A stretch of 64,000 nucleotides of DNA from NCBI GenBank assembly GCA_020341815.1, contig CP070837.1:1300575-1364574 (forward strand), given 5' to 3'. This document shows positions 1 to 64,000 of the stretch, one piece after another. The position numbers were made by a program, and so were the translations under genes. This stretch comes from Candidatus Omnitrophota bacterium (GTDB lineage: Bacteria; Omnitrophota; Gorgyraeia; JAFGHF01). Positions within the stretch are counted from its first letter, which is position 1; the number at the start of each line of letters is the position of its first letter. The notes beneath the pieces were generated by a model that made no database searches, was not told the DNA's origin, and saw only the letters and a program-made list of their open reading frames with translations.

Positions 1-57
1 GTCTTATACTGGAAGTTTGGTTTAAATAAACCCGGTATATCTACGCAAAAAGTATCT

Positions 58-1173
58 GTGCAAAAGATGAAAAACGGCGAATTTCAGCTTTTAGCGAAGG
101 ATGAGCCTTACTTTGTAAAAGGAGCAGTCTATCATCCTATACCCATAGGGCAAAATCATCAGTACAACTTTTGGAACGATCCTAATCAACCCTGGATAGA
201 AGACGGGCGTCTGATGCATCGGATGGGGGTAAACACAGTGCGTTTTTTTCAACCGGGAGAAGAGGCTAAGGAAACTTGCAGAGTTATTGACCGTTTTTAT
301 CAGCTTTACGGAATCCGCACAATATTGGGCCACTGGATGGACTACTGGAATCCGGGAAATTATGCCGATACCCGCTATCGTGAAGATTTAACCAGACGGG
401 TATTGGAGATGGTCAATACATACAAAGACGAAGAAGGAGTTTTATTGTGGATACTGGGGAACGAAAACAATCTTTCCTGGCATTCCGGAGGGAAGGTTCC
501 CTGGACCTGCCCCGAAGTAGAGCAGATGCAAGACCCTCAGAAAAAAGAACAGGCCAAAGCCAAGATTTATTATTCTCTGGTTAATCAGATTGCCCGCGAG
601 ATTAAAAAGATAGACTCAGAACATCCGGTGGCCTTAGGTAATGCCGATTTCTATAGTCTGGAGGTGGCCGGGGAGGTTTGCCCGGATATCGATTTGATAG
701 CTCTTACTTGCTATCGCGGTAAAACCCTGGGCAATCTCTGGCGGGAAGTAGAGCGAAAGACCGGTAAGCCCGTCTTGGTTATGGAATTCGGTTGCGATAG
801 TTTTAATGCCAAGACAGGCCAGGAAGATCAGGAAATACAGTCTGTCTTCCTGAAAAGTCAATGGCAGGAAATCGAAGCTAATCGGGCCGGCTCAGGCGGT
901 GTGGGAAATGCTTTGGGTGGGTGTGTCTTTGAGTGGAACGATGAATGGTGGAAACACGATGAACATATGGTCTCCAGCTGGTTTGTGCACAATACCGAAG
1001 GCGACTGGTCCGCCGGCGGTTATTATTTCGATATCGCCGCGCCTAATAATATGAATGTCAATGAGGAATGGTGGGGAATTATCGCTTTAAGTCCGGAATT
1101 GGAAAACGGGATAAATAAACGCATTCCAAAGAGAGGGTATTATGAATTACAAGAAATATGGAAGCAGAAGTAA
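58..1173 (+). CDS. Glycoside hydrolase, TIM-barrel (clan GH-A-like). Possibly 5'-partial, because the frame stays open back to position 1.
   Basis: The 371-aa ORF carries an 'ILGNENN' acid/base-like motif and a 'VLVMEFGCDS' nucleophile-like motif typical of GH5/GH2-type (beta/alpha)8 hydrolases. No in-frame stop lies upstream of the window start. The 3' end overlaps the next gene. Confidence 0.45.
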   Translation: MQKMKNGEFQLLAKDEPYFVKGAVYHPIPIGQNHQYNFWNDPNQPWIEDGRLMHRMGVNTVRFFQPGEEAKETCRVIDRFYQLYGIRTILGHWMDYWNPGNYADTRYREDLTRRVLEMVNTYKDEEGVLLWILGNENNLSWHSGGKVPWTCPEVEQMQDPQKKEQAKAKIYYSLVNQIAREIKKIDSEHPVALGNADFYSLEVAGEVCPDIDLIALTCYRGKTLGNLWREVERKTGKPVLVMEFGCDSFNAKTGQEDQEIQSVFLKSQWQEIEANRAGSGGVGNALGGCVFEWNDEWWKHDEHMVSSWFVHNTEGDWSAGGYYFDIAAPNNMNVNEEWWGIIALSPELENGINKRIPKRGYYELQEIWKQK

Positions 1174-4100
1174 TTGCATCTGGAGAGTAATAAGATTTAT
1201 CACCATTTGCCTTACTCTTGTATTTCTGTTTAATACTCCGGCTTTTGCCTTGGGCTCAAGCGTGGCGGACTTCTTGTGTGAAATCGCAATAAAGTACTAT
1301 GAGCAGGGTAAATACGAAGACGCCCTGCACGAATTTAAAAAAGCTCTTATGGTTATGCCTCAGCATCCCCAGGCCCTGAAATATATTCAGGTTATTGAGC
1401 AGAAATTGGCTTTACTGAAACCGCAAAGAGAAATTATGCCGCCTGCAGAAGCAATTCAAGCCCTTGAGGTTTCCGAAGAGCTTGAGCGCAAAAAAGCGCT
1501 TAACCGGGCCCTGGATCAGGCAGAGGCATTAATTCTGGTGCCGGAAGCAGAAGCAGGCGAAGAAGAGGTAGAAGAAATAGAAGAATGGCAGATGCCTCAA
1601 GGTCCGCAGCCGGAGATGGAAGAAATATATCCGTCACCGGAAGAGGAAATTTATCCATACACAGCCGATGAAGAATTATATCCCTCGCCGCCAGAGGAAG
1701 CCTATTCCGAGCCGCTTATCGAAATGGCCAGAGCAGAAGACGAAGAACAATTTTATCCCCCCCATCCCGAAGACGAGGCAGAAACATCGATTTTTGTGCC
1801 GGAAGCAGAAGCAGGCGAAGAAGAGATGGAAGAGATAATACCGGAACCAATGGTTAAAAAAGGCGAAGAGGCTCCCGAAGAAACTTATGCGGCGAAGGAA
1901 GTGGAAAAGGAAAAAGATGAAGATACCTCCCCCATTAAAATTAGCGGAGAATTTTTGGTAAGCCTGGGCACTTCGGACAAGGAACTTATCTGGAAAGAGG
2001 CCAACGGCGATTACAATGAGGCCAACTGGCGCAGAATCGATGAGAGTTTTGGGGTTAATACATATGACAGGCGTATTTATGATAGATTACGCGTGAATAT
2101 CGATACGGAAAAGGAAGAAGGACTTAACTTCCATAGTAATATTACTATGGATCCCTGGACTTTTATCGGGAAATCAAATAAGATTAGAGCTACAAGTCTT
2201 GTAGGGGATGAGTCTGCCGAGATCCAGTTGAAATACTGGTCGGGCACAAGGTCGATAATAAATGAATCGGTTGATTTTACTACCGATGTTTTCAATATTC
2301 CCGAAACAAAAGTACTAGACGGGAAAGTTGCGCCTTTTAGGGCCAGAGGAATTGAATTCGCTGCGGATGCGTTTGATGTGGTGAATATTCCGGAACTGGA
2401 GATTCATCAGGATTACTGGCCGGTAAGAGAGTTGTGGTTTGATTATAAAAGTGAAGATAAATTCCATTTCCGCTTCTTTCCCGTTGCCTATCAGGACCAG
2501 GCCTTGAGTTCCGACGACCCCTTGAAGCTTTCCAACCATAGGATTTATTGGGAGGAAAGCCCCTGGCTGGACAGGTGGCAGTCGGGAAGGGTGCACACAG
2601 ACGTTGTGCCTGAGGATTTTACCAGGGGCCAGTGGGAGGATGATCTCTCCTTCTTTACCCGCGACAGCAATATGGTCTATCTGACTTCTCTGCGTGGCTA
2701 TTCTATGAAAAGCAAGCCTTGGGAAAATTTAACCATAGAATCGACAGCAGCCACCCCCAAAGGCCTGTGGCAGGATTACGATGCCGTGGATAATATTGCA
2801 GGGGCGACCAGGATCAAGTTTATACCGCAGGATGATTTACTTCTGGGTTTAATTCATACCTTTAGATATGGCTTGGAAAAGGGCGACCGTGATGCAGAGA
2901 ACAGGGTGGTCGGCGGCGATATTTGTTATAACTTTTTCTCCGACTTTCATGTAAAGGGTGAAGTCGCCCATAGCTGGGATGAACGCGATCTTACCCAGGA
3001 AACTTATGATACGGACAATGAAGGCAATGCCTATAAATTCGAACTTAAAAGAGGAAAGCTCAAGGAAGAAAGGCCGGAGAGATGGGATGAAGAGGCCTAT
3101 GCAAAGGCAGAGCCTTTTGATTACGCGCTGCGCCTTAGTTATACGCGTATGGATGAAGATTTTTATCCCGGCCTGGCCACTTATCGCATTACTCGCCGCG
3201 ACCCCTTCTGGGGAAGGCATATCCATTTTGAACAGCCCTATAGAGAATATTATGGCGGGCTTTATGAGCCCACCCTGACCTGGGACGACATCCGTCCCTT
3301 TCGTATCGGCGATTCCGTAGATATAGATAGAGAGGTGGCGGGCTTGAGACTGGAGAAGGCCTTCTTAGGAGGAGACCTGGAGACGCTCTTTGATTGCCGC
3401 CGGGCCCATGAAGTTTCCGAAGGCAAATATATTGAGACTATCGGCAGGACCGAAGCCGACTGGTATGCCAGCGAAAGACTCTTGATAAAATTTCTGGCCC
3501 TTTATCACGATTTGCCCGATACTACCGGCGGAATAGACCCTATCATTTACGATGTAGACAGCAATAAATTTTTACTTAACGATGAGATAGAGGATGGGGC
3601 AGATCCTTCTTTAAAAACGGTATCCGCGGGATTTCAGTATGGATTTTTTGATTGGCTGTCTTTCGATTGTATTTATGAACGTACCAATGATTTTACCGTG
3701 GCCCTGGATGATTATCCGCGCAGGCTGCTTAGTAACCCGAATTTTACCACTGTTACCGAAGATGGCTTAATCTGGCGGGAACCGGCGCCTTTTCTTTATA
3801 ACAATTATCTTTTTCCTTTGCCGTCTTATCCCTGGTTTAATATCTACAAGGCGGCATTGGAATTGGAGCCTAACGATGATTTGAAATTGAGAGTTGAGTT
3901 TACCAAGAATGATTATAAATTTGCCGGTCAAATAGACGATAATATTAACCATCTGGGCTTTGAGGCAGACTGGGATATTACCGAGAAGCTTTCTCTGCAA
4001 CTTAACTATACATATGCAAGAAGTTATAATCTATGGAAGCAGGTAAACGGGGTAGCCGACGGTGCATTGGAATACGAGAAGCACCACAATGCCTTTGTAA

Positions 4101-4264
4101 ATTTAAATTACAAAATGGATGATAAGGGGATTTTCACCGTGCAGTTCGGGGAAGGGGCGCTTATGCCTTATAGCGCAATGTTTACTACCAGCCCCTATTC
4201 CGGATTTATTCCGACCTTGGATACCGCCCACATCATCCGCGCCTATTTTAGCAGGAAATTTTAA
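1142..4264 (+). CDS. Large secreted outer-membrane protein: signal peptide, TPR-like N-terminus, acidic/proline-rich low-complexity repeats and a ~800-aa C-terminal beta-barrel-like domain ending in Phe.
   Basis: The N-terminus has a hydrophobic signal and a TPR-like motif ('YYEQGKYEDALHEFKKAL'). Residues ~130-250 hold PEAEAGEEE and E-I-Y-P repeats, encoded by a 45-bp near-identical DNA direct repeat at 1538-1588 and 1790-1840. The C-terminus '...RAYFSRKF' matches the outer-membrane beta-barrel C-terminal Phe signature. Architecture resembles TPR+porin exporters (BcsC/PgaA type), but no family is recognised. Confidence 0.4.
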   Translation: MNYKKYGSRSNCIWRVIRFITICLTLVFLFNTPAFALGSSVADFLCEIAIKYYEQGKYEDALHEFKKALMVMPQHPQALKYIQVIEQKLALLKPQREIMPPAEAIQALEVSEELERKKALNRALDQAEALILVPEAEAGEEEVEEIEEWQMPQGPQPEMEEIYPSPEEEIYPYTADEELYPSPPEEAYSEPLIEMARAEDEEQFYPPHPEDEAETSIFVPEAEAGEEEMEEIIPEPMVKKGEEAPEETYAAKEVEKEKDEDTSPIKISGEFLVSLGTSDKELIWKEANGDYNEANWRRIDESFGVNTYDRRIYDRLRVNIDTEKEEGLNFHSNITMDPWTFIGKSNKIRATSLVGDESAEIQLKYWSGTRSIINESVDFTTDVFNIPETKVLDGKVAPFRARGIEFAADAFDVVNIPELEIHQDYWPVRELWFDYKSEDKFHFRFFPVAYQDQALSSDDPLKLSNHRIYWEESPWLDRWQSGRVHTDVVPEDFTRGQWEDDLSFFTRDSNMVYLTSLRGYSMKSKPWENLTIESTAATPKGLWQDYDAVDNIAGATRIKFIPQDDLLLGLIHTFRYGLEKGDRDAENRVVGGDICYNFFSDFHVKGEVAHSWDERDLTQETYDTDNEGNAYKFELKRGKLKEERPERWDEEAYAKAEPFDYALRLSYTRMDEDFYPGLATYRITRRDPFWGRHIHFEQPYREYYGGLYEPTLTWDDIRPFRIGDSVDIDREVAGLRLEKAFLGGDLETLFDCRRAHEVSEGKYIETIGRTEADWYASERLLIKFLALYHDLPDTTGGIDPIIYDVDSNKFLLNDEIEDGADPSLKTVSAGFQYGFFDWLSFDCIYERTNDFTVALDDYPRRLLSNPNFTTVTEDGLIWREPAPFLYNNYLFPLPSYPWFNIYKAALELEPNDDLKLRVEFTKNDYKFAGQIDDNINHLGFEADWDITEKLSLQLNYTYARSYNLWKQVNGVADGALEYEKHHNAFVNLNYKMDDKGIFTVQFGEGALMPYSAMFTTSPYSGFIPTLDTAHIIRAYFSRKF

Positions 4265-4268
4265 AAAA

Positions 4269-6728
4269 ATGAAAGGAGAGAAAGGATTGAAGTACGGACA
4301 TTTTAGCAACGATGGTTTGGAATATGTTGTCACCACGCCAAACACGCCCCGCCCCTGGATTAATTATTTAACTAACGAAGAATATTGTGCCATTGTCTCA
4401 CAGACCGGCGGCGGTTACAGTTTCTTCAAAGACTGCCGTTCGGACAGGCTTACCCGCTGGCTTCCGGAGAACTGGCATTTTGACCGTCCCGGCCGCTATC
4501 TCTATCTCAAAGATGTTCATCCCACCGCAGCCCATGGCTCAAAAGTATGGGCGGCGACATATCAGCCTTTAAGAGTAAAACCGGATTTTTACGAATGCCG
4601 GCACGGATTGGGTTATACGACGATTGCAACGAAATATTTTGGCGTGCGTTCCGAGGTGACTTATTTTGTTCCGCGTCACGACAATTGCGAGCTCTGGCTG
4701 GCCAGGATTACCAATACAACCGATAAGGATAAAACCCTGGAGGTCTTTCCTTATGTAGAGTGGTTGCTCGGCGATTATCATCTGGAGTTACGTTACCGCA
4801 ATATTATGAATTTATACAATCGGGTCTGGTATGAAGCTAAAGATAGAGTTATTCTGGCCAAAAAGACCGCTGCCTGGGGCGATTTGAACATTAAGCCTTT
4901 TACCGATATTGCCTTTTTCGCAACGTCTTTGCCGGTAAAAGGTTATGCCACGCGCAAAAGCATATTTTTGGGCAAGTTCAATACCGAAGAAAATCCCGAA
5001 GGCCTGGTAATGAACGGCCGATTTAAAAATATCGGCTTTTGTTCGGGAGAAGACAGCATTGGTTGTCTGCGTCATACAATAAATCTTGCTCCAGGACAGA
5101 GTAAGGAATTTGCGGTGATTATGGGCCAGGTAGTTTCTCGGCCCAGCGCAAGAAATCTTATCCGGAAGTATCGCCAGGTTTCTAATGCAAAAAAGGAATT
5201 GTCCGAGGTGAAAAAAGTCTGGCGCAGGCGCATCGTTGATAATATCAAGATTGAGACGCCGGATAAGAATCTCGACCTAATAATGAATGTCTGGGTGAAA
5301 TACCAGCTTTATATCTGTAATTTCTGGTCGCGCTCGCCGTCTTTTTATCATGAGGGTTCAGGCGGACGGGGTTATCGCGATTCCTGTCAGGATAGTGAGG
5401 CTATTGTTTCTATTAACCCGGAGCTTACCCGTAAAAGAATCTTAACTTTGGCTTCTTTAATCAGGAAGGACGGCACCAGCGCTCCCGGGTTTTCCGAAGC
5501 GAATAAACCGCAAGGCCATCGGCCCAATAAAGACCATCCGATTTGGCTGACTACGACCGTCTCTGCTTATATTAAAGAGACCGGTGATAAAAAGATACTT
5601 CTGAAGAAATTACCTTATCTCAAAGACCGTTGGATTGACGGTTGGGAGATAGATGCGAACTTTAAAGGCTCTTCCAGATTTGAAGGAAGCGGGACTTTAT
5701 TCGAGCATCTGGAGAGGAACCTGAATTTCACCTTTAATGATGTGGGAAAACGAGGCCTGCCCTTAATCGGCCATGCAGATTGGAACGATGCCATTGACGC
5801 AGCCGGAATAAAGCTGAAAGGCGAAAGCGTCTGGCTGGCTCAGGGCCTGGTGCGCTCTTTAAAGCAGTTAAGCGAACTGGCCTGTCTTATCGGAAAAGAA
5901 AAGAGAGCGAAAGAACTCACCCGTAAAGCCGAAATTATGTCCGAGCGCATCAACAAATATTGCTGGGATGGGGCCTGGTACAAAAGAGGCTTTACCGATA
6001 ACGGCAGTGTATATGGAAGCAGGCAAAACACCGAAGGAAAGATTTATCTGAACAGCCAGTCCTGGGCAATACTTTCCGGTGTGGCCAAGAACGAAAGATT
6101 AAATAAGGTGTTAAGTTCGGTGAATAAATATTTAGACGGGCCGCACGGACTGGCTTTGTTTTATCCGGCTTATTCCAAGTTTGACTCAAGGCTGGGGAGA
6201 ATCAGTATGTTTGCCGAGGGTACAAAGGAAAATGCCGCCGTATTTTGTCATGCGGCAACCTTTATGGCTGTAGCTTATTGCCTGGCAGGCAGAGGTCAAG
6301 AGGCGTATGAGGCGTTAAGGAAGATTATGCCCAGCGCCCAGGCCGATTACGATGTCTATAAGACCGAGCCCTATGCCTATGCCGAATATTTAGTGGGGCC
6401 GGAGCACCCCTATCTTTATGGGGAAGGAGCCTTTACCTGGATTACCGGCACCGCCGGCTGGAACTTTATGGGTGCCTGTGAATATCTTTTAGGTATTCAG
6501 AGGGATTTTTCCGGATTAAGGATTAATCCTTGTATTCCCAAAGACTGGAAGGCATTTAAAATCAGGCGGCCATTTAGAGGCAACGTTTATGAAATAGAAG
6601 TGGAGAATCCGCATCAAGTCTCACGGGGAATAGAAAAGATTTTAGTAGACGGTCGGCCCATAAAAGGCAACCTCGTTCCTGCTTTTGCCGACGCAAAGAC
6701 GCACAAGGTTAAAGTAATAATGGGGTGA
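4269..6728 (+). CDS. GH94 glycoside phosphorylase (cellobiose/chitobiose phosphorylase family).
   Basis: The N-terminus 'MKGEKGLKYGHFSNDGLEYVVTTPNTPRPWINYLTNEEY...GGGYSFFKDCRSDRLTRW' is collinear with cellobiose phosphorylase N-termini, and the ~819-aa length is typical for CBP. The start was chosen at ATG 4269, just after the upstream gene's stop. The ORF-track start at 4119 overlaps that gene. Confidence 0.8.
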   Translation: MKGEKGLKYGHFSNDGLEYVVTTPNTPRPWINYLTNEEYCAIVSQTGGGYSFFKDCRSDRLTRWLPENWHFDRPGRYLYLKDVHPTAAHGSKVWAATYQPLRVKPDFYECRHGLGYTTIATKYFGVRSEVTYFVPRHDNCELWLARITNTTDKDKTLEVFPYVEWLLGDYHLELRYRNIMNLYNRVWYEAKDRVILAKKTAAWGDLNIKPFTDIAFFATSLPVKGYATRKSIFLGKFNTEENPEGLVMNGRFKNIGFCSGEDSIGCLRHTINLAPGQSKEFAVIMGQVVSRPSARNLIRKYRQVSNAKKELSEVKKVWRRRIVDNIKIETPDKNLDLIMNVWVKYQLYICNFWSRSPSFYHEGSGGRGYRDSCQDSEAIVSINPELTRKRILTLASLIRKDGTSAPGFSEANKPQGHRPNKDHPIWLTTTVSAYIKETGDKKILLKKLPYLKDRWIDGWEIDANFKGSSRFEGSGTLFEHLERNLNFTFNDVGKRGLPLIGHADWNDAIDAAGIKLKGESVWLAQGLVRSLKQLSELACLIGKEKRAKELTRKAEIMSERINKYCWDGAWYKRGFTDNGSVYGSRQNTEGKIYLNSQSWAILSGVAKNERLNKVLSSVNKYLDGPHGLALFYPAYSKFDSRLGRISMFAEGTKENAAVFCHAATFMAVAYCLAGRGQEAYEALRKIMPSAQADYDVYKTEPYAYAEYLVGPEHPYLYGEGAFTWITGTAGWNFMGACEYLLGIQRDFSGLRINPCIPKDWKAFKIRRPFRGNVYEIEVENPHQVSRGIEKILVDGRPIKGNLVPAFADAKTHKVKVIMG

Positions 6729-8128
6729 AAATGGAAAGAAGAGAGTCTATCCGTTTGGAAAAGACTCTGCCGGTAAAGTTTGACTTACCTGACGTACCCG
6801 CAACTGGCAGCGTTAATGCCTTAGCCAGAAATATCGCCGAGGGCGGAATATTTATTGAAACCGACCTTGTCCAGGATGAAGAAATCAGTTTAGTTAGAGA
6901 GTCGCCTTTAAATTTGGAGTTTGAGCTTTTAGGCCATATACAAAGAATAAAGCCGAAGGCGAGAATCGCCTGGATAAGCAGGAAATCCGCTACCCAAAAG
7001 GAAAGGAACGGCTTTGGCGTAAGATTTATTCAGCTGGGACCCAGAGAAAAAAGGATAATTTCATTATTTATCTCGAGAGAATCGCTGGCGAAAGACGAGC
7101 TTGTAGAAAAAGAAACACCCGTTATATCGGGAGAGCAAAAGTTAACCGACAGACAGCGCAGAAACTTAAAGATTCTGGATGTCATCAGAAAAAACAGGCT
7201 GATTTCGCGGGCTGAAATCTCCAAGAGCACCGGCATAAATATAGTTACGGTCTCTAATTATATTGACACCTATCTTAAAAAGGGCCTGGTTTTTGAAAGA
7301 GGCCTGGACATCTCAACAGGAGGCAGGCGTCCGGAACTGGTGGAGATAAATCCCGACTATGGATATGCCATCGGGGTAGATTTAGGCCCTTTAAGTGAAA
7401 GCCCTGCCCGGATAGCGGTAGCGGCCGTTGATTTTACCGGCCGCGTGAAGGCGAGCGCCTTGAGAGAAAGAGGCAGCGACAATATTGAAGATTCCGTGGT
7501 TGTCTCCAAGGACTTGATTAAAGAGATATTGGCAAATGACGCGCTTGATAAAAGACGGGTCAGGGGAATTGGCCTGGGTATTTCCGGAATAATGGATAAG
7601 TTCGGCGGTACCGTGCGCAATCCTTCTACAAAGGTTACCTACGCCAATTACCTGGCGATTAAAAAAGAATTAGAGGATGAGTTCGGTCTTCCGGTATTTA
7701 TTGAAAATGCCACCAGTTGTGCCTTGTTCGCCGAGAAATGGGTGGGCTTAAGCCCGGAGGCGAGAGCGGCCGATAATATTATTTATATCTTTTCGGAGCA
7801 TCAATGCGCAATTATGCTTAAGGGCGAGCTCTATACAGGGACCAGTAAAAGCGCTGGACTCTTAAATCTTGTCCAGGACCTGGGGATATCTCTGGATGTC
7901 AAGATTGCCTATCTGGTAAATATTTTTAATCCCCAGGTGGTCGTAATAGGCAGGAACTTTTTCCAGTCGCCGGATGCGTTTTCAGACACTATTCGCCGGA
8001 CAGTCAGCCGCTGGGCCTTTCGGGAAGGGGCGCAACAGGTGCGGATTATTCCTGCTACTTTGGAGGAGACAGCCACGGCCCGGGGAGCGGCCTCTTTAGT
8101 AATCGAGGCTGCTTTTGCGAATATATAA
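6725..8128 (+). CDS. PilZ-domain / ROK-family (NagC/XylR-like) fusion transcriptional regulator.
   Basis: The N-terminus has PilZ motifs: RRxxxR ('RRESIR') and a DxSxxG-like motif ('NIAEGG') about 30 aa later. The middle has a winged-HTH ('ILDVIRKNRLISRAEISKSTGINIVTVSNYID'). The C-terminus is a ROK sugar-kinase-like fold ('AIGVDLGP...') that lacks the Cys-rich zinc motif. The start overlaps the GH94 stop (ATGA). Confidence 0.55.
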   Translation: MKMERRESIRLEKTLPVKFDLPDVPATGSVNALARNIAEGGIFIETDLVQDEEISLVRESPLNLEFELLGHIQRIKPKARIAWISRKSATQKERNGFGVRFIQLGPREKRIISLFISRESLAKDELVEKETPVISGEQKLTDRQRRNLKILDVIRKNRLISRAEISKSTGINIVTVSNYIDTYLKKGLVFERGLDISTGGRRPELVEINPDYGYAIGVDLGPLSESPARIAVAAVDFTGRVKASALRERGSDNIEDSVVVSKDLIKEILANDALDKRRVRGIGLGISGIMDKFGGTVRNPSTKVTYANYLAIKKELEDEFGLPVFIENATSCALFAEKWVGLSPEARAADNIIYIFSEHQCAIMLKGELYTGTSKSAGLLNLVQDLGISLDVKIAYLVNIFNPQVVVIGRNFFQSPDAFSDTIRRTVSRWAFREGAQQVRIIPATLEETATARGAASLVIEAAFANI

Positions 8129-8305
8129 GTAAGGCCACGACTTAGTGAATGATAATGAAACTAAGTCGTCTGGCCGAACTTATCCCGATAGCTGCAAGAA
8201 AATTTATTCTAAATTTTCGCAGTGTTTTGCTATCGGGATTAATTCACACTTATCACTTACGTCACTATTGTTCCGTAAGTGATGTGCTCATTAAAAGGTG
8301 GGGGG

Positions 8306-9481
8306 ATGGATAAAAAGATTAAACTCCTTTTGGTTGTTTTGGGGTTGATTTCTCTGTTGGGGGCGGGTCTTTCGGCGTGGATTTATTTTTCCGCCCAGGA
8401 AGAAATTATCAGATACGAGGATAAGTATAGCGAATTAGAAAAGAATAATGCATATCTTCGCCAGGGATTGGATGTTGCCGAGAAGGAAAGCCGCCAGTGG
8501 CGGGAAAAGGCGGAGCTTGTAACTGCCACTCTCAATGAATTGAGCCAGAAGTTTAATCTCCTGCAGCAGCAGTATGTATCTTTGAATAAAGAGAAGGATT
8601 CGCTATTCGATGAAAATAAAAGCCTTCTTGAGCAATTGGAGAAAATGAAAGGATTTTATTCCAAAGTTCAGGAGGAAAGGTTAGAAATAATAGAAAAAGT
8701 AGAAGTAGATGCTTCGGATGAATTCTTATCTTCTCTCTTAAAGGAAAAGGCGGCCCTGCAGGTAGAAATAGAAAAGTTAAGAGGGCAGATTGAGAGCGTA
8801 AAGAAGCAAATACGGCCTTCGCAGAATGAATTTGTCAAACTGGAACTAGAAAAAGGCTCGGTGGAGAAAAAATTAAGCGATATGGAGCGTGCCTCAGGCC
8901 TCTTAAGCAGTGATCTTTTGCAGGAGAGAAAAAAGAGGAGTTCTTTAGAGGAGGAGTTAGTCAGAACCGAAGGCCGGCTTTACCGCATAACCCAGGAAAA
9001 AGATAAGCTCGCCGAGCAACTTACCAAGATGAAGCAGGCCCTGGAGAAGAGGCTTCTTGAGTTAAGCGATACGAAGAAGGTGTTGGAAAGCGCGGTCGAG
9101 GGGGCAAAGAAGGCGATGCAGAAGACAGATGCAGGTATCGGCTCCATTGAATTGTCGCCCATTGTGGTAAAGGCAGAGCCGCCGAAAAAAGAGGCGCAGG
9201 AAATTGCGCCGCCGGCGAAAGAACCGCCGAAAAAAGAGGTGCAAGAGAAGCACTTCACGATAGAAGGCCGCATTATTACGATTAACGACAAACATAAGTT
9301 TGTGGTAATTGATATAGGCCGGGATGCCGGCGTGGAAAAGAAAATGCCTTTTAGTGTCTATCGCCAGGATAAAGAAGTAGGAAAAATAGAAGTAATTGAG
9401 GCGCGCAAAAATATCGCTGCCTGCGATATTAAAGAGATGAAGGTCAAGAATTTCGAAATTAACGACAGCGTACGCAGATGA
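8306..9481 (+). CDS. Membrane-anchored coiled-coil protein with a PEPPKKE repeat and a C-terminal beta-rich domain.
   Basis: ATG at 8306 is preceded by the RBS AAAGGTGGGGGG. The product has an N-terminal TM helix, a long heptad-rich region, a 'PPKKEAQEIAPPAKEPPKKEVQEK' repeat and a C-terminal ~80-aa domain. Confidence 0.4.
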   Translation: MDKKIKLLLVVLGLISLLGAGLSAWIYFSAQEEIIRYEDKYSELEKNNAYLRQGLDVAEKESRQWREKAELVTATLNELSQKFNLLQQQYVSLNKEKDSLFDENKSLLEQLEKMKGFYSKVQEERLEIIEKVEVDASDEFLSSLLKEKAALQVEIEKLRGQIESVKKQIRPSQNEFVKLELEKGSVEKKLSDMERASGLLSSDLLQERKKRSSLEEELVRTEGRLYRITQEKDKLAEQLTKMKQALEKRLLELSDTKKVLESAVEGAKKAMQKTDAGIGSIELSPIVVKAEPPKKEAQEIAPPAKEPPKKEVQEKHFTIEGRIITINDKHKFVVIDIGRDAGVEKKMPFSVYRQDKEVGKIEVIEARKNIAACDIKEMKVKNFEINDSVRR

Positions 9482-9978
9482 GAAAGATAATAATTTATTT
9501 TTTGATTTCTGCAGCTTCTCTTGTCTTGCCGGCGAAAGAGACAGGGGCCGAAGAAGATAAGTACGCGCAGGTTATGCGCGAGATGGCTAAAATCCATTAT
9601 ACTCGCGCAAGGAGTTATTATCGTAATGCAGAATACATAAAGGCAAAGATAGAATTAAGAGAGGTTTTAAGACTCGCCCCCGGCCATCAGGGTGCCCTAT
9701 GGTATCTCGATTGCGTAGAAAGAGCCTTGGATAGTCAGAAAGAGGCCTGCGGAAGCCGCCAGGCGAAATTAGCGAAATTAGAAAGAGAAGACAGGCTCAG
9801 TGAGGTGCAGGTGGCATTAAGCGCAGCCCAAGAGATAGAAGTGGATGAGCGCGACGCCGAAAGGGACGAGATAATAAACGAACTTTACAGGAAAGGCAAG
9901 GACTATTTTTCCCGCGGCCTTTACGCGAAAGCCATTGCCTGTTTTGAAAAGGTAATAAAATTAGCAGGAAAATATTGA
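9478..9978 (+). CDS. Secreted TPR-like protein.
   Basis: Signal peptide plus TPR-like helices. The start overlaps the upstream stop (ATGA), suggesting translational coupling. Confidence 0.35.
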   Translation: MRKIIIYFLISAASLVLPAKETGAEEDKYAQVMREMAKIHYTRARSYYRNAEYIKAKIELREVLRLAPGHQGALWYLDCVERALDSQKEACGSRQAKLAKLEREDRLSEVQVALSAAQEIEVDERDAERDEIINELYRKGKDYFSRGLYAKAIACFEKVIKLAGKY

Positions 9979-9980
9979 GA

Positions 9981-10095
9981 TGAACCCCGCTCTTCCAAAA
10001 CATCACGCCTTGCATAAAAGATATGGGTGAAGGCGGTAGGAGGAAGGATGGGGATAAGGGTTTGGCATTACAAAGAAAGGAAGGGCGGGGTGAAG
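9981..10095 (+). repeat. MITE/REP-like inverted-repeat element, copy A (TIRs TGAACCCCGCTCTTCC ... GGAAGGGCGGGGTGAAG).
   Basis: It starts 2 nt after the upstream stop codon. Its interior is ~90% identical to copy B. The 3' terminus carries the GTG (10090) used as the bioY start. Confidence 0.7.
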
Positions 10096-10680
10096 GCCTT
10101 AGAGTTATCCCGGAGTTTTTTACATAGAGAAATCGCTCTTGATCGGACCGCATCAAGAGTAATAGGACTTTGCTGCTTTACTATCCTGACGGCTTTGGGG
10201 GCTTATGTGCGCATTCCCTTGCCGTTTACGCCGGTGCCTATTACCTTGCAGACCTTTTTTGTTTTGCTTTCCGGGGCAGTGCTGGGGAAGAAATGGGGAG
10301 CCTTGAGCCAGCTAAGCTATCTTTTGCTGGGCATTATGGGTTTGCCGGTCTTTACGGGGACTGGGGCGGGCCTATCTTACCTTTTTGGGCCCACGGGAGG
10401 ATATCTTCTGGGATTTGTTGCGGCCAGCTGGATAGTCGGGTCTGCGCTTGAGCGAAGGTCTGCAAATAATACAAGCCGGATTACGCTGGCGATACTCAGC
10501 GGCTCTTTAGCAGGAATTTATCTTTTCGGGATTTCGGGATTAAGGCTCTTTTTGCAGTGTAATTTCTCAAAGGCAGTGGCCTTGGGATTTTTACCTTTCA
10601 TACCCGGAGATATTATAAAGATTATTAGCGCAGTCTTTATCTATGGCAAAATTCAAAAAAGATGCCTAGAATTATTTTAA
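10090..10680 (+). CDS. bioY: Biotin transporter BioY (ECF S-component).
   Basis: 'TLQTFFVLLSGAVLGKKWGA...GLPVFTG...GPTGGYLLGF' is the BioY signature. The start is proposed at GTG 10090 inside the repeat terminus. The longer ORF-track start at 10027 would translate repeat sequence. Confidence 0.7.
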   Translation: MKALELSRSFLHREIALDRTASRVIGLCCFTILTALGAYVRIPLPFTPVPITLQTFFVLLSGAVLGKKWGALSQLSYLLLGIMGLPVFTGTGAGLSYLFGPTGGYLLGFVAASWIVGSALERRSANNTSRITLAILSGSLAGIYLFGISGLRLFLQCNFSKAVALGFLPFIPGDIIKIISAVFIYGKIQKRCLELF

Positions 10681-11291
10681 TTTCCTTGGCTATTCCGGTG
10701 TTTCTCATAGCCGCTTCCGCCTCAGCCGAAATGAAAGATGCGAGATTCCAGAACCGGCATGGAGTGAGAATCGCAACCAGCGACAGCGACGATAGTTTTT
10801 ATGTGACCCGGGCCGGGGCTCTTGTAGATTACAGTTTTCCCCGCTTGAATAAAATTATAAAAATTCTGCCCTTTTTCGAATACCAGCATAATCTCGATAA
10901 TGGCGCCTGGTGGAGAAAAGAAGCCGGCGTAGAAGTGGGCAGTTCTTTTTTTAATGATTGTTTTTACTGGGGTGCTTCCTTTCAGCATATCTGGCAGCAG
11001 GAGGAGAATTACGCTGTTGAGGCCAACGATGAGACCAGTGAATGGGAATCGCGTTTCGTGATTACCCCTCCCATAAAATGGTGGCTCTTTAAAGATAAAT
11101 TGACCTTGAAGCTTTTTGATGAATATACCTATGATTTCGAAAGAGGCCAGCCCACTATTAATGAAGTGGGCGTGAGTTTCGACTGGCAGATTAGCGAAAA
11201 AGTAAAAATGCCCCTTGGCTGGAGGCATATAGACAGGATTCATGATTTTGATTCTGACTTGATGGAAGTATCCGTATTGTTTTCCTTTTAA
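10662..11291 (+). CDS. Small secreted outer-membrane beta-barrel-like protein (hypothetical).
   Basis: Signal peptide; C-terminus '...SVLFSF' ends in Phe; alternating amphipathic strands. Confidence 0.3.
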   Translation: MPRIILISLAIPVFLIAASASAEMKDARFQNRHGVRIATSDSDDSFYVTRAGALVDYSFPRLNKIIKILPFFEYQHNLDNGAWWRKEAGVEVGSSFFNDCFYWGASFQHIWQQEENYAVEANDETSEWESRFVITPPIKWWLFKDKLTLKLFDEYTYDFERGQPTINEVGVSFDWQISEKVKMPLGWRHIDRIHDFDSDLMEVSVLFSF

Positions 11292-11307
11292 CCGGAGAGA
11301 GACAACT

Positions 11308-12267
11308 ATGAGACGACACATTGTATCTTTTGTAACGATGGTAATAATCTTAGGCAGCTATGCGAAGATTTCTTCTGCTTACTGGATCTGGACTCCCCAG
11401 ACCGGAAAGTTTATCAATCCCAAATATGCGGTAAAGGAGACGCCCCAGAAACAGTTTGACTGGGCGATGACTTTCTTTGAGGCCGAGGATTACAAAAAGG
11501 CAATCGCCGAATTCGAGAAGCTCATCAAGCATTATCCTCTTTCAAAGCTTGCGGCCTCCAGCCAGTTTCATCTGGCCTGGGCCCAGGAAAATACGGGGGA
11601 TTATTACAAGGCATTCAAGAGTTATCAACTGGTTATCGATAAATATCCCTACTCGGAACGGGTGGATGAGATAATCGAAAGGCAATACCGTATCGGTAAT
11701 CTCTTCTATAGCGGACAGAAGGCCAAGCTCTTAGGCGTGCCTATATTGCCCGCAAAAAAACAGGCCATAGAAATCTTTAGCGCAGTGGTTGAGAACGCCC
11801 CCTACGGCAAATACGCCCCTTATGCCCAGTACAAATTGGGTGAATGTTATATGGAGATAGAAGATTATATCAATGCGGCCTTGGCCTTTAAGAAAATTAT
11901 CGAGAGTTACCCCAAAAGCCCCTTAGTTGACGACGCCAAGTACCAGATAGCAATGTGCGCGGCAAATTCCACCAGCGGCCCGGAATACAATGAAGAGGAT
12001 ACGGATAAGGCGATTAAAGAATTTAAAGATTTCGTCAGGAGATATCCCGACAGCCAGATGGAAAAAGAGGCCCACCAGCTTATCGATAAACTGGAAGACC
12101 AGAAGGCCCAAAATCAATTCAATATTGCCCGTTTTTATGAAAAACAGAAAAACTTAGACAGTGCTATTATTTATTACGAGGAGATACTGGACAAATATCC
12201 CCAGAGTGAATGGGCGGTCAAGGCCCTGGAGCGGGTACAGATAATCCGCAAAGAGATGGAAAAGTAA
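11308..12267 (+). CDS. bamD: Outer membrane protein assembly factor BamD-like TPR lipoprotein.
   Basis: Signal sequence, multiple TPR motifs ('EDYKKAIAEFEKLIKHYP', 'ARFYEKQKNLDSAIIYYEEILDKYPQSEWA') and the ~300-aa size typical of BamD/YfiO. Confidence 0.5.
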   Translation: MRRHIVSFVTMVIILGSYAKISSAYWIWTPQTGKFINPKYAVKETPQKQFDWAMTFFEAEDYKKAIAEFEKLIKHYPLSKLAASSQFHLAWAQENTGDYYKAFKSYQLVIDKYPYSERVDEIIERQYRIGNLFYSGQKAKLLGVPILPAKKQAIEIFSAVVENAPYGKYAPYAQYKLGECYMEIEDYINAALAFKKIIESYPKSPLVDDAKYQIAMCAANSTSGPEYNEEDTDKAIKEFKDFVRRYPDSQMEKEAHQLIDKLEDQKAQNQFNIARFYEKQKNLDSAIIYYEEILDKYPQSEWAVKALERVQIIRKEMEK

Positions 12268-12270
12268 TTA

Positions 12271-12385
12271 TGAACCCCGCCCTTCCAAAACATCATACTT
12301 TGCATAATAGATATGGGCGAAGGTGGCAGGAGGAAGGATGGGGATAAGGGTTTGGCATTGCGAAGAAGGGAAGGGCGGGGTGAAG
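12271..12385 (+). repeat. MITE/REP-like element, copy B.
   Basis: It begins 3 nt after the bamD stop. The TIRs are TGAACCCCGCCCTTCC / GGAAGGGCGGGGTGAAG. The GTG at 12380 is the lptE start. Confidence 0.7.
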
Positions 12386-12940
12386 AGATTTAATTTTATA
12401 TTCTTATTATTGGCTATAGCATGCATGCAGGGTTGCGGCTATACCGCAGGTTCGCTGCTTCCTTCACACATCAAGACAATTCATATCCGCCCTTTCCGAA
12501 ATAAAATAGAGCTGACCGGGGAATTGAGACAGGAGGAATATCGTTTTCGCAGCTATCGCACGCATCTGGAAACGGATATCACCAAAGAGGTTATCTCGAG
12601 ATTCATAAACGACGGGCACCTCCAGGTGATTGATGAGAAAAATGCGGATGTAGTTTTGGAGGGTGAGCTGATCGATTATCTCAGCCAACCCGTGCGTTAC
12701 GGCTCCGATAACGAGACCGTCGAGGAATACAGAATCAGCATAGTCTGTTCCGTTAAGCTCAACGATATAAAGGAAAATAAACTTATGTGGCAGGAGTCGC
12801 GGATTATCGGCGATACCACTTATAGCGACAGCGACCAGAGTCAAGCGCGGGGATATTATACGAGCGAAAGCACTGCGGTATCCAGCGCTGTTTCCGATTT
12901 AGCCAGGCGCATTGTCAATCGCACCATTGAAGGATGGTAA
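12380..12940 (+). CDS. lptE: LPS-assembly lipoprotein LptE.
   Basis: From GTG 12380: 'VKRFNFIFLLLAIACMQGC|GY', a lipoprotein signal peptide with a lipobox. It lies immediately upstream of holA, the conserved lptE-holA synteny. ~185 aa. Confidence 0.55.
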   Translation: MKRFNFIFLLLAIACMQGCGYTAGSLLPSHIKTIHIRPFRNKIELTGELRQEEYRFRSYRTHLETDITKEVISRFINDGHLQVIDEKNADVVLEGELIDYLSQPVRYGSDNETVEEYRISIVCSVKLNDIKENKLMWQESRIIGDTTYSDSDQSQARGYYTSESTAVSSAVSDLARRIVNRTIEGW

Positions 12941-13806
12941 GCTCAAGAGAGGCACCAGTATATCTGCTCACCGGCAGCGAGCAATTCTTAAAAGAAGAAA
13001 ATCTCACTCGGATTAAATCCGCCCTTTTAGATGCGGCCTCGCGAGATTTCAACTTCAATGTCTTTTATGCAGGCTCCTGCGCGGTTAAGAAGATATTGGA
13101 ATGCGCCTCCACAGCGCCTTTTCTCGGGTCTAAAAGAGTGGTCCTGGTGCACCGAATCGAGGATTTTTCCGCCTCCGAAGAAAAGCTCATCCTTTCCTAT
13201 GTAAAAGTCCCCAATAAAGTTAGCGTGCTTATTCTAGAGACTTCAGAGAGCAATCTTAAACAGAGATTTTTTGCCGAGATTTGCAGGCATGCCCGGCTTA
13301 TTCGTTGTGATCCTCTTAAAGGAAGAGAGCTCGTCATTTGGCTTAAGAGGCAGGTTGCGGCCAAGGGTAAAAAAATAGAAGAGGCGGCCCTCCAGCTTTT
13401 ACTGGATACCTCAAGGCTTAGTTTGCAGGCTTTGGCTTTCTCTCTGGATAATCTTATTTTATATATCGGGCAGAAAGAGACGATTACCTGCGCTGACGTG
13501 GAGAAGTTAACCGGCTCAGACGATATGGCCTCAAGCGCATTTGAGCTTTATGATGCCGTTATTGCCGGTGAGAAAGAAAAATCTTTTGAGGTCCTGGAGA
13601 GTTTATGGAGAGATGGCGTAAGCTTCTCGCAGATCTTAGGGGCTTTAAGCTACAAGTTTATACTGAACAGGAATAGGATAAGTTCCGGCAGGCTCAAAGG
13701 CTATCTTTTGGATTTACAAAATACCGACAGGGATATCAAGACTTCAAGACAGGGACAAAAAATAGCGCTGGAACTTTTGACGGCGAGACTCTTAAACCTT
13801 GGTTAA
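12934..13806 (+). CDS. holA: DNA polymerase III delta subunit.
   Basis: N-terminus 'VYLLTGSEQFLKEE' with delta-subunit-like architecture; overlaps the lptE stop. Confidence 0.6.
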   Translation: MVSSREAPVYLLTGSEQFLKEENLTRIKSALLDAASRDFNFNVFYAGSCAVKKILECASTAPFLGSKRVVLVHRIEDFSASEEKLILSYVKVPNKVSVLILETSESNLKQRFFAEICRHARLIRCDPLKGRELVIWLKRQVAAKGKKIEEAALQLLLDTSRLSLQALAFSLDNLILYIGQKETITCADVEKLTGSDDMASSAFELYDAVIAGEKEKSFEVLESLWRDGVSFSQILGALSYKFILNRNRISSGRLKGYLLDLQNTDRDIKTSRQGQKIALELLTARLLNLG

Positions 13807-14052
13807 TTTTCGCATCAGGCGGGATTTTTTGCGCCAGGCTTTATTCTTATGAATTATCTTTTTGCTTGAGGCCTTATCTAATTTGGAGCTCAGCTGATTA
13901 AGTATCTTTTTTGCCTGCTCGACCTTTTTCTCATCCACAAGGGCTAAAAACTTCTTGTTTAAGGTCTTTAATTCAGAGATTGCCCCGATATTCCGCAGAT
14001 GTCTTTTTTTGGCCTTGCGCAGTTCTTTGAAGGCTGATTTTTTTATTGGCAT
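13792..14052 (-). CDS. rpsT: 30S ribosomal protein S20.
   Basis: 'MPIKKSAFKELRKAKKRHLRN...KKIIHKNKAWRKKSRL' is the S20 signature; divergent from murJ, as in many bacteria. Confidence 0.85.
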   Translation of the reverse strand: MPIKKSAFKELRKAKKRHLRNIGAISELKTLNKKFLALVDEKKVEQAKKILNQLSSKLDKASSKKIIHKNKAWRKKSRLMRKLTKV

Positions 14053-14118
14053 TATTTATTCCTCTTAATCTTTTGCCGCCTATTTGAGTACCAGTTAAGA
14101 TAACATATAAGGGGCGAT

Positions 14119-15759
14119 TTGTCAAGTATGGACGAAAATAAATCCCTGATAAAATCCACACGGGCAATCAGCGAGGCGACCTTTGCCAGCCGCATCCTGG
14201 GCTTTATCCGCGATGTTATCATCGCCCGGCTTTTTGGCACAGGCGTGCGCGCCCAGGCCTTTGTGGTGGCCTTTAGGATTCCTAACCTCTTGCGCAGCCT
14301 GGTGGGTGAAGGCGCCACAAATAGCGCCGTAGTGCCTGTCCTGGCCCGCCTGAATGAGCGGGGTAAAAGAGAGGAATTCTGGCAGGTGGCCAACTGCCTG
14401 TTGAATATCTTGATAGTAGTGCTGGCGGTCTTAACCTTACTGGGTGAGCTGCTTGCCCCGATTATCGTGCGCGCCATTGCCCCCGGCTTTATGAAGGACC
14501 CGCAGAAGCTATACCTGACTATACGGCTGACCAGATTTCTATTTCCTTATATTCTTCTGGTGGGCCTCTCCGCCTATGCGATGGCGGTATTGAACTCTCT
14601 TAAAAGCTTTGCCCTGCCAGCGCTTGCCCCCAGCATGCTTAATATCGCCCTGATTACCAGCGCCTTGATTTTCTGCCCGCGCTTAAAGGAGCCGGTTGAT
14701 GCCTTAGGCATAGGGGTGTTAAGCGGAGGGGTTCTGCAGTTAGCGGTCCAGGTGCCCCTGCTTCTCAAAAAGGGCCTGCTTAAAAAAAGAAGCTTTAGTT
14801 TTTTTCACCCCGCCCTTCTAAATACCACGCCTTACATAGGAGATGTGGGCGAAGGCAATAAAAAGAAGGGCGGGGTTCACCCCCGGGTAAAGGAGATGGG
14901 CAGGCTCTTTCTGCCGCGCACCTTAGGCATTGCAATATACCAGATTAATCTTTTTGTGGATACTATCTTTGCCTCTTTAACCTTTATAGTGGGTGAGGGC
15001 GCCCCGGCGGCCTTTCAGTATGCCAATCGCCTGGTGCAATTTCCCCTGGCCTTATTCGGCATAGCCTTAGCCCAGGCGGCACTGCCTGCTATGTCGGGCC
15101 TGGCCGCGCGCAAGGACTTTGCCCAGATGAGAAGGACGCTTTCCTTTTCTCTGCGCAGTGTTTTTACGATGATGCTGCCGGCCACGGTGGGGCTTATGGT
15201 GTTGGCACGCCCCCTGGTTAAGGTGATATTCGAGCGGGGCACCTTTAGCAGCTATTCTACGAACATCACCTCTTTTGTGCTTTTATTTTATTGTCTGGGG
15301 CTTACCGGCTATGCCGGCATAAAGGTGCTGGCCAGCTATTTCTACTCCCTGAAAGACACCTTTACCCCCAGTAAGGCAGCAGCCATTGCCCTGTTAATCA
15401 ATGTTATCTTAAACTTCCTTTTGATGCGGCCCTTAAAAATGGGGGGCCTGGCTTTGGCTACGGCAATCTCGGTTACAATTAATTTTGGCTGGCTTCTATT
15501 TGCCATGCGCAAGAGAATAGGAAAAATAGAGGGGCTTTTTGCTGCGCTGGGCAGGATTGTCTTGGCCGCCTCTATTATGGGGGCGGCTTTGTGGTTTGGC
15601 CTCTATCGCAGCGGGTTCCTCTGGGGCAGCGGGCTTATGCTTGCCTTTAAATTGTGCGCCTCTATTGCGCTGGGCGTATTGGTTTATTCGGGAGCCCTGA
15701 AGTTGCTTTCGCCTAGTGAGGCCGGGATATTTATCAGATGGATATTAAGGAGAAAATAA
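14119..15759 (+). CDS. murJ: Lipid II flippase MurJ, with a ~79-bp repeat element inserted in-frame.
   Basis: MurJ/MviN motifs ('RIPNLLRSLVGEGA', 'FLPRTLGIAIYQINLFVDTIFAS'). An extra ~25 aa ('SFSFFHPALLNTTPYIGDVGEGNKKKGGVHP') is encoded by the repeat copy at 14805-14883. Confidence 0.8.
   Translation: MSSMDENKSLIKSTRAISEATFASRILGFIRDVIIARLFGTGVRAQAFVVAFRIPNLLRSLVGEGATNSAVVPVLARLNERGKREEFWQVANCLLNILIVVLAVLTLLGELLAPIIVRAIAPGFMKDPQKLYLTIRLTRFLFPYILLVGLSAYAMAVLNSLKSFALPALAPSMLNIALITSALIFCPRLKEPVDALGIGVLSGGVLQLAVQVPLLLKKGLLKKRSFSFFHPALLNTTPYIGDVGEGNKKKGGVHPRVKEMGRLFLPRTLGIAIYQINLFVDTIFASLTFIVGEGAPAAFQYANRLVQFPLALFGIALAQAALPAMSGLAARKDFAQMRRTLSFSLRSVFTMMLPATVGLMVLARPLVKVIFERGTFSSYSTNITSFVLLFYCLGLTGYAGIKVLASYFYSLKDTFTPSKAAAIALLINVILNFLLMRPLKMGGLALATAISVTINFGWLLFAMRKRIGKIEGLFAALGRIVLAASIMGAALWFGLYRSGFLWGSGLMLAFKLCASIALGVLVYSGALKLLSPSEAGIFIRWILRRK
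14805..14883 (+). repeat. MITE/REP-like element, copy D (short variant), in-frame within murJ.
   Basis: The TIRs are TCACCCCGCCCTTC ... GAAGGGCGGGGTTCACCCC. The interior is homologous to copies A/B but with a ~45-bp deletion. Confidence 0.6.
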
Positions 15760-15871
15760 ACCCCGCCCTTCCTAAAAAACGTAAGTTAGGTATCAAAAAA
15801 AGAATTAGAGGACTTTACCTTTGCCAAAGAATATATGTAGACTAAGCAGAAAAATGAAGGGCGGGGTGAAG
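15757..15871 (+). repeat. MITE/REP-like element, copy C (divergent interior).
   Basis: It starts at the murJ stop (TAAACCCCGCCCTTCC) and ends GAAGGGCGGGGTGAAG. The uvrC ATG 15854 and GTG 15866 lie within it. Confidence 0.65.
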
Positions 15872-17263
15872 AGTTTTCCGGATAGCCCGGGCGTATATCT
15901 TATGAAGGATAAGCCCGGGCGCATACTTTATGTGGGCAAGGCCTCTTCCTTAAAGAGGCGAGTGAGCTCCTATTTCCAGAAGCCCCAAGCCGGCAAGACA
16001 CGAGTTTTGCTTTCGCGGACAAAAGATATAGAGTATATCCAGACCTCATCCAGCGCCCAGGCCTTATTGCTGGAGAATTCTTTAATCAAAAAGCACAGGC
16101 CTTATTATAACGCCGCCTTAAAAGACGATAAAAGTTATCCTTATGTGAAAGTCGACACGCCTCGTGCCTGGGGTGCAGTTACAATTACCAGAGGCAAAAA
16201 GGAAAAGGGCGCAAAATATTACGGGCCTTACACCAGTGTCAAATTGCTGAAGAGCGCAATCAAAACTTTAAGGGCGGTATTTCCCTTTAGAAGCTGCCGG
16301 CGCCTGCCTAAAAAACCCTGCCTTTATTTTCAGCTTAAGCTTTGTCCGGGGATGTGCATAAAAAAGATAGATAAAAAGGTTTATCGGGAAAACCTCAGGC
16401 AGCTGGGGTTATTCCTTGAGGGTAAGCACAAAGAGCTCATCTCGCAGCTCACGGATAAGATGCAAAAGGCCGCCAAGCGCGAATCCTTCGAAGAGGCGGC
16501 AATGCTGAGGGATAGAATTACCTCTTTATCGGAGATTATAACCCAGACCAAAGAGACGGGGCAGCAAGAGCTCATTTTTCAGCTTCAGAAGGAATTAAAT
16601 CTCACTCAAGCCCCCCGGCGCATCGAGGCCTTTGATGTTTCAGAGATTGCCGGAAGCGGCACAGTCGGCTCGATGGTTAGTTTCCTAGACGGAAAGCCCG
16701 ATAAAAACAATTATCGCAAGTTTAAGATAAAGACGGTAAAAGGCATTGATGACTATGCAATGATTTGTGAGGTCTTACGCCGCAGGTTCGCCAGGGCTCT
16801 CAAGAGCTCGCTTCCCGATTTGATTATGATTGACGGAGGGAAGGGCCATCTTTCATCAGCCCGTAAGGAATTGAGCGCTTTAGGGCTTTCGAAAATACCC
16901 GTTATTGCCCTGGCCAAGCGCCTGGAGAATATCTATACGCCTTCGGGTGAGGTCTTGAGCTTGCCTCGCGATTCAAAAGTATTACACCTCTTACAGCGCA
17001 TCCGTAATGAGGCGCACCGCTTTGCTATTTCCTATCACCGCAAATTGAGGCAAAAAGATATGCGCGCGTCTTTTCTGGATAAGATTGCCGGCATCGGCCC
17101 CAAAAAGAAAAGGGCTCTCCTGCGCCATTTTAAGTCTGCTCAGGCAATTAAAAAGGCAAGTGTAGAAGATTTGCTGAAGGTGAAAGGTATTGACAGGAAG
17201 ACAGCAGAAAGGATTATCAAATACTTAAAATTAAAGGATTTTTCTCAGTTTCCAACGAATTAA
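15854..17263 (+). CDS. uvrC: Excinuclease ABC subunit C.
   Basis: GIY-YIG module ('SPGVYLMKD...ILYVGKA'), a 'NEAHRFAISYHRKLR' endonuclease region and a C-terminal HhH ('KVKGIDRKTAERIIKYLK'). The start could instead be GTG 15866. Confidence 0.75.
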   Translation: MKGGVKSFPDSPGVYLMKDKPGRILYVGKASSLKRRVSSYFQKPQAGKTRVLLSRTKDIEYIQTSSSAQALLLENSLIKKHRPYYNAALKDDKSYPYVKVDTPRAWGAVTITRGKKEKGAKYYGPYTSVKLLKSAIKTLRAVFPFRSCRRLPKKPCLYFQLKLCPGMCIKKIDKKVYRENLRQLGLFLEGKHKELISQLTDKMQKAAKRESFEEAAMLRDRITSLSEIITQTKETGQQELIFQLQKELNLTQAPRRIEAFDVSEIAGSGTVGSMVSFLDGKPDKNNYRKFKIKTVKGIDDYAMICEVLRRRFARALKSSLPDLIMIDGGKGHLSSARKELSALGLSKIPVIALAKRLENIYTPSGEVLSLPRDSKVLHLLQRIRNEAHRFAISYHRKLRQKDMRASFLDKIAGIGPKKKRALLRHFKSAQAIKKASVEDLLKVKGIDRKTAERIIKYLKLKDFSQFPTN

Positions 17264-17321
17264 CTTAGTCTAGCTTATCAACTGTCCATCCTGTCTTTTA
17301 CGCCTAACGTCGCAAATAACC

Positions 17322-17373
17322 GATAGTCTAAAGCAGAGCGACGAAGAACGAGAAGCGCTGCTTTAGACTATCC
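17322..17373. repeat. 15-bp perfect inverted repeat (GATAGTCTAAAGCAG ... CTGCTTTAGACTATC) at the uvrC / low-GC island boundary.
   Basis: Direct reading; no downstream U-run, so not a canonical intrinsic terminator. Confidence 0.5.
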
Positions 17374-17433
17374 GAGTTAATTTACCTTGTTAGGTTTTGA
17401 CTAATTACCGCCTCCTGCTTAGGTGGTTTACAT

Positions 17434-18672
17434 TCATTTTATGTCGCTTCCATAGCTATAGAGGGAAAACTGCTTGAATGATGCTTCTTTATTACCCCAT
17501 AGTGCTGTTTTATTCAATGGGTCCCATTTCCAGGTACCGCTTTGATTGCTATATCTCGCCGCAGTTTCAATAACGTTACCACTACTCATTTTACGGATGT
17601 TCGCCATGATCATGGTTCCATTAGAGAGACTCGATATGTTGATTAAATTATCTCTGTTTGGATTTAAAAGAGAGGTTTTGCTATGCTCGGACCATGCGAC
17701 TCCGTCCGACGACTTATAAACAATAGTTCGCCATCCATGAAGAGAATCTCCGGCGCCAGAACCAGTTCCCGTTTGCTCACGATTCACTGCCAAAATGAAA
17801 CTGTCTGCGTCGTGAGTTACAGCAGGATTAGAATCTATTGTGGTGAACCCTGTGCTTGATAGATTAATTGCATTAATGTGTGAAGCCTGGAAAACTGGCA
17901 GGTTAAACGGAGGCATCATTTCCCCCACGGCTGTGACAACCTGGAAGGCCCCTGCCGAAAATTTGCGCCACGCGATTAGAATTTTTCCGTTACTGTGGTA
18001 TGTGACCGAAGGTCGGCCTTCAACGCCTGAGTTAAGTGTACCCTGCTCAAGAACTGGGGAAAAAAGGAAACTCCTTGAATTGTGATCGTAAATCTTTGCG
18101 ACAACTTTCTCGTTTTGTTGAAAAACGACCAATCGAAGGTCGCCACCCAGGTCTACTACGTCTGGCGCTGAATTTGTCTCGCCTGCTGGAAGAGCAGTAC
18201 CTGTAGTGTCCCAAATCGCCGGCCCAAGGCCCCAGACTGTTACTATCGTGTTCGGTTTGTCGAACAGAACCCATTGAAGTAGACCATCAAATCGCTTTGC
18301 TGTTGCACCAACTCCATGTGTGGCATTTAAGGTAGTGCTAACAGGGGAATAAACGTTCGGGAAGTTTCCATTCTCCCACATCAATCCATCCTTTGACCAA
18401 CGTACTTGGATCTTCGCCGTCGACCTGTTAGAGCCTGCTTCCATGAATGAAAAAACAAAATTCTCCTTGGATTCTGCGCTCTTGCCAACTAAGTCTTTTA
18501 TCATCTCTTGTCGTGCGGATTCAATAGTTTGAAGAACTTCCGGTTGAGCTCGTTCCAAAGTCTCAGCCCTTCTCAGAAGTGGATTGTCCTGTGCAACGAC
18601 ATTCTGAAGACTAAGAACTAATCCGATAAGTAATACAAATAGTAACTTCGTTGTAAACATTTGCTTTTTCAT
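17434..18672 (-). CDS. Secreted BNR/Asp-box beta-propeller protein (sialidase-like fold) encoded on an AT-rich island.
   Basis: Signal peptide 'MKKQMFTTKLLFVLLIGLVLSLQNVVAQ' and an Asp-box 'SSDGVAWSE'. Codon usage is visibly AT-richer at third positions than neighbouring genes. Confidence 0.4.
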   Translation of the reverse strand: MKKQMFTTKLLFVLLIGLVLSLQNVVAQDNPLLRRAETLERAQPEVLQTIESARQEMIKDLVGKSAESKENFVFSFMEAGSNRSTAKIQVRWSKDGLMWENGNFPNVYSPVSTTLNATHGVGATAKRFDGLLQWVLFDKPNTIVTVWGLGPAIWDTTGTALPAGETNSAPDVVDLGGDLRLVVFQQNEKVVAKIYDHNSRSFLFSPVLEQGTLNSGVEGRPSVTYHSNGKILIAWRKFSAGAFQVVTAVGEMMPPFNLPVFQASHINAINLSSTGFTTIDSNPAVTHDADSFILAVNREQTGTGSGAGDSLHGWRTIVYKSSDGVAWSEHSKTSLLNPNRDNLINISSLSNGTMIMANIRKMSSGNVIETAARYSNQSGTWKWDPLNKTALWGNKEASFKQFSLYSYGSDIK

Positions 18673-18780
18673 CTGTTCTCTCCTTTCGAATTAAAGATGG
18701 CTTCTCTGACAATCTAACTCTGCTCGTTTCTCACTAACGAATAAGGGAACTCACTTTTAATCTTCTAGTTACAACAGAAT

Positions 18781-19038
18781 CTAACGCCCAAAATGAGCGG
18801 TTTTTGGAGCAGCGAAGCTGCGTATATCTTTGACCGTTTTTTGGGGGAAGAGGTTACTCTGCATAAGGAAGCTCGCACCAGCAACAAGGGTTACTACTGA
18901 AAGAAGCTGAATACTTAACATCTTAACTGACCCGGCATGACCTATAGAGGCCGTGCTCAACGCTCGCATTATCGCTAAAGCGATAATGCCGCTAATTATC
19001 CCGACGAAAACACCAATACTGATTCCAATAAAATTCAA
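18781..19038 (-). CDS. Small two-TM membrane protein (hypothetical), same AT-rich island.
   Basis: Two hydrophobic helices; no recognisable family. Confidence 0.25.
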   Translation of the reverse strand: MNFIGISIGVFVGIISGIIALAIMRALSTASIGHAGSVKMLSIQLLSVVTLVAGASFLMQSNLFPQKTVKDIRSFAAPKTAHFGR

Positions 19039-19301
19039 GATGTTTCCTTTTCTTCTTCTTCCTTATGTTCTTCTTGCCCTAACATTCGAAATCAGGGGCA
19101 CAAGCCGCGCAATGGACCGCATCTGAATCGATGAGTGCCATATCTTCGATGGGTTTTATTTTAATATGTGGAATACATCTTTTCTGGATAGTTTTCAGTA
19201 ACTTTAGTCAATTATTTCATATTTCTCAGGCCTTGTCAAGAAAACCTTGCTTATTTTCTGCCTTTTCTTTATAATGCCACAAGAGGTAGATTCTGTTTAA
19301 A

Positions 19302-19637
19302 ATGAAAGAATATACCCCCTTCCAACGCAAGGTTTTCAAAGCAGTTTCGGCAGTTCCCTTTGGCCGGAGGCGCAGCTACCAGTGGGTGGCCAGGCGAATA
19401 GGCATGGGCCTTGCTTTGAAGAAAAACAAAGACTTATTTATTGTGCCCTGCCATAGGGTTGTAATGGCCGATGGCGCCCTCGGCGGTTATGTTTTGGGTA
19501 AAAAAATGAAGAAAATCCTTTTAGGTTTGGAGGAGAGATTGACGGGGGCAAGGGCCATCTTTCATCGGCCCTTAGAGGAGCTGCTCAAGGTAAAGGGTAT
19601 TGATAGAAAAGCCGCAAAAAATATTCTCAAATATTAG
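19302..19637 (+). pseudogene. Chimeric ORF: a paralog of the methylated-DNA-protein-cysteine methyltransferase DNA-binding domain fused to a uvrC 3' fragment.
   Basis: Residues 1-~80 are ~85% nt-identical to the intact ogt-like gene at 20500 and retain PCHRV, but 'RPHAARAV' is deleted. From 19540 the sequence matches uvrC 16832-16864 and then uvrC ~17165-17230 (…GKGHLSSA…LKVKGIDRK…). The junction falls at an ATTGAC microhomology. Confidence 0.5.
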
Positions 19638-19638
19638 A

Positions 19639-20364
19639 ATGAATGTTAAAGAATTATATCTAAAGAGCAAAGACAACAATCGCCTGGCGATAAACATAAT
19701 TTCCGGGGCTAAGGATAAGGTTATAATTATCTGTCCCGGATTTTTTCAAAGCAAAGATACGCCTACTTTTGGCGCCATTGCCAATTCTTTTGGGGAAGAT
19801 TTTGACATAATAAGCGTAGATATGAGGGGCCATGGACGAAGCGGCGGTCTGTGCACCTTTGGGGTAAAAGAGGAAGAGGACTTAAGCGTAATTATAGATT
19901 ACGCCAGAGAAAGATACAAGCGCATAGGGATGCTTGCCTTTTCTTTAGGCGCATTGGCATGCGTAAATTATGTCTCCGGAAGCGACAGGGTGAACAGTTT
20001 AGTTTTGGTAAGCGCCCCCATGGCCTTTGAGGAAATAGAAAACCAGTTCTGGAAGCCCTCGGCGGTAAAGACCGGCCTGCGCGGCCTGGAAAAGTCAGCG
20101 GGGGCAAGACTCGGCAATCCTTTCCTGGATAAGAAAAAGCCCATTGAGGTAATAGGTAAGGTTTCGCCTACCCCTGTATTGTTTATCCACGGGCAGGCAG
20201 ACCCTATTGTTAGCGTGCGGCACAGCAGGGCGCTGTATAAGGCAGCAGGTGAGCCTAAGAAACTGGTGATATTTGATAAGGGCAGCCATGCCCAGGAGTT
20301 ATTTCAGGATTGTAAAGAGAAGTTTGTAAGTGAAATACAGGCGTGGTTTAAAAAGACGTTATGA
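19639..20364 (+). CDS. Alpha/beta-hydrolase fold protein.
   Basis: A GxSxG-like nucleophile elbow ('AFSLGA') and a C-terminal 'GSHAQ' His. Start taken at ATG 19639, just after the chimeric ORF's stop. Confidence 0.5.
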   Translation: MNVKELYLKSKDNNRLAINIISGAKDKVIIICPGFFQSKDTPTFGAIANSFGEDFDIISVDMRGHGRSGGLCTFGVKEEEDLSVIIDYARERYKRIGMLAFSLGALACVNYVSGSDRVNSLVLVSAPMAFEEIENQFWKPSAVKTGLRGLEKSAGARLGNPFLDKKKPIEVIGKVSPTPVLFIHGQADPIVSVRHSRALYKAAGEPKKLVIFDKGSHAQELFQDCKEKFVSEIQAWFKKTL

Positions 20365-20499
20365 AAAATTATTATTTTTATCCATAACATCCGAAATAAC
20401 CGGCCAAAAAGCGTAGGGGACGGCCGGCTGGCCGCCCGATTTATTATAATTATATATTGTAGGGGCATGGTTTCCGCGCCCGTTAATTTTTTCTATAAA

Positions 20500-20775
20500 A
20501 TGAAAGAATATACCCCCTTCCAACGTAAAGTCTTTAAAGCGGTTTCGACAATCCCCTTTGGCCAGAGGCGCAGTTACCGGTGGGTGGCCAAGAGAATAGG
20601 TCGCCCTCATGCCGCCAGGGCCGTGGGGCTTGCCTTGAAGAAGAATAAAGACCTGTTTGTCGTGCCCTGCCACAGGGTAGTAAGGGCGGATGGCGCAATT
20701 GGGGGTTATGTCCTGGGTGGGGAAATCAAGAAGATGCTTTTGGATTTGGAGAAGAAATTGACTCAAAAGGCTTAG
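20500..20775 (+). CDS. ogt: Methylated-DNA-[protein]-cysteine S-methyltransferase, DNA-binding/active-site domain only (Ogt/Ada-C-like).
   Basis: 'TPFQRKVFKAV...RPHAARAVGLALKKN...VVPCHRVV' carries the PCHR active-site motif. About 90 aa, with no N-terminal domain. Confidence 0.65.
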   Translation: MKEYTPFQRKVFKAVSTIPFGQRRSYRWVAKRIGRPHAARAVGLALKKNKDLFVVPCHRVVRADGAIGGYVLGGEIKKMLLDLEKKLTQKA

Positions 20776-20777
20776 CT

Positions 20778-20786
20778 TGGTATAAT
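20778..20786 (+). promoter_or_regulatory. Extended -10 promoter element (TGgTATAAT) upstream of prfB.
   Basis: TGGTATAAT lies 25 nt upstream of the prfB ATG, and the RBS AGGGAGG is at 20803-20809. Confidence 0.4.
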
Positions 20787-20810
20787 ATTCTACTAACCCT
20801 TAGGGAGGAA

Positions 20811-21912
20811 ATGATGCTGGATGATTTGAAGGCAAGACTTAAAACTATGGCCGAGCGCCTGGAGCAGCTGCGAGGTTATCTTTGACGTAGACAAAAAAGG
20901 GGCGCGGATAAAGGATATCGAAGGCCGGATGTCTCATCCGCAATTCTGGAAGGACAGCAAAAAGGCCCAGGAGCTGATTGGTGAATTAAAGGGCTTAAGG
21001 AATAGCTGTCTGGGCTGGAAAAAGGCCAAGGAGCAGCACGCGGATTTGGAGGAGCTTGCCGAGGTTGTGGAGAGTGAGGATACTTCAAGTCTTGAGTATC
21101 TGGATAGAGACCTTAGGCAATTATCCAGCGATATAGATAAACTTGAGTTTACCACTCTGCTTAGCGGCGAGGAAGATAAAAATAACGCCATCCTGAGCAT
21201 TCACGCCGGGGCCGGAGGAACCGAATCCTGCGACTGGACAGGGATGCTTGCGCGGATGTATCTTCGCTGGACCGAGAGAAAAGGCTTTGTTGCCTCGACA
21301 CTGGACTTTCTGCCGGGTGAGGAAGCGGGCACAAAAAATATCACTATCCTGATAAAAGGCGAATACGCCTATGGCTACCTCAAAGCAGAGAGCGGGGTGC
21401 ACCGCCTGGTACGCATCTCTCCCTTTGATGCCAATAAGCGCCGGCATACCTCATTTGCCTCTGTAGATGTGATTGCCGAGATAAGTGATGAGATTAAAGT
21501 AGAAATAAAACCCGAAGATTTAAAGATAGATACTTTTCGCTCTTCCGGAGCCGGCGGACAGCACGTAAACGTGACTGATTCGGCGGTGCGCATAACTCAC
21601 CTGCCCACGGGCATCATTGTCCAGTGCCAGAACGAGAGATCGCAGTTTAAAAACAAGTCGCAGGCCTTGAAGGTATTGCGCGCCCGGCTTCACGAAAGAG
21701 AAAAGGAAGAGCAGAGGAAAAAGCTGGAGGCCGGTTACGCCGCCAAGCAGGATATTGCCTGGGGCAGCCAGATTCGCTCCTATGTCCTGCACCCTTATAC
21801 TATGGTCAAAGACCACCGCACCAATTACGAGAAGGGAAACGCAAGTGGCGTATTGGACGGCGATATCGATGAGTTTATCGAGGCCTATCTCAAATGGAAG
21901 GTTAAAAAATAA
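20811..21912 (+). CDS. prfB: Peptide chain release factor 2 with a programmed +1 ribosomal frameshift (frame 0 20811-20882; +1 frame 20884-21912).
   Basis: Frame 0 encodes 'MMLDDLKARLKTMAERLEQLRGYL' and then reaches CTT TGA C, the canonical RF2 autoregulatory frameshift site. The +1 frame continues 'DVDKKGARIKDIEGRMSHPQFW...' through the SPF and GGQ motifs. Confidence 0.85.
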
Positions 21913-24789
21913 ATGTTTGGATTTTTGCTGAACAAGATTGTCGGCTCACAAAGCGAGCGCACCTTAAAACGCTTTAAGCCCCTGGTGGATAGAATCAACG
22001 GCCTTGAAGGGACTGTATCTTCCCTTAGCGACGATGAGCTTAAAGGAAAGACCCGGGAGTTTAAAGAGCGTATCGCAAAAAGTGCCGCCGCCTATCAGGA
22101 CGCTTTAGGGGATTTGGAGCGTCAGCTGGGGGAGGTGGCTATCCCTCAGGAGAAGCAGAAAATAAAAGTCAAGATAAGGGACATCAATAACAAAATCTTA
22201 GAAGACGTTTTACCTGAGGCCTTTGCCGTGGTGCGCGAGGCGGCCCGCCGCACTATCGGCCTGCGCCATTACGATGTGCAGCTTATGGGGGCGATGACAC
22301 TGCATTACGGAATGATTGCCGAGATGAGTAACGGCGAGGGAAAGACCCTCGTGGCTACCCTTACCGCCTATCTCAATGCCTTAAGGGGCAGGGGCGTGCA
22401 CGTGGTCACGGTCAATGATTATCTCGCCCGGCGCGACCGCTACTGGATGGGGCCGGTTTATGAGTTTTTGGGTCTTTCCGTCGGTGTCATTCAGAACGAT
22501 ATGGATGATGAAGAAAGGCAAAAGGCCTACAATTGCGACATCACCTACGGCACGAATAATGAATTTGGCTTTGATTATCTGCGCGACAATATGAAGTTTC
22601 GCCGGGAGCAGATGGTTCAGAGAGAGTTTCATTACGCTATCGTCGATGAGGTGGACAGCATCTTAATCGATGAGGCCAGGACGCCTTTGATTATCTCCGG
22701 GCCGGCTGAGGAAGCCACCGATAAATATTATCAGGCCGATAAGATTGCCCGCAAATTAAAAGGGAAAAAGATTACCGATAAGGAAGAGATAGAAGCCAAA
22801 TACAGGGACATAGACTTAACCGCCGGCTTTGATTTTATCATCAAGGAAAAGGAGCATCTGGTTTATCTTACCGAGGAGGGTGAGAAAAAGGCAGCCGGGA
22901 TGTGGGGCGTGGATAACCTTAATACAATCGAGACAATGCCCCTTAAGCACCTCACCCAGCAGGCCCTGCGCGCCCACAGCGTCCTTTTCCAGCGCGATGT
23001 AAATTACATAGTCAAGGAAGGCCAGGTGATTATCGTCGATGAGTTTACCGGGCGCCTGATGCCCGGCAGGCGCTGGAGCGACGGGCTGCATCAGGCCGTT
23101 GAGGCCAAAGAGGGGGCAAAGATCGAAAGAGAAAATCAGACCTTAGCCACGGTTACTTTTCAGAACTATTTTCGTATGTATGAGAAACTCGCCGGAATGA
23201 CCGGAACGGGTTCCACCGAAGCCGCGGAGTTCGGCCACATCTATAGCCTGGATATAGTTACTATTCCCAATAACAGACCGCCGGTTCGCCAGGATTTGGC
23301 CGATGTTATCTATAAAACAGAAAAGGAAAAGTTCCGCTCAGTCGTGGAAGAGGTGGTCGAAAGCCGCAAAAAGGGGCGTCCGGTTCTGGTGGGCACTATC
23401 TCCATCGAGAAATCCGAACATTTAAGCGACCTCCTGAAGCAGCGCGGCATACCTCACAATGTCTTAAACGCCAAGTATCATGAAATGGAGGCGCACATCG
23501 TGGCCCAGGCCGGGCGCATAAATGCGGTTACTATCGCCACCAATATGGCCGGACGAGGCACCGATATCCGCTTGGGCGGAAATGCGGAGTTTATGGCCGA
23601 TGACATCTTGCGCCAGAAAAAGATCGGGCCGCATGATGCAGGTTATCACGAGGAGCGAAAAGGGCTTCTTGATGTTCTTATCCCTAAGGTTTCGGCGGAA
23701 CGCGAGAAGGTTTTGGAGTTAGGCGGGCTTTATGTCCTGGGCACAGAGCGCCATGAGTCGCGGCGGATAGATAATCAGCTGCGCGGGCGTTCCGGGCGCC
23801 AGGGTGTGGCCGGCGCCTCGCGATTTTATCTTTCGCTGGAGGATGATTTGATGCGTATCTTTGCCTCGGAGAGGATTTCCCGGGTTATGGATTTCTTCAA
23901 GTGGGAAGAGTCCGTGCCTATAGAGCATGCCTTGATTACCAGAAGCATCGAGACCGCCCAGAAAAGGGTAGAGGGACACAATTTCGAAATCAGAAAACAG
24001 CTTTTGCAGTATGACAATGTGATGAACCGCCAGAGAGAGGTGATTTATGATGAAAGGCGCCGCGTCCTGGAAAGCGCAAGGCTCAAAGAGCATATCTTTG
24101 AGATGATAGATGAAATGCTGGAGGCCATTTTCGGCCTTTATGCCAATGAAGGTATTCCTGCCGAGGAATGGAATCTGGTGGGACTGAAGAATCACATCAG
24201 GTCGAAGTTTTTCCTGGAGATGGAAGATTTTCCGGCGGGAAGACCCATTGGCCAGATGCGTCAGGATGTTCGGGACAAAATTTATGCCGCCTACGAACAG
24301 AAAGAGCTCGCTTTCGGCAGAGAGAAGTTGGAGCACATAGCCCACATTATTCTTCTTCAGGTGATTGACGCAAAATGGAAGGACCATTTATACAACATGG
24401 ATTTCCTGCGCGAAGGAATCGGCCTGCGCGGCTACGGGGGGCACGACCCTCTGGTGGAATATCAGCGCGAAGGATATGATATGTTTAGCCGGATGGTCGA
24501 GAGCATTAAAGATGAGGCCCTTGAGTTTATCTTTAAGGCCCGCCCGGTAAAAGAAGAGAGGGTCTCCGGTGTCTTTGCGCAGATTCCCCAGCAGTTTTTG
24601 CATCCGGAAAGCGCAAAAGTCAAGGATCTGCCTTCGCAAAAGGAAAAGCCTCTTCCGGAAGCTCCGCCCCGGCCCGCAACTGAGGCACCGCGTCCTTTTA
24701 AGAGAGAAAAAGATAAAATCGGCCGTAATCAACCCTGTCCCTGCGGCAGCGGTAAGAAGTATAAAAAGTGCTGTGGCAGGGACAGTTAA
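21913..24789 (+). CDS. secA: Preprotein translocase ATPase SecA.
   Basis: DEAD-motor motifs and a C-terminal zinc finger 'CPCGSGKKYKKCCG'; the start abuts the prfB stop. Confidence 0.9.
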   Translation: MFGFLLNKIVGSQSERTLKRFKPLVDRINGLEGTVSSLSDDELKGKTREFKERIAKSAAAYQDALGDLERQLGEVAIPQEKQKIKVKIRDINNKILEDVLPEAFAVVREAARRTIGLRHYDVQLMGAMTLHYGMIAEMSNGEGKTLVATLTAYLNALRGRGVHVVTVNDYLARRDRYWMGPVYEFLGLSVGVIQNDMDDEERQKAYNCDITYGTNNEFGFDYLRDNMKFRREQMVQREFHYAIVDEVDSILIDEARTPLIISGPAEEATDKYYQADKIARKLKGKKITDKEEIEAKYRDIDLTAGFDFIIKEKEHLVYLTEEGEKKAAGMWGVDNLNTIETMPLKHLTQQALRAHSVLFQRDVNYIVKEGQVIIVDEFTGRLMPGRRWSDGLHQAVEAKEGAKIERENQTLATVTFQNYFRMYEKLAGMTGTGSTEAAEFGHIYSLDIVTIPNNRPPVRQDLADVIYKTEKEKFRSVVEEVVESRKKGRPVLVGTISIEKSEHLSDLLKQRGIPHNVLNAKYHEMEAHIVAQAGRINAVTIATNMAGRGTDIRLGGNAEFMADDILRQKKIGPHDAGYHEERKGLLDVLIPKVSAEREKVLELGGLYVLGTERHESRRIDNQLRGRSGRQGVAGASRFYLSLEDDLMRIFASERISRVMDFFKWEESVPIEHALITRSIETAQKRVEGHNFEIRKQLLQYDNVMNRQREVIYDERRRVLESARLKEHIFEMIDEMLEAIFGLYANEGIPAEEWNLVGLKNHIRSKFFLEMEDFPAGRPIGQMRQDVRDKIYAAYEQKELAFGREKLEHIAHIILLQVIDAKWKDHLYNMDFLREGIGLRGYGGHDPLVEYQREGYDMFSRMVESIKDEALEFIFKARPVKEERVSGVFAQIPQQFLHPESAKVKDLPSQKEKPLPEAPPRPATEAPRPFKREKDKIGRNQPCPCGSGKKYKKCCGRDS

Positions 24790-24804
24790 TAAATAAAACC
24801 TTGT

Positions 24805-26295
24805 ATGCGAAGATTTTTAAGAGATATCTTTTTATGTATCTTTTCTGCTATTTTATTGATTCTTTCCTTTCCCAAACCCAACCTCTCGATTCTGGCCTGG
24901 GTTACTCTAGTGCCCTGGTTTTTTGCGCTGGATGAAAGAAGGCCGAAATCTGCTTTTTTCTTTTCTTATCTGACGGGTGTTATTTTCTTTTCGGGAGTTC
25001 TTTACTGGTTAACTCATGTCAGCACTCTGGGCTTTAGCATATTGGCGCTTTTTCTGGCGCTATTTTTTGCGGCCTTCGGGGTGCTTTTTTCTATTTGCAT
25101 GCGCCGCGGGCTTTGCGCTTTGCTGCTTTTGCCTTGCTTCTGGGTTTTCCTGGAATATATTCGCAATCATTTATTCACCGGCTTCGGCTGGGCGCTTCTG
25201 GGCCATTCTCAATATCAGAACTTGGCCTTTATTCAGATAAGCGATATTACCGCTGTTTACGGAGTCTCGTTTTTGATTGTCCTGGTGAATGCGGGGCTTT
25301 GGCAAATCCTTAAAAGGAATATTTTTCTTCCTGCAATTTGCATTTTTTCCTCTCTGGCCTTGACATTAAGTTACGGTTATATTAAATTACATTATCCTCC
25401 GCAAAAAGGAGAGGATATCAAAGTAGCGACAATACAGGGCAATATTCCCCAGATAGTAAAATGGGACCCGGACGCCCGGGGGTATATCCTGGAGAAATAT
25501 CTACGTTTGACTGAAATAGCTTCCGGGGAGCGCCCGGATATAATCATCTGGCCGGAGACCTCTGTGCCGGGATACCTGCAGAATGACCCGGCCCTGTTGC
25601 AAGAGATTTCCTCTTTATCCAAAAGGATTTATCCGGCCTATCTTTTGGTGGGTACGCCTCACGAAGGGGAAAGAGGAAAAATCTATAACAGCGCAACTCT
25701 GTTTTTTCAGGGCGGGATTATGCGGCGTTACGATAAGGTGCATCTTGTTCCTTTCGGAGAATTTATCCCGCTGCCTGCGATTTTTTCCCGTTTTTCATTT
25801 GCCGGGCTGATTGGGAATTTTACGCCGGCTGAAGATTATACGATATTCTGTTTTTCTAAGGAAAAGCAAAGGATACGCCTAGCCGCCCTGATTTGCTTTG
25901 AGGATGTTTTTCCTCATCTGGCCAGGCGCTTTACCAGAAGAGGCGCAGACCTTTTAGTAAATATGACAAATGACGCCTGGTTTAAGGATTCCTCCGAGCC
26001 CGAACAGCATCTTCAGGCCTCGGTGTTTCGGGCGGTGGAAAACAGGGTAAACCTGGTGCGCAGCGCCAATACAGGTGTCTCTTGTTTTATCAATCCCTGG
26101 GGTAAAGTATTAAGCAGGGTTCGTGATGCTTCCGGGCAAGATGTATTGGTTGAAGGGCAAAAGACAGAGAGTTTAAAAATTGTTTCTATGTACAGCTTTT
26201 ACCGCGCCTTTGGCGATGTCTTTGCCTGGGGTTGCTCTCTGGTTACTTTAGGCGCTTTAACTATTGCCCTGCGCAGAAAAAGGAAACCGTTATGA
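24805..26295 (+). CDS. lnt: Apolipoprotein N-acyltransferase.
   Basis: A multi-TM N-terminus followed by a CN-hydrolase domain ('KVATIQGNIPQ...'). Confidence 0.75.
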   Translation: MRRFLRDIFLCIFSAILLILSFPKPNLSILAWVTLVPWFFALDERRPKSAFFFSYLTGVIFFSGVLYWLTHVSTLGFSILALFLALFFAAFGVLFSICMRRGLCALLLLPCFWVFLEYIRNHLFTGFGWALLGHSQYQNLAFIQISDITAVYGVSFLIVLVNAGLWQILKRNIFLPAICIFSSLALTLSYGYIKLHYPPQKGEDIKVATIQGNIPQIVKWDPDARGYILEKYLRLTEIASGERPDIIIWPETSVPGYLQNDPALLQEISSLSKRIYPAYLLVGTPHEGERGKIYNSATLFFQGGIMRRYDKVHLVPFGEFIPLPAIFSRFSFAGLIGNFTPAEDYTIFCFSKEKQRIRLAALICFEDVFPHLARRFTRRGADLLVNMTNDAWFKDSSEPEQHLQASVFRAVENRVNLVRSANTGVSCFINPWGKVLSRVRDASGQDVLVEGQKTESLKIVSMYSFYRAFGDVFAWGCSLVTLGALTIALRRKRKPL

Positions 26296-26885
26296 CCTTT
26301 TATTGTTTGAGCAAATTTCTGTTCGGATTATTTGCCAAGATATTCTTACGCCTGAAAGTCGAAGGCGAGGAAAACTTGCCTGAGGAGGGAGGGTTTATAC
26401 TTGCCGCCAATCATGCAAGCAGCCTGGACCCCTTTATAGTTACAGCGGCAATTCCCCGCTATATCCGCTGGATGGTTGTTTATGAATATTATGACAAGTG
26501 GTATTTAAGACGTATCCTGAGGCGGATGCGCTTTATCCGCATAGAGAACAATTTGCCCAAAGAGGTCTTTCGCGCCCTTAAAAGCGGTGATATAGTGGGT
26601 TTTTTCCCTGAGGGAAGGCGCAGCTGGGACGGGCGCCTGGGCCAGGCCCGCTCGGGGGTGGCGGCTTTGGCCAGGGCAAGCTCCTGCCCCGTAATTCCCG
26701 TAGCAATCCGGGGGACGTTTGCGGCTTTGCCGCGAACGAGGAAATTCCTTAAGTTTTCTCCGGTTACCGTGCGTATCGGCGCGCCTTTAACCTTTGCCAA
26801 GGTCGCAAATAGAAAAGACAGGCAGAGGCGGGATGAGGAAAATACGGGCAAAATTATGGATGCCATTGCCAAATTGTTATATTGA
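26292..26885 (+). CDS. 1-acyl-sn-glycerol-3-phosphate acyltransferase family (PlsC-like) lysophospholipid acyltransferase.
   Basis: HX4D motif 'NHASSLD' and an 'FPEGRRS' block; the ATG overlaps the lnt stop (ATGA). Confidence 0.6.
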   Translation: MTFYCLSKFLFGLFAKIFLRLKVEGEENLPEEGGFILAANHASSLDPFIVTAAIPRYIRWMVVYEYYDKWYLRRILRRMRFIRIENNLPKEVFRALKSGDIVGFFPEGRRSWDGRLGQARSGVAALARASSCPVIPVAIRGTFAALPRTRKFLKFSPVTVRIGAPLTFAKVANRKDRQRRDEENTGKIMDAIAKLLY

Positions 26886-26941
26886 CAACCCTGATACCTT
26901 AGGATATAATAAGCTGGCTTATTAGTATATAAGGTAAAAAT

Positions 26942-28363
26942 ATGGATAAAATCAGACTGAAGAAATTAGAAGCAATACGCAGGAAAGGAATTTGCGCCTA
27001 CGGGCGGAGTTTTAATAAGTCCTCTGGTATCAAAGAGTTAGTGGACAATTTTCAGGAAGGAAAGTCCACCCAGACCGCCGGGCGGATTATGGCCTTGCGC
27101 AGCCACGGAAAGAGCATCTTTGGGGATTTGAAAGATGAGGCGGGGAGGATTCAGTTTTATCTTAAGCTGGATTCGGTGGGTGAGGAGAATTTTGAGCTTT
27201 TCCTCGACAATATGGATATCGGCGATATTATCGGCGTTAAGGGAAAACTTTTTAAGACGCGCACCCAGGAGCCCACCATAGAGGTTGCCGAATACAAGGT
27301 TTTGGCGAAGTCCTTAAGGCCGCTTCCGGAAAAATGGCACGGCTTAAAAGATATAGAGGTCAGGTTCCGCCAGCGATACTTGGACCTTCTGGCAAATGAC
27401 AGGGTGAGGGAAATATTCGTTCTGCGCAGCCGGATGATTACCAAGATTAAGGAATTTCTGGATAAGCGCGGGTATCTTGAGGTAGAGACGCCCATGCTGC
27501 ATCAGCTTGCCGGCGGGGCGGCGGGCAGCCCCTTTAAGACGCATCATCAGGCTCTGGATACGAATTTATTTTTAAGGATTGCCCCGGAGCTTTACTTAAA
27601 GCGCCTTTTGGTGGGCGGATTTGAGAAGGTCTATGAAATAAACCGCTCCTTCCGCAACGAAGGCATCTCCACTCGGCACAATCCGGAATTTACCATGCTT
27701 GAGACCTATACCGCTTACGCGGATTATGAGGAGGTAATGAAGCTGACCGAGGAGCTGATTGGCTTCTTGGCGCTTGAGCTTTTGGGAAAGACCGAGTTAA
27801 GCTATCAGGGAAAGACGATAGATTTTTCCCGCTGGGAAAGGCGCTCTTTTCAGGAGCTGATGGAGAAAAACTTCGATATCCATCCTCATGAAAATGAAAA
27901 GGTCTGGATTAGCAAGCTGAAGAAAAAAGGCATAAAGCTGGAGAAGGCCAAGCTTAGCCGTTCGCAGATTTTGAATATTATCGCCGATTTACTTTCGCCG
28001 GAGGAGACACATCCGGTGTTTGTAACCGACTTATATACGGAATTGTGCCCTCTTGCCAAAAGGAAAAAGGATAATCCGCTTTTGACCGAAAGGTTTGAGC
28101 TGTTTATCTCAGGCATGGAGGTGGCCAATGCCTATTCCGAATTAAACGATCCTCAGGAGCAGAGAAAAAGGTTTAGTGAGCAGCTGGGCGATTCCAAGGA
28201 AAAGCAGAAGATCGATGAGGATTTTCTGCGGGCCTTGGAATACGGCATGCCCCCGGCGGGCGGCTTAGGCATCGGCATTGACCGGCTGGTAATGTTATTT
28301 ACCGATTCGCCTTCTATCCGCGAGGTAATCCTTTTTCCCCAGTTGAAACCGGAGAAAAAATGA
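26942..28363 (+). CDS. lysS: Lysine-tRNA ligase (class II).
   Basis: OB-fold anticodon-binding N-terminus and class II motifs 1-3 ('FRNEGIS', 'GGLGIGIDRLVML'). Confidence 0.85.
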   Translation: MDKIRLKKLEAIRRKGICAYGRSFNKSSGIKELVDNFQEGKSTQTAGRIMALRSHGKSIFGDLKDEAGRIQFYLKLDSVGEENFELFLDNMDIGDIIGVKGKLFKTRTQEPTIEVAEYKVLAKSLRPLPEKWHGLKDIEVRFRQRYLDLLANDRVREIFVLRSRMITKIKEFLDKRGYLEVETPMLHQLAGGAAGSPFKTHHQALDTNLFLRIAPELYLKRLLVGGFEKVYEINRSFRNEGISTRHNPEFTMLETYTAYADYEEVMKLTEELIGFLALELLGKTELSYQGKTIDFSRWERRSFQELMEKNFDIHPHENEKVWISKLKKKGIKLEKAKLSRSQILNIIADLLSPEETHPVFVTDLYTELCPLAKRKKDNPLLTERFELFISGMEVANAYSELNDPQEQRKRFSEQLGDSKEKQKIDEDFLRALEYGMPPAGGLGIGIDRLVMLFTDSPSIREVILFPQLKPEKK

Positions 28364-29535
28364 AGTGGGAGCTGTTTATAAGCTGGAGATATTTTACCGC
28401 TAAGCGCAGAGAGAGGTTTATCTCTTTAATCAGCCTGATTTCCATTTTAGGGATTGCCTTGGGGGTAATGGCGCTGATTGTGGTTATCTCGGTGATGAAC
28501 GGCTTTGATAAGGAATTGCGCCAGAGGATTGTGGGGGTTAATCCCCATATCCAGATTGAGAAGCACGGCGGAATAGAAAATAGTGATGAGCTTTTGGCAA
28601 TTTTAAATAATACAGAAAACGTTACCGGTGCCAGCCCCTTTATTAACGGGCAGGCCTTATTTAAGGCGGATGAGGCGGTGACGGGGGTTCTGCTTCGCGG
28701 CATTGCGCCTGCTACTGAAGTGAGCGAGATAGAAAAATATCTGCTCGAGGGCAGTATGGATTTGAGTGATAACGATATAATTATCGGAAACGAGCTGGCC
28801 AAAAAATTTTATTTAAATTTGGGCGATAAGGTCTCGGTCATTTCACCGAGTGAGGGTAAGAACTTTAATTTTAATGTTGCCGGTATCTTCAGCTCCGGGA
28901 TGTATGAATATGATTTGAATCTGGTGTTGACCAATATCAAATCCGCCCAGGATATTTTTAATCTGCAGGGCCTGGTGGGAGGCATAGCGGTGCGCCTGGA
29001 TAGTCTTTATAAGGCATCTAGCATGCGCCAGCTGCTTCAGAGAAAGCTGGGATATCCCTACTGGGTAAGAGACTGGATGAGCATGAACAGAAATCTCTTC
29101 AGCGCATTGAAGCTGGAGAAGACAACAATGTTTGTTATTGTGGCCTTGATTGTGGTGGTGGCCTGTTTTAATATCGCCGGAAGCCTGATTATGGTGGTGA
29201 TGGAGAAGACCAAGGATATCGGAATACTTAAGGCTATAGGAGCGGCGAATAAGGCCATAAAAAAGATATTTATTATGGAGGGTGCGATTTTAGGATTTTT
29301 GGGAACTGCTTTGGGCGCAGCCTCGGGTCTTTTGCTTTGCTGGCTGCTCAAGACCTATAAGTTTATTCATCTGCCCCGCGATATTTATTATATTGAGAGC
29401 CTGCCTGTCCAGATGCGCTGGATGGATTCCATAGTTATCGTAACGGCTGCTGTGATAATTGCTCTTTTGGCCACGGTTTATCCGGCTCATCAGGCAGCTA
29501 AGCTTAATCCGGCCGATACGCTGCGTTATGAATAA
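28360..29535 (+). CDS. lolE: Lipoprotein-releasing system permease LolC/LolE (FtsX family).
   Basis: 'LISLISILGIALGVMALIVVISVMNGF' and the FtsX C-terminal four-TM bundle; followed by lolD. Confidence 0.7.
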   Translation: MKWELFISWRYFTAKRRERFISLISLISILGIALGVMALIVVISVMNGFDKELRQRIVGVNPHIQIEKHGGIENSDELLAILNNTENVTGASPFINGQALFKADEAVTGVLLRGIAPATEVSEIEKYLLEGSMDLSDNDIIIGNELAKKFYLNLGDKVSVISPSEGKNFNFNVAGIFSSGMYEYDLNLVLTNIKSAQDIFNLQGLVGGIAVRLDSLYKASSMRQLLQRKLGYPYWVRDWMSMNRNLFSALKLEKTTMFVIVALIVVVACFNIAGSLIMVVMEKTKDIGILKAIGAANKAIKKIFIMEGAILGFLGTALGAASGLLLCWLLKTYKFIHLPRDIYYIESLPVQMRWMDSIVIVTAAVIIALLATVYPAHQAAKLNPADTLRYE

Positions 29536-29553
29536 TATGCGGGGGGATTATTT

Positions 29554-30225
<672 letters not shown>

Positions 30226-30354
30226 TATTCAGTATCTTGTATTTAGTAAAATAGAAAATAGTAAAAACACTTATAAATATTTAAAGATTATATAAAAAAG
30301 TTTTTGACTAGATACTAGATACGAGCGACTAGCGACTATTATTAGGGAGGTAAA

Positions 30355-31227
30355 ATGAAGGTCTATATCAACGGCAAGTTTTATGAAAAGAAGGATGCCA
30401 AGATTTCCGTATTCGACCACGGCCTTCTCTACGGCGACGGTGTATTTGAGGGCATCCGCTCATACAACCGCCTGGTATTCAAGCTGAAAGAGCATATCGA
30501 CAGGCTCTTTGAATCCGCGCATACCCTGATGCTGGATATCCCTCTTACGAGAAAAGAGATGATGAAGGCGGTGCTTTCTACCTTAAAGACAAACGGGCTT
30601 AAAGATGCCTACATTAGAGTAGTGGTTACCAGAGGCGAAGGGGACCTGGGGCTGGACGTGCGCAAGTGCCGCGGCCGAGCCTGCATAATTATTATCACGG
30701 ATAAGATTACGCTTTACCCCGATAAGCTCTACAAAAAGGGGCTGGAGATAATAACCGTGCCCACGGTGAGAAATTTGCCTGAGGCCTTGAACCCGCAGAT
30801 AAAATCCCTGAATTACCTGAATAATATCCTGGCCAAGATCGAGGCGGTTAACTCGGGAGTCGAAGAGGCGATTATGCTCGATTCTTTGGGCTATGTTGCC
30901 GAATGCACCGGCGACAATATCTTTATTGCCAAGGGCGGACAGCTTTATACCCCGCCGCAGTGCATGGGCACATTAAGGGGGATTACCCGCGATACGGTCT
31001 TAGAGATTGCCGCAAAGAAAAAAATCCTCGGGCATGAGCACGTGCTTACCCGCCATGAACTGTATAATTCAACCGAGGCGTTTTTGACCGGCACCGCAGC
31101 GGAGATTATTCCGGTGGTAAAAGTCGACGGGCGCGTTATCGGAGGAGGAAAGCCGGGCGATATAACCTTAATGCTGATGAAAGAGTTTAAGAAGCTGACC
31201 AAAACAGAGGGCGTGAAATACAAATAA
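30355..31227 (+). CDS. ilvE: Class IV (branched-chain / D-amino-acid) aminotransferase, BCAT-like.
   Basis: 'LLYGDGVFEGIRSY' and a fold-type IV PLP region; 290 aa. Confidence 0.6.
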   Translation: MKVYINGKFYEKKDAKISVFDHGLLYGDGVFEGIRSYNRLVFKLKEHIDRLFESAHTLMLDIPLTRKEMMKAVLSTLKTNGLKDAYIRVVVTRGEGDLGLDVRKCRGRACIIIITDKITLYPDKLYKKGLEIITVPTVRNLPEALNPQIKSLNYLNNILAKIEAVNSGVEEAIMLDSLGYVAECTGDNIFIAKGGQLYTPPQCMGTLRGITRDTVLEIAAKKKILGHEHVLTRHELYNSTEAFLTGTAAEIIPVVKVDGRVIGGGKPGDITLMLMKEFKKLTKTEGVKYK

Positions 31228-31242
31228 GAGAAAGGGTAAAAT

Positions 31243-31770
31243 ATGGTATGTGATATATGTCATAAGAATGAAGCCAGTGTACATCTGACGGAGATAGTAG
31301 ATAATCAGATTACCGAACTTCACCTCTGTGAGGAATGCGCCCGGCAAAAAGGGGCGCAGATGGAGCAGCATTTTGGCCTGGCCGACCTTTTGGCGGGCCT
31401 GGCCGATTTGGGCCAGCAGTTTGAAGTGGGAGGTAAAAGCGAAATTAAATGTCCCGCCTGCGGCCTGACTTACGAGGACTTTCGGCGCATCGGCCGTCTT
31501 GGCTGCAGCGAGTGTTACGAGGCATTTAAAGACAGCTTAAGCGTTCTCTTAAAGAGAATCCACGGCTCTACGCAGCATCTGGGCCGCTCACCGGCCAAAG
31601 CCAAAACCGAGACGCCGGTTGAGAAAAAATCCGAGGTGAGTATATTGCGCATGAGGCTGCAAAGGGCGATTGAGATGGAGGAATTCGAAGAGGCCGCCCG
31701 CCTGCGGGATAAAATCAGGGCCCTGGAGGCCAAGGAGAAAAAAGAGAAAGAAAACAGGAGAGTGCGATGA
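31243..31770 (+). CDS. mcsA: Protein-arginine kinase activator McsA-like (zinc fingers plus a UVR domain).
   Basis: Two CxxC pairs near the N-terminus and a UvrB/C-type UVR motif ('EEFEEAARLRDKIRALE'); immediately upstream of mcsB and clpC. Confidence 0.6.
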   Translation: MVCDICHKNEASVHLTEIVDNQITELHLCEECARQKGAQMEQHFGLADLLAGLADLGQQFEVGGKSEIKCPACGLTYEDFRRIGRLGCSECYEAFKDSLSVLLKRIHGSTQHLGRSPAKAKTETPVEKKSEVSILRMRLQRAIEMEEFEEAARLRDKIRALEAKEKKEKENRRVR

Positions 31771-32822
31771 AGCTCAACGATCTAATTAATCAGAACTGCG
31801 AGTGGCTGAAGGGTACCGGGCCCAACTCCAATGTTGTAATCTCCAGCCGGATAAGGCTGGCCAGAAATTTAAGCCGCATTTCCTTTTCTCACTGGGCAAA
31901 TAAAAAGCAGAAAGAAGAGGTCCTCAAAAAGGCAAAAGAGGCCTTTGGCTCCAGCAATTATACAAAAGGGGCGCTTTTCCTGCAGCTGGCCGACCTGAAT
32001 AATCTGGATAAGCAATTCCTGATTGAGCGCCATCTTATCTCCCGGGAGCACGCCATGCGCAGCAATCATAAGGCCGTCTTGGTCGGCGACAGAGAAATCT
32101 TAAGCATTATGGTAAACGAAGAAGACCATTTGAGGATGCAGGTGATGCAGTCGGGCTTTAATCTGGGGGAGGCCTGGCAGATTACCAAAAGGCTTGATGA
32201 AGATTTTGAGAAAAGCTTACAGTTTGCTTATTCGCAGACCTGGGGATATCTGACCGCCTGCCCGACGAACACAGGAACGGGACTGCGGGCCTCGGTAATG
32301 CTGCATTTGCCCGCATTAGTGATGGCCAGGCAGATAAATAAGGTCCTGCAGGCAATTACTAAATTAAACCTGACCGCGCGCGGCTTCTACGGCGAAGGCA
32401 CCGAGGCCAGCGGGAATTTCTTCCAGATATCCAATCAGGTTACCCTGGGTCATTCCGAAGAGGATATCCTGGATAATATCGAAAGGGTCATCAAGCAGGT
32501 CATCGGGCATGAGCAGAATGCCAGACGGGCCCTCTTTGAGCAGGACAGGGCCAGGATTGAGGACCGCATCTGGCGCTCTTTTGCCACGTTAAAGAACGCC
32601 CACATTATTACCAGCAAAGAGGCTATTGATTTGTTTTCCAAGGTCCGCCTGGGCGTAGATATGGGCATACTCAAAGAAGGCCTGGATATCCAGACCATCA
32701 ACCGGATTTTTATTTTGATGCAGCCGGCGCATCTGCAGAAAATCGAACACAAGACACTTTCTGCCCAGGAGAGGGATATGAAACGGGCAGAACTGATCAG
32801 GAAAGAATTAGGAGGGAACTAG
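31767..32822 (+). CDS. mcsB: Protein arginine kinase McsB (ATP:guanido phosphotransferase).
   Basis: Phosphagen-kinase active-site motif 'CPTNTGTGLRAS'. Confidence 0.8.
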   Translation: MKLNDLINQNCEWLKGTGPNSNVVISSRIRLARNLSRISFSHWANKKQKEEVLKKAKEAFGSSNYTKGALFLQLADLNNLDKQFLIERHLISREHAMRSNHKAVLVGDREILSIMVNEEDHLRMQVMQSGFNLGEAWQITKRLDEDFEKSLQFAYSQTWGYLTACPTNTGTGLRASVMLHLPALVMARQINKVLQAITKLNLTARGFYGEGTEASGNFFQISNQVTLGHSEEDILDNIERVIKQVIGHEQNARRALFEQDRARIEDRIWRSFATLKNAHIITSKEAIDLFSKVRLGVDMGILKEGLDIQTINRIFILMQPAHLQKIEHKTLSAQERDMKRAELIRKELGGN

Positions 32823-32824
32823 AA

Positions 32825-35260
32825 ATGTTCAACCGCTTCACCGAACGGGCAAGAAAGGTGATTATTCTGGCCAAAGAAGAGGCCAAGCGTTTTAATCACG
32901 ACTATATCGGCACCGAGCACATCCTGCTGGGATTAATCCGCGAAGGCGAAGGTGTGGCCAGCGCGGTTTTACAAAATACAGGATTGAATCTGGATAAGAT
33001 AAGGCTGGAGATTGAAAAGCTTGTGCAGCCGGGGCCGACCACGGTTGTTTCCGGGGATATACCTTTTACCCCCCGGGCCAAACGGGTGGTGGAGTTATCA
33101 ATGGAAGAGGCCAGGCAGCTGGGGCATAACTATATCGGCACCGAACACCTGCTTCTGGGGCTTTTGCGCGAAGGCGAAGGCGTAGCCGCGCAGGTGCTCT
33201 TAGCCCTGGGTTTGGATTTAAATAAAGTGAGGACTGAGATAATGGAGCTTTTGGGCCAGGGGATACCCGGCGCTCAGCAGGAGGCAGGTCCCGCCGCAGC
33301 AAGGGCCAAGGGCAAGACCCCGGCTTTGGATGCCTTCGGACGAGATTTAACCGCCCTGGCCAGAGAGGCCAAGCTTGATCCGGTAATCGGCCGGAAAAAT
33401 GAGATTGAGCGGCTGGTTCAGATTTTAAGCCGGCGCACCAAAAACAACCCCGTGCTTTTGGGTGAGGCCGGCGTAGGCAAGACCGCTATCGTAGAGGGCC
33501 TGGCCCAGCAGATTGTCTCGGGAAATATCCCCGAGGTGCTCAAGGATAAACGCATTGTCATAATTGACTTGGCCTTGATGGTTGCCGGGACTAAGTACCG
33601 CGGGCAATTCGAAGAACGCATCAAGGCGGTAATGGACGAGATAAGAAGATCGGAAAACGTGGTAATGTTTATCGATGAGCTGCATACCTTAGTGGGCGCA
33701 GGAGGGGCGGAAGGGGCGATCGATGCCTCTAATATTCTAAAACCCGCTCTTTCCCGGGGAGAGATTCAGTGTATCGGCGCCACTACCATGGATGAATACC
33801 GCAAATATATCGAAAAAGACGCCGCCCTTGAGCGCAGATTCCAGACTATTATGGTGGATCCCCCGACGGTGGATGAGACAATACAGATATTAAAGGGCTT
33901 GAGAGACAAATACGAGGCCCATCACAAAGTCAAGTTTACCGACGAGGCTCTTGAGCAGGCGGTTAAGCTCTCCGATAGATATATCAGCGGCCGCTATTTG
34001 CCCGATAAGGCCGTTGACCTGATTGATGAGTCCGGGGCAAAGGCCAGGCTTTCAGCGCTTATGGCCCCTCCTGATTTGCAGGAGAAGGAGAAGAATATAG
34101 AGGAGCTGCATAAGGAAAAGCAGGCGGCGATAAAGAGTCAGGATTTTGAGAAGGCCGCCAAGTTCAGGGACGAGGAGCGCGAGGCTAAGGCCGAGCTGCA
34201 AAAACTAAAAGATACCTGGAACAAGAAAAAGGTAGAGGTAACACCCACCGTAACCGATGAAGATATTGCCCAGATAGTGTCCAAATGGACGGGTATTCCC
34301 ATCTCCAGACTGGAGGAGAAGGAGTCGGAGCGGCTTCTGAAGATGGAAGAGAACATACACAAAATGGTAGTCGGCCAGGATGAGGCTATTGCCGCTATTG
34401 CCCGCGCGGTAAGACGTTCCCGCGCCGGCATCAAAGACCCCCGCCGGCCTATCGGCTCTTTTGTGTTTTTGGGACCCACCGGCGTGGGAAAGACGCTACT
34501 GGCAAGAGCCCTGGCAGAGTTTATGTTCGGTAACGAGAATGCCCTGATTCAGCTGGATATGTCGGAGTATATGGAGAAGTTTAATGTCTCGCGTCTTGTG
34601 GGTGCGCCTCCGGGTTATGTGGGTTATGAAGAGGGAGGCCAGCTTACGGAGAAGGTAAGGCGCAGGCCTTATTCGGTGGTCCTGCTCGATGAAATCGAAA
34701 AGGCCCATCCGGATGTATTTAATATACTTCTTCAGGTCTTGGAAGACGGGCGGCTCACCGACAGCTTCGGCCGCAAAGTGGATTTTCGCAATACCATTTT
34801 GATTATGACCTCCAATATCGGCGCAGAGATACTCAAGAAGCAGGGCTCTTTGGGCTTCAAGTCGCAAAAAGAAGAGGTTACTTTTCAGGAGATGAAGAAG
34901 AAGTTATTGGATGAGGTGAGCCGAACCTTCAAACCGGAGTTCTTAAATCGTATCGACGATATAACCGTTTTTCACCCCTTAACAAAAGACGACCTCTATA
35001 AAATAATAGATATTGAGGTTGGGCACGTCCAGAAGAGGTTAAGCGAGCAGGACATTACGCTTGAGCTGACTAAAAGCGCCAAAGAGTTCCTCATCGATAA
35101 AGGATTTAATCCCGTATTCGGCGCCCGTCCCTTAAAACGGACCATCCAGAGGTATCTGGAAGATCCGCTTTCGGAGGAGATAATCAGCAAGAAATTTAAG
35201 AAATCCAGAAAGATAAAAGTATCTTGCGAAAAAGGAAAGAGTGAGCTTAGTTTTACTTAG
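32825..35260 (+). CDS. clpC: ATP-dependent Clp protease ATP-binding subunit ClpC.
   Basis: Tandem Clp_N repeats, two AAA+ modules, a UVR linker and a ClpB_D2-small domain. Confidence 0.85.
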
Positions 35261-35268
35261 GCCTTGTC

Positions 35269-36678
35269 ATGCGCAACAGGCATAGAAGCATTAAGAAGCT
35301 TGTGCTTTTTCTACTGCTGTTATCGACGGCGGTTGTTTTTGCTTACGGAAGAAGAGAGGCCTTTTTCCAGCAGGCGAAAAAGCTGATTAAGCAAAAACTG
35401 GAGAGGAGATTTTCACCCGCAGAGCTTTCCATCGGAAAGATAAAGGCGGGCCTGTTTTATGGCCTGGTGCTGAAAGAGGTGAAAATCAAGTTTTCCCATT
35501 TCAATGTCGAGATTGCCGAGGCTTTAGTTAATTATAACCTCTGGCAGAATGTTTTTGGCCTGGGGAAAGAAGCGGCGGACGGCTCAAGGCAGCGAGGCGA
35601 GCTTGTATGTACGCTTGATGGCGGAAAGATTTTTTTAGGCGAAGCCCCTCTGCTTAAAGATTTGGAGGGTAAACTCCTCTTGGGCCAAAAAGGATTAACT
35701 TTCGAGGAAATCAGCGGTTCTTTTAAGGGCGGCCCCCGCCAGGCCTTGAAATTGCATGGGGAGGCGACAGAGGAGGCCCTGACTCTTACGGCAAATCTTG
35801 AGCGTTCAAGCTTTGGCAGCCTCGATGTCTTAACCAATCTTAATTTGACTTTGGATAAAAAACTTAATCTTTATGACGATAGCGCCAAGACCTGCGGGAG
35901 GCTAACAACCTACGGCTCTGTACTGAATAAGCAGCCATTCCCTGAGCTTAACGCCTCTTTTGAGATTCAGGATGGAAAACTGCGCATACTTACCTGCAGC
36001 CTGGGAGACAGTTACGACTTGCGCGGTATTATCGGCTTATCGGCTCCCTATGAGGCAAATCTATCTTTAAACTTTAACCAGGCCGCACCCCACGAATTCA
36101 TATCTCGGCTGGGCCCGCTCTCAAAAGGCGCAAGGGCGCAGCTTGGCGTCGGGGGGCAGCCGGATTTTTCCGGTTTAGTCAACGGCCTGATTAAGGCCAG
36201 CGGCCCCCTCAAGCGCCCCAGGATAGAAGGGTGCCTGGAAGTGATGGAGGGACATATCGGCGATTTGGATTTTGCCAGCGCCGATATCAATATAAAAGGC
36301 CGCTATCCGCGACTTTTTGTCGTTGACTCGCGTATTTGCCGGGAGGATGGATTTTTCATTATGGAAGGGGAAATGGATTTCAGTAATTTAGCAGGGCAAA
36401 AAGTCCTGGATATAAAATTCAAGAGTGATAAAGGTATGCTCTGGCAGGGCTGGGATATAACGCGCAATTCCGACAACGACGTGCATGCCTCCAAAAGCAT
36501 CGCCGAGGATGTAAAGGTCACCTTTGACAGCTTTATGGAAGGAACAAGAGATAACCTGGAGAACGATTATACAAATGAATTGGGCCTGGAGTGCAGAATC
36601 TTTGGCGATAAACTCCTCAGACTGCGCCTGCGCAAAGAAGAGGAAATCTTAGGCGTTGAGCGCAAGATTAGGTTTTGA
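35269..36678 (+). CDS. Hypothetical membrane-anchored protein.
   Basis: One N-terminal TM helix, then a 440-aa beta-rich soluble region; no recognisable family. Confidence 0.25.
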   Translation: MRNRHRSIKKLVLFLLLLSTAVVFAYGRREAFFQQAKKLIKQKLERRFSPAELSIGKIKAGLFYGLVLKEVKIKFSHFNVEIAEALVNYNLWQNVFGLGKEAADGSRQRGELVCTLDGGKIFLGEAPLLKDLEGKLLLGQKGLTFEEISGSFKGGPRQALKLHGEATEEALTLTANLERSSFGSLDVLTNLNLTLDKKLNLYDDSAKTCGRLTTYGSVLNKQPFPELNASFEIQDGKLRILTCSLGDSYDLRGIIGLSAPYEANLSLNFNQAAPHEFISRLGPLSKGARAQLGVGGQPDFSGLVNGLIKASGPLKRPRIEGCLEVMEGHIGDLDFASADINIKGRYPRLFVVDSRICREDGFFIMEGEMDFSNLAGQKVLDIKFKSDKGMLWQGWDITRNSDNDVHASKSIAEDVKVTFDSFMEGTRDNLENDYTNELGLECRIFGDKLLRLRLRKEEEILGVERKIRF

Positions 36679-36817
36679 TTGAGGCTGTCCCTTGCTTAAA
36701 CAAGGGGAAATTCTCTTCGACAATTTCCCTCTTAAGCTGCGGGATTAATTCGCACAAGCTAACGTAGAAAAACTGAAGGAGATGAACTTACGAAAATTAT
36801 AAATTTTTGTAAGTTCA

Positions 36818-37606
36818 GTGCTCATTAAAATGAAAGATTGTCTTAGCATATTGGGAAAGAAAATGTTGGACGGCCTGCATTATACCGGAGAGCTTTTTCT
36901 TTTAGGTATAAGGGCTCTGCATGGAATATTCACAAGCCGCCTTAAACGCAGGCAGGTTATTGCCCAGATGAGCAAAATCGGCACAGATAGTTTGTTTATC
37001 GTCTCGCTCTGCTCTTTATTTGTAGGAATAGTTTTGGTTTTTCAGAGCGCCTATCAGATGCAGAAGCTGGGGGCGGAGAAGTTTATTGCCCATCTGGTGG
37101 CCCTTTCTATGTGCCGTGAGCTGGGGCCGGTTTTTACCGCATTGATAATAGCCGGAAGGGCCGGCGCTTCTATCAGCGCAGAGCTTGGCACAATGAAGGT
37201 TACCGAGCAAATCGATGCCTTGGAGACCATGGCCGCCAATCCCATTAAATATTTGATCTCTCCCAGATTTCTGGCTCTGGCGACCATGCTGCCTCTTTTG
37301 ACTATCTATGCCAATTTTATCGGCATAGTAGGCGGTTATATGGTGGCGGTCTGGAAATTAGGGCTCACCTCGGCTATGTATATAAACTCAACCTTCGATG
37401 CCTTAGTCTTAAAAGACATATTCAGCGGTCTTTTTAAGTCGGTAGTCTTTGCCATGATTATTTGTATCGTCTCCTGTTATCAGGGCCTGCGCACCGAAGG
37501 CGGGGCCGAAGGGGTGGGTAAAGCCACAACCTTGGCGGTAGTGGTTTCATTCGTGTTGATTATTGCTGCGGATTGCCTGTTTACCGCATTTTTCTATTTT
37601 ATATAA
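36818..37606 (+). CDS. mlaE: Mla/Ttg2-type ABC transporter permease MlaE.
   Basis: 'AYQMQKLGAEKFIAHLVALSMCRELGPVFTALIIAGRAGASI' matches MlaE. The start is either GTG 36818 or ATG 36830. Confidence 0.75.
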   Translation: MLIKMKDCLSILGKKMLDGLHYTGELFLLGIRALHGIFTSRLKRRQVIAQMSKIGTDSLFIVSLCSLFVGIVLVFQSAYQMQKLGAEKFIAHLVALSMCRELGPVFTALIIAGRAGASISAELGTMKVTEQIDALETMAANPIKYLISPRFLALATMLPLLTIYANFIGIVGGYMVAVWKLGLTSAMYINSTFDALVLKDIFSGLFKSVVFAMIICIVSCYQGLRTEGGAEGVGKATTLAVVVSFVLIIAADCLFTAFFYFI

Positions 37607-37608
37607 CT

Positions 37609-38352
37609 ATGATAGAAATCATTAATCTCTGCAAATCATTCGAGGAGCACCAGGTCTTAAAAAACCTTAATCTCACTATTAACAAGGGCGAGACTTCCGT
37701 AATTATCGGCTGTTCCGGCTGCGGCAAAAGCGTCTTGCTTAAAAGTATCATCGGCCTTTTGAAGCCCGACTCAGGCCAGGTGATTATCGATGAAGAGGAT
37801 GTAACCCGGCTTAATGAAGAAGGACTTAACCGCCTGCGGCTTAAGTTCGGGATGCTTTTTCAGGGCGCGGCCCTTTTTGATTCTCTGAGCGTGGGCGAGA
37901 ACGTGGGATTTATTTTGCGCGAACATACCGATACGGATGAGGCCACCATAGCAAAGAGGGTCAGGGAAAGCCTGGATTTAGTGGGCCTTGAAGGAATAGA
38001 GGATTTGATGCCCTCCGAATTGAGCGGAGGTATGAAAAAAAGAGCGGCCCTTGCCCGGGCGATTTGCGCCCGCCCGAAAATTATCCTGTATGATGAGCCG
38101 ACTACCGGGGTCGATCCTATCCGGGCCGATGCCATTAATACATTAATCCGCCGGCTCCATGATAAACTTGAGGTTACCTCTGTTGCCGTGACCCACGATA
38201 TGGTCAGCGCCTACAAGATTGCCGACAGAATCTGCATGCTTTATGACGGAAAGATTATAGAAAGCGGAAGCGTCGAAGAAATCAAAAACAGCAAACACCC
38301 TGTGGTGCAGCAGTTTATCAGCGGTGCAGCCCAGGGGCCTATTGAGACTTAA
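37609..38352 (+). CDS. mlaF: Mla-type ABC transporter ATPase MlaF.
   Basis: Walker A 'GCSGCGKS' and signature 'LSGGMKKRAALARA'; ATG 37609. Confidence 0.8.
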   Translation: MIEIINLCKSFEEHQVLKNLNLTINKGETSVIIGCSGCGKSVLLKSIIGLLKPDSGQVIIDEEDVTRLNEEGLNRLRLKFGMLFQGAALFDSLSVGENVGFILREHTDTDEATIAKRVRESLDLVGLEGIEDLMPSELSGGMKKRAALARAICARPKIILYDEPTTGVDPIRADAINTLIRRLHDKLEVTSVAVTHDMVSAYKIADRICMLYDGKIIESGSVEEIKNSKHPVVQQFISGAAQGPIET

Positions 38353-38382
38353 AGCCTTTATTTTTTAAATCGAGGAGGAGGT

Positions 38383-39027
38383 ATGATAAATAAGCAGAAC
38401 CTTGAATTGAAGGTAGGCATATTCGCTTTTATCGCTTTAGTAATTTTAATCCTGGCTATATTCTCTATCAGCGAAATTCATATCTTCCGTCCGGGGTATT
38501 TGATCGAGATAACTTTCGCTTTCGCCAGTGGCATCGATGTGGGGGCCATAGTAAGGGTCGCGGGGATAGAAGCGGGAGAGGTCAGGGATGTACAGATGTT
38601 TTATGATAAAAATAAAGCCGAACCCAAAATAGTGCTTTCGGTTTGGCTGAATAAGGATATAAAGATTCCTCGGGATTCCTGCGCCTATGTCAGCGTCTCC
38701 GGTTTTATCGGCGATACATACCTGGAGATTATTCCGGGTGGGGATTACACCCATTTATTAAAAGAGGGGGATGTATTAGTAGGGCGCGACCCTTTGAGTC
38801 CGGAGACCTTGATGGACCTGGCGCATAAGGTTGCCGCCGACCTCGACAATGTCCTGGGTTCGGTGGATGAGGTTTTGGATGAAGAGACAACAGTGGCCTT
38901 GAAAGAGACGATTCATAATTTCCGTGACTTTTCCCAGAGCCTTAAAGTTATAACCGGCCGCCTGGAACGCGGAGAGGGAAAGTTAGGCGCCTGGCTCAAG
39001 CCCAAGAAATCGCGCAAGAAGAAATAA
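38383..39027 (+). CDS. mlaD: MCE-domain periplasmic substrate-binding protein MlaD.
   Basis: An N-terminal TM helix followed by an MCE domain. Confidence 0.7.
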   Translation: MINKQNLELKVGIFAFIALVILILAIFSISEIHIFRPGYLIEITFAFASGIDVGAIVRVAGIEAGEVRDVQMFYDKNKAEPKIVLSVWLNKDIKIPRDSCAYVSVSGFIGDTYLEIIPGGDYTHLLKEGDVLVGRDPLSPETLMDLAHKVAADLDNVLGSVDEVLDEETTVALKETIHNFRDFSQSLKVITGRLERGEGKLGAWLKPKKSRKKK

Positions 39028-40416
39028 ATGGCTAAAGTAAAGAGTATATTTACCTGTCAGCAATGCGGATATCAATCAGCAAAGTGGTTAGGCCGCTGCC
39101 CCGATTGCAATAACTGGAATAGCTTAACAGAAGAGACCCAAATTAGGGAAACCCGTCCCTCCTTGCGTCAATTCGCCAATCCCCAGCCGCCTCAGCTTCT
39201 TTCGGATGTTCAGGGTTCCGATGAGATAAGGCAGTCCACCAATATAGAAGAATTGGACAGAATTCTGGGGGGAGGGATAGTTTCGGGTTCGGTGGTTTTG
39301 GTGGGAGGTGAGCCCGGTATCGGCAAATCCACCCTTTTGCTTCAGGCCTGCCTCGCCGCTTGCAGGCGGGCCTGCCAAAAACTTGCCAGCGCTTCCAGCT
39401 CTATCCTTTATGTAAGCGCAGAGGAATCAATTCAGCAGACCAAGCTCAGGGCTTTACGACTGGGTGAGATACCCAAAGACCTTTATATAGTCAGCGAAAC
39501 AAACGTAGACTTAATTACCCAATACGTCAGAAAGCTATCTCCGGCTTTGGTGGTGATTGACTCTATCCAGGTGATGTATAACCCGGATCTTTCTTCCGGA
39601 GCCGGCAGCGTCAGCCAGGTGAGGGAGTGCTCCGGAGTTCTTACGGCGCTGGCCAAAGCAAGCAACATCCCTGTATTTTTAGTCGGACACGTAACCAAAG
39701 AGGGGTATCTTGCCGGCCCCCGCGTCTTGGAGCATATGGTTGATACGGTGCTCTATTTTGAGGGCCAGAGAGAAACTTCTTTCAGGATTTTAAGGGCGGT
39801 AAAAAACAGATTTGGTTCAACTAATGAAATCGGGGTTTTTCAGATGACCGGTTGCGGCCTGGCTCAGGTAAACAACCCTTCCCAGCTTTTGCTTGCCCAG
39901 CGGCCGAAACAGGCCGCGGGCTCGGTGGTAGTTCCCTGCATTGAAGGGACGCGTCCGCTTCTGGTGGAAATTCAGGCTTTGGTCAGCCGCTCGGGGCTGG
40001 TAATGCCCCGGCGCTGGTGCTCGGGGTTAGACTATAACCGGATTGCCCTTTTGATTGCGGTTTTGGAGAAGCGCGCGGGGCTGGGCCTGGCGAGTCAGGA
40101 TATTTTTGTTAATGTGGTCGGAGGCATCAAGGTCCAGGAGCCGGCCATAGACTTAGGCATTGCCGTGGCAGTTGCCTCCAGTCTGAAAGAGGCGCCTGTC
40201 GAGCAGCAAGACATTGTTCTGGGAGAGATAGGTTTGGGGGCGGAGGTGCGCGGGGTAACCCAGCCTGAGGTTAGAATAAAGGAGGCCCAGAGACTGGGCT
40301 TTAAGCGTTGCATTATTGCCAAGAATAATCTTAAGAGCCTCAAAATCAAAGGCTCCATTGAACTGATAGGTGTGGAAACGGTAAGCGAAGCCCTGGAGGC
40401 GGTTTTAAAAAAATGA
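39028..40416 (+). CDS. radA: DNA repair protein RadA/Sms.
   Basis: N-terminal C4 zinc finger, Walker A 'GGEPGIGKST' and a Lon-protease-like C-terminus. Confidence 0.85.
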   Translation: MAKVKSIFTCQQCGYQSAKWLGRCPDCNNWNSLTEETQIRETRPSLRQFANPQPPQLLSDVQGSDEIRQSTNIEELDRILGGGIVSGSVVLVGGEPGIGKSTLLLQACLAACRRACQKLASASSSILYVSAEESIQQTKLRALRLGEIPKDLYIVSETNVDLITQYVRKLSPALVVIDSIQVMYNPDLSSGAGSVSQVRECSGVLTALAKASNIPVFLVGHVTKEGYLAGPRVLEHMVDTVLYFEGQRETSFRILRAVKNRFGSTNEIGVFQMTGCGLAQVNNPSQLLLAQRPKQAAGSVVVPCIEGTRPLLVEIQALVSRSGLVMPRRWCSGLDYNRIALLIAVLEKRAGLGLASQDIFVNVVGGIKVQEPAIDLGIAVAVASSLKEAPVEQQDIVLGEIGLGAEVRGVTQPEVRIKEAQRLGFKRCIIAKNNLKSLKIKGSIELIGVETVSEALEAVLKK

Positions 40417-41381
40417 AGATGAAAAGGATTGGTTTATTGACCAGCGGCGGGGATTGCCCCGGGATGAATGCCTGTATCCGCAGTGTGGTGCGCACGGCCA
40501 TCTATAAGGGCCTGGAGGTCTACGGCATTTTTAAAGGTTATCAGGGCTTGATTGAGGGTCAGGTTAAGGCGCTCGATCGCCGCTCGGTTTCCAATATCTT
40601 GACTCACGGAGGCACAATGCTTAAGACCGCCCGCTCTCCGGAGTTTAAGACCGCCGCCGGCCAGAACAAGGCTAAGCGCGTAATTGAGCAAAACGGGCTT
40701 GAGGGCCTGGTGGTAATCGGAGGGGACGGTTCATTTCGCGGGGCGCACCGGCTCTGGCAGAGATGGAAGTTTCCGGTAATAGGGGTGCCGGCCACTATCG
40801 ATAATGATATCAACGGCACCGACGCAACTATCGGCGCGGACACCGCGGTAGATACCGCACTATACGCAATAGATAAGATAAGGGATACGGTTACTTCCTT
40901 AGAAAGAATATTTGTCATTGAGGTTATGGGTAGAGGCTCAGGCTATATTGCCCTGGAGGTCGGGCTTGCCGGTGGGGCCGAGGATATCATTATCCCCGAG
41001 AGGCGCTATAATATAGATAAGATGTGCGCCGATATCCGCACAGGCCACAAAAAAGGAAAAATCAGCTGGATAATCGTTGTGGCCGAGGGTGCAGCAAGCG
41101 CTGCCGATGTAGCCGCAAAGATTACCCGCAAGACGCATCTTGAGACCAGAGTCAGCGTCTTAGGGCACATCCAGCGGGGCGGTTCTCCTTCGGCGGATGA
41201 TCGCATCCTGGCTACGCATCTGGGGGCGGAGGCGGTAAAGTGTCTGATCAGGGGTGAGCGGGATAAAATGGTGGGCATGGTCAATAATCGCGTCAAAACG
41301 GTGGATTTAAGTTATGCCGTCAAAAAGAAGAAAATAAATACAGAGGTTTTGTATCGTTTAATCCGCATACTAGCACTGTAA
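40413..41381 (+). CDS. pfkA: ATP-dependent 6-phosphofructokinase.
   Basis: 'GLLTSGGDCPGMNA', 'GGDGS' and 'MGR' motifs. Confidence 0.85.
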   Translation: MKMKRIGLLTSGGDCPGMNACIRSVVRTAIYKGLEVYGIFKGYQGLIEGQVKALDRRSVSNILTHGGTMLKTARSPEFKTAAGQNKAKRVIEQNGLEGLVVIGGDGSFRGAHRLWQRWKFPVIGVPATIDNDINGTDATIGADTAVDTALYAIDKIRDTVTSLERIFVIEVMGRGSGYIALEVGLAGGAEDIIIPERRYNIDKMCADIRTGHKKGKISWIIVVAEGAASAADVAAKITRKTHLETRVSVLGHIQRGGSPSADDRILATHLGAEAVKCLIRGERDKMVGMVNNRVKTVDLSYAVKKKKINTEVLYRLIRILAL

Positions 41382-41507
41382 CACTGAGAACACTGAATTG
41401 TTAACACTGAGAACACTGAAAGAAAAACTTCAGTGGTTTCAGTGGTTTCAGTGACAAAAGAAAAACTTCAGTGGTTTCAGTGGTTATTTTTCAGTGGTTT
41501 CAGTGAC
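41380..41507 (+). repeat. Complex direct/inverted repeat array: 2x AACACTGAGAACACTGAA, then 9-bp periodic TTCAGTGGT units.
   Basis: Repeats at 41380-97 and 41403-20 (A units), then 41429-55 and 41467-507 (B units). B is an imperfect reverse complement of A, and a ~33-bp tandem duplication lies within. The RBS AAAGGAGGT follows directly. Confidence 0.65.
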
Positions 41508-41520
41508 AAAAGGAGGTAAA

Positions 41521-42921
41521 ATGCTTTACAGAGACGTCAAGGATTTGCTTGAGAAAACCAGTAGTGCAATCAGGGTTTCAAAAGAGGGTGTAACAATAGA
41601 AGATAAGGCAAGACTTAAAGCCAAGGTTATAGACGAGCTGGTATATAATCTTTGTCTTAATGAAAATCAGGCGGTAAAGGACGCCTCGCGCTGGATTATC
41701 TGGGGGGCGGCCGCTGAACTCGGGATTTATCCCTCTTCTATCCAGGGGCTTTATGAGGCAAAGGGAAAGGACAAATACAGCCAGATTACTGTACCTGCGG
41801 TGAATATAAGAGGCCTGACATATGATGTGGCCCGCGCCTTGATCAGGACGGCAATGAAATTAAAATCGTTAAATTTTGTTTTTGAGATTGCCCGCTCGGA
41901 GATAGGTTATACCTTTCAGCGCCCGGCGGAATATGCGGCAATTTGCCTGGGGGCGGCAATTAAGGAGGGTTTTTCCGGTCCTTTATTTATTCTGGGGGAT
42001 CATTTCCAGCTTAAGGCCAAAAATTATGCTGCTGATGCCGCCAAAGAAATCGACTCGGCAAAGGAGCTTATCCGCGAGGCCATTGAGGGGGGATTCTATA
42101 ATATCGATATCGACAGCTCGACGCTGGTGGATTTAGATAAGAAGACGCTGAATGAACAGCAGTGGAATAACTACGATGTAACGGCAAAGTTGACCTCCTT
42201 TATCCGGGAGATTCAGCCTAAGGATATCACGGTTTCGGTAGGCGGAGAGATAGGCGAGGTCGGAGGAAAGAATACCACGCCTGAAGAGTTCCGGGCGTTT
42301 ATGGAGGGATACAAAAAAGAGCTGAATAAAAACGGCAAAGGCTCCAAAGGAATTAGTAAAATCAGCATCCAGACCGGGACCGCCCATGGGGGCGTGGTTC
42401 TGCCCGACGGAAGTATCGCCAAGGTAAGCCTGGATTTTGATGTCTTAAGGAAAGTCTCCGAAATTGCCCGCCATGAATACGGACTGGCCGGGACGGTGCA
42501 GCACGGGGCTTCAACCCTTCCGGATGATGCCTTCCATCACTTTCCCCAGACCGAGACTGCTGAGGTGCACCTGGCTACAGGCTTTCAGAACATTGTTTAT
42601 GAAAGCAGGTATTTCCCCCGGGATTTAAGAGATAAGATTTATGCCTGGCTTAAAGAAAATTGCAGTGCCGACAGAAAAGAAGGGATGAGTGATGAGCAGT
42701 TTATATACAAGACCCGCAAAAAGGGTTTTGGCCCCTTCAAGAAAGAGCTGATGAGCCTGCCGGAAGATGTGCGAAATAATATCGGCAAGGAATTGGAGGA
42801 AAAATTCACTTTTATTTTCCAGAAGCTCAATGCCGCCGATACCGAGGCCCTGACCAGGCGATACGTAAAGCCTGTTACTATTAAGAAGGCCTGCCCCGAA
42901 GGGTTAATCAAGGCCTTATAA
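41521..42921 (+). CDS. Class II aldolase-family protein (probable fructose-bisphosphate aldolase, long form).
   Basis: It lies downstream of pfkA. Segments 'VPAVNIRGL', 'GDHFQ' and 'QHGAST' are compatible with class II FBP aldolase cores. Assignment is tentative. Confidence 0.45.
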   Translation: MLYRDVKDLLEKTSSAIRVSKEGVTIEDKARLKAKVIDELVYNLCLNENQAVKDASRWIIWGAAAELGIYPSSIQGLYEAKGKDKYSQITVPAVNIRGLTYDVARALIRTAMKLKSLNFVFEIARSEIGYTFQRPAEYAAICLGAAIKEGFSGPLFILGDHFQLKAKNYAADAAKEIDSAKELIREAIEGGFYNIDIDSSTLVDLDKKTLNEQQWNNYDVTAKLTSFIREIQPKDITVSVGGEIGEVGGKNTTPEEFRAFMEGYKKELNKNGKGSKGISKISIQTGTAHGGVVLPDGSIAKVSLDFDVLRKVSEIARHEYGLAGTVQHGASTLPDDAFHHFPQTETAEVHLATGFQNIVYESRYFPRDLRDKIYAWLKENCSADRKEGMSDEQFIYKTRKKGFGPFKKELMSLPEDVRNNIGKELEEKFTFIFQKLNAADTEALTRRYVKPVTIKKACPEGLIKAL

Positions 42922-42933
42922 AAATAAAAAAAA

Positions 42934-42980
42934 GCCCCCCCGATGCTTTTTATAAAAAACAATCGGGGGGTTTTTATTTT
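42934..42980. terminator. Bidirectional intrinsic terminator between the convergent aldolase-like gene and lptG.
   Basis: A 9-bp GC stem (CCCCCCGAT…ATCGGGGGG) flanked by an A-run on one side and a T-run on the other. Confidence 0.65.
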
Positions 42981-44065
42981 GGTGCGCGGCGCATCAGCAT
43001 TATGGCGACGGTGGAGAAGAGGAAATTGGCAAACCACGCCGATATAATCGGCGGCAGAGTTCCGCCTTTACCTAAAGCAAGGCTTAGGGCCTCTACCGTG
43101 TAATAGAAGAAGGCAATGACTACCGAAAGCCCGATACTGGCTACTTTTCCGGTGCCTTGCGTAGAAAGGGCAAAAGGGATACCCAAGAATATAATTATCA
43201 AACTGACAAAGGGAAAAGAAATCTTATAATGCAAATCCACCAGCAGCTTCTGCACAATCTTGGCTCCGCTTCCCGAGAGCCTCCTGATATATTCTCTTAA
43301 TTTCTGGTAATTCATAAACTCAGCCGAGGCCTCCCGCCTTAGGAAGTCCTTGGGCTTTTCTTCGATACCGATGAGCATCTTCTTGAAAAAGGCCGGCTCG
43401 GCATTTTCCTCTTCCTTATCGTTAAAATTGTAAACAACGCAGTCATTGAATGCCCACTTATTTCCCTGCCATTGTGCGCTTTTGGCCTGAATCTTGGCGA
43501 TAACCCGTTCCTCATTATCCTGCTCCAGGATAGTTATTTCTTCAAGGAGGTTGCTCTTGGTGTAGAATTTGCGCACATGAATGAGGCGGTTGTGCGCCCC
43601 GTAAAGAGCGATATTTTCCACTATTCTCTCTTGGAGCTGTGCCTTTTCTTTATCAAGATGTTCTTCTTTTACGGTGGCCGAAACAAGGTTTGCCTGAGGA
43701 ACGATTTTATCGTTAATCACCAGCGTAGCCATGCTGATAACTATCCCCAGGAAGAAAAAAGGCAGCACCATTCTCCAGATGCTTAAGCCCGTTGCTTTAA
43801 GGGCGATTATTTCATTGTATTTACTGAGATTTCCCAGTATATAGAGGGTGGAAAGAAGTGCTGCGATAGGCGCGGTGCGCACAAAGATTATCGGCAGAAA
43901 GGCCCCGTAATACTGAAGAAGCACTGACCATTCCACATGGTGTTTAAGGATATCCTCCAGGCGGCCGCAGAGGTCAATAACTACATAGAGGCTAATAAAC
44001 ACCGTCAGGCAGTAGAAAAAGGGCACCAGGAATTCTCTGACTATATAGCGGTCGATTATTTTCAC
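42974..44065 (-). CDS. lptG: LPS export ABC permease LptG/LptF family (YjgP/YjgQ).
   Basis: 'KIIDRYIVREF' N-terminus with six TM helices. The GTG start at 44063-65 lies inside repeat copy E. Confidence 0.7.
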   Translation of the reverse strand: MKIIDRYIVREFLVPFFYCLTVFISLYVVIDLCGRLEDILKHHVEWSVLLQYYGAFLPIIFVRTAPIAALLSTLYILGNLSKYNEIIALKATGLSIWRMVLPFFFLGIVISMATLVINDKIVPQANLVSATVKEEHLDKEKAQLQERIVENIALYGAHNRLIHVRKFYTKSNLLEEITILEQDNEERVIAKIQAKSAQWQGNKWAFNDCVVYNFNDKEEENAEPAFFKKMLIGIEEKPKDFLRREASAEFMNYQKLREYIRRLSGSGAKIVQKLLVDLHYKISFPFVSLIIIFLGIPFALSTQGTGKVASIGLSVVIAFFYYTVEALSLALGKGGTLPPIISAWFANFLFSTVAIMLMRRAPK

Positions 44066-44196
44066 CCCGCCCTTCCTTTCATCTCATCGTAATCTTAGGT
44101 CCAATTTTAACTTTGCTAGACTGTCTCTGCATTGCTTTATAGCTTTTACCCTTGCCCTTAATTGTAAGTATGCGGTTTTAGGAAGAGCGGGGTTCA
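44062..44196 (-). repeat. MITE/REP-like element, copy E (between lptF stop and lptG start).
   Basis: The TIRs are TCACCCCGCCCTTCC ... GGAAGAGCGGGGTTCA with a unique interior. The GTG-bearing terminus faces lptG. Confidence 0.6.
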
Positions 44197-44201
44197 TCGT
44201 T

Positions 44202-45290
44202 TTATCTCTTATTGGTATGGAAAATCAGAATAAGGCCTGCTGCGGTAAGAGCAATATTGGCCAGCCACATACTCAAACCCGGATAGACTAATCCCCTGAC
44301 GGAAAGGACCTCTCCCGTCAGAAAGAGTACATAATAGGCAACGAATACCCCGATACTTAAGCCGATACCGACGAACTTCTCCCGCCTTCTGGTGCAGATT
44401 GCCAGGGGCAGCCCCAGGATAACAAAGGCAAAGGTTGAAAAGGAAAAGGAAAGCTTTTTGTTTATCTCGGTAACGATAGGGGTAACCTCGATGTTCTCTT
44501 TTTGCAGCTCGTGCATCTTCTGGCGCAGCTCGCGCACGCTCATATCCTTTAATTTTTTCTGCATATTTTCCGTATCGTCGGAGATATCCAGGGTCAGATA
44601 ATAGGTCTTGAAATTGAGCTTGTAAAAGACGCCGGGGTCTTTGGGGTTAGGTTCGTCGCTTGAGCCGTTTATTAATTTCAGTTTTATGATATCTTTTTCC
44701 GGAAGCGGCAGGAACTCCCCCTCGTTGGCAATAATGGTGCGCGTGGCTTTTCCCTCCTGGGGCTGATAAATTCTTATATTACTGAGCTTGTTCTGGTGAA
44801 TTCCGTAAATGAAGATAATGTAATTCTGGAAGCTGCGGATAAAGGTGCCGGCCTCAAGAAATGCTGCGGGAGTCTTCATGCCGATCTGCTTGACGATTTT
44901 TCGTGATGCGAATAAGGCCCGGGGCTTCAGTTTATCGTTAATGGGGATAGAGGCAAGTGAAGCCACCAGGCCCACTATGATTATGGGAAAGCATAACCTG
45001 TAGAGATTAATTCCGCTGGCCCTGATAGCGACAATCTCATTATCGGCGGAAAGCCTGCCGATAGTCAGGAGTGTGGCGCTGAGGATGGAAAGGGGCAGCG
45101 CATAAGTTAAGATATTGGGGATAAGCAGAAAGATTAATTTGACCACCAGCCCCAGGCTCACCCCTTTATTGACTACCAGATTAAAGAGGTTTACCAGACT
45201 GCCGATAAGCATTATAAAGATAAGAATAGCCAGCGACAGGATAAACGGCCAGAATAATTCTTTTAATAAATATGTTCTCAGGATTTTCAC
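44202..45290 (-). CDS. lptF: LPS export ABC permease LptF/LptG family.
   Basis: The start is proposed at GTG 45288-90 ('VKILRTYLLKE') inside repeat copy F. The ORF-track extension to 45332 would translate repeat sequence. Confidence 0.65.
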   Translation of the reverse strand: MKILRTYLLKELFWPFILSLAILIFIMLIGSLVNLFNLVVNKGVSLGLVVKLIFLLIPNILTYALPLSILSATLLTIGRLSADNEIVAIRASGINLYRLCFPIIIVGLVASLASIPINDKLKPRALFASRKIVKQIGMKTPAAFLEAGTFIRSFQNYIIFIYGIHQNKLSNIRIYQPQEGKATRTIIANEGEFLPLPEKDIIKLKLINGSSDEPNPKDPGVFYKLNFKTYYLTLDISDDTENMQKKLKDMSVRELRQKMHELQKENIEVTPIVTEINKKLSFSFSTFAFVILGLPLAICTRRREKFVGIGLSIGVFVAYYVLFLTGEVLSVRGLVYPGLSMWLANIALTAAGLILIFHTNKR

Positions 45291-45363
45291 CCCGCTCTTC
45301 CTTTCTTCCCAATACCACTTGCCTATCCCCAATCCTTCCGATGTTTAGGAAGGGCGGGGTTCA
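45287..45363 (-). repeat. MITE/REP-like element, copy F (between comF stop and lptF start).
   Basis: The TIRs are TCACCCCGCTCTTCC ... GGAAGGGCGGGGTTCA. Confidence 0.6.
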
Positions 45364-45368
45364 TTTTT

Positions 45369-46133
45369 TTATGCTTTGCGCGCTAAAGTAAATACCTCAA
45401 TTCTATTTGCCCCTGCTTTATGCAGTGCTTTTGCGCACTCATTTACCGTGGCGCCTGTTGTCAGGACGTCATCCACCAGTAAGACGTTTTTATTTTTAGG
45501 GACATTTTTATTTTTGACCTTAAAGGCGCCCTTAATGTTCTTAAGCCTTTCTGTGCGCGAGAGGTTAATCTGAGGCTGGGTAGCTTTAATTTTAATGAGC
45601 GTTTTATTATGCGCTTGTTTCGAGAAGGCCTTAGCTAAAGATTCGCTCAAGATGCCTGCCTGATTAAACTGCCTCCGGCGCTCTTTTGCGCTGTAAAGAG
45701 GCACAGGCAGAATCAAATCCACTTTTCTCATATCCAAAAACCTGCCCGCAAAATCGATCATCAATTCCGCCAGCGGCCCGCTTAAAGATAATTTACTGTT
45801 GTATTTAAATAGATGGATGCATTCTTTAATTACGCCCTCGTATATGCACGCAGAGTGCGCTTTCTTAAAGAAATACCCGGAGGCTTGACAATCCTTACAG
45901 ATAAATGCGTGATTTTGGCTTTTTGCGGGCCTGCCCGCCTTCATGCTGGCGGGCAGGTGCCTGGCGCATATGCGGCAAAAAGGCGGCAGATTGAACTTAA
46001 TCTTGTTCCAGCATATTTCACATAAGGGCTTATCGCTTAAGGGGTTTAGCCTCGCTCTGCATAGCAGGCAGGATAAAGGATAAATCAGATTTATAAAACT
46101 CCTTATCCAGGGCTTAAACACCGTGCTTGTCAA
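45369..46133 (-). CDS. comF: ComF family protein (phosphoribosyltransferase domain).
   Basis: N-terminal Cys-rich zinc finger and a C-terminal PRT motif 'LLVDDVLTTGATV'. Confidence 0.65.
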   Translation of the reverse strand: MTSTVFKPWIRSFINLIYPLSCLLCRARLNPLSDKPLCEICWNKIKFNLPPFCRICARHLPASMKAGRPAKSQNHAFICKDCQASGYFFKKAHSACIYEGVIKECIHLFKYNSKLSLSGPLAELMIDFAGRFLDMRKVDLILPVPLYSAKERRRQFNQAGILSESLAKAFSKQAHNKTLIKIKATQPQINLSRTERLKNIKGAFKVKNKNVPKNKNVLLVDDVLTTGATVNECAKALHKAGANRIEVFTLARKA

Positions 46134-46212
46134 TATACCATTTTATGCGTATCCTGTCAAGAAAATGTCTACTTGCAAAGAGGAGGGCTTTGTGGTAGGA
46201 TAACAACGAAAT

Positions 46213-46941
46213 ATGGGCGAAAAAATACGTTTACAGGTGGCCCTGGCGCAGTTGGGCTTTGCCTCGCGCAGAGCTGCCGCAGAGATTATAAAAAGCGGCA
46301 AGGTAAAGGTGGATGGCAAAATTATCCTTGAGCCGGGATACAGGGTCAGCTTAGAAAAAAACTCTATAATCGTCGAGGGCAGAAAGGCCTTATGTCCCAA
46401 AAAGGTCTATCTTTTACTCAATAAACCCAAAGGCGCGGTAAGCACAGTCAGGGATAGATATGCCCGGCGCACCGTGCTTGATTTACTGGGGAAAATAGAT
46501 ACGCGGGTTTATCCGGTGGGCCGCCTGGATAAGGATACGAGAGGGCTTTTGCTTTTGACTAACGACGGAGAACTCACCCACCGTCTGCTCCATCCCAAAT
46601 TCGGCATCAAAAAAGTTTATCGGGTTTCGGTGGAGGGTGAGATTCCTCGGCGCAAGATTGAAAAACTGGAAAAAGGCATTTATCTGGAAGGCAAAAAGAC
46701 CTTTCCCTGTAAAATCAGTATTCTTAATATAGTAAAGAAAACAACTTTATTGCGCGTTGAGCTCACCGAGGGGCGCAAGAGACAGATAAAGAAGATGTTT
46801 GCTTCTATGGGGCATCCGGTCTTGGATATAGAGAGGATAGCCTTCGGCCCTTTGAAGCTGGCTACCCTTAAGCCGGGGAAGTGGCGCCGCCTGAAAATGA
46901 ATGAAATTGCCAAGTTGAAAAGCTTAAGCGGGGTGATTTAG
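46213..46941 (+). CDS. rluB: rRNA pseudouridine synthase (RsuA/RluB family).
   Basis: S4 domain plus a catalytic 'GRLDKDTRGLLLLTNDGEL' block. Confidence 0.75.
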   Translation: MGEKIRLQVALAQLGFASRRAAAEIIKSGKVKVDGKIILEPGYRVSLEKNSIIVEGRKALCPKKVYLLLNKPKGAVSTVRDRYARRTVLDLLGKIDTRVYPVGRLDKDTRGLLLLTNDGELTHRLLHPKFGIKKVYRVSVEGEIPRRKIEKLEKGIYLEGKKTFPCKISILNIVKKTTLLRVELTEGRKRQIKKMFASMGHPVLDIERIAFGPLKLATLKPGKWRRLKMNEIAKLKSLSGVI

Positions 46942-46943
46942 TT

Positions 46944-48179
46944 TTGAGTCTATTCTGGCATATCCTGGGGCTGGTTATTTTACTTTTACTGTCCGGGCTT
47001 TTCTCAGGCACGGAGACCGCGCTTTTTTCCCTGTCCAAGATACAATTGCGCCGCTTGAAAGAGGCCTCACCTTTAAAGAGTGCCTTGATTGAGGAGCTCC
47101 TGGATTCTCCCCGCCGCACCTTAAACACTATCCTTACCGGCAATATGCTGGTGAATATCACTATCAGCGCCCTGATTACCGAGACCGTAATGTCTGTGAG
47201 CGGACAGAAAAAACTGGGTTTTTCCGTGGGGATAGCCACTTTTCTGCTCTTGGTATTCGGGGAGGTTACGCCTAAGACCTTTGCCATTTCGCATGCTGAG
47301 GGGTTAGCCTCTTTTGTTGCACGCCCTTTGCATATTTTTTCTAAGGTTATCTCGCCTGTTTGTCTTCTCTGGTCCAGGATTGCCGACTTTTTTTCTCAGC
47401 GTATAGTGGGCCCGCAGCACCTCAGGCAGCCGTTTCTCACCTCTGAGGAAATCCGGGGCCTGATTTCCATCGGAGAAAAAGGAGGTATAGTCAGCAGGGA
47501 AGAAGAGCAGATGATATACACGGTGTTTGATTTCGCGGAGAGGCATATCAATGAGATTATGACCCCGCGCGTGGACATCGTCAGCGTCGACGTGCAGCAG
47601 GATAGTTTTGGGCTTGAGAAGATACTCAAAGAAAGCCGTCATTCCAAAATCCCCGTATATAAAGACAGCGTGGATAATATCCTGGGGATTATCTATGCCA
47701 AGGAATATCTACTTTCGCCTTGTCGGGAGTGGCAGAACCTGATTAAGCCGGTCTTGTTTGCCCCGGAGACCAAAAAGATAGAAGAGCTTTTGCTTGAGTT
47801 TCAGGACAAAAAGTCCTATGTAGCTATAGTAAGCGACGAATACGGCGGGACCTCAGGCCTGATTACTATCGAGGATATCCTGGAAGAGATAGTGGGTGAG
47901 ATTCAGGACGAATACGATACCGAGGAGAAGCTTATCCTGAGAGTGGATGAAGAGACCGTCTCGGTCAGCGGAAAAACCAGCCTGTATGATTTAAACGAAG
48001 AACTGAAAACCCGTTTTAGGGCCAAAGAGATCCAGACCGTAGCCGGGTTTATAATTCATCTTTTCGGCAGAATCCCCAAGTCCGGGGAGAGCACCAGATA
48101 CAGGGATTATCTCTTTACGGTCGATGATGTGCGCAAGAACAGAATCCGTAAAGTTACGATAAGGAAAAAACAGAGATGA
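46944..48179 (+). CDS. CNNM/HlyC-CorC family transporter (DUF21 + CBS pair + CorC_HlyC).
   Basis: Four TM helices in DUF21, tandem CBS domains and a transporter-associated C-terminus. Confidence 0.7.
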   Translation: MSLFWHILGLVILLLLSGLFSGTETALFSLSKIQLRRLKEASPLKSALIEELLDSPRRTLNTILTGNMLVNITISALITETVMSVSGQKKLGFSVGIATFLLLVFGEVTPKTFAISHAEGLASFVARPLHIFSKVISPVCLLWSRIADFFSQRIVGPQHLRQPFLTSEEIRGLISIGEKGGIVSREEEQMIYTVFDFAERHINEIMTPRVDIVSVDVQQDSFGLEKILKESRHSKIPVYKDSVDNILGIIYAKEYLLSPCREWQNLIKPVLFAPETKKIEELLLEFQDKKSYVAIVSDEYGGTSGLITIEDILEEIVGEIQDEYDTEEKLILRVDEETVSVSGKTSLYDLNEELKTRFRAKEIQTVAGFIIHLFGRIPKSGESTRYRDYLFTVDDVRKNRIRKVTIRKKQR

Positions 48180-49144
48180 TTCTGGAAGTAATCTTATTCA
48201 TAGTATTTTTTGTTCTGCTTCAGGCCTTTTTCTCCGGCTCGGAGATGGCTGTCGTATCGGTTAATAGAATTAAAATGGAACAGCTGGCGCAAGCGAAGCT
48301 TTCCCAGGCGGTGCTTCTGAAGAAGATGCTCGCCTCACCCGACAAGCTCCTGAGCACGACTCTGGTGGGCACCAATCTTTCGGTGGTTACATCCTCGGCG
48401 GTGTTTACTACATTCATCGTGGCCTATTTTGGCCAGAGATATACCTGGCTTACCTCGGTAGTTATGACGCCGGTTATTTTGATTTTCGGCGAAGCAATCC
48501 CTAAGACCGTGTTCAGGCACTATGCCGATAAGATAACTTACAGGATAGTGGGTATTTTAAGGTTTTTCAGCGTTATTTTTTGGCCGTTGGTTATAGTTAT
48601 GGCTTTTATTTCGCGGATAATTTTATTCCCCTTCAAGACAAAGAAGGCAAAAAAGGTCAGTCCTTTCGTCAGCCGGGAAGAGTTGAAATTACTGATCAGG
48701 GAAATCAAAAAAGACGAGATAATCAAGCCGCATGAGCGCGCTATCATCCACAGAATATTTGAATTCGGCAGCAAAAAGGTCAAGGAGATTATGGTGCCGC
48801 TTAAGGATATAGTAAGCATGGAGGCCGGGGAGGGCGCCTTGCGCCTGAAGGAATTGTCCCGGGAAAAGGGATTTTCCCGTATCCTGGTTTATGAAGGCGA
48901 AAAAGATAACATCACCGGCTTTGCCAATGTGTTCGATGCCCTTTATGAAGAAGGCGCCTACAGCAGGGTGGGTGAGCGTCTGCGCCCGGTGTTACATATG
49001 TCTTCGGAAAGCCCCATTGATAAGGTATTTTACGCTTTGCAGTTAAAAAGGATGCAGGTTGCCGTCCTTGAGGATGAGAATAAGAAAAATATAGGCATGG
49101 TCACCTTTAAAGACCTGCTCGATGAGATTACGGGAGAGATGTAG
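48176..49144 (+). CDS. Second CNNM-type protein (DUF21 + CBS pair, no CorC C-terminus).
   Basis: A paralogous architecture; its start overlaps the upstream stop. Confidence 0.6.
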   Translation: MILEVILFIVFFVLLQAFFSGSEMAVVSVNRIKMEQLAQAKLSQAVLLKKMLASPDKLLSTTLVGTNLSVVTSSAVFTTFIVAYFGQRYTWLTSVVMTPVILIFGEAIPKTVFRHYADKITYRIVGILRFFSVIFWPLVIVMAFISRIILFPFKTKKAKKVSPFVSREELKLLIREIKKDEIIKPHERAIIHRIFEFGSKKVKEIMVPLKDIVSMEAGEGALRLKELSREKGFSRILVYEGEKDNITGFANVFDALYEEGAYSRVGERLRPVLHMSSESPIDKVFYALQLKRMQVAVLEDENKKNIGMVTFKDLLDEITGEM

Positions 49145-49884
49145 TGCTCATTAAATATATCTTTTTAGGGATTATTCAGGGACTGACGGAGTTTTTGCCG
49201 GTGAGCAGTTCCGCGCACCTGGTAATCTTTCAGGAGTTATTTGGGCTTTCGCAGGATAAGGTTGTCTTGAGCATCGCTTTACACCTGGGGAGCCTGGCGG
49301 CGCTGATTGTATTTTTATTTAAAGATATAAAGCGTTTTCTTAAACCCAGGATTGTCTCATCCATATTGCTGGCTACCTTTGTAACGGCAGTAATTGTTAT
49401 TTTGGGACAAGATTATTTTGAAAGCATGTTCTCATCGGGCCGGTTAATCTTACCGCTTATTGTCAGCGGGATAATTTTACTGAGCACAAAGAAGTTTGGC
49501 GGAGGCTTGCGGGGTGCGGATGATTTGAAGCTGGCGGACGGTTTCTGGCTGGGTCTTGTCCAGGGGCTTTCGGTAATCCCCGGGCTTTCCCGCTCGGGCG
49601 TTACGATTTCAACGCTTCTCTTTCGCGGTGTGGAAAGAGAAACCGCTTTTAAGTTTTCCTTTCTGGCTTCGATATTGGCTATTTTAGGGGCGCTTTTTTT
49701 CAAAGTAAAAGATTTTGCCTCGCCCGCTTGCTTTGATAGATATATGCTTTTTGGTTTTCTGGGGGCCTTCTTAAGCGGCCTTCTGGCCTTAAAGGTTCTG
49801 CTGGCAATTATTCGCCGGGCGCGCTTCTACCTGTTCGGCTATTACTGCCTGGCGCTGGCTCTAGTGTTATGGAGGTTATTATGA
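49144..49884 (+). CDS. uppP: Undecaprenyl-diphosphatase.
   Basis: 'GIIQGLTEFLPVSSSAHL' is the BacA/UppP signature. The GTG start overlaps the upstream stop. Confidence 0.75.
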   Translation: MLIKYIFLGIIQGLTEFLPVSSSAHLVIFQELFGLSQDKVVLSIALHLGSLAALIVFLFKDIKRFLKPRIVSSILLATFVTAVIVILGQDYFESMFSSGRLILPLIVSGIILLSTKKFGGGLRGADDLKLADGFWLGLVQGLSVIPGLSRSGVTISTLLFRGVERETAFKFSFLASILAILGALFFKVKDFASPACFDRYMLFGFLGAFLSGLLALKVLLAIIRRARFYLFGYYCLALALVLWRLL

Positions 49885-51230
49885 GGCACTTATCGATAAT
49901 GCTTCCCGAAATCAGGGAGCTGTTGAAATTGAATAAGAAGGAAGAGCTGAACGAGGCCCTGCGCGAGATGCACCCGGCCGATATAGCTGACGCCCTTTTC
50001 GATCTGCATATAAAAGAGCAGGTTGCCCTGATCAGCCGCATCGATAAGGAGCAGATGATTAAGGTCTTTGATGAGCTGGATGAAGAGGAGCAGTTTGAGC
50101 TTCTGGATAAATTGGAGAAAGAGCTCTCCGCCTATCTTTTGAACGAGATGTCTCCGGATGAAAGAGCCGACCTTTTAAGCAGTCTGCCGGATGAGGTGGT
50201 AAATAAATTTCTCAACCTGATGAGCGAGAACGAACGAAAAGATGTGGAGAAGCTGCTGAGGTATCCTGCCAACTCCGCCGGCAGTATTATGACTACGGAA
50301 TATATCTCGCTCACCCCTGAGCTTATGGTGTCTCAGGCCGCTGAGCTCATCAGGCAGGCCGCCCCCAAAAAAGAGACCATTTATTACACTTATGTTACCG
50401 ACCATGAGCACAGATTGGTGGGATTTGTTTCGCTTAAAGATATATTCATGGCCAGGGAAGATGTGCCTATCAAGAAGCTTATGCACCGCAGGGTATTTAA
50501 GGCCTTTGCCGAGCACGATCAGGAAGAGGTAGCCCAGACGGTGCGCAAATATAATCTGCTGGCCCTTCCGGTAATAGATAAGGATAAGAAGCTCGTGGGC
50601 ATAGTTACCGTCGATGATATCATGGATGTCTTGCGCCAGGAAAACACCGAAGACGTTTACAAGATGGCGGCTATGCTTGCGCCAAAGGAAGAATACTTCA
50701 ATACCGGATTTTTTACTCTCGTCAGGCGCAGGATAGTCTGGCTGGTAATCTTACTGATAGCTGTACAGTTTTCCGGGCAAATCCTCAAAAACTACGGCTT
50801 TGCCCTGGAGGCCGTCGTGGCCCTGGCCTTTTTTATTCCCCTGCTTCTTAATACAGCCGGTAATGCCGGGACCCAGTCCAGCACCACCATTATCCGCGGG
50901 CTGGCCACGGGTGAAATAACAATCAATCAGGTCTTAAAGGTTGTGCGTCGGGAGATAGGCTTAGGATTAGTCCTGGGAGGGGCTTTGGGTGTGCTGGGCG
51001 CAGGAAGGGCGCTGCTTTTGCAAGGCAACCCCTTTGTGAGCCTTGCCGTGGGTCTTGCGCTTGCGGCGACTATTGTGATGGCTACCCTGACCGGGGCTTT
51101 TCTGCCGCTTCTTCTAAAGAAACTCAAGATTGACCCGGCGGTGGCAGCCGGCCCTTTTATTTCTACGGTGGTGGATATAACCGCCTTGATAGTCTATTTT
51201 GAAATAGCCAAAGCATTGCTTCATCTGTGA
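49881..51230 (+). CDS. mgtE: Magnesium transporter MgtE.
   Basis: MgtE_N, CBS pair and five-TM channel domains. The start is ATG 49881 or 49869. Confidence 0.8.
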   Translation: MRHLSIMLPEIRELLKLNKKEELNEALREMHPADIADALFDLHIKEQVALISRIDKEQMIKVFDELDEEEQFELLDKLEKELSAYLLNEMSPDERADLLSSLPDEVVNKFLNLMSENERKDVEKLLRYPANSAGSIMTTEYISLTPELMVSQAAELIRQAAPKKETIYYTYVTDHEHRLVGFVSLKDIFMAREDVPIKKLMHRRVFKAFAEHDQEEVAQTVRKYNLLALPVIDKDKKLVGIVTVDDIMDVLRQENTEDVYKMAAMLAPKEEYFNTGFFTLVRRRIVWLVILLIAVQFSGQILKNYGFALEAVVALAFFIPLLLNTAGNAGTQSSTTIIRGLATGEITINQVLKVVRREIGLGLVLGGALGVLGAGRALLLQGNPFVSLAVGLALAATIVMATLTGAFLPLLLKKLKIDPAVAAGPFISTVVDITALIVYFEIAKALLHL

Positions 51231-51246
51231 TATGGAGGTATGAGGA

Positions 51247-52656
51247 ATGAGCGGGATTTTTGGAGTGGTCTCTGCTGAGGATTGCACCCAGACCCTTTTT
51301 TGCGGCACGGATTACCACTCGCATTTAGGGACCGAATATGCGGGGCTGGCTGTTCTGGGTGAGGACTTTTCCCGTCAGATACACAGCATAGGGCAAAGCC
51401 AGTTTAAATCGAAGTTTTATGAAGATTATAAAAAGATGCGGGGCAATAAAGGTATCGGCGTAATCAGCGCCTTTGATGAGCAGCCGATATATCTGCATTC
51501 GCGCTTTGGGCCCTTTTGCATCGTCACAAACGGTTTAGTTGAAAATGCCCAGGAACTGGTTAATGAGCTGTTAAACAAGGGTATATCTTTCAGTGAGGTA
51601 AGCAGGGATACGGTGAATATGCCCGAGTTAGTTGCCAAGCTAATCAATCAGGGCCAGACTCTGGTCGAGGGCATAGAGAAGATGTTCGAGGCGATTGAGG
51701 GCTCCTGCTCGCTTCTGTTGCTGAATAACGAGGGCATTTATGCGGCCAGGGATAAACTGGGTTACACCCCTCTTGTAGTAGGCAGGCGCGGGAATGATTG
51801 GGCGGTAACTACCGAGACCAGCGCCTTTCCCAATATCGATTTTGAAGTCGTAAAATATCTTCAGCCGGGCGAGATAGTTTTATTAAAGGAGGAAGGCCTG
51901 GCTGATAAAAAACCGGGCTCTGGCCTGGCCCAGGTCTGCACCTTTCTCTGGATATATACAGGATTTCCCGCCTCCAGTTACGAAGGGATAAACGTGGAGG
52001 TGGTCCGTGAGCGCTCGGGGCGCGCCTTAGCCAGGAAGGATAAGGATATAAATATAGATTTGGTCTCGGGCGTGCCTGATTCGGGTACGGGCCATGCCTT
52101 AGGTTATTCTGCTGAGTCAGGTAAGCCCTATCGGCGACCCCTGGTTAAATATACGCCCGGATACGGCCGCAGTTACACTCCGCCCTCGCAGGAGGCGCGC
52201 GATTTAATCGCCCGGATGAAGCTGATTCCGGTCAGGGAAATAATCGAGGGCAACAGGATTGTGGTTTGTGAGGATTCTATCGTCCGCGGCACGCAATTAA
52301 AGAACTTCACCGTTAAAAAATTATGGGAGGCCGCAGCGCGCGAAGTGCACGTGCGCCCGGCGTGTCCGCCTTTGATGTTTCCCTGCAGGTTTAATCTTTC
52401 CACCCGCAGTATCCGCGAGCTGGCTGCCCGCAGGGCTATCCATAGCCTGGAGGGGCATGAATTGGAAGATGTCTCAAAGTATCTCAATCATCACACCCAG
52501 GAATATAAGAGAATGGTGGAATGGATTGCCCGGGACTTAGAGGTGACTACGCTTAGATATCAAACCGTGGATGATATGGTTAAAGCCATAGGCCTGCCTA
52601 AAGAGAGGCTCTGCCTCTATTGCTGGAATGGGCAGTGCCCCCTGAAAGGGATATGA
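51247..52656 (+). CDS. Amidophosphoribosyltransferase-like protein (class II glutamine-amidotransferase/PRTase fold) with Ser in place of the N-terminal Cys.
   Basis: The N-terminus is 'MSGIFGV' where PurF has 'MCGIVGI'. The C-terminus carries a PRPP motif 'VVCEDSIVRGTQL'. Confidence 0.55.
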   Translation: MSGIFGVVSAEDCTQTLFCGTDYHSHLGTEYAGLAVLGEDFSRQIHSIGQSQFKSKFYEDYKKMRGNKGIGVISAFDEQPIYLHSRFGPFCIVTNGLVENAQELVNELLNKGISFSEVSRDTVNMPELVAKLINQGQTLVEGIEKMFEAIEGSCSLLLLNNEGIYAARDKLGYTPLVVGRRGNDWAVTTETSAFPNIDFEVVKYLQPGEIVLLKEEGLADKKPGSGLAQVCTFLWIYTGFPASSYEGINVEVVRERSGRALARKDKDINIDLVSGVPDSGTGHALGYSAESGKPYRRPLVKYTPGYGRSYTPPSQEARDLIARMKLIPVREIIEGNRIVVCEDSIVRGTQLKNFTVKKLWEAAAREVHVRPACPPLMFPCRFNLSTRSIRELAARRAIHSLEGHELEDVSKYLNHHTQEYKRMVEWIARDLEVTTLRYQTVDDMVKAIGLPKERLCLYCWNGQCPLKGI

Positions 52657-53366
52657 TGCTTCTATACGGAAAGAACTCTGTTCTTGAGCGGCTGAAGGTC
52701 AATCCCGCCAGCATAAAAAAGATATGCCTGCAGGATAATTTTTCTTCAGGCTCCATAGAGAAATTAATAAAGGAAAATAAGATTCCTCAGGAACGCCTCT
52801 CTGCCCGGAAATTAGCCAGAATAAAACCCGCCAAAGATTTGCAAGGCATAGTCGCTAGGATAGATAACTTTACATATATCCCCTTTGATGATTTGTTAAA
52901 AGAGGCGCGTCTTTCGCTTATATTTTTGGATAGAGTAAACGACCCCCATAACTTAGGGGTTATTATCCGCACCGCCGCCTGCTTCGGCGGCAATGCCGTG
53001 ATTATCCCTAAATATAAGGCCTGCGAGGTAAATGAGACGGTTCTGCATGTGGCCTCGGGAGGAGAGAATTATATTCCGGTGTCGCTCGTCTCCAATCTTT
53101 CCAATGCCTTAATCAAGGCCAAGAAGCGCGGATACTGGATTGCAGGCGCTGTTGTAAGTAATGAGGCCCAGGATATAAGTAAGGTTTCTCTGCCTTTTCC
53201 CCTGGCGCTTCTTTTGGGCTCAGAGGGTGAGGGTATTCGCAGGGGATTAGAAAAGCGCCTTGATATAAGCCTGAGTATTCCGATGAAGGGGGCGGGGCTT
53301 TCCTTTAACGTGGGTATGGCTTGTGCCATTTTCTGTTATGAGATATCCAGACAAAGACATACTTAA
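52653..53366 (+). CDS. rlmB: TrmH/SpoU-family RNA 2'-O-methyltransferase (RlmB-like).
   Basis: SpoU motifs ('DRVNDPHNLGVIIRTA', 'LLLGSEGEGI'). The ATG overlaps the upstream stop. Confidence 0.7.
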   Translation: MMLLYGKNSVLERLKVNPASIKKICLQDNFSSGSIEKLIKENKIPQERLSARKLARIKPAKDLQGIVARIDNFTYIPFDDLLKEARLSLIFLDRVNDPHNLGVIIRTAACFGGNAVIIPKYKACEVNETVLHVASGGENYIPVSLVSNLSNALIKAKKRGYWIAGAVVSNEAQDISKVSLPFPLALLLGSEGEGIRRGLEKRLDISLSIPMKGAGLSFNVGMACAIFCYEISRQRHT

Positions 53367-53922
53367 TTTTATTGCCGAGGCGGGCTTACTTAAGCGCCTG
53401 CGGCGTTCGGGTTGGTCGGTGATGGGAGTTAAAGACGCAGAGACCGTTGCCGAGCACAGCTTCAGGTGCGCGGTGATAGCCTATCTCCTTGCCCGCATGG
53501 AGGGCGTTTCGCCTTATAAGGTATTGCTGATGGCCCTGTTTAACGATATCCAGGAGGCGCGGATTACCGATTTACACAAGATGGCCCAGCGCTATATAGA
53601 GGCGCATGCAGCAGAGGACAAATCCTTTAACGAGCAAATCAGCTCTTTACCCAAGAATATAAAGAAAGAGTTGAAAGATATGTATAGGGAGTATAAAGCT
53701 CAACAGAGCAAAGAAAGCATTATCGCCAGGGATGCCGATATCCTGGAGTGCCTGATTCAGGCCAAGGAGTATTATGAATACGGCTATCCCGAGGCCACCA
53801 AGTTTATGAAAAAGGCCCCGCGCTTTCTCAAGACAAAAAGCGCCCGAAGCGTCTGGCGGCAGGGGAAAAATATGAGCCTTAACGAGTGGTGGTTTGAGTT
53901 AAGCGATTTTAAGCGCTTGTAG
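53323..53922 (+). CDS. HD-domain phosphohydrolase (YfbR-like 5'-nucleotidase family).
   Basis: HD motif context ('AEHSFR...', 'ITDL'). Confidence 0.5.
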   Translation: MPFSVMRYPDKDILNFIAEAGLLKRLRRSGWSVMGVKDAETVAEHSFRCAVIAYLLARMEGVSPYKVLLMALFNDIQEARITDLHKMAQRYIEAHAAEDKSFNEQISSLPKNIKKELKDMYREYKAQQSKESIIARDADILECLIQAKEYYEYGYPEATKFMKKAPRFLKTKSARSVWRQGKNMSLNEWWFELSDFKRL

Positions 53923-53957
53923 AGAATCATTGCGCTAAAAATTTTCAATAAATAGTC

Positions 53958-54116
53958 TTGCATAAATATGCAAGAGGGTATACAATATGCCCCTGTGGAG
54001 AAGGGCAGGCCTTTTGCCTGTCGCGGGTAGAACCGTGTTAAAACAAATAAAGATCTCAATGTCAGAATGGATCTTTCACCCATTATTGCCAATGGTGAAA
54101 GATCCTTTTGTTTTTA
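53958..54116 (+). promoter_or_regulatory. Sigma70-type promoter with a palindromic -35, followed by a leader carrying mutually exclusive antiterminator and intrinsic-terminator hairpins upstream of kamA.
   Basis: The -35 TTGCAT sits inside the palindrome TTGCATAAATATGCAA, then 17 bp, then the -10 TACAAT. The terminator is GGATCTTTCACC…GGTGAAAGATCC (54069-54105) with a T-run at 54106-54116. The alternative hairpin AAGATC (54050-55) / GATCTT (54070-75) overlaps the terminator's 5' arm. Confidence 0.5.
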
Positions 54117-54151
54117 TGAGGTAAACCTTTCATAAGGAGGGGAAAAGTGCC

Positions 54152-55276
54152 ATGGGCACAGAAGTAAAAGAATTGTTGTTAGAGAGGGATGAACCTCCAG
54201 GTAGTTTGAACTGGAACAGCTGGAGGTGGCAATTACGAAATGCCGTAAGAAATGCAGAGACATTAGAAAAAATAATTCCCTTGAACTCTGAACAAAAGCA
54301 GAGCTTAAGCAAGGTTATTGCCAAATATCCCCTGGCAATAACGCCTTATTATTTATCGCTCATTGATAGAAATAACCCGCAGGATGCCGTGAGGATGCAA
54401 TGCGTGCCTTCAGCTGAGGAAATGAAGCTGTATTTTGAAATGCACGACGACCCTCTCGGCGAGGAAGATGATTCCGTGCTCCCCGGGCTTATTCATCGCT
54501 ATCCCGACAGGGTGCTTTTGGTCCTGACTAATATGTGCCCTGTTTATTGCAGGCACTGCACCCGAAAAAGGCAGTGGTGTAAGGGTAATTGGATCAGCCG
54601 CCCCAAGGAGCTGGAGAATACATATCGCTATATCGAGATGCACACGGAGATTCGGGATGTTATTCTCTCAGGGGGCGACCCGCTTATCCTATCTACGGCG
54701 ATGCTGGAAGGGGTATTAAGCAGGCTCAGGCAAATCAGGCATGTTGAGATTGTCAGGATCGGCACGCGTTGTCCGGTTGTCCTTCCCCAGAGGATAGACG
54801 CAGAGTTGGTTGCCATGCTTAAGAAATACCGACCCCTGTGGGTAAATACGCATTTTAATCACCCCAATGAAATAACGAAGGAATCCGCCAGGGCGGCTGA
54901 TATGATGCTTTGCGCGGGGCTTGCGCTTAATAATCAGAGTGTGCTTCTAAAGGGGATAAATGACAGCGTAGAGATTATGACCAGGCTTTGCCAGAGGCTG
55001 CTTGGGATTGGAGTAAGGCCTTATTATCTTTTCCAGTGCGACCCCGTAAGCGGCACGGCCCATTTCAGGACTTCGGTGGAAAAGGGCATAGAGATTATAA
55101 GGGCCATGCGGGGATTTACCTCAGGCCTGTGCGTGCCTACTTTTGTAGTGGACGGACTCAAAGGTCAGGGAAAGGTGCCTCTTGCGCCCAATTACTTAGT
55201 CTCCAAAGAAGATAACTATATGCTGCTTGAGGGATATGAGGGGAAGCGGTTTAAGTATTACAATCCGGAGGATTAG
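54152..55276 (+). CDS. kamA: L-lysine 2,3-aminomutase (radical SAM, KamA/AblA-like).
   Basis: 'CPVYCRHCTRK' radical-SAM cluster motif and a KamA-like core; 374 aa. Confidence 0.7.
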   Translation: MGTEVKELLLERDEPPGSLNWNSWRWQLRNAVRNAETLEKIIPLNSEQKQSLSKVIAKYPLAITPYYLSLIDRNNPQDAVRMQCVPSAEEMKLYFEMHDDPLGEEDDSVLPGLIHRYPDRVLLVLTNMCPVYCRHCTRKRQWCKGNWISRPKELENTYRYIEMHTEIRDVILSGGDPLILSTAMLEGVLSRLRQIRHVEIVRIGTRCPVVLPQRIDAELVAMLKKYRPLWVNTHFNHPNEITKESARAADMMLCAGLALNNQSVLLKGINDSVEIMTRLCQRLLGIGVRPYYLFQCDPVSGTAHFRTSVEKGIEIIRAMRGFTSGLCVPTFVVDGLKGQGKVPLAPNYLVSKEDNYMLLEGYEGKRFKYYNPED

Positions 55277-56317
55277 GTGAAGATAGGCATAACTTACAAC
55301 CTGAAAGACGACTTATCCCCCGATGCCATCGTTAACGATGAGTTTGCCGAGGAGTTCGATAGCGCCGCAACTATTGACGCCATATGCGGAGTTTTGCAGC
55401 AGGAAGGCTATGACAGCGTAAAGTTGGGCGGGACACTTGATATCGTCGGCAGAATAAATAAAGAAAATATAGATTTCGTATTTAATATCGCAGAAGGCGC
55501 ATGCGGCAGAAACCGCGAATCGCACGTCCCTTCACTTTTAGAGATGTGTGATATGCCTTATTCCGGCTCCGACCCTCTGACGCTGGGGCTTACGCTGGAT
55601 AAGATTATGACCAAGAAGATTGCCTATTATGCGGGCATTCCCACGCCCAATTATAAGGTAATATGGCAATCGGAAGACCTGAAAACAATAGAAAATGTCT
55701 TGAGGTATCCCCTGATAACAAAACCGGCCTGGGAGGGCTCCAGCAAAGGGATATATAATTCATCCAAAGTATCCGATGGGGATAATTTGAAGAAGAACGT
55801 AAAGCTGCTTCGAGAGAAGTATCCGCATCAGCCGATACTGGTTGAGGAATACATCGAGGGCAAGGAAATCACCGTCGGCGTAATAGGCAATAACCCTGCG
55901 CAAATCTTAGGGGTTATGGAGATTGTAAATAAACATTTGCCGGGTGAGGATTTGCTTTATTCGCTTGAGGTGAAGAAAGACTGGAGGAACTTAGTTGATT
56001 ATCTGGTGCCGGCGAATGTAGGTAAATTAGAGGACAGACATATAAGGCATTATGCGCTTTCGGCCTTCCGGGAGTTTGGCTGCCGGGATATCGCAAGAGT
56101 AGATTTTAAGCTTTCCCGAAGCCAAAACAAGATATTTCTGCTGGAGATAAATCCGCTTCCGGGTTTATCGCCCGAATATGCCGACCTTGTGATAATGAGC
56201 CGAAAGGCGGGAATAGAATACAGGGACCTGGTTCTGTCTATTCTGTATCAGGGGTTTTCACGTTATGAATCTTTGGGGAAAATGGTAAAAATTTCAAGGG
56301 TGGGTCTTAAACTATGA
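55277..56317 (+). CDS. D-alanine-D-alanine ligase-family ATP-grasp enzyme.
   Basis: An N-terminal Ddl-like 'FNIAEGACGRNRES…LEMCDMPYSGS' block and a C-terminal ATP-grasp fold. Confidence 0.55.
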   Translation: MKIGITYNLKDDLSPDAIVNDEFAEEFDSAATIDAICGVLQQEGYDSVKLGGTLDIVGRINKENIDFVFNIAEGACGRNRESHVPSLLEMCDMPYSGSDPLTLGLTLDKIMTKKIAYYAGIPTPNYKVIWQSEDLKTIENVLRYPLITKPAWEGSSKGIYNSSKVSDGDNLKKNVKLLREKYPHQPILVEEYIEGKEITVGVIGNNPAQILGVMEIVNKHLPGEDLLYSLEVKKDWRNLVDYLVPANVGKLEDRHIRHYALSAFREFGCRDIARVDFKLSRSQNKIFLLEINPLPGLSPEYADLVIMSRKAGIEYRDLVLSILYQGFSRYESLGKMVKISRVGLKL

Positions 56318-57303
56318 AGCAATATGATTTTGCCTTAGCCTGGAACAGCGGAAGCAAGGAAAAGTTTGTTACGTGGACACGGAAGGAATGCACCGTCAGG
56401 GGGATGAAATTCCATCTGATAACCGAAAAGAACGTGGAAGGGACAATTGAGGACCTCGAGAAGAATAAATTGAAGATAAAGTTTCTTCTGGATAATGAGT
56501 CCGATTACGAGGATAAGAGAAATTTATTTGCCCGGCTCTGTTATGCGGTCAAGGATAACGGGGGTACTGTGGTCTGCGACCCGGACGATGCCCGCCAGGC
56601 GGCAAATAAGGCGATTACGCACTATGATTTGGTGAAGGCGAAGCTTCCCGTTCCCTATACGGTTGTTGTGCGTAACTGGGAGCCGGATGATTTTAAATTG
56701 ACCAAGGATGAGCTGAAGTCATTAGGCGCGCCCTTTATAATAAAACCGGCCTCAGGGTTTGGTCAGCAGGGCGTGCTTAAAAATGCCAACGGCTCTATTA
56801 CAGAGATAGCCCAGGCAAGGCATTTCAGCAGGGGCGATGATTTTCTCCTGCAGGAAAAGGTTAATCCGCTTATCCTGGGGGATAGGCAGGCCTGGTTCAG
56901 GACGTATTTTCTGTTTGGCGAGATTATCCCCTGCTGGTGGGATACCGAAAGCGGCCGCTACGCCCACGTTACCCTGCGCCAGATGTATAATTATAAGCTG
57001 CTTCCGCTTGCCCGGATTATTTCCGAGATAGCACGGATAACCAATATGGATTTCTTCTCATCGGAGATTGCCATTACCGGCAAAGAAAAAAAGAAGCATT
57101 TCATGGCCATAGACTATGTAAACGACCAGCCCGAGCTCTGCGTGCGTTCTCAAAAGGGCGGGGAAGGGCCGGTATCCGAGATAGTGCAGCATATTTCCGA
57201 AAAAATAGTAGAGACGGCCTGGCGCATCTCCAGAGGCGTATATACCGGAATGCACCGTTCGATATGGCTTGCAAAGGCAACGCATGAGGATGAGAGCATC
57301 TAG
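56314..57303 (+). CDS. Second ATP-grasp-family ligase (RimK-like core).
   Basis: 'FIIKPASGFGQQGV' ATP-grasp glycine-rich loop. The start overlaps the upstream stop. Confidence 0.45.
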   Translation: MKQYDFALAWNSGSKEKFVTWTRKECTVRGMKFHLITEKNVEGTIEDLEKNKLKIKFLLDNESDYEDKRNLFARLCYAVKDNGGTVVCDPDDARQAANKAITHYDLVKAKLPVPYTVVVRNWEPDDFKLTKDELKSLGAPFIIKPASGFGQQGVLKNANGSITEIAQARHFSRGDDFLLQEKVNPLILGDRQAWFRTYFLFGEIIPCWWDTESGRYAHVTLRQMYNYKLLPLARIISEIARITNMDFFSSEIAITGKEKKKHFMAIDYVNDQPELCVRSQKGGEGPVSEIVQHISEKIVETAWRISRGVYTGMHRSIWLAKATHEDESI

Positions 57304-57320
57304 GCCCATGAGCAGGAGAG

Positions 57321-57740
57321 ATGAGGTTTCCCAGAAGCACCCGCAAATTCGACGAAATCTTCAAAAAGGCGCATTGCCCCGCTCCCTCAGAGCTTAAGGG
57401 CGAATACTTCGTCGATATGCTCAGTGCCCTTCCCACCTTAAGAGGCTTTTTCCACCGCAAGGTTTTTATCCCCGAAGGAGACGGAGTTTCAGGTTACAAT
57501 CTGCTTTTTGCCGACAAAAAGTGGGGCGCTTTTTTTCTGGAGAAAGGGATTTGTAATGAGCTGGGCTCGATAGAGGCAATGGTAATAAATTACGATAGAG
57601 AAGAAAATTCCTTTCTCACCAATAAAATCAGGGATTATATAAGATGTATCGAGCCGGGAAGGTTATACATCGGCCGCTTCAATTACCTTTTTATGGGAAA
57701 ATTGCGCTTTCTGGGATATTTTAGTTTGAGCAAGGCATAG
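57321..57740 (+). CDS. Hypothetical protein, last gene of the kamA/ATP-grasp cluster.
   Basis: 139-aa ORF with no recognisable motifs. Confidence 0.25.
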
Positions 57741-57754
57741 AAAAGGGGGCCTCT

Positions 57755-58798
57755 ATGTATAAGATAATTTTACTGGGATTGCTTATGGCATTTATAGCCC
57801 AACGAAGTTCTTTTGCCGATGAGAAAAAGGCCACTTTTGCCGGAGGGTGCTTCTGGTGCATGGAGCCGCCTTTTGAAGCCTTAAAAGGCGTAAGCGAAGT
57901 TACCTCAGGCTATATGGGCGGCACCAGGAAAAATCCCACATATGAAGAGGTTTCATCAGGCAAGACAGGGCACAGAGAGGTGGTTCAGGTTACTTATGAT
58001 GCCTCTAAAATAAGCTATACAGAGCTTCTGGATGTTTTTTGGAAGCAGATAGACCCGACTGATGCAAGCGGGCAATTCGCCGATCGCGGCTCACAATACA
58101 AAACCGCCATATTTTACCACGACCAGCAGCAGAGGCGCCTGGCGGAGGAGTCCAAAAGCAAACTCGAAGAGTCGGGAAAGTTTGAAAAACCAATCGTCAC
58201 CGAAATCCTAAAGGCCTCTACATTTTATCCGGCCGAAGAGTATCACCAGGACTATTATAAGAAATGCCCCTTCAAATACGATAGTTATAAAAAGGGCTCC
58301 GGCAGGGATGAGTTCATTAAGGAAAAATGGAGCGGTAAAGCCCCCGGTAATCCTAATGAGTATCGCAAGCCATCCGAGGCAGAGATCAAGGAAAAGCTTA
58401 CGCCTTTGGAATATCAGGTTACCCAGCAATGCGGCACAGAGCCGCCGTTTAACAATAAATACTGGGACAATAAAAAAGAAGGTATTTATGTAGATATTGT
58501 TTCCGGTGAGCCGCTGTTCAGCTCTCTGGATAAATTCGATTCCGGAACCGGCTGGCCCAGCTTTACCAGGCCGCTTGAGGCGGACAATGTCGTGAGGAAA
58601 GAAGACAGAAGGTTCTTCGGTATGCGCACCGAGGTAAGAAGCAAAGACGCCGATTCCCACCTGGGCCATGTATTTGATGACGGGCCCGAACCTACGGGCC
58701 TGCGTTACTGCATAAACTCCGCGGCCTTACGTTTTATACCGAAAGAGGATCTGGAAAAGGAAGGCTACGGGGAATATAAAAAGCTTTTTGAGAAATAG
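57755..58798 (+). CDS. msrAB: Bifunctional peptide methionine sulfoxide reductase MsrA-MsrB with an N-terminal signal/anchor.
   Basis: MsrA 'GGCFWCME' motif, MsrB 'RYCINSAAL' motif and a hydrophobic N-terminus. Confidence 0.8.
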
Positions 58799-58810
58799 CA
58801 GGAGGAAGTT

Positions 58811-60052
58811 ATGTCCGCAAAATTGAAGGTCAGGCAATTCGCTGCCGGCAGCTGCTATTCTTACATTTTGAATTGTCAATCCGAGGCGTTTATTATCGAT
58901 CCGCATATAAGCCTGCCGGAGGAATATATCGGCTATCTCGATAAGCACGGATTAACGCTTAAATATATAGTGGATACGCATACCCATGCGGACCATTTTT
59001 CTCTGGCGGCGATATTGAAGGAAAGATTCAAGGCGCCCGTATTGATGCACGAGAGGGCTATGTCCGAGGTGGCCGATAGACGCCTTAAAGAAGGCGATGA
59101 AATCTCTATCGGCCCAAAGCATTTTAAGATTTTGTATGCGCCCGGGCACACGGATGACACCATAAATATTTACGGAGAAGGCATGATTTTTACCGCCGAT
59201 GTGCTTTTGATAGGCAGCGTGGGGCGCACCGACTTCCAGAACGGCTCGCCGGAATCGATGTTCGATACCCTGGAGAAATTAAGGGCCCTTCCCGATGAGA
59301 CGATAGTATTTCCCGTGCACGACTATAACGGCAGGAAATCCTCTACTATCGGCAGGGAAAAGGCGCGCAACCCCTTTATGCGCGAAAGAAATAAAGAGGC
59401 CTTTGTGCGTAATGCCCGCTCAAAAAAGCTACCCAAACCCTTCAATATCGATAACATCATCAGGGTAAATCAGAAAGGGCAGGCCAGGACTCTGGAGATG
59501 GTTTCTCCCAAAGAAGCTCAAGAGGTTATTTTGCGGGATGAGCAGGTTAAGCTGCTGGATGTGCGTTCTCCTCTGGAGTTTCATGAGGTCCACATCAAGG
59601 ATTCGCTTAATGTGCCCATAGATACCATAGGCCTTAAACTGAAAGACCTGAGTGAGTCCGGAAAGAGTTATATAGTGCTCTGCCGCACCGGAAACCGCTC
59701 ACCCATGGCCGCAGATATGCTATTGCAATCCGGTCTTCATACGGTAAAAGTTATGCAAGGGGGCATGACGCGCTGGCAGAAGGAAAGGCTCCCCGTTATA
59801 AAGGGAGAAGGTGGCGTGTCTCTGGAGCGGCAGGTCAGATTTACTGCAGGCGCTGTAGTGCTTTTTGGCATAATAATGAGCTGGTTTGTAAACAGGGCCT
59901 TTATCTGGATTCCCATAGGCGTCTCCTGCGGGCTTATCTTTTCCGGATTGAGCGACAATTGCCTTCTGAGCGCGTTGTTGATGAGGCTCCCCTACAATAA
60001 AAAATTATATAAGACCAAAACAGGGGGCGGCACCTGCTCCATCAGTCAGTAA
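58811..60052 (+). CDS. Metallo-beta-lactamase-fold (persulfide-dioxygenase-like) - rhodanese - DUF2892 (YgaP-like membrane tail) fusion protein.
   Basis: 'HTHADHF' MBL motif, rhodanese active site 'CRTGNRS' and a C-terminal two-TM tail. Confidence 0.6.
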   Translation: MSAKLKVRQFAAGSCYSYILNCQSEAFIIDPHISLPEEYIGYLDKHGLTLKYIVDTHTHADHFSLAAILKERFKAPVLMHERAMSEVADRRLKEGDEISIGPKHFKILYAPGHTDDTINIYGEGMIFTADVLLIGSVGRTDFQNGSPESMFDTLEKLRALPDETIVFPVHDYNGRKSSTIGREKARNPFMRERNKEAFVRNARSKKLPKPFNIDNIIRVNQKGQARTLEMVSPKEAQEVILRDEQVKLLDVRSPLEFHEVHIKDSLNVPIDTIGLKLKDLSESGKSYIVLCRTGNRSPMAADMLLQSGLHTVKVMQGGMTRWQKERLPVIKGEGGVSLERQVRFTAGAVVLFGIIMSWFVNRAFIWIPIGVSCGLIFSGLSDNCLLSALLMRLPYNKKLYKTKTGGGTCSISQ

Positions 60053-60086
60053 AAAAGTTTTTATTTAACCGGGGAGGGCTGAAGGA

Positions 60087-60716
60087 ATGAAAAAACTATT
60101 GCATATTATAGCTACCTGCCGGGGCAAGGAATCAAGGACCTTAAAGGTAAGCGATGCCTTTATTAAGGCCTTTAAGCTGAAGCATCCGGAGTGTAATATC
60201 GATGAGCTTAACTTGTTTGATGCAAAGCTGCCCGAGCTCACCGTAAAAAAATTGGACGGAAAGTATGTGCTTTTGGGCGGGGGTGAGCTTGCGGGAGAAT
60301 TAAAAGAGGCCTGGAAGGATATAGAGGCCCATATAGAGCGCTTCCTTGCGGCCGATATTTACTTAATCAGCACCCCGATGTGGAATTTCAACATCCCCTA
60401 TATCCTGAAGCATTATATTGATATAATAGTCCAGCCCAAATATCTTTTCCGATACACCCAAAAGGGCCCCGAGGGCCTGGCGAAGAATAAAAAGATGATT
60501 GTTATTACCAGCCGCGGCGGTGATTACAGCGAAAATAGCCCATTTCACGCCTATGACCTCCAGGAGCCTTATCTGCGCACCATATTCGGCTTTACGGGGA
60601 TTACCGATATCACCTTTGTTATTGCCCAGCCCATGGATGCACTTGGCCCTGAGGTAGCCGCTCAAAAGATTAAAGAGGCCGAAGGGCGCGCCGTAAAAGT
60701 AGCTCAAGAGATATGA
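60087..60716 (+). CDS. azoR: FMN-dependent NADH-azoreductase / flavodoxin-like quinone reductase.
   Basis: 'STPMWNFNIPYILKHYIDII' is the AzoR signature. Confidence 0.7.
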   Translation: MKKLLHIIATCRGKESRTLKVSDAFIKAFKLKHPECNIDELNLFDAKLPELTVKKLDGKYVLLGGGELAGELKEAWKDIEAHIERFLAADIYLISTPMWNFNIPYILKHYIDIIVQPKYLFRYTQKGPEGLAKNKKMIVITSRGGDYSENSPFHAYDLQEPYLRTIFGFTGITDITFVIAQPMDALGPEVAAQKIKEAEGRAVKVAQEI

Positions 60717-60728
60717 AGGAGGCGAGTT

Positions 60729-61001
60729 ATGAGCTCTAAAAAAAGCTTCACTGCCGAGGAAGCCAAAAAGATCGGAGAAAAGCTGGGGATAAAGTGGGAT
60801 AAGTTTGATGTGGAGCAATTCAGGCGGGGGATGGATGTGGAATTGGAGCACGGTTTGCATGATGTCTTAACAAATGTTACGGGAGATGACGCCTTAATCA
60901 CAGGTAAGATTGCCCTGGCCCATCTTAATGAGTTTCCCGATTATTATACCCGGCTTGATAAGATGGAAAAGGAAGCCGAGGAGTTCTGGGAAGGAAAATA
61001 A
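60729..61001 (+). CDS. Small hypothetical protein.
   Basis: 90-aa charged protein; no family recognised. Confidence 0.3.
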   Translation: MSSKKSFTAEEAKKIGEKLGIKWDKFDVEQFRRGMDVELEHGLHDVLTNVTGDDALITGKIALAHLNEFPDYYTRLDKMEKEAEEFWEGK

Positions 61002-61018
61002 AGAAAAGGAGCTAAGCC

Positions 61019-61504
61019 ATGACCAGAAAGAAAAAGGGTCAGTTTCCGGCAAAATGGGATCCCTTTATGAATGAGATGGCCTCGTTTAAGAAATCCATTG
61101 ACCAGGCCTTTGACAGTTTCTTCAAGCATCCCTTATTGGCTAAGATGCCTTCGGTATTCAAGGGCGCCTTTGGCGTCTGGAGGCCTGCGATCGATGTCTA
61201 TGAGACCGAAAGAGAAGTGGTGGTAAAGGCAAGCGTGCCCGGTTGCGACAAAAAGGCCATAAAGGTCGATGTAAAGAACAATCTGCTTACCATCACAGGC
61301 CAGAGAAAAGAAGAAAAAGAGATTAAAAAGAAAAACTTCTACCATAAAGAGCAGACTATGGGCGCTTTCCAGAGAAGCATAACCCTGCCCCAGAACATCA
61401 ATCCCGAGAAAGCCAAGGCCACATGCGAAAACGGAGTGCTCAAGATTGTCTTTCCCCGGACCAAGTCCCCCGGGGGAAAGGGAAAAAACATAGAAATCGA
61501 GTAA
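61019..61504 (+). CDS. Hsp20/alpha-crystallin small heat-shock protein.
   Basis: Alpha-crystallin domain ('WRPAIDVYETEREVVVKASVPG…TCENGVLKIVFP'). Confidence 0.8.
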   Translation: MTRKKKGQFPAKWDPFMNEMASFKKSIDQAFDSFFKHPLLAKMPSVFKGAFGVWRPAIDVYETEREVVVKASVPGCDKKAIKVDVKNNLLTITGQRKEEKEIKKKNFYHKEQTMGAFQRSITLPQNINPEKAKATCENGVLKIVFPRTKSPGGKGKNIEIE

Positions 61505-61522
61505 AATTCCAAAGGAGCGCAT

Positions 61523-62428
61523 ATGGGAGAAAAAAGGCCCTTAAATCCGGTTGAGGAATTAAGAAGAGATAAATTAGAGAAGCTAAAGAAGTGTTTTTCA
61601 GAGCTTGAAGGCTATAAGCGGAATAAGCTTACTTTACAGTATCCTGTCTTTTTCGTTCCCGGCTGGACATGCGAAGATTGCGCCGCATGGAAAAAGCCTT
61701 ATGAAAAAATTCCCAAAAAATACAAGGAATATTATAAACCCGCAAAATACTGGATAGATGAGATTATCGAGAATAAAGAGCAGGCTCATTTTATCGAATT
61801 TACGGATCAGGAAAGCAAGGATTCTCCGAGTTTCATGAAATTGGGAGAATATCTTAAGAAAAAATTAATAGCTATAACTCAAGAAAGGCCTATTAACCTG
61901 GTTGGACACAGTATGGGCGGTTTGGACATAAGGTCTGCTATTTCGGATGTTAAAGAGCCGGCTTTAAACACAAGGAATGTTATAACGGTAGGCACTCCCA
62001 ATAACGGAACTCTTGAGGCCGGACTGCTTAACTGGAAGTTTGTTCAAGATATGGTAAAAAAGTTTAAAAAAATGAAGGATTATCACATAATTCAGGGATG
62101 CAATCTCTATAGAGGAAGCAATCCCATAAGAGAGATTAACGAGCCTAAAGAGCGTCTTAATTTGCTGGAAAAAATTGACAAATTCTATGTTTTTATGGGT
62201 TTAAGAGACAGCACGGTCAAAAGCAGCCCCAAGCTGAAAAAAGACGGCATTTCGGAAGATTTATACGAAGAAAAGGTAAAAATAATTCAGACAGCCAGCG
62301 CCGAACATTCGGGCAAGGACGGAATAACCCAGGATCCGAGACTTTTTCTTCCTATAATTAAGATTTTGTGCGGCATCGAGCTAAAGGACGATTTCAATCA
62401 CGGGTATATTTACAGAAAAGAGACTTAA
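61523..62428 (+). CDS. Alpha/beta-hydrolase lipase/esterase-like protein.
   Basis: Nucleophile elbow 'GHSMGG' with an 'FFVPGW' N-terminal block. Confidence 0.45.
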   Translation: MGEKRPLNPVEELRRDKLEKLKKCFSELEGYKRNKLTLQYPVFFVPGWTCEDCAAWKKPYEKIPKKYKEYYKPAKYWIDEIIENKEQAHFIEFTDQESKDSPSFMKLGEYLKKKLIAITQERPINLVGHSMGGLDIRSAISDVKEPALNTRNVITVGTPNNGTLEAGLLNWKFVQDMVKKFKKMKDYHIIQGCNLYRGSNPIREINEPKERLNLLEKIDKFYVFMGLRDSTVKSSPKLKKDGISEDLYEEKVKIIQTASAEHSGKDGITQDPRLFLPIIKILCGIELKDDFNHGYIYRKET

Positions 62429-62442
62429 AGAAGGTTTTGAAT

Positions 62443-62994
62443 ATGGGCTATGAAGCTGCATTATCAAAAGGCTGGAGTGATGTAGAAAGCTTAAGCCAGG
62501 AAAAGACGCATCAGGTGCAGTTCTTAAATGATACTTATACGCTCAATGTTGAGGATAAGAGCATATTATCCGATGCCTGCAATATAGCGGCCAAGCCCTA
62601 TTTAAGTATCTTATTGCTGCATTATCTGGCCCAATCCCTGAAAGGCTTATCGTCAGTCAAAGGAGAATGGATTACATTTCAGCAATTAAGCGGGGGCCAG
62701 GCGTATTATCCTGTTTTCAGTAAAAGGGTAGTTGAACCGCTTATAGCCAAATACGGCAGTAATCCGCAAGCCTTGCTTGATGCGCTTAAGCCCTACAGGG
62801 CTGAACCTTCCGGGATGGCCGATGCCAGCGTTATCTTAAATGTCCTTGAAGGAGTGCCCATCCTTATTCAGCTCTGGGGCGGCGATGAGGAATTCAAGCC
62901 CAACGCCAATATGCTGTTCGATAAGAGCATAATGGATATTTTTCCCACCGAAGATGTAGTCATCCTGGCCGAAATCATAGTGCGGACTATTTAA
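62443..62994 (+). CDS. Hypothetical protein.
   Basis: ATG 62443; no recognisable motifs; 183 aa. Confidence 0.25.
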   Translation: MGYEAALSKGWSDVESLSQEKTHQVQFLNDTYTLNVEDKSILSDACNIAAKPYLSILLLHYLAQSLKGLSSVKGEWITFQQLSGGQAYYPVFSKRVVEPLIAKYGSNPQALLDALKPYRAEPSGMADASVILNVLEGVPILIQLWGGDEEFKPNANMLFDKSIMDIFPTEDVVILAEIIVRTI

Positions 62995-63323
62995 TGAGAA
63001 TTTGGGATATCCATCCGAAAAAATTATGCAGGAATCACCTTCTCGGTGAACATAGAGAGCTCCACGGCATTTGGGCAATCTTAACCAAACACAAAAAAGG
63101 ATATGCGCATCATCCGGAAACAAAAAGATGGCGCGGTAAGTTAAAGGCATTATATCTGCGCCATCAGGCCTTGGCCGTCGAAATGAATAAAAGGCGATAT
63201 GAGCATAACAGTCCCCTGGATAAAAAAATGGCAAAAGGCGCCTCTGCGCAAAATATATATCTTCATACCCCGAATAAACAGGTAAAAATATTACGTAATA
63301 AGAAGTGTAATTGTAAAATATAG
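62994..63323 (+). CDS. Pyrimidine-dimer DNA glycosylase-family (T4 endonuclease V-like) small protein.
   Basis: The N-terminus 'MRIWDIHPKKLCRNHLLGEHRELHGIW' matches the short bacterial Pyr_excise-type family pattern (MRxWxxHP…L…EHRE). Confidence 0.45.
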   Translation: MRIWDIHPKKLCRNHLLGEHRELHGIWAILTKHKKGYAHHPETKRWRGKLKALYLRHQALAVEMNKRRYEHNSPLDKKMAKGASAQNIYLHTPNKQVKILRNKKCNCKI

Positions 63324-63344
63324 ATAATAAGGGGGTGGGTTAAG

Positions 63345-63653
63345 ATGTTGGCAGAGTTCAGTATTATACCCGTTGGGGATGGGATATCTATCAGCTCCCA
63401 TGTGGCAAAGGTCGCAAAGATTATAGATGAAAGCGGCCTGAATTATCGCATCAACCCTATGGCTACGGTGGTGGAAGGTGAGATTGATGAGGTCTTTTCC
63501 CTGATTAAGAAGTGCCATCAAAGAATGATGCAGGATGTGCAGAGGGTCTCAATCAGCATCACCATCGACGACCGCAAGGATAAAAAATCACCCCGTATGG
63601 ATAAGAAACTGGCCTCGGTTGAAGAAAAAATAGGGAAGAGCCTTAGAAAATAG
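63345..63653 (+). CDS. MTH1187/YkoF-family (UPF0045) ligand-binding protein.
   Basis: 'MLAEFSIIPVGDGISISSHVAKVAKIIDESGLNYRINPMATVVEGE' matches the family N-terminus. Confidence 0.6.
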   Translation: MLAEFSIIPVGDGISISSHVAKVAKIIDESGLNYRINPMATVVEGEIDEVFSLIKKCHQRMMQDVQRVSISITIDDRKDKKSPRMDKKLASVEEKIGKSLRK

Positions 63654-63661
63654 AAAACATA

Positions 63662-63809
63662 TTGACCTGATTAGGATTGCATGATATATTAATATCAATA
63701 ATAATAAAGTGGTGAGTTTGAAGGGGGAACCTCCACATATCCGCCAGAGGCGGATCAGCTTCAGGCTGAAAATAAGTAAAACCTTCGCTGAATAAGCGGA
63801 GGTTTTTTT
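63662..63809 (+). ncRNA. Candidate small RNA or cis-regulatory leader, promoter to intrinsic terminator (~120-150 nt), class unknown.
   Basis: The -35 TTGACC (63662-67), a 17-bp spacer and the -10 TATATT (63685-90). Internal hairpins (GGTGAGTTTGAAGGGGGAACCTCCAC; CCGCCAGAGGCGG). Terminator AACCTTCGC…GCGGAGGTT plus a T7 run (63780-63809). The ORF6N gene's RBS and ATG follow immediately. Confidence 0.3.
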
Positions 63810-63827
63810 GTTTAAAAGGAGGGATAA

Positions 63828-64000
63828 ATGAAAACATTAGTCAGGCAAGCTACAATTGAGAAAAAAATATTTTTGATAAGAAATCACAGAGTCATGATAG
63901 ATAGAGATTTAGCAGAAGTTTATGGTGTTCCAACTAAAGCTTTAAATCAAGCGGTTAAAAGAAATATAAAGAGATTTCCCGACGATTTTATGTTTAGTTT
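63828..64000 (+). CDS. ORF6N/KilA-N-like domain protein (3'-truncated by the window end).
   Basis: 'IFLIRNHRVMIDRDLAEVYGVPTKALNQAVKRNIKRFPDDFMF' matches the ORF6N domain consensus. Confidence 0.55.
   Translation, partial: MKTLVRQATIEKKIFLIRNHRVMIDRDLAEVYGVPTKALNQAVKRNIKRFPDDFMFS

What the first reader, a model, noticed from the sequence alone, without database searches (positions are those of the whole stretch)
58..6728. Glycan locus: GH-A hydrolase, giant TPR/acidic-repeat/beta-barrel outer-membrane protein and GH94 phosphorylase, with no SusCD or TonB-type importer
Three translationally coupled genes precede the PilZ-ROK regulator. The 1040-aa middle protein has a signal peptide, a TPR-like segment, ~120 aa of highly acidic PEAEAGEEE / EIYP repeats (duplicated at the DNA level) and an ~800-aa C-terminal domain ending in Phe, as outer-membrane beta-barrels do. 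In overall plan it resembles TPR-porin exopolysaccharide exporters (BcsC, PgaA, AlgK/E), yet it sits between a hydrolase and a cytoplasmic phosphorylase. It could be a novel oligosaccharide porin or an export scaffold for beta-glucan turnover.
Basis: partly seen in the sequence, partly recalled or inferred. Interest (0 to 1): 0.55.

Follow-up and report, generated by a model that had tools for sequence, protein, structure and literature searches.

The report
Omnitrophota giant barrel in beta-glucan locus
The 1040-residue protein is a predicted giant outer-membrane beta-barrel from an undescribed family seen almost only in Omnitrophota, and because it nearly always sits beside beta-glucan-degrading genes it is most likely the outer-membrane entry channel for beta-glucan fragments in bacteria that lack SusC/D-type importers.

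Summary
The described anatomy is real. ORF2 (1142-4264) has a signal peptide, one TPR motif, a disordered acidic linker with DNA-level repeats, and a ~780-aa C-terminal domain. AlphaFold2 models that domain confidently as all-beta. Its only structural neighbours are large outer-membrane barrels, at low TM-scores. All 117 aligned homologues end in Phe.

The barrel has no Pfam family and no sequence relative in the PDB. It forms a compact family: 192 clusters among 1.84 billion representatives, and every named member is from Omnitrophota.

In 82 related loci the family sits beside beta-glucan genes in several different arrangements:
- an ABC importer
- GH157/158-like glucanases
- CBM-like lipoproteins
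- GH94, GH161 or GH116 enzymes
- ROK, LacI and PilZ regulators

No synthase was seen, so uptake is favoured over export.

Two corrections. The first gene is cut by the window edge; its start lies 63 nt upstream. The locus also continues upstream: a CBM-like gene was seen directly, and close relatives carry an ABC importer there. "No importer" therefore holds only for the outer membrane.

The channel function is inferred from gene neighbourhood, not shown. Verdict: a new family of a known kind, of moderate-to-good interest.

The parts
1..1173 (+). ORF1: clan GH-A glycoside hydrolase most like the beta-1,3-glucanase families GH158 and GH157. The window edge cuts its 5' end. The full protein is 411 aa and begins with an N-terminal transmembrane or signal-anchor helix.
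   Evidence: The frame is open to base 1. Full-length P0121 and Logan contig L083 place the ATG 63 nt upstream of the window. Best PDB sequence match is GH158 entry 9oro, E 8.9e-9. AlphaFold2 model has pLDDT 87.9. Top Foldseek hits are GH158 (9p26, 9oro, 6pal) and GH157 (9fz9) at TM 0.54-0.63 and about 19% identity. The Glu of GNENN and the Glu of the EFG motif, which by position I take to be the clan GH-A acid/base and nucleophile, are invariant in the alignments.
1142..4264 (+). ORF2: 1040-aa outer-membrane protein of the family called F0 in this report.
   Evidence: 100% identical to NCBI JSV30_06280. At least 157 homologues at E<=0.001; every source name that gives a phylum says Omnitrophota/Omnitrophica. 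247 genome loci encode a relative.
1142..1249 (+). Signal peptide, aa 1-36, with a probable cleavage site at AFA|LG.
   Evidence: Read from the sequence. AlphaFold2 models a helix at aa 10-30. The family consensus keeps 'FA' at this position.
1259..1417 (+). Short TPR module, aa 40-92 (three helices, one TPR motif plus a capping helix). A further long helix follows at aa 103-131 (1448-1534).
   Evidence: Pfam TPR_1 and TPR_2 at aa 42-75. TPR_2 is hit in 49 of 49 members. AlphaFold2 helices with pLDDT about 90. The module is missing from deep-branching members P0298 and P0281, so it is accessory.
1535..1918 (+). Disordered acidic, Pro-containing linker, aa 132-259, enlarged in this lineage by internal duplication.
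   Evidence: pLDDT about 30. The wider segment aa 93-262 is 33% Asp+Glu and 12% Pro. In 117 homologues that segment ranges from 22 to 170 aa with a median of 71, and the window protein has the longest.
1518..1579 (+). First copy of the 62-nt direct repeat, encoding ...VPEAEAGEEEVEEI.
   Evidence: repeat family D3, 85% identity to the second copy.
1776..1837 (+). Second copy of the 62-nt direct repeat, encoding ...VPEAEAGEEEMEEI.
   Evidence: repeat family D3.
1618..1700 (+). 27-nt tandem array, 3.2 copies, encoding the EEIYPSPEE-type repeats.
1925..4261 (+). C-terminal ~780-aa beta-barrel domain, aa 262-1040, ending in Phe. It has roughly 26-28 long strands plus highly conserved non-strand segments at aa 451-515 and 671-729.
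   Evidence: AlphaFold2 pLDDT is mostly above 90. Foldseek returns only large outer-membrane barrels: TonB-dependent transporters from E 5e-13, and MtrB with the best target-normalised TM of 0.38. Weak Pfam outer-membrane-barrel or porin hits occur in members: OMP_b-brl in 23 of 49, plus Porin_2, Porin_4 and MtrB_PioB. Many strands alternate hydrophobic and polar residues. The PDB sequence profile search matched only TPR proteins.
4269..6728 (+). GH94 glycoside phosphorylase, 819 aa, with no signal peptide and so cytoplasmic. It is most like cellobiose phosphorylase.
   Evidence: Pfam GH94 catalytic domain E 1.8e-110 and supersandwich domain E 2.3e-65. End-to-end alignment to C. thermocellum cellobiose phosphorylase 3qde, E 1.7e-152, with the ADWND, RDSxQD and FCH motifs conserved.
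6725..8128 (+). PilZ - winged-helix - ROK fusion protein, a probable sugar-responsive and possibly c-di-GMP-responsive regulator. It is the conserved downstream neighbour of F0 in about 24 loci.
   Evidence: Pfam ROK 9.6e-18, PilZ 3.4e-8, HTH_24 4e-5. Synteny.
8279..9481 (+). 400-aa membrane-anchored coiled-coil protein (family F24), a recurrent downstream neighbour of F0. Its function is unknown.

Best explanation
ORF2 is the outer-membrane part of a beta-glucan utilisation locus in an Omnitrophota bacterium. The substrate is probably beta-1,3-glucan or laminarin-type.

Proposed pathway. A large TonB-independent beta-barrel, built from roughly two dozen or more strands, lets beta-glucan oligosaccharides cross the outer membrane. 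In the periplasm, membrane-anchored GH157/158-like glucanases and CBM-like lipoproteins process and hold the chains. An SBP-dependent ABC transporter carries the products into the cytoplasm. There a clan GH-Q phosphorylase converts them to glucose-1-phosphate: GH94 in this genome, GH161 in most relatives. ROK, LacI and PilZ proteins regulate the system.

The short N-terminal TPR module and the variable charged linker hang in the periplasm. They probably tether the channel to a periplasmic partner. They are accessory, because deep-branching members lack them.

Shown here: the gene anatomy, the barrel prediction, how narrowly the family is distributed, and the repeated linkage to these enzyme families.

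Inferred: the direction of transport, the substrate, the absence of gating, and the role of the TPR and linker.
For: 1. Barrel. AlphaFold2 models aa 262-1040 confidently, and Foldseek finds only large outer-membrane barrels. The signal peptide and a C-terminal Phe in 117 of 117 members fit an outer-membrane protein. So do weak Pfam porin and barrel hits and alternating strand polarity.

2. Linkage to glycan catabolism in several distinct arrangements:
- SBP, two permeases, TPR-GH, CBM lipoprotein, GH, then F0, then PilZ-ROK. This holds in about 22 loci and in the two most divergent members examined, at 31% identity.
- The same cassette lies downstream of F0 in L035.
- F0 is convergent with a GH161 beta-1,3-glucan phosphorylase in 37 loci. 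The GH161 assignment rests on PDB 9qqk at E 1e-234.
- F0 and GH161 are co-directional in L081.
- GH94 lies directly downstream in the window clade.
- GH116 lies directly upstream, seen as a read-through into P0281, whose F0 part keeps its own signal peptide.
- F0 is followed by a ROK kinase-like gene and a LacI regulator elsewhere.
In all, 71 of 80 genome loci have such a gene within three genes of F0.

3. Substrate. ORF1's nearest structures are laminarinases of GH158 and GH157. GH161 is a beta-1,3-glucan phosphorylase family (PMC6484121).

4. Direction. Every linked function is catabolic or import-type. No glycosyltransferase or synthase appeared among the annotated neighbour families.

5. 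ORF1 carries an N-terminal transmembrane helix with no obvious cleavage site. That fits periplasmic hydrolysis, and hence a need to import oligomers across the outer membrane.
Against: - No experiment supports any of this. The function rests on gene neighbourhood alone.
- In about half of the loci the upstream neighbours are housekeeping genes (cmk, lepA, lepB, pgsA, plsY) and the GH161 gene is convergent. That adjacency could be inherited synteny within one clade rather than an operon.
- Each locus, and each of the 80 assemblies sampled, holds one F0 copy, and sequence conservation is high for a porin. Both fit a general or essential outer-membrane protein equally well.
- The model's coordinates could not be inspected. 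Barrel closure, strand number, pore size and any plug are therefore unverified.
- Foldseek TM-scores are low (0.2-0.38).
- ORF1 is only about 19% identical to GH158 and GH157. The GH94 enzyme is closest to cellobiose phosphorylases. The glucan linkage is therefore uncertain.
Confidence: 0.55

Rival explanations
1. F0 is a general housekeeping outer-membrane protein of Omnitrophota, such as the major non-specific porin or an envelope tether. Its proximity to sugar genes would then reflect only that sugars are the main nutrient, or inherited gene order.
For: One copy per locus, and one locus in each of 80 different assemblies. Neighbourhood types follow the F0 tree, so these are orthologues rather than specialised paralogues. 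About 40 loci place it after cmk-lepA-lepB-pgsA-plsY, and others after secA-lnt-LpxL-like genes. Conservation is high along the whole barrel. The layout of a periplasmic module, a linker and a big barrel recalls the tethering porins SlpA and OmpM (my own knowledge; one member gave a weak SlpA_C hit).
Against: The deepest-branching members sit inside complete ABC-GH-CBM-GH loci. The cassette has moved to the other side of F0 in L035 yet stayed adjacent. Three different phosphorylase or glucosidase families (GH94, GH161, GH116) abut F0 in different lineages. The TPR and linker are missing from some members, so tethering is not the conserved core. This reading and the best explanation are not mutually exclusive.
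Confidence: 0.2
2. F0 is a translocon that places the locus's CBM-like lipoproteins or glucanases on the cell surface. This would parallel Slam proteins, which also combine an N-terminal TPR with a C-terminal barrel.
For: TPR-plus-barrel layout. CBM-like lipoprotein genes with lipobox signals lie one or two genes upstream in context A, L081 and L082, and in the window organism itself.
Against: No lipoprotein gene is adjacent in the roughly 40 GH161-context loci. The barrel is several times larger than a Slam barrel, which has 14 strands (my own knowledge). No TPR_Slam or DUF560 match appears among the 25 Pfam families listed for 49 members. Members without a TPR exist.
Confidence: 0.1
3. F0 is an export porin or scaffold for a secreted beta-glucan, in the manner of BcsC, PgaA, PelB or AlgK/E. 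The hydrolase and phosphorylase would then act in polymer turnover.
For: TPR-plus-barrel plan. PilZ domains are present in the locus, both in the ROK fusion and as small PilZ genes at the head of related loci. A hydrolase gene next to the porin gene is typical of synthase-dependent systems (my own knowledge).
Against: No GT2 or other synthase was found among the annotated neighbour families of 82 loci. There is one TPR motif rather than an array. No hit to those exporter families appears among the 25 Pfam families listed. The linked SBP_bac_1 plus permease genes and the cytoplasmic phosphorylases are uptake and catabolic functions.
Confidence: 0.05
4. F0 is a divergent member of a known large-barrel machine (LptD, an MtrB-type sheath, or a TonB-dependent transporter), or an outer-membrane enzyme.
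For: Foldseek's best hits are TonB-dependent transporters and MtrB. MtrB_PioB gives weak Pfam hits in 4 of 49 members. Invariant Asp, Glu, His and Trp clusters such as DxFWSRHIHF could form a catalytic or metal-binding site.
Against: TM-scores are only 0.2-0.38. No TonB_dep_Rec, Plug, LptD or OstA family appears among the 25 Pfam families listed for 49 members. No cytochrome genes lie nearby. LptF/G are present elsewhere in the window, which implies a separate Lpt pathway.
Confidence: 0.05

Closest known systems
Sugar-specific outer-membrane channels encoded in sugar-utilisation operons (LamB/ScrY maltoporin family, ChiP chitoporin, CymA, KdgM/NanC)
   Same: An outer-membrane beta-barrel encoded next to an SBP-dependent ABC importer and the catabolic enzymes for one glycan class. 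Presumed TonB-independent passage of oligosaccharides. Many conserved aromatic and acidic residues.
   Different: The barrel domain is about 780 aa with roughly 26-28 strands, against 12-18 strands and 250-450 aa. It has no sequence or Pfam relationship to those families. It carries an N-terminal periplasmic TPR and a long charged linker. It is confined to one phylum.
SusC/SusD and other TonB-dependent glycan transporters of polysaccharide utilisation loci
   Same: The same position in the logic of a glycan locus: outer-membrane importer, glycan-binding lipoproteins, endo-glycanase and regulator. TonB-dependent transporters are the top Foldseek hits.
   Different: No Plug or TonB_dep_Rec match appears in the Pfam listing, and there is no SusD partner gene. 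TM-scores are only 0.2-0.37. The inner-membrane step is an ABC transporter.
TPR-porin exporters of synthase-dependent exopolysaccharide systems (BcsC, PgaA, PelB, AlgK/AlgE)
   Same: A periplasmic TPR followed by a C-terminal outer-membrane barrel. A hydrolase gene and PilZ domains lie nearby.
   Different: One TPR motif rather than many. The barrel is about twice as large or more. No synthase is linked. The linked genes are catabolic or import-type.
Very large outer-membrane barrels: MtrB (26 strands), LptD (26), SlpA of Deinococcus (30, with an N-terminal periplasmic module and stalk)
   Same: Comparable barrel size. MtrB gives the best target-normalised TM-score, 0.38. The SlpA-like plan of periplasmic module, linker and giant barrel is similar.
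   Different: No significant sequence similarity. The partners and genomic context differ, with no cytochromes, no Lpt genes adjacent and no SLH domain.
Bacteroides beta-1,3-glucan utilisation locus with BuGH158 (PDB 6pal; PMC7157763)
   Same: A GH158-type endo-laminarinase fold (ORF1) working with surface or periplasmic glycan-binding proteins in a dedicated beta-glucan locus.
   Different: The Bacteroides locus uses SusC/D. Here the outer-membrane component is the F0 barrel, the inner-membrane step is an ABC transporter, and breakdown ends in phosphorolysis by GH94 or GH161.

Membership tests
Outer-membrane beta-barrel protein (general class) | N-terminal signal peptide, all-beta membrane domain, C-terminal aromatic residue (beta-signal) | tested here: met
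   Signal peptide read from the sequence. AlphaFold2 all-beta domain with pLDDT above 90. Foldseek finds only outer-membrane barrels. 117 of 117 members end in Phe. Strand polarity alternates.
Outer-membrane beta-barrel protein (general class) | Closed barrel geometry and strand number | not testable with these tools
   Model coordinates are not returned. The estimate of 26-28 strands comes from the DSSP string only.
BcsC / PgaA / PelB / AlgK-AlgE exopolysaccharide exporters | Long periplasmic TPR array | tested here: not met
   One TPR motif, three helices at aa 40-92.
BcsC / PgaA / PelB / AlgK-AlgE exopolysaccharide exporters | 16-18-strand C-terminal porin recognisable by the family's profile | tested here: not met
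   The barrel domain is about 780 aa. None of those profiles is among the 25 Pfam families listed for 49 members; the scan found 42 families in all, so 17 weaker ones were not shown.
BcsC / PgaA / PelB / AlgK-AlgE exopolysaccharide exporters | Genetic linkage to a polysaccharide synthase | tested here: not met
   None among the annotated neighbour families in 82 loci. Not every neighbour family was annotated.
SusC / TonB-dependent transporters | Plug domain, TonB box and 22-strand TonB_dep_Rec barrel | tested here: not met
   No such family is among the 25 Pfam families listed for 49 members. The N-terminus is a TPR. Foldseek TM to these transporters is 0.2-0.37.
SusC / TonB-dependent transporters | Adjacent SusD-like partner gene | tested here: not met
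   The neighbours are CBM-like lipoproteins, GH enzymes and ABC genes.
Sugar-specific porins (LamB, ScrY, ChiP, OprB, KdgM, CymA) | Sequence or profile membership, 12-18 strands | tested here: not met
   None of these families is among the Pfam families listed; only generic weak OMP_b-brl, Porin_2 and Porin_4 hits appear. The domain is far larger.
Sugar-specific porins (LamB, ScrY, ChiP, OprB, KdgM, CymA) | Encoded within the utilisation locus of its substrate | tested here: met
Sugar-specific porins (LamB, ScrY, ChiP, OprB, KdgM, CymA) | Demonstrated sugar translocation or binding | not testable with these tools
   Needs a bilayer or liposome assay.
Slam (TPR + DUF560 barrel) | TPR_Slam N-domain and 14-strand DUF560 barrel | tested here: not met
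   Neither family is among the Pfam families listed for F0 members.
LptD | OstA/LptD profiles, N-terminal beta-jellyroll | tested here: not met
   Neither profile is among the Pfam families listed. The N-terminus is helical TPR.
GH158 or GH157 (for ORF1) | Sequence membership in the CAZy family (dbCAN) | tested here: inconclusive
   dbCAN is not available here. Sequence match to GH158 entry 9oro, E 8.9e-9. Foldseek top hits are GH158 and GH157 at TM 0.54-0.63 but about 19% identity. Pfam gives only sub-threshold GH72 and GH2_C hits.
Clan GH-A retaining hydrolase (for ORF1) | TIM barrel with acid/base Glu (NE motif) and nucleophile Glu | tested here: met
   The Glu of GNENN and the Glu of the EFG motif are invariant in 8 and 61 homologues. 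Alternating strand-helix fold.
GH94 (for ORF3) | GH94 supersandwich and catalytic domains, with the catalytic Asp and phosphate-site motifs | tested here: met
   Pfam E 2.3e-65 and 1.8e-110. End-to-end alignment to 3qde with ADWND, RDSxQD and FCH conserved. Substrate was not determined.
GH161 (for the 1066-aa neighbour of F0 in relatives) | Sequence similarity to characterised or solved GH161 enzymes | tested here: met
   PDB 9qqk 'gh161 phosphorylase', E 9.7e-235 over the full length.

The most novel reading that the evidence does not exclude
F0 is the founding member of a TonB-independent class of giant glycan-import barrels. It would be the Omnitrophota counterpart of SusC, taking long beta-1,3-glucan chains into the periplasm for 'selfish' degradation. 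Its TPR and linker arm would dock the periplasmic TPR-glucanase, the CBM lipoproteins or the SBP into one trans-envelope uptake complex. PilZ proteins would place that complex under c-di-GMP control.
Probability: 0.3. Interest if true: 0.75.

Novelty: new variant of a known kind. Interest (0 to 1): 0.55.

Why it matters
How diderm bacteria outside the Bacteroidota move glycans larger than a few sugars across the outer membrane is poorly understood. To my knowledge this is especially true of the PVC group, to which Omnitrophota belong and which lacks SusC/D. Omnitrophota are uncultured, ultra-small, sugar-fermenting or host-dependent bacteria (PMC10066038).

A conserved outer-membrane barrel restricted largely or wholly to this phylum, and wired into its beta-glucan loci, gives a concrete and testable candidate for that missing step. 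It would also be a useful marker when annotating laminarin-type carbon turnover in sediments and groundwater. The barrel itself has no Pfam family and no solved relative, so it adds a new fold family to the set of large outer-membrane barrels.

Tried and rejected
- Exact look-up of ORF2 and P0001 to recover the source contig failed. The source genome is not among the 80 GTDB loci returned.
- An exact DNA scan of JGI metagenomes for the upstream sequence found nothing. Only 319 nt upstream of the window were recovered, from Logan contig L083.
- The PDB sequence profile search with the whole family matched only TPR proteins.
- Pfam and NCBIfam gave no family for the barrel.
- The promoter and terminator scan was no better than shuffled sequence.
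It was repeated with database homologues.
- Literature searches on Omnitrophota outer-membrane proteins, glucan use, GH158 and GH161 found no description of this family.
- Apparent second copies of F0 in L037 and L050 are not barrel paralogues. They are TPR, pilus-N and SdrD_B proteins that match only the N-terminal region.
- LptD, MtrB, TonB-dependent transporter, Slam and BcsC-type memberships were considered and rejected (see the membership table).
- The substrate of the GH94 enzyme was not pursued beyond motif conservation.

Full report
**What is in the window**

Four co-directional, tightly packed genes occupy bases 1-8128.

ORF1 is listed as 58-1173, but its frame is open to base 1. The database holds the full protein, P0121, at 411 aa (JSV30_06275, Candidatus Omnitrophota bacterium). 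Logan contig L083 matches the window start and places the ATG 63 nt upstream of base 1. The missing residues form a transmembrane or signal-anchor helix.

ORF2 (1142-4264, 1040 aa) overlaps ORF1 by 32 nt. It is identical to JSV30_06280.

The GH94 gene most probably starts at ATG 4269, 4 nt after the ORF2 stop. Similarity to cellobiose phosphorylase begins at residue 7 of that product.

The PilZ-HTH-ROK gene starts at 6725 or 6731, at the GH94 stop.

The DNA repeats in the acidic region are real. There is a 62-nt pair at 85% identity (1518-1579 and 1776-1837) and a 27-nt tandem array at 1618-1700.

**The middle protein**

AlphaFold2, run with 117 homologues, gives mean pLDDT 80.9 and pTM 0.74. 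The modelled parts are:
- a signal-peptide helix;
- three TPR-type helices at aa 40-92;
- a long helix at aa 103-131;
- a disordered stretch at aa 131-259 with pLDDT about 30;
- an all-beta domain from aa 262 to the C-terminus, with pLDDT mostly above 90 and roughly 26-28 long strands.

Foldseek against the PDB returns only large outer-membrane barrels. These are TonB-dependent transporters from E 5e-13, and MtrB with the best target-normalised TM-score of 0.38. All TM-scores are low, 0.2-0.38. The domain is therefore barrel-like, but no solved structure is close.

A sequence profile of the family matches nothing in the PDB except TPR proteins. Pfam gives only weak generic hits: OMP_b-brl in 23 of 49 members, plus Porin_2, Porin_4 and MtrB_PioB. 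No TonB-receptor, LptD, Omp85, BcsC-type or Slam family is among the 25 Pfam families listed.

All 117 aligned members end in Phe. Many predicted strands alternate hydrophobic and polar positions.

The segment between the TPR and the barrel, aligned to aa 93-262, varies from 22 to 170 residues. The window protein has the longest, apparently because of the internal duplications.

I could not inspect coordinates, so barrel closure and pore size remain unverified.

**How far the family reaches**

A profile of the barrel domain alone was searched against 1.84 billion representative proteins. It found only 192 clusters at E<=0.001, of which 172 were at E<=1e-10. There is no tail of distant relatives, and in full-length members the barrel reaches the protein's C-terminus.

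Every source name that gives a phylum says Omnitrophota/Omnitrophica. Most genome records say the same. The rest are titled only 'uncultured Planctomycetia', 'Planctomycetales' or 'uncultured bacterium', which are labels I could not check.

Some deep-branching members have no TPR or linker. P0298 is just a signal peptide plus the barrel. The barrel is therefore the conserved core, and the TPR arm is accessory.

I found no paper describing this family.

**Genomic context in relatives**

Eighty genome loci, each from a different assembly, were fetched. I clustered their ORFs into families and annotated the common ones. Three main neighbourhood types emerged.

Context A is the window's type, found in about 22 loci. 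The order is: small PilZ gene, SBP_bac_1, two BPD_transp_1 permeases, a roughly 800-aa TPR plus GH2_C-like hydrolase, a CBM-like lipoprotein, an ORF1-type hydrolase, F0, then PilZ-HTH-ROK. GH94 is inserted after F0 only in the window's closest relatives (L001, L002, L004).

Context B covers 37 loci. The order is cmk, lepA, lepB, pgsA, plsY, a small protein, F0, and then a convergent 1066-aa gene. That gene has no Pfam hit but matches solved GH161 phosphorylases over its full length, at E 1e-234. GH161 is a beta-1,3-glucan phosphorylase family (PMC6484121).

Other contexts run: secA, lnt, an LpxL-like gene, F0, sometimes a ROK kinase-like gene, the coiled-coil protein, and a LacI-family regulator.

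A neighbour-joining tree shows that these contexts follow F0 clades. The proteins are therefore orthologues, not specialised paralogues. In 71 of 80 loci a glycan-related family lies within three genes of F0.

Four further observations suggest the link is more than inherited gene order:
1. In L035 the whole ABC-GH-CBM-GH cassette lies downstream of F0 instead of upstream.
2. The two most divergent members examined, at about 31% identity, sit in complete cassettes. L081 runs SBP, permease, permease, TPR/GH, CBM, CBM, GH, F0, PilZ protein, GH161, an unannotated gene, PilZ-ROK. L082 runs SBP, permease, permease, GH, CBM, F0.
3. P0281 is a read-through of a GH116 beta-glucosidase gene into an F0 gene that keeps its own signal peptide. 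GH116 therefore abuts F0 in yet another lineage.
4. In the window organism itself, the 252 nt just upstream of ORF1 encode the C-terminus of the CBM-like protein. The locus therefore continues beyond the window exactly as in context A.

**The enzymes**

ORF1 keeps two invariant Glu residues, in the GNENN and EFG motifs. By position I take these to be the clan GH-A acid/base and nucleophile. Its best sequence match in the PDB is a GH158 enzyme, at E 8.9e-9.

Its AlphaFold2 model (pLDDT 87.9) is closest to GH158 and GH157 endo-beta-1,3-glucanases. These include structures with bound laminari-oligosaccharides and the Bacteroides uniformis laminarinase BuGH158. TM-scores are 0.54-0.63, ahead of GH2 and GH5 enzymes. 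Identity is only about 19%, so I call ORF1 GH157/158-like, not a member.

The GH94 protein aligns end to end with C. thermocellum cellobiose phosphorylase, at E 1.7e-152. The ADWND, RDSxQD and FCH motifs are conserved. It has no signal peptide. Its substrate (cellobiose, laminaribiose or other) is undetermined.

**Interpretation**

Every function linked to F0 is catabolic or import-type, and no synthase was seen. The linked functions are:
- periplasm-facing or secreted endo-glucanases;
- glycan-binding lipoproteins;
- a binding-protein-dependent ABC importer;
- cytoplasmic phosphorylases of three families;
- sugar regulators.

The simplest model is that F0 is the outer-membrane entry channel for beta-glucan fragments, probably of beta-1,3 or laminarin type. 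It would fill the place that SusC or other TonB-dependent transporters hold in other phyla. The membrane-anchored glucanase suggests that hydrolysis happens after import, so oligomers rather than disaccharides would cross the outer membrane. That would fit an unusually large barrel.

These steps are inferred. I put the channel model at about 0.55.

The main rival, at about 0.2, is that F0 is the general porin or an envelope-tethering protein of these small sugar-fermenting cells, and that synteny reflects history. The two readings overlap. A Slam-like lipoprotein translocon (about 0.1), an exopolysaccharide exporter (about 0.05) and a divergent known machine (about 0.05) are less likely, for the reasons given in the membership table.

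The anatomy was read correctly and the 'novel oligosaccharide porin' option is the favoured one. The analogy to BcsC, PgaA or AlgK/E and the export option are not supported. 'No importer' applies only to SusC/D or TonB-type outer-membrane importers.

**Novelty and interest**

This is a new, undescribed family, seen almost only in Omnitrophota, that fills a known role: the outer-membrane component of a glycan utilisation locus. Its architecture is unusual, with a giant barrel and an optional TPR-linker arm. I rate it a new variant of a known kind, with interest 0.55.

Noticed in passing
window 9984-10091, 12274-12381, 14807-14876, 15760-15867, 44064-44193, 45289-45360: A family of 70-130-nt elements bounded by GC-rich 12-13-nt inverted repeats (ACCCCGCCCTTC ... 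GAAGGGCGGGGT). The 12-mer has 12 hits against 0.42 expected, arranged as six convergent pairs. Two copies are about 90% identical throughout. There is no Rfam match. They look like MITE/REP-like or hairpin elements, and they add spurious N-terminal extensions ('GGRMGIRVWH') to ORFs 10027.. and 12323...
   Followed up: partly
window 6725-8128; also L010:1713-2048 and L081:10593-12539: PilZ domains recur in these glycan loci. They appear as a PilZ, winged-helix, ROK fusion (RxxxR present, N-x-A-x-x-G in place of D/N-x-S-x-x-G), as small stand-alone PilZ genes at the head of the cassette, and as a 648-aa PilZ protein. This hints at c-di-GMP control of glucan use.
   Followed up: partly
window 8279-9481: A 400-aa membrane-anchored coiled-coil protein (family F24) is a recurrent downstream neighbour of F0 across contexts, often followed by a LacI-family regulator. 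Its function is unknown.
   Followed up: no
window 10662-11291: A 209-aa protein with a signal peptide that ends ...VSVLFSF has no Pfam or NCBIfam match. It may be a small outer-membrane barrel. It lies just upstream of a BamD/YfiO-like TPR lipoprotein at 11308-12267.
   Followed up: no
L010:13714-15549 and L010:16810-20307: In context-A relatives the genes after PilZ-ROK encode a TolC-like OEP protein with an N-terminal TonB_C domain, and an AcrB-type pump with a C-terminal DeoR-type HTH. Both are unusual domain fusions.
   Followed up: no
proteins P0292 (2721 aa) and P0286 (1090 aa): Some F0 barrels carry other N-terminal parts. P0292 has a right-handed beta-helix, CarboxypepD_reg and SdrD_B domains. 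P0286 has a Protochlamydia Pom-type porin domain. I did not determine whether these are true fusions or gene-calling read-throughs.
   Followed up: no
L082:14886-18349: A called gene of 23,417 residues starts a few kb downstream of a divergent F0 locus. It is one of the giant genes known from Omnitrophota.
   Followed up: no
L059:15092-18610: The ribonucleotide reductase gene downstream of F0 in some relatives carries an intein with a LAGLIDADG endonuclease.
   Followed up: no
window 20929-26885 and 44202-45332: The rest of the window scanned is housekeeping and envelope biogenesis: prfB-type release factor, SecA, Lnt, an acyltransferase, MurJ, ClpB-type chaperone and LptF/G. No TonB-dependent receptor was found among the ORFs scanned.
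   Followed up: partly

Follow-up and report, generated by a model that had tools for sequence, protein, structure and literature searches.

ROK regulators, Mlc, NagC and XylR among them, normally sense sugars. The window considered here, the whole 64,000-nucleotide stretch of Candidatus Omnitrophota DNA that was analysed, has a ROK-type gene whose product also carries an N-terminal PilZ domain. This raises the question of whether such a regulator responds to a sugar, to c-di-GMP or to both. A preliminary description, made from the nucleotide sequence, had termed the protein a possible c-di-GMP-gated sugar regulator and suggested that it integrates the second messenger with a beta-glucoside signal. 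The features of the locus are collected in Table 1.

Table 1. Genes, protein domains and motifs at the regulator locus; nucleotide positions are those of the window, aa positions those of the protein product.
Feature	Position	Strand	Basis or remark
GH158-like glycoside hydrolase of clan GH-A; the co-directional cluster is visible from this gene on	58..1173	+	PDB, Pfam
1040-aa protein with signal/TM segment, one TPR and a large outer-membrane beta-barrel-like C-terminal region	1142..4264	+	
GH94 cellobiose-phosphorylase-like gene	4269..6728	+	Pfam, PDB
PilZ-wHTH-ROK regulator gene	6725..8128	+	467 aa from GTG 6725; 465 aa from the likelier ATG 6731
PilZ domain, six-strand beta-barrel, aa 4-115	6734..7069	+	Pfam, AF2, Foldseek
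Arginine switch RRxxxR, here RRESIR, aa 5-10 (R5-R6-E-S-I-R10)	6737..6754	+	Alignments
Second PilZ motif NIAEGG, aa 36-41, a (D/N)xSxxG variant with Ala for Ser	6830..6847	+	Alignments
Long alpha-helix joining PilZ barrel to wHTH, aa 106-128	7040..7108	+	AF2 models m77c4cf653cf5, mfe0b77b23ce1
Winged HTH, aa ~141-205, including wing motif GLDISTGGRRPEL	7145..7339	+	Pfam HTH_24, Lmo0178 alignment
Degenerate ROK domain (actin-like ATPase fold), aa ~212-461	7358..8107	+	Pfam ROK, Foldseek
Deletion junction, aa 378-382 (…SAGLLNL|VQDL…)	7856..7870	+	Lmo0178 alignment
Highly structured gap between regulator and next gene, three hairpins	8126..8285	+	MFE, inverted repeats I1-I5
TM + coiled-coil + small C-terminal beta-domain protein	8279..9481	+	Invariant downstream neighbour where the 3′ side is visible

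The open reading frame was recovered on the plus strand at exactly the coordinates given in the preliminary description. Its 467-aa product matches P0001, which is annotated as 'ROK family protein [Candidatus Omnitrophota bacterium]' and encoded on a 1.55 Mb contig, at 100% identity. The GTG at 6725 overlaps the GH94 stop codon (TGA, 6726-6728) by 4 nt in the sequence GTGA. ATG 6731 is the likelier start because GGGG (6722-6725) precedes it at a spacing of 5 nt and because it falls on the first Met of relatives whose sequences open with 'ME(K/R)R'. Translational coupling of the GH94 and regulator genes would be compatible with either start, by overlap or by abutment. For the GH94 gene, the true start is probably ATG 4269 and not 4119.

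At its N-terminus the protein has a PilZ domain in which the arginine switch is conserved; a long helix connects this domain to the wHTH and ROK fold of an Omnitrophota-specific regulator family, and all three domains of this previously proposed architecture score above their Pfam cut-offs. PilZ (PF07238) scores 34.2 bits (E=3.4e-8), where the gathering cut-off is 22.5. An AlphaFold model of the barrel, suggested earlier as a check, has the six-strand PilZ fold (PilZ-only AF2 model, pLDDT 72, pTM 0.64) and matched only PilZ structures; the top 37 Foldseek matches in the PDB are all PilZ domains and include MotI, YcgR, Alg44, BcsA, MapZ and MrkH. Receptors with bound c-di-GMP come first, above the non-binding XC1028 and XAC1133.

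Both PilZ signatures named in the preliminary description can be read in the sequence, NxAxxG (N36-I-A38-E-G-G41) following RRxxxR by 26 residues. R6 and R10 are invariant in a 34-sequence alignment (A4) in which every row spans the region. An 18-sequence alignment (A1) has R10 in every row and R6 in at least 90% of rows, the sole exception being the N-terminally truncated P0022. Among divergent representatives (28-38% identity) each of the two arginines is found in at least 90% and G41 is invariant. N36 and G41 are invariant in the aligned PilZ-ROK sequences and G40 occurs in at least 90% of them. The pair of motifs, (R/K/Q)RxxxR and [D/N]x[S/G/A]xxG, is present in 52/52 untruncated PilZ-ROK members, down to 28% identity. 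The profile score and the aligned arginines, on either of which the earlier proposal might have foundered, both speak for a PilZ domain. In canonical PilZ domains, the Ser of (D/N)xSxxG contributes to c-di-GMP contacts. The corresponding position 38 is occupied in the 52 members by Gly (27), Ser (18) or Ala (7) only, with Gly in most close relatives and mostly the canonical Ser in divergent ones. Because it is confined to these small residues, position 38 looks like a constrained ligand-facing turn.

Downstream of the linker helix, the wHTH aligns to the DNA-binding domain of Lmo0178, with a Pfam HTH_24 match at aa 146-189 (23.5 bits, cut-off 21.9). Within the PilZ-ROK clade and among its ROK-only paralogues, no other block is as well conserved. 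The full-length AF2 model is poor here (pLDDT 27-47) and uninformative on PilZ-wHTH contacts. The ROK domain (PF00480, 65.1 bits, cut-off 22.9) is matched in two stretches, with profile positions ~150-213 missing. The best sequence match of the regulator is Lmo0178 (E=1.1e-22), and the best Foldseek match is the same ROK repressor bound to operator (5f7q, E=2.4e-14).

The ROK sensor site has been lost. Where solved ROK proteins carry NDAN, AGExGH and CxCGxxGC, ROK-only paralogues have HDAT, AGELNL and CW..GCC, the PilZ-ROK clade has EN(S/A)x and AGQLNL, and the present protein has ENAT and AGLLNL followed by a deletion of ~65 aa. The NDAN Asp is thereby replaced by Ala, and the Glu and His of AGExGH are both replaced by Leu. 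Query residues 378 to 382 correspond to residues 240 to 309 of Lmo0178, and what is absent is the loop with ExGH and the Zn-Cys residues, together with a helical segment, both present in canonical ROK proteins. At this position relatives show 'AGQLNL…CW…C…', and ROK-only paralogues 'AGELNL…CW..YGYGCC…' plus ~40 aa. The loss of the zinc motif noted in the preliminary description is borne out: the protein has two Cys in total and lacks CxCGxxGC, and neither this motif nor the ROK signature (PROSITE PS01125) is found in any of the 54 PilZ-ROK members. These comparisons show a stepwise decay, read from aligned sequences, of the sugar and zinc sensing determinants in the fused clade, ending in deletion in the present protein.

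The PilZ-ROK architecture is uncharacterized, as had been supposed, and it is rare. At 50% identity it makes up ~15 clusters in a set of 1.84 billion representatives, and it occurs in ~10/259 relatives from GTDB species genomes; no description of it was found in the literature searched. It is not a widespread architecture already annotated as a conventional ROK repressor, although its label is simply 'ROK family protein' at NCBI and 'sugar kinase/PilZ' at JGI. Its direct evolutionary source is the ~419-aa wHTH-ROK paralogues of Omnitrophota (for example P0056, P0079 and P0114; uncharacterized), which are 41-47% identical over the wHTH-ROK part and share the NIVT(V/I)SNY and GLDISxGGRRP motifs. 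These paralogues have no PilZ domain but keep the HDAT Asp, the AGELNL Glu, the CW..YGYGC(C) loop and the ~40-aa helical segment that the fused clade has lost. Some of them adjoin a GH94 or coiled-coil gene.

The genomic setting points to beta-glucan utilization. The GH94 neighbour previously reported is matched by Glyco_hydro_94 (E=1.8e-110) and the GH94 supersandwich domain (E=2.3e-65) in Pfam, and aligns end to end with cellobiose phosphorylase 3qde (E=1.7e-152; laminaribiose phosphorylase, E=3.4e-43). The gene with which the visible part of the cluster opens encodes a product whose best PDB sequence match is 'Glycoside hydrolase family 158' (E=3.8e-8), with weak Pfam matches to the GH72 and GH2_C TIM barrels; orthologues of 68-78% identity hold the same position in L003, L005, L007, L011, L012 and L014. 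The operon start lies outside the window edge. Between these two genes, the TPR protein has Pfam TPR_1/TPR_2 matches at aa 42-75, a weak MtrB_PioB porin match at aa 926-995 and PDB sequence matches to TPR only; its gene is found in L005, L011 and L012 and is missing from L007. Upstream cluster composition differs between lineages. A GH94 gene is directly upstream of the PilZ-ROK gene in 7/11 lineages, and a GH158-like gene lies upstream in two more, so the link to GH94 is frequent, not universal. The relatives' loci have co-directional genes and tight gaps, and even a relative of 29% identity (L019) is found with a GH94 gene, a GT2 gene and a coiled-coil gene.

On the 3′ side, the coiled-coil gene directly follows the PilZ-ROK gene in L001, L003, L005, L007, L010, L011, L012 and L017; its invariance refers to PilZ-ROK genes with a visible 3′ side, and L019 has one gene between. 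It also adjoins the ROK-only relatives L034, L075 and L078, and its product matched no Pfam or PDB family. The gap that precedes it has an MFE of -62.7 kcal/mol (z=-8.69), contains the perfect palindrome GAAAATTTAttcTAAATTTTC at 8198-8218 and has no Rfam match. A copy of the central hairpin, 90% identical, lies at L011:1372-1430; the hairpin is probably a dispersed repeat whose membership in the PilZ-ROK system is uncertain. A search for a palindromic operator conserved in the non-coding gaps of 12 lineages found none.

We place slightly better than even trust in the reading that c-di-GMP via PilZ, and not a sugar via ROK, is the input of this regulator of a beta-glucan cluster; c-di-GMP probably controls the cluster because the ROK sugar/zinc site has decayed. 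Dual input, with a beta-glucoside or another sugar still read by ROK, c-di-GMP read by PilZ and both signals combined at the operator, appears very doubtful. The regulator gene does close a beta-glucan/GH94 cluster, and a few fused relatives have a more canonical pocket (P0133 with 'SNDAT' and 'GAGELTL'; P0121 with 'SAGELTI', a CW…C loop and a long helical segment), so that dual sensing confined to relatives with a more intact ROK domain, P0133 for example, is possible. The replaced Asp, Glu and His, the deleted zinc-Cys loop and the uniform lack of signature and zinc motif in the fused proteins argue against it here. PilZ looks like a replacement input, which fits the sequences better than an added one, and beta-glucoside integration is therefore unsupported for this protein. 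Of the original proposal, gating by c-di-GMP stays plausible in view of the conserved PilZ motifs, and sugar sensing finds no support, given the lost ROK determinants.

A degenerate, non-binding PilZ domain that serves protein contacts or oligomerization, like that of P. aeruginosa PilZ or Xanthomonas XC1028, would make the protein a ROK-type DNA binder that either needs no ligand or is controlled by a partner. Ala here and Gly in most close relatives take the place of the canonical Ser, many non-canonical PilZ proteins exist (10.1101/2020.02.11.943704), and GGDEF, EAL or HD-GYP genes for c-di-GMP turnover were absent from the 64-kb window and 1.28 Mb of related loci. Known non-binders, however, lack RxxxR and/or the second motif altogether, whereas here both Arg, N36 and G40/G41 vary little or not at all, position 38 admits small residues only, and c-di-GMP-bound folds outrank non-binding ones. 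We regard this explanation as unlikely. Stand-alone PilZ genes lie near PilZ-ROK loci in relatives, and PilZ signalling is therefore used in this lineage. An ordinary ROK sugar kinase or repressor whose N-terminal extension has no significance, and whose similarity to PilZ arose by chance or from faulty gene calling, would agree with the plain NCBI label but is extremely improbable: PilZ scores 12 bits over its cut-off, the fold is confirmed, the extension is kept in ~50 proteins on independent contigs, and N-terminal length before the GGRRP wing is bimodal (~195-236 aa versus ~69-71 aa). Score, bimodality and fold matches effectively refute an artefactual PilZ. With a wHTH present and the GxGxG/Asp motifs lost, the protein cannot act as a kinase.

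MrkH of Klebsiella pneumoniae is the only characterized transcription factor that senses c-di-GMP through PilZ (PMC12564702; 10.1101/2020.02.11.943704). There, too, DNA binding is coupled to a PilZ domain that bears RxxxR and D/NxSxxG-type motifs, and the MrkH structures 5ejl, 5kgo and 5kec align with the Omnitrophota PilZ model at 12-14% identity, a relationship that does not extend past the PilZ fold. MrkH, a tandem PilZN-PilZ protein, has no HTH and touches DNA with a C-terminal helix, whereas in the Omnitrophota protein the PilZ domain precedes a canonical winged HTH and a ROK oligomerization domain. With the ROK repressors Lmo0178 (Listeria), Mlc and NagC (E. coli) and XylR/MecR2, the regulator shares the wHTH, the two-lobe ROK and a location beside sugar-catabolic genes; it differs by the additional PilZ and helix (~135 aa) and by lacking the ROK signature, ExGH, the catalytic/sugar-binding Asp and the Cys3His zinc site. 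Two-domain proteins with PilZ and a C-terminal HTH form cluster 15 (97 proteins, uncharacterized), for which a role in gene expression was predicted from sequence only (10.1101/2020.02.11.943704); these are also PilZ-HTH fusions, set apart by their description as 140-280 aa long and without ROK. FleQ, VpsT, VpsR, BldD, BrlR, Clp and LtmA are HTH-type c-di-GMP-binding transcription factors without PilZ (PMC12564702). They resemble the proposed PilZ-ROK mechanism in that c-di-GMP directly modulates a DNA-binding regulator, but their sites are lineage-specific (AAA+, REC, CAP-like and others), and the ROK family is not represented among them.

If PilZ is the input, binding of c-di-GMP would act allosterically and alter operator binding by the wHTH. 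The regulator would be co-transcribed with the beta-glucan utilization cluster that ends in its own gene; probable targets, judged from synteny, are the GH158-like glycosidase, the TPR/outer-membrane protein and the GH94 enzyme, and the downstream coiled-coil membrane-protein gene may be a further one. Perhaps, to guess by analogy with ROK repressors, the protein represses its targets, and c-di-GMP changes how tightly it binds DNA. If this is true, glycan catabolism or surface functions would be tied to the c-di-GMP state of the cell.

The regulator is encoded by an open reading frame of exactly 6725..8128 on the + strand (467 aa), and its product is 100% identical to the NCBI entry 'ROK family protein [Candidatus Omnitrophota bacterium]'. 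PilZ, HTH_24 and ROK all exceed the curated Pfam cut-offs, in the domain order PilZ, helix, winged helix-turn-helix (wHTH) and ROK, and the fusion put forward in the preliminary description thus stands. The wHTH (HTH_24, aa 146–189, 23.5 bits against a cut-off of 21.9) precedes the ROK domain and aligns with residues 18–90 of the Listeria ROK repressor Lmo0178 and with XylR. The neighboring GH94 gene, also part of that description, is confirmed by its Pfam match, and its TGA stop (6726–6728) overlaps a GTG at 6725 and lies 2 nt ahead of an ATG at 6731. The ATG is the likelier start of the regulator, as GGGG precedes it with a spacing of 5 nt and relatives that start with 'ME(K/R)R' have their Met at this place. 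Translational coupling between the two genes would be compatible with either start.

The ROK part belongs to the ROK family by profile and has the ROK/actin-like ATPase fold. PF00480 is matched in two stretches with 65.1 bits (gathering threshold 22.9). A full-length AlphaFold2 model built from 18 sequences, with a pLDDT of 27–47 in the wHTH and linker that is too low for reading contacts between domains, was used for the ROK fold search only; 78 PDB matches reach E≤0.001, with ROK proteins or related sugar kinases in each of the first 50 places. The best structural match is operator-bound Lmo0178 (5f7q, E=2.4e-14, 395 columns), and Lmo0178 is also the closest solved relative by sequence (E=1.1e-22). 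Residues 148–378 of the regulator align to 18–240 of Lmo0178 and residues 382–464 to 309–391. Approximately 65 Lmo0178 residues have no counterpart, and the segment equal to 240–309 is deleted in the window protein.

Canonical ROK sensors display a signature, a zinc site and sugar-binding residues; the window protein fails in all three, although it keeps the ROK HMM match and fold. In canonical ROK proteins the Asp of NDAN and the Glu of AGExGH contact the sugar, and the His of ExGH together with the Cys motif forms the structural zinc site. The signature PS01125 ([LIVM]xxG[LIVMFCT]Gx[GA]…GxxG[RKH]) was not found by regular expression in the window protein or in any of the fused members (54/54), and the window sequence at the signature site reads IYIFSEHQCAIMLKGELYTGTSKSAGLL. 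The zinc motif CxCGxxGC is present in 0/54 fused members. The whole window protein has two Cys residues and, with the Lmo0178 240–309 equivalent deleted, the loss of the CxC…C zinc motif noted earlier is upheld. A ROK kinase function is ruled out by the wHTH and by the missing Gly-rich and Asp motifs. The sensor region was mapped onto solved ROK proteins through a full-length Omnitrophota paralogue and family alignments, and the Cys segment is absent also in seven of 17 close relatives aligned with the window protein. In this alignment the members without the loop (the window protein, P0002, P0007, P0010, P0015, P0027, P0029 and P0034) appear polyphyletic.

Sensor motifs of ROK proteins and of the PilZ-fused family
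Group	Asp motif	Glu/His motif	Cys loop or segment	Aligned Asp region; Glu/His motif
Solved ROK proteins	NDAN	AGE(V/F)GH	CxCGxxGC	Glucokinase 2qm1: 'ldndanvaalgerw'; 'agevgh'
ROK-only Omnitrophota paralogues (~419 aa)	HDAT	AGELNL	CW..YGYGC(C) + ~40-aa helical segment	'iehdatlaafgerw'; 'agelnl'
Most PilZ-fused members	EN(S/A)x	AGQLNL	CW…C, without helical segment	
Window protein	ENAT	AGLLNL	No Cys segment, ~65 aa missing	'IENATSCALFAEKW'; 'AGLLNL'

The PilZ match (PF07238) covers aa 4–115 and profile positions 1–99 of 102, with 34.2 bits against a gathering threshold of 22.5 (E=3.4e-8). The same region matches TIGR02266, a PilZ paralogue-domain model, at E=2.9e-8, which is under that model's cut-off. 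Both PilZ signatures first read from the sequence are found. [quoted passage not shown] R10, N36 and G41 are invariant in an alignment of 18 close relatives, where R6 and G40 occur in at least 90%; R6 is invariant in the 34-sequence alignment A4, where the motif region is covered by every row. Among 16 divergent representatives (28–38% identity), R6 and R10 are each kept by at least 90% and G41 by all. A regular expression census shows (R/K/Q)RxxxR and then [D/N]x[S/G/A]xxG in 52/52 untruncated members. With these motifs conserved across the fused family, c-di-GMP is the predicted PilZ ligand.

The PilZ beta-barrel is recovered in an AlphaFold2 model of aa 1–135 based on 34 family sequences (pLDDT 72, pTM 0.64), which shows six strands and then a long helix at aa 106–128. 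In a Foldseek comparison of this model with the PDB, ranks 1–37 are all PilZ domains (query-normalized TM-scores 0.41–0.66), and an artefactual PilZ match is extremely improbable. The top ranks are c-di-GMP-bound receptors: MotI/DgrA, YcgR, Alg44, BcsA, MapZ, PA4608, PlzA and MrkH. Non-binding PilZ proteins, XC1028 and XAC1133, rank below these, and it is unlikely that the PilZ domain of the regulator is a non-binding adaptor. The second motif of canonical PilZ domains carries Ser, whereas the window protein has the Ala variant. Of the family members, 27 carry G here, 18 carry S and 7 carry A; Ser is the prevailing residue of the divergent branches and thus probably ancestral. With small residues only and invariant neighbors, the position resembles a turn under constraint that faces the ligand. 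The literature searched gave no experiments with Ala or Gly in place of the Ser of (D/N)xSxxG; differing c-di-GMP binding by YcgR S147A and R118D is mentioned in passing (PMC12393566).

A dual input, where ROK senses a sugar and PilZ senses c-di-GMP, may also be considered. A few fused relatives, among them P0133 ('SNDAT', 'GAGELTL') and P0121, retain more of the pocket, and the graded erosion together with these few fuller pockets indicates that the family covers intermediate states. The window ROK domain, however, is without the zinc site and the sugar-contacting Asp and Glu, and dual sensing appears quite unlikely. Accordingly, the beta-glucoside signal formerly assigned to the ROK part finds no support in the window copy, where sugar and zinc determinants are replaced or deleted. 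In view of the loss of residues that bind sugar and zinc in canonical ROK proteins, the window ROK domain is best seen as a scaffold or oligomerization module and not as a sugar sensor.

The best explanation, which we consider slightly favored on balance, is that c-di-GMP via PilZ, not a sugar via ROK, alters operator binding by the wHTH. Binding of c-di-GMP would order the N-terminal RxxxR loop on the PilZ barrel. The signal would pass by the helix at aa 106–128, or by PilZ docking or dimerization, and in an oligomer formed through ROK the paired wHTHs would then engage the operator differently. As a result, transcription may change for the GH cluster, in an autoregulatory manner, and/or for the downstream coiled-coil gene.

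ROK-type repressors bind a palindromic operator near regulated genes. Non-coding gaps of 12 PilZ-ROK lineages, delimited by crude gene calls, were compared for exact 6- or 7-nt inverted half-sites with 0–14 nt spacers, and any given combination of half-site and spacer recurs in at most 2/12; the operon promoter of the window genome falls past the window edge and outside this census. The window, a gene neighborhood and not a genome, has no credible c-di-GMP turnover gene by GGDEF, EAL or HD-GYP motifs. Nor was a credible GG[DE]EF found in 1.28 Mb of related loci, which are neighborhoods and uninformative at the genome level.

The genes around the regulator are co-directional, tightly packed and operon-like. 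A mechanical GH94 open reading frame from 4119 would share 146 nt with the 3' end of the gene before it. Solved cellobiose phosphorylases align from the Met encoded at 4269 onward, 4 nt past the upstream stop, and the start is therefore likely to be 4269; with this start, four genes overlap or have gaps of ≤4 nt.

Features of the regulator neighborhood and repeat sequences in the window
Feature	Position	Strand	Evidence or remarks
GH158-like glycosidase	58–1173	+	PDB match, E=3.8e-8
TPR/outer-membrane-like protein	1142–4264	+	1040 aa
GH94	4269–6728	+	Pfam E=1.8e-110; end-to-end with cellobiose phosphorylase 3qde, E=1.7e-152
PilZ-wHTH-ROK regulator	6725–8128	+	
Structured gap	8126–8285		~150 nt from stop 8128 to start 8279
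Perfect 9+3+9 palindrome	8198–8218		GAAAATTTAttcTAAATTTTC, inside structured gap
TM/coiled-coil protein	8279–9481	+	400 aa
TPR, BioY, ~200-aa protein, BamD, LptE, HolA, S20	past 9481		
~104-nt repeat, full copies	9992–10095; 12282–12385		90% identical to each other
~104-nt repeat, partial copies	45286–45339; 44061–44080	-	

Eleven distinct fused lineages have the upstream side visible. The gene directly upstream of the regulator is GH94 in 7/11, GH158-like in 2/11 and unrelated in 2/11. The association with GH94 is therefore real, as was proposed, but it is not universal. A coiled-coil gene is found 3' of the regulator wherever the downstream side is visible, including the locus of a 29%-identical relative (L019), which has GH94 and GT2 ahead of the regulator. 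Three loci of ROK-only relatives (L034, L075, L078) also adjoin the coiled-coil gene, and about a dozen ROK-only paralogues have a GH94 gene inside 10 kb. The upstream variability and the constant downstream gene place the regulator at a conserved boundary between a variable beta-glucan utilization cluster and a conserved envelope/housekeeping block. The coiled-coil protein starts with a TM helix, continues as a long coiled coil and ends in a small beta-domain that is conserved (…GRIITINDKHKFVVIDIGRDAGV…); the protein matches no Pfam, NCBIfam or PDB family. Its gene may be a conserved regulatory target.

Other genes were observed in the loci of relatives. Stand-alone PilZ genes (112–128 aa) flank the corresponding neighborhood at L003:954-1292, L003:20167-20553 and L007:12100-12462, which suggests that PilZ signaling is widespread in the lineage. 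One of these is situated between the ~200-aa protein and BamD genes; it is not in the window, where the gap at 11291–11308 is too short. In locus L005, the region just downstream (13418–21212) looks like a diversity-generating retroelement and encodes a 1730-aa protein, an Lcl_C-domain protein, bAvd (PF22296) and a reverse transcriptase (RVT_1). A PemK-type toxin pair is found in this locus at 12651–13219.

The gap that follows the regulator shows three strong hairpins (MFE -62.7 kcal/mol, z=-8.7). A c-di-GMP riboswitch or other known RNA was rejected, as Rfam gives no match at E≤1 in 1–14000. An inverted 59-nt copy of the central hairpin, 90% identical, is present in a relative at L011:1372-1430, and the gap hairpin thus resembles a small palindromic element of the dispersed, REP/MITE-like kind. 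This element is missing from L010, the closest relative. Separately, a repeat of ~104 nt with inverted termini, CCCCGCCCTTCC … GGAAGGGCGGGG, is found just 5' of the BioY and LptE open reading frames and has been misread as their first ~20 codons ('GGRMGIRVWH…'). The repeat is probably either MITE-like or regulatory, and BioY and LptE themselves likely begin 3' of it. An element with similar ends is found after the regulator in locus L014.

Phylogenetically, the fusion is confined. A word-indexed search of 5.8 billion proteins shows 35 PilZ+ROK clusters at 90% identity, from Omnitrophota wherever the source is named, and the next matches are ROK-only paralogues of ~45% identity. When 1.84 billion representatives at 50% identity were searched exhaustively with a profile, ~15 PilZ-containing clusters were among 303 hits at E≤1e-30, PilZ presence being taken as a match that begins at profile position ~2. 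Relatives are found at 259 loci in 185,579 GTDB species genomes, and ~10 of these loci are fused. The length ahead of the GGRRP wing motif is cleanly bimodal (~194–236 aa vs ~69–71 aa), which rules out a hidden divergent PilZ domain in the 'ROK-only' loci of 31–35% identity. Four loci (L011, L016, L017, L019) are from metagenome-assembled genomes titled 'uncultured Planctomycetia bacterium' or, as for L019, 'Patescibacteria group bacterium'. Their gene neighborhoods are of the Omnitrophota type, and the odd phylum titles are probably a labeling or binning issue and not a true spread to other phyla.

No description of a PilZ-ROK protein was found in the literature searched, in agreement with the initial remark that no characterized one was known. 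A 2025 review lists only one characterized PilZ-based transcription factor, MrkH of Klebsiella pneumoniae, which does not use a canonical HTH (PMC12564702). In a survey that covers 28,223 PilZ proteins, ROK goes unmentioned and just an uncharacterized 97-member PilZ+HTH cluster is listed (10.1101/2020.02.11.943704). The PilZ-wHTH-ROK combination with apparent sensor replacement is undescribed and rare. MrkH has a tandem PilZN-PilZ and a DNA-binding C-terminal helix, whereas the window protein has a single PilZ domain followed by wHTH and ROK; MrkH matches it by PilZ fold only (Foldseek ranks 28–36).

By HMM as well as by fold, the window protein is a homologue of the PilZ family and of the ROK family. 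Perhaps a second-messenger receptor, PilZ, was grafted onto a sugar-repressor chassis whose sugar/zinc pocket then decayed, and the protein might represent the first class of PilZ-driven transcription factors with a canonical winged HTH; this is put forward tentatively. Neither the promiscuity of PilZ as a fusion module nor the binding of c-di-GMP by transcription factors is new. The impact is thus limited by this promiscuity and by a small family that is restricted to one phylum. Effectors of c-di-GMP are greatly outnumbered by the enzymes that make or break it, and the regulator would be a new PilZ output class and the first c-di-GMP link to the large family of ROK regulators. As a candidate it is clean and testable, with c-di-GMP binding predicted. 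Intermediate forms of the proposed sensor swap are still extant in nature, and the series from full to shortened to deleted ROK sensor loop makes the change of input signal testable by comparison of variants. Omnitrophota is an uncultured phylum with small genomes. If the sensor-swap reading is true, c-di-GMP directly controls transcription for polysaccharide catabolism and for a conserved envelope coiled-coil protein in Omnitrophota, and the regulator would be a first handle on signaling and carbon-source regulation in this phylum.

Follow-up and report, generated by a model that had tools for sequence, protein, structure and literature searches.

The window, a 64,000-nt stretch of Omnitrophota DNA analysed as a whole, carries six copies (A to F) of a small MITE-like repeat. 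With a probability of about 0.75, we interpret the repeat as a mobile element that persists on start codons and rebuilds them as GTG starts with a TGAR target-site duplication (TSD); the accompanying steps in translation are those that we infer. All six copies lie where the first-pass annotation had reported them. The 13-mer GGAAGGGCGGGGT, allowing up to two mismatches, matches the window 12 times, as six inverted pairs, versus 1.87 matches expected by chance, and none of 100 shuffled sequences attained 12 matches. The two-arm pattern has a chance expectation of zero. The elements are 68–128 bp long in the window and 50–145 bp elsewhere, and contain short ORFs only, with no transposase gene. 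Their terminal inverted repeats, put at about 16 bp in the first-pass annotation, are indeed inverted repeats but are 12 bp long (CCCCGCCCTTCC/GGAAGGGCGGGG). The TGAA part is a direct repeat outside the inverted repeat (TGAA...TGAA, or TTCA...TTCA on the other strand), i.e., a 4-bp TSD of the form TGAR. Each arm has zero or one mismatch, except in copy D, where both arms depart from the consensus at one complementary position. Comparison of the copies bore out that A and B are ~90% identical and that D is a deletion derivative, being A-like without the 3′ interior. Copy F is without the 5′ interior, the interiors of C and E diverge, and that of D is reversed relative to its own flanking tetranucleotide duplication. 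The copies and their landmarks are as follows.

9981..10094, + strand: copy A, bioY start; left TSD TGAA 9981-9984, element 9985-10090, right TSD 10091-10094
Landmarks of copy A, + strand: relic ATG 9980-9982; upstream stop TGA 9976-9978; junction GTG 10090-10092
10048..10050, + strand: alternative bioY start, an ATG inside copy A, in frame and 14 codons 5′ of the junction GTG
12271..12384, + strand: copy B, lptE start; left TSD 12271-12274, element 12275-12380, right TSD 12381-12384
Landmarks of copy B, + strand: relic ATG 12270-12272; junction GTG 12380-12382; alternative in-frame ATG 12338-12340
14128..15759, + strand: murJ, host of copy D; stop TAA 15757-15759 within the left TSD of copy C
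14804..14879, + strand: copy D, inside murJ; TSD TTCA 14804-14807 and 14876-14879, element 14808-14875
15738..15740, + strand: ancestral uvrC start (MDIKEKI...), which now opens a 34-codon ORF ending inside copy C
15757..15870, + strand: copy C, murJ stop and uvrC 5′ end; left TSD TAAA 15757-15760, element 15761-15866, right TSD TGAA 15867-15870
Landmarks of copy C, + strand: junction GTG 15866-15868; ATG 15854-15856 arisen in the right arm
44061..44196, - strand: copy E, lptG start; element 44065-44192, TSDs 44061-44064 and 44193-44196
Landmarks of copy E, - strand: junction GTG 44063-44065; relic ATG 44195-44197; lptF stop 44202-44204
45286..45363, - strand: copy F, lptF start; element 45290-45359, TSDs 45286-45289 and 45360-45363
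Landmarks of copy F, - strand: junction GTG 45288-45290; relic ATG 45362-45364; upstream stop 45369-45371

That the repeats are a mobile MITE-like family, as had been proposed, is supported by duplicated target sites, by orthologous loci that are empty and by tandem arrays. In public contigs, TGAR duplications flank 104 of 125 scorable matches. The flanking direct repeats in the metagenome scan comprise 91 TGAA/TTCA, 13 TGAG/CTCA and one TCAA, and contig L098 contains a CTGA variant. The fourth base of the duplication covaries between the left and right flanks and a G of the element always precedes the right copy, which rules out a duplication of 3 bp (TGA) or 5 bp. The contig scan with 10-mer arms gave at least 117 loci. 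About 85% of those listed are chance or unrelated hairpins in GC-rich taxa; among the matches listed, only those with TGAR flanks, mostly Omnitrophota-labelled, are members of the family.

Empty sites for bioY and lptE, for the loop of murJ and for the murJ/uvrC junction come from the related Omnitrophota contigs L119 and L120. The related contig has an intact ATGAA at the lptE start that copy B occupies in the window: L119 reads gtaaaATGAAaaga (MKRINFIFLLL) and the window reads ttATGAA[element]TGAAgaga (VKRFNFIFLLL). BioY of L119 begins MHAFELSR, at the same start position as VKALELSR in the window. Copy D is an in-frame insertion of 72 nt, or 24 codons, which places 24 extra residues (HPALLNTTPYIGDVGEGNKKKGGV) in a loop of MurJ. 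The protein has 543 aa in the window versus 519 aa in its closest homologs, and orthologs without the insert read SFRFIHPKV. The target of copy C was the murJ stop codon, seven codons into the ancestral uvrC; in both L119 and L120, uvrC begins at the ancestral codon and overlaps the end of murJ by 22 nt. In tandem arrays, which lie at regenerated GTGAA sites, adjacent copies have one TGAA in common. The lptE start and the murJ stop have been occupied independently in different lineages, those of the window and of L098. A search for an autonomous parent in ~1.5 Mb of loci (arm pairs 300–4000 bp apart with matching flanks, and unpaired arms) did not find an IS or transposase with these ends; its matches were neighbouring MITE copies and unrelated GC-rich palindromes only.

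A regulatory hairpin that evolved in place, or a REP/REPIN or IS200/IS605-derived element that a tyrosine (HUH) transposase moves without duplicating the target, would also produce a stable predicted stem, an almost fixed orientation to the genes and a position at gene junctions that recalls REP/BIME elements. Such an origin is largely refuted, and we give it only a very slim chance, given the empty orthologous sites, the in-frame insertion inside murJ, the more than 90 different genes occupied and the flanking 4-mers that covary as duplications, TGAG, CTGA and TCAA included. REP/REPIN, whose units are imperfect palindromes with a conserved 5′ tetranucleotide and no duplication, is contradicted by these flanks and by the single arms, which are not palindromic. 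IS200/IS605-derived elements, which insert in a strand- and orientation-specific way 3′ of a fixed tetranucleotide, do not fit because the two ends are predicted to pair with each other, with no local hairpin at each end, and the flanks covary; in addition, the interior of copy D is reversed relative to its tetranucleotide. The repeats share several features with MITEs, which are non-autonomous DDE-type elements: they are short and without a transposase, with terminal inverted repeats, a fixed 4-bp duplication, dispersed copies and empty sites. Rfam gave no match at the gathering threshold across the window, and none at E ≤ 1 across copy A.

The family lies predominantly on gene starts. Immediately 5′ of the duplication, 85 of 103 copies in public contigs have an A, 18 have a G and none has C or T. 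Reading from the junction GTG gives an ORF of 60 aa or more in 93 of these 103 copies, compared with 0 and 2 for the other two frames; the copies that open ORFs in this way represent about 92 distinct N-terminal clusters or sites. In 85/114 family copies no other start is available between the preceding in-frame stop and the junction GTG, and the upstream stop is a TGA within the left duplication in 47/103. Ten of ten downstream proteins tested (L36, MurG, AckA, CoaD, L18, NrdR, Pth, Mdh, PurD, and LptG) align with their Pfam profiles from profile position 1–2. As a null, the window has 159 TGAR sites outside gene cores, of which only 22 fall on a plausible start. About 90% of the family copies are at starts, versus at most 14% expected from such sites.

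The start codon at these junctions is a chimera. The 3′ end of the element had been thought to supply the ribosome-binding site and the GTG of the downstream gene. It does supply an SD-like sequence and leads to a start, but the GTG is not wholly in the element: its first base is the last G of the element, and the rest comes from the duplicated target TGAR, usually the gene's former ATGAR start. The GTG was also said to be in frame with the downstream gene in every case, which is so for A, B, C, E and F but not for D, inside murJ. Each intergenic copy was said to begin 0–3 nt after the upstream stop. The gap from the stop to the TGAA is 2 nt in A and 3 nt in B, but in C the two overlap and in E and F the gap is 5 nt.

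We propose the following course for an insertion. The element duplicates a 4-bp target, TGAR, and its copies persist almost only where that target is the TGAR of an (A/G)TGAR start codon; about half of the occupied sites are ATGA stop/start overlaps. The left copy of the duplication retains the upstream stop and/or the old start codon, and the last G of the element joins the right copy, so that GTG-AAR stands where the codon was before. Together with the preceding A-rich bases (AAAGGAAGGG), the right arm provides an SD-like sequence 4–8 nt upstream of the start. Since the left copy keeps the stop or old start and the right junction restores a start, both genes would survive the insertion. Other outcomes can be tolerated as well, such as an in-frame position inside a gene (D, murJ) or replacement of the first codons (C, uvrC). 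Copy C shows that a new start can also arise at the junction, here seven codons inside the old uvrC.

Are the junction GTGs of the window the starts in use? The first-pass annotation held that they give sensible N-termini. This stands for copy E: lptG is called from the junction GTG, position 1 of the Pfam LptF_LptG profile aligns at LptG residue 6, and an earlier start is impossible because of an in-frame stop seven codons upstream. E therefore has no conflicting in-frame start, but A, B and C each offer an alternative ATG in frame upstream of the GTG. In copy C the gene caller chose for uvrC the ATG at 15854, four codons 5′ of the junction GTG. The ATGs of A and B, at 10048 and 12338, each lie 14 codons upstream of the GTG and behind AGGAGGAAGG. 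The junction GTG may thus not be the used start in these copies, because an in-frame ATG is present in all three, behind an exposed AGGAGG in A and B and called as the start in C. It is conceivable, though we lean against it, that the real start of A and B is the internal ATG, so that BioY and LptE would carry a 14-residue extension encoded by the element (MGIRVWHYKERKGG in BioY) and the junction GTG would be an internal valine. The internal ATG is in the predicted hairpin loop rather than in the stem, and TTG occupies the corresponding place in copy F. Yet the orthologs begin exactly at the junction codon, the n-region of the LptE lipoprotein signal peptide would grow to ~20 residues, and the 85/114 family copies noted above are without any upstream in-frame start. 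The gene-caller records hold neither the junction-GTG nor the internal-ATG version of BioY or LptE.

The excess of copies at starts could also reflect mainly active targeting rather than selection: the transposase would select DNA that resembles the right end of its own element, i.e., a purine-rich SD-like sequence, a short spacer and RTGAR. Some IS transposases favour targets similar to their own ends. The excess itself, the tandem arrays at regenerated GTGAA sites, and the independent insertions at the lptE start and murJ stop would fit such a preference. The target logo, however, contains R+TGAR and the ordinary purine enrichment of SD-like sequences, with nothing further. Other TGAR sites can also be entered, as seen in copy D and in a copy in contig L195 that lies 10 nt upstream of an infA-like ATG, and extant copies cannot tell targeting from selection. 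We regard a targeting preference that outweighs selection as rather doubtful.

Two proposals of the first-pass annotation, a 'domesticated cassette' and 'hairpin-enforced coupling,' are ones that we would likewise infer rather than read from the repeats. RNA folding predicts a 12–13-bp arm stem in all six copies, and this predicted stem would cover the SD-like sequence and the GU of GUG. In the mRNA, the GC-rich stem would thereby hide both, and ribosomes ending at the upstream stop might open it. The upstream stop was thought to adjoin the 5′ arm, which does not hold for E and F, where the stop is 12 nt before the stem. More generally, ribosomes that begin at the relic start codon and read a short ORF (MNPALP...) across the 5′ arm would open the stem. 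Where such a mini-ORF ends on a UGA overlapping the GUG, it would recreate a −4 overlap. This arrangement occurs in 42 of 114 family copies (37%) and in none of the five intergenic window copies, whose mini-ORFs stop inside the element; because no window copy has a bridging mini-ORF, translational coupling can only be suggested here.

Several features of the family bear on whether the mini-ORFs have a function. Element lengths are unevenly spread modulo 3: 64 copies leave a remainder of 1, 30 of 2 and 20 of 0 (p = 8e-7), and the size classes are 70/73/76/79/106/109/124. The relic-start frame is open in 42/64 copies of length 1 mod 3 versus 13/50 others (Fisher p = 3e-5), and the association holds in both size strata. 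Antisense frames of the element are also open in 31–46 of 114 copies, so that openness alone is weak evidence, and the link between openness and length class could arise from indels that shifted the frame in a master copy open from the outset. In 122/124 copies, purines predominate in the interior as read on the sense strand of the gene. Copy D keeps this rule relative to murJ despite a duplication that reads in the opposite direction. A replication-strand cause of the orientation is ruled out: E and F are on the minus strand and keep the gene-sense orientation, although the GC skew is uniformly positive across the window. At the one scorable arm position, C.A mismatches (37) outnumber U.G wobbles (11), which gives no sign of selection for RNA pairing; the copies were collected by exact arm matches, which biases conclusions on arm conservation. 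An outward promoter was not apparent either, as TATAAT-like boxes near the right end are no commoner than in the left interior, and a consensus scan of the window copies found none.

These observations leave some room for a selfish MITE with no role in coupling, which we hold to be possible but not the better account. Here the transposase would prefer RTGAR and purifying selection would remove each insertion that fails to restore a start, the stem would be only a transposase-binding inverted repeat, initiation would be independent, at the junction GUG or an internal ATG, and the mini-ORFs would be incidental. Arms without a compensatory pattern, mini-ORFs broken in five of five intergenic window copies, alternative in-frame ATGs in A, B and C, and the often open antisense frames agree with this. 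The length skew with its size classes, the tie between openness and the 1 mod 3 class, and the near-total sense-strand orientation do not, and a predicted GC stem over the only available start (85/114) would need an opener. At the other extreme, the repeat might be a self-propagating coupling cassette, whose transposase targets an SD-plus-RTGAR sequence like the right end of the element. Each insertion would turn a start codon or an ATGA overlap into a relay from the old start, through a mini-ORF (MNPALP...GRAG) whose translation melts the stem, to the UGA that overlaps the new GUG. Dozens of genes in each reduced Omnitrophota genome would then have one ribosome hand-over and one masking hairpin in common, as genome-wide translational control put in place by a transposon. 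We consider this unlikely. Our preferred reading remains a mobile repeat that persists on, and rebuilds, start codons.

MITEs are known in bacteria, e.g., the Neisseria Correia/NEMIS elements, which are short and non-coding with terminal inverted repeats, a fixed short duplication and many copies, are transcribed together with adjacent genes and are able to fold into long hairpins (PMC10969869, PMC3184786). The present family shares these features. The duplication made by Correia elements is TA, and they are noted for their promoters and IHF sites (PMC3184786). The Omnitrophota family differs in its TGAR duplication, in having ~90% of copies on start codons and in a junction that is itself the start codon. 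Correia elements also undergo RNase III processing. In a literature search, we did not find a MITE with start-codon residence and a junction-formed start. The first-pass annotation knew of no repeat family that carries start codons in this way, but repeats that bring a ribosome-binding site together with a start codon have been described in Neisseria (REP2) and Borrelia (IR), where they lie directly 5′ of ORFs (PMC3184786). REP2 is without terminal inverted repeats or a target duplication and has a promoter and a complete ATG, whereas the Omnitrophota start is composed of element end and duplicated target, with no promoter signal found. Mycobacterial interspersed repetitive units (MIRUs) are a further case. 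They consist of tandem-repeat units and have neither inverted repeats nor a target duplication. As reportedly described by Supply and colleagues in 1997, they are intergenic operon repeats in which the start and stop of a small ORF overlap the flanking stop and start, and preservation of coupling was proposed. The Omnitrophota mini-ORF (MNPALP...KGRAG-stop) bridges likewise, but only in the minority of copies given above, none of which is in the window.

Rickettsia palindromic elements (RPEs) are mobile and tolerated in frame inside genes, with nearly half intragenic in R. conorii (PMC10969869). Copy D in murJ is a similar in-frame intragenic insertion. RPEs are, however, ~150 bp, unrelated in sequence and often intragenic, while intragenic copies are rare in the Omnitrophota family. 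RPE membership is ruled out, with no similarity in Rfam or otherwise and one of six window copies intragenic. Coupling by RNA unfolding is established for rpmI-rplT, phage f1 genes VII/IX and MS2 coat-lysis, where upstream ribosomes open a structure that masks the ribosome-binding site (PMC12548453). The same mechanism may apply to the arm stem. The difference is that those structures evolved in place in single operons, and here a transposon would deliver the masking stem to many genes. Thus, the kind of element is known, while residence on start codons and regeneration of the start appear to be undescribed.

The family illustrates a way for a transposon to last in a genome of ~91% coding sequence: it lands on starts and on overlaps of stop and start, and the end of the element together with the duplication repairs them. 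For annotation, many genes in these genomes would start at a GTG within a repeat, and gene callers disagree on them. Proteins can gain residues encoded by the element, as with the 24 aa of MurJ and the possible 14-aa N-terminal extensions. The family also links three oddities that have been described separately, namely the in-frame insertions of RPEs, the mini-ORFs of MIRUs and the start-carrying REP2 repeats. If the coupling is real, the repeat would be a natural portable translational-coupling module and, because the same cassette precedes ~90 different genes, a clean system in which to test RNA unfolding versus reinitiation.

All six copies (A-F) of the MITE-like repeat that the first-pass annotation reported are present where it placed them. 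The 13-mer GGAAGGGCGGGGT (up to two mismatches) has 12 matches in the window, forming six inverted pairs, against 1.87 expected. None of 100 shuffles reached 12 matches, and the chance expectation for the two-arm pattern is zero. In the six-copy alignment A and B are ~90% identical, D is A-like without the 3′ interior, F is A-like without the 5′ interior, and the interiors of C and E are divergent. The terminal inverted repeat had been described as ~16 bp. Its inner 12 bp are indeed inverted (CCCCGCCCTTCC ... GGAAGGGCGGGG), but the four bases outside each arm are direct repeats, the signature of a target-site duplication.

Copies in the window and their flanking bases
A, bioY start: TGAA...TGAA
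B, lptE start: TGAA...TGAA
C, murJ stop and uvrC 5′ end: TAAA...TGAA
D, inside murJ: TTCA...TTCA (read on the plus strand)
E, minus strand, lptG start: TTCA...TTCA (read on the plus strand)
F, minus strand, lptF start: TTCA...TTCA (read on the plus strand)

Since these flanks are a duplicated target, the start codon is chimeric: the element's last G and the TG of the duplicated target make up the GTG, which AAR follows. The earlier interpretation was thus right about mobility and about a start at the element's end, but not about a GTG carried whole by the element. The base preceding the left duplication is A in copies A, B, E and F, so that the left flank ATGAA is a relic start codon.

Comparison of orthologous loci, proposed earlier as a check on mobility, revealed empty sites for lptE, bioY, the murJ loop and murJ/uvrC. 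The element-free lptE ortholog starts gtaaaATGAAaaga (MKRINFIFLLL), and the window reads ttATGAA[element B]TGAAgaga (VKRFNFIFLLL); in this alignment copy B matches the duplication model to the base. The bioY ortholog begins MHAFELSR, aligned with VKALELSR behind copy A. The murJ ORF of the window encodes a protein 100% identical to a MurJ from a Candidatus Omnitrophota MAG (1,553,238-bp contig). Copy D adds 24 residues to MurJ (543 aa vs 519 aa in the closest homologs, 75% identity). Orthologs have agt ttt cgt ttt att cat cct aaa gtg (SFRFIHPKV) at this site, and the window MurJ has SFSFF[HPALL...KKKGGV]HPRV, with TTCA on both sides and an insert of exactly 72 bases. The empty sites beyond the murJ loop come from the syntenic contig L119 and from a second contig, L120. 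The uvrC orthologs begin ATGgatattaaggagaaaaTAAAagcttttcc (MDIKEKIKAFPDSPGVY) and overlap the murJ end by 22 nt. Copy C occupies the murJ stop codon, seven codons within the ancestral uvrC, and the old uvrC ATG (15738) now opens a 34-codon ORF ending inside copy C. UvrC therefore has to begin anew at the end of the element, and the junction is able to create a start, beyond restoring one.

In an Omnitrophota MAG (JAUWBJ010000056.1; L098:6697-6805) the family has independently inserted once more at the murJ stop, in the uvrC 5′ overlap. This copy is offset by one base, is flanked by a CTGA duplication, and leaves an ATG within the element (MESEERIKKIGRAGLKKIPTSPGVY) as the sole uvrC restart. 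The MurJ loop that holds copy D has unrelated inserts of ~22-25 residues in other Omnitrophota (alignment A1 columns 227-296). In DNA (L241:4036-4185; L242:1179-1350) these are different small palindromes, e.g., GTCCTAC...GTAGtAGGAC and GAAAATTGC...GCAATTTTC, and small repeats seem to have landed in this MurJ loop repeatedly. A related contig (L241:1500-1560) has a run of GGTTACAT-like units (aggttacataaggttacgtgaggttacattatgttacataaggttac) just 5′ of lptE, at the position that copy B has in the window.

Searching GTDB species genomes for 10-mer arms gave, among the matches listed, mostly unrelated GC-rich hairpins, together with at least 17 copies (in at least 16 loci) with matching 4-bp flanks, mostly labelled Omnitrophota. 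Metagenomes were scanned for 12-mer arms irrespective of the flanks; of the 127 matches, two lie at contig edges and the other 125 could be scored.

Flanks of the scorable metagenome matches
TGAA/TTCA: 91 matches
TGAG/CTCA: 13 matches
TCAA: 1 match
No exact duplication: 20 matches

Several of the last 20 are one-base near-misses and the remainder are unrelated palindromes. The fourth flank base covaries between left and right, so the duplication is 4 bp, and the CTGA...CTGA copy in L098 shows variation in the duplicated sequence. Tandem arrays with one common TGAA (GGGGTGAACCCC) show that a site, once regenerated, can take a further insertion. The same 10-mer arms occur in a different repeat of Verrucomicrobiota, Lentisphaerae and related contigs (L014, L018, L022, L056, L083, L087, L093; interior CGGGCACCCCTCC...GGAGGGG, flanks (a)ccca/tgggt), which looks like a separate palindromic family. 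Another repeat, GCGGGGAGAGGGTnGGGGTGAGGGG with flanks ccctcg/cgagg, in Bradyrhizobium and other alphaproteobacterial contigs (L006, L020, L023, L037, L055, L072, L079, L085), is unrelated to the Omnitrophota family.

Residence on start codons was counted in the 103 unique copies that have TGAR duplications. Immediately 5′ of the duplication, 85 have A and 18 have G, and none has C or T. From the junction GTG, an ORF of at least 60 aa (or one running off the contig) can be read in 93/103; the two remaining frames give such an ORF in 0 and 2 copies. The positional bias toward gene starts that the first-pass annotation asked about is there, with ~90% of copies at a start, against at most 14% in a null set from the window (1044 TGAR sites, 159 outside gene cores, at most 22 at a plausible start). 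The reconstructed target is R+TGAR only, plus the purine enrichment expected for a Shine-Dalgarno (SD) region. A co-directional upstream ORF stops at the TGA within the left duplication in 47/103 copies, which were former ATGA overlaps; the upstream stop is 7-31 nt away in 36 and there is none in 20. Family copies precede 92 distinct N-terminal clusters. All ten downstream proteins tested (L36, MurG, acetate kinase, CoaD, L18, NrdR, Pth, Mdh, PurD, and LptG) have Pfam alignments that begin at profile position 1-2 and protein residue 1-6. In 85/114 copies the frame is closed by a stop a few codons upstream of the junction (typically 6) and no start codon intervenes, so that the full protein can come only from the junction GTG. 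Among the few copies off start codons, one with a TGAG duplication (L195:150-269) lies 10 nt 5′ of an infA-like gene's ATG (MAKEEPLQIVG...).

In the window, A and B are among the minority of copies whose element holds an ATG in frame (10048, 12338), 14 codons 5′ of the junction GTG, behind AGGAGGAAGG and in the predicted loop. Copy C has an ATG four codons 5′ of the junction that arose from a T variant in the right arm, and the gene caller's UvrC starts there; LptG is on record from the junction GTG. The gene-caller records hold BioY neither from the junction GTG nor from the internal ATG, and they hold none of three LptE versions (starts 12380, 12338, 12323). The start codon always lies in, or is formed by, the element, and the junction GUG may be the codon used in copies A, B, C, and F.

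Folding, also suggested earlier, predicts a 12-13-bp stem (ACCCCGCCCUUCC/GGAAGGGCGGGGU) in 6/6 window copies (Z-scores -1.0 to -4.2), spanning the SD-like GGAAGGG plus the GU of the GUG. This stem would mask the start and would be opened by ribosomes. Given the size of the ribosome footprint, a ribosome terminating at a stop within the left duplication would extend into the 5′ arm; in A, B, E and F, where the stop is 9-12 nt upstream, it would hardly get as far as the stem. The relic start, which keeps its old upstream region, may be a more general opener, heading a short ORF (MNPALP...) that runs through the 5′ arm. In 42/114 copies this mini-ORF spans the whole element and ends exactly on the right-duplication TGA, overlapping the new GTG as GTGA (peptides MNPALPK...KKGRAG*). 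Divided by 3, the element length leaves a remainder of 1 in 64 copies, of 2 in 30 and of 0 in 20 (p = 8e-7); the size classes are 70, 73, 76, 79, 106, 109, and 124. The relic frame is open in 42/64 copies of length class 1 vs 13/50 others (Fisher p = 3e-5), a difference present in both size strata. This pattern fits selection for a ribosome relay, but could also come from indels that frameshifted an ancestrally open master copy. Against the relay, antisense frames are also open in 31-46/114 copies, and none of the window copies bridges, their ORFs of 16, 25, 34, 36, and 13 codons all ending inside the element. The single scorable arm position gives no sign of selection for pairing, C·A mismatches (37) outnumbering U·G wobbles (11).

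In 122/124 copies the purine-rich strand of the interior is the sense strand of the gene (mean 67% purines, 26% G, 10% C). When orientation is judged by the duplication, only copy D is a clear exception: its interior has its purines on the murJ sense strand, on which the duplication reads TTCA. Orientation thus tracks transcription, not the target, which argues for RNA- or translation-level selection over a strand-specific insertion mechanism. Fewer stop codons and avoidance of C-rich Rho-loading sites or SD-pairing pyrimidine tracts are speculative reasons. GC skew is positive in every 2-kb bin (window:1-64000), which puts the whole window on one replichore with the plus strand leading; ~91% is coding by a crude ORF model. 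Replication-linked orientation was rejected, as E and F are on the minus strand. A degenerate internal right-arm copy (GGAAGnGnTGGGGTATAAAT), typically 13-14 nt before the true arm in about half of the copies (L121-L240), might serve the transposase as a second site, or act as a decoy 5′-arm partner that would free the RBS.

MIRU ORFs bridge their flanking genes, and the bridging mini-ORFs of the Omnitrophota family would work alike. The RNA-unfolding model of coupling (PMC12548453) is the same mechanism as we infer here. In its behaviour copy D resembles the Rickettsia palindromic elements (PMC10969869). REP/REPIN sequences and IS200/IS605 derivatives were rejected: duplications are present, single arms are non-palindromic, and D is reversed relative to its flank. 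The initial statement that no described family carries start codons was too strong, since Neisseria REP2 and the Borrelia IR carry an RBS and ATG (PMC3184786). Our literature search found no MITE that resides on start codons and restores them with its own last base plus the duplication. We did not find a parent IS with the family's ends in the fetched loci. Its elements are short and have inverted repeats, the duplication is fixed, copies are numerous and empty sites exist; by these defining features the family is a MITE missing only its parent IS. As judged from sequence comparison, it is mobile, makes a 4-bp TGAR duplication, resides on start codons and regenerates the start.
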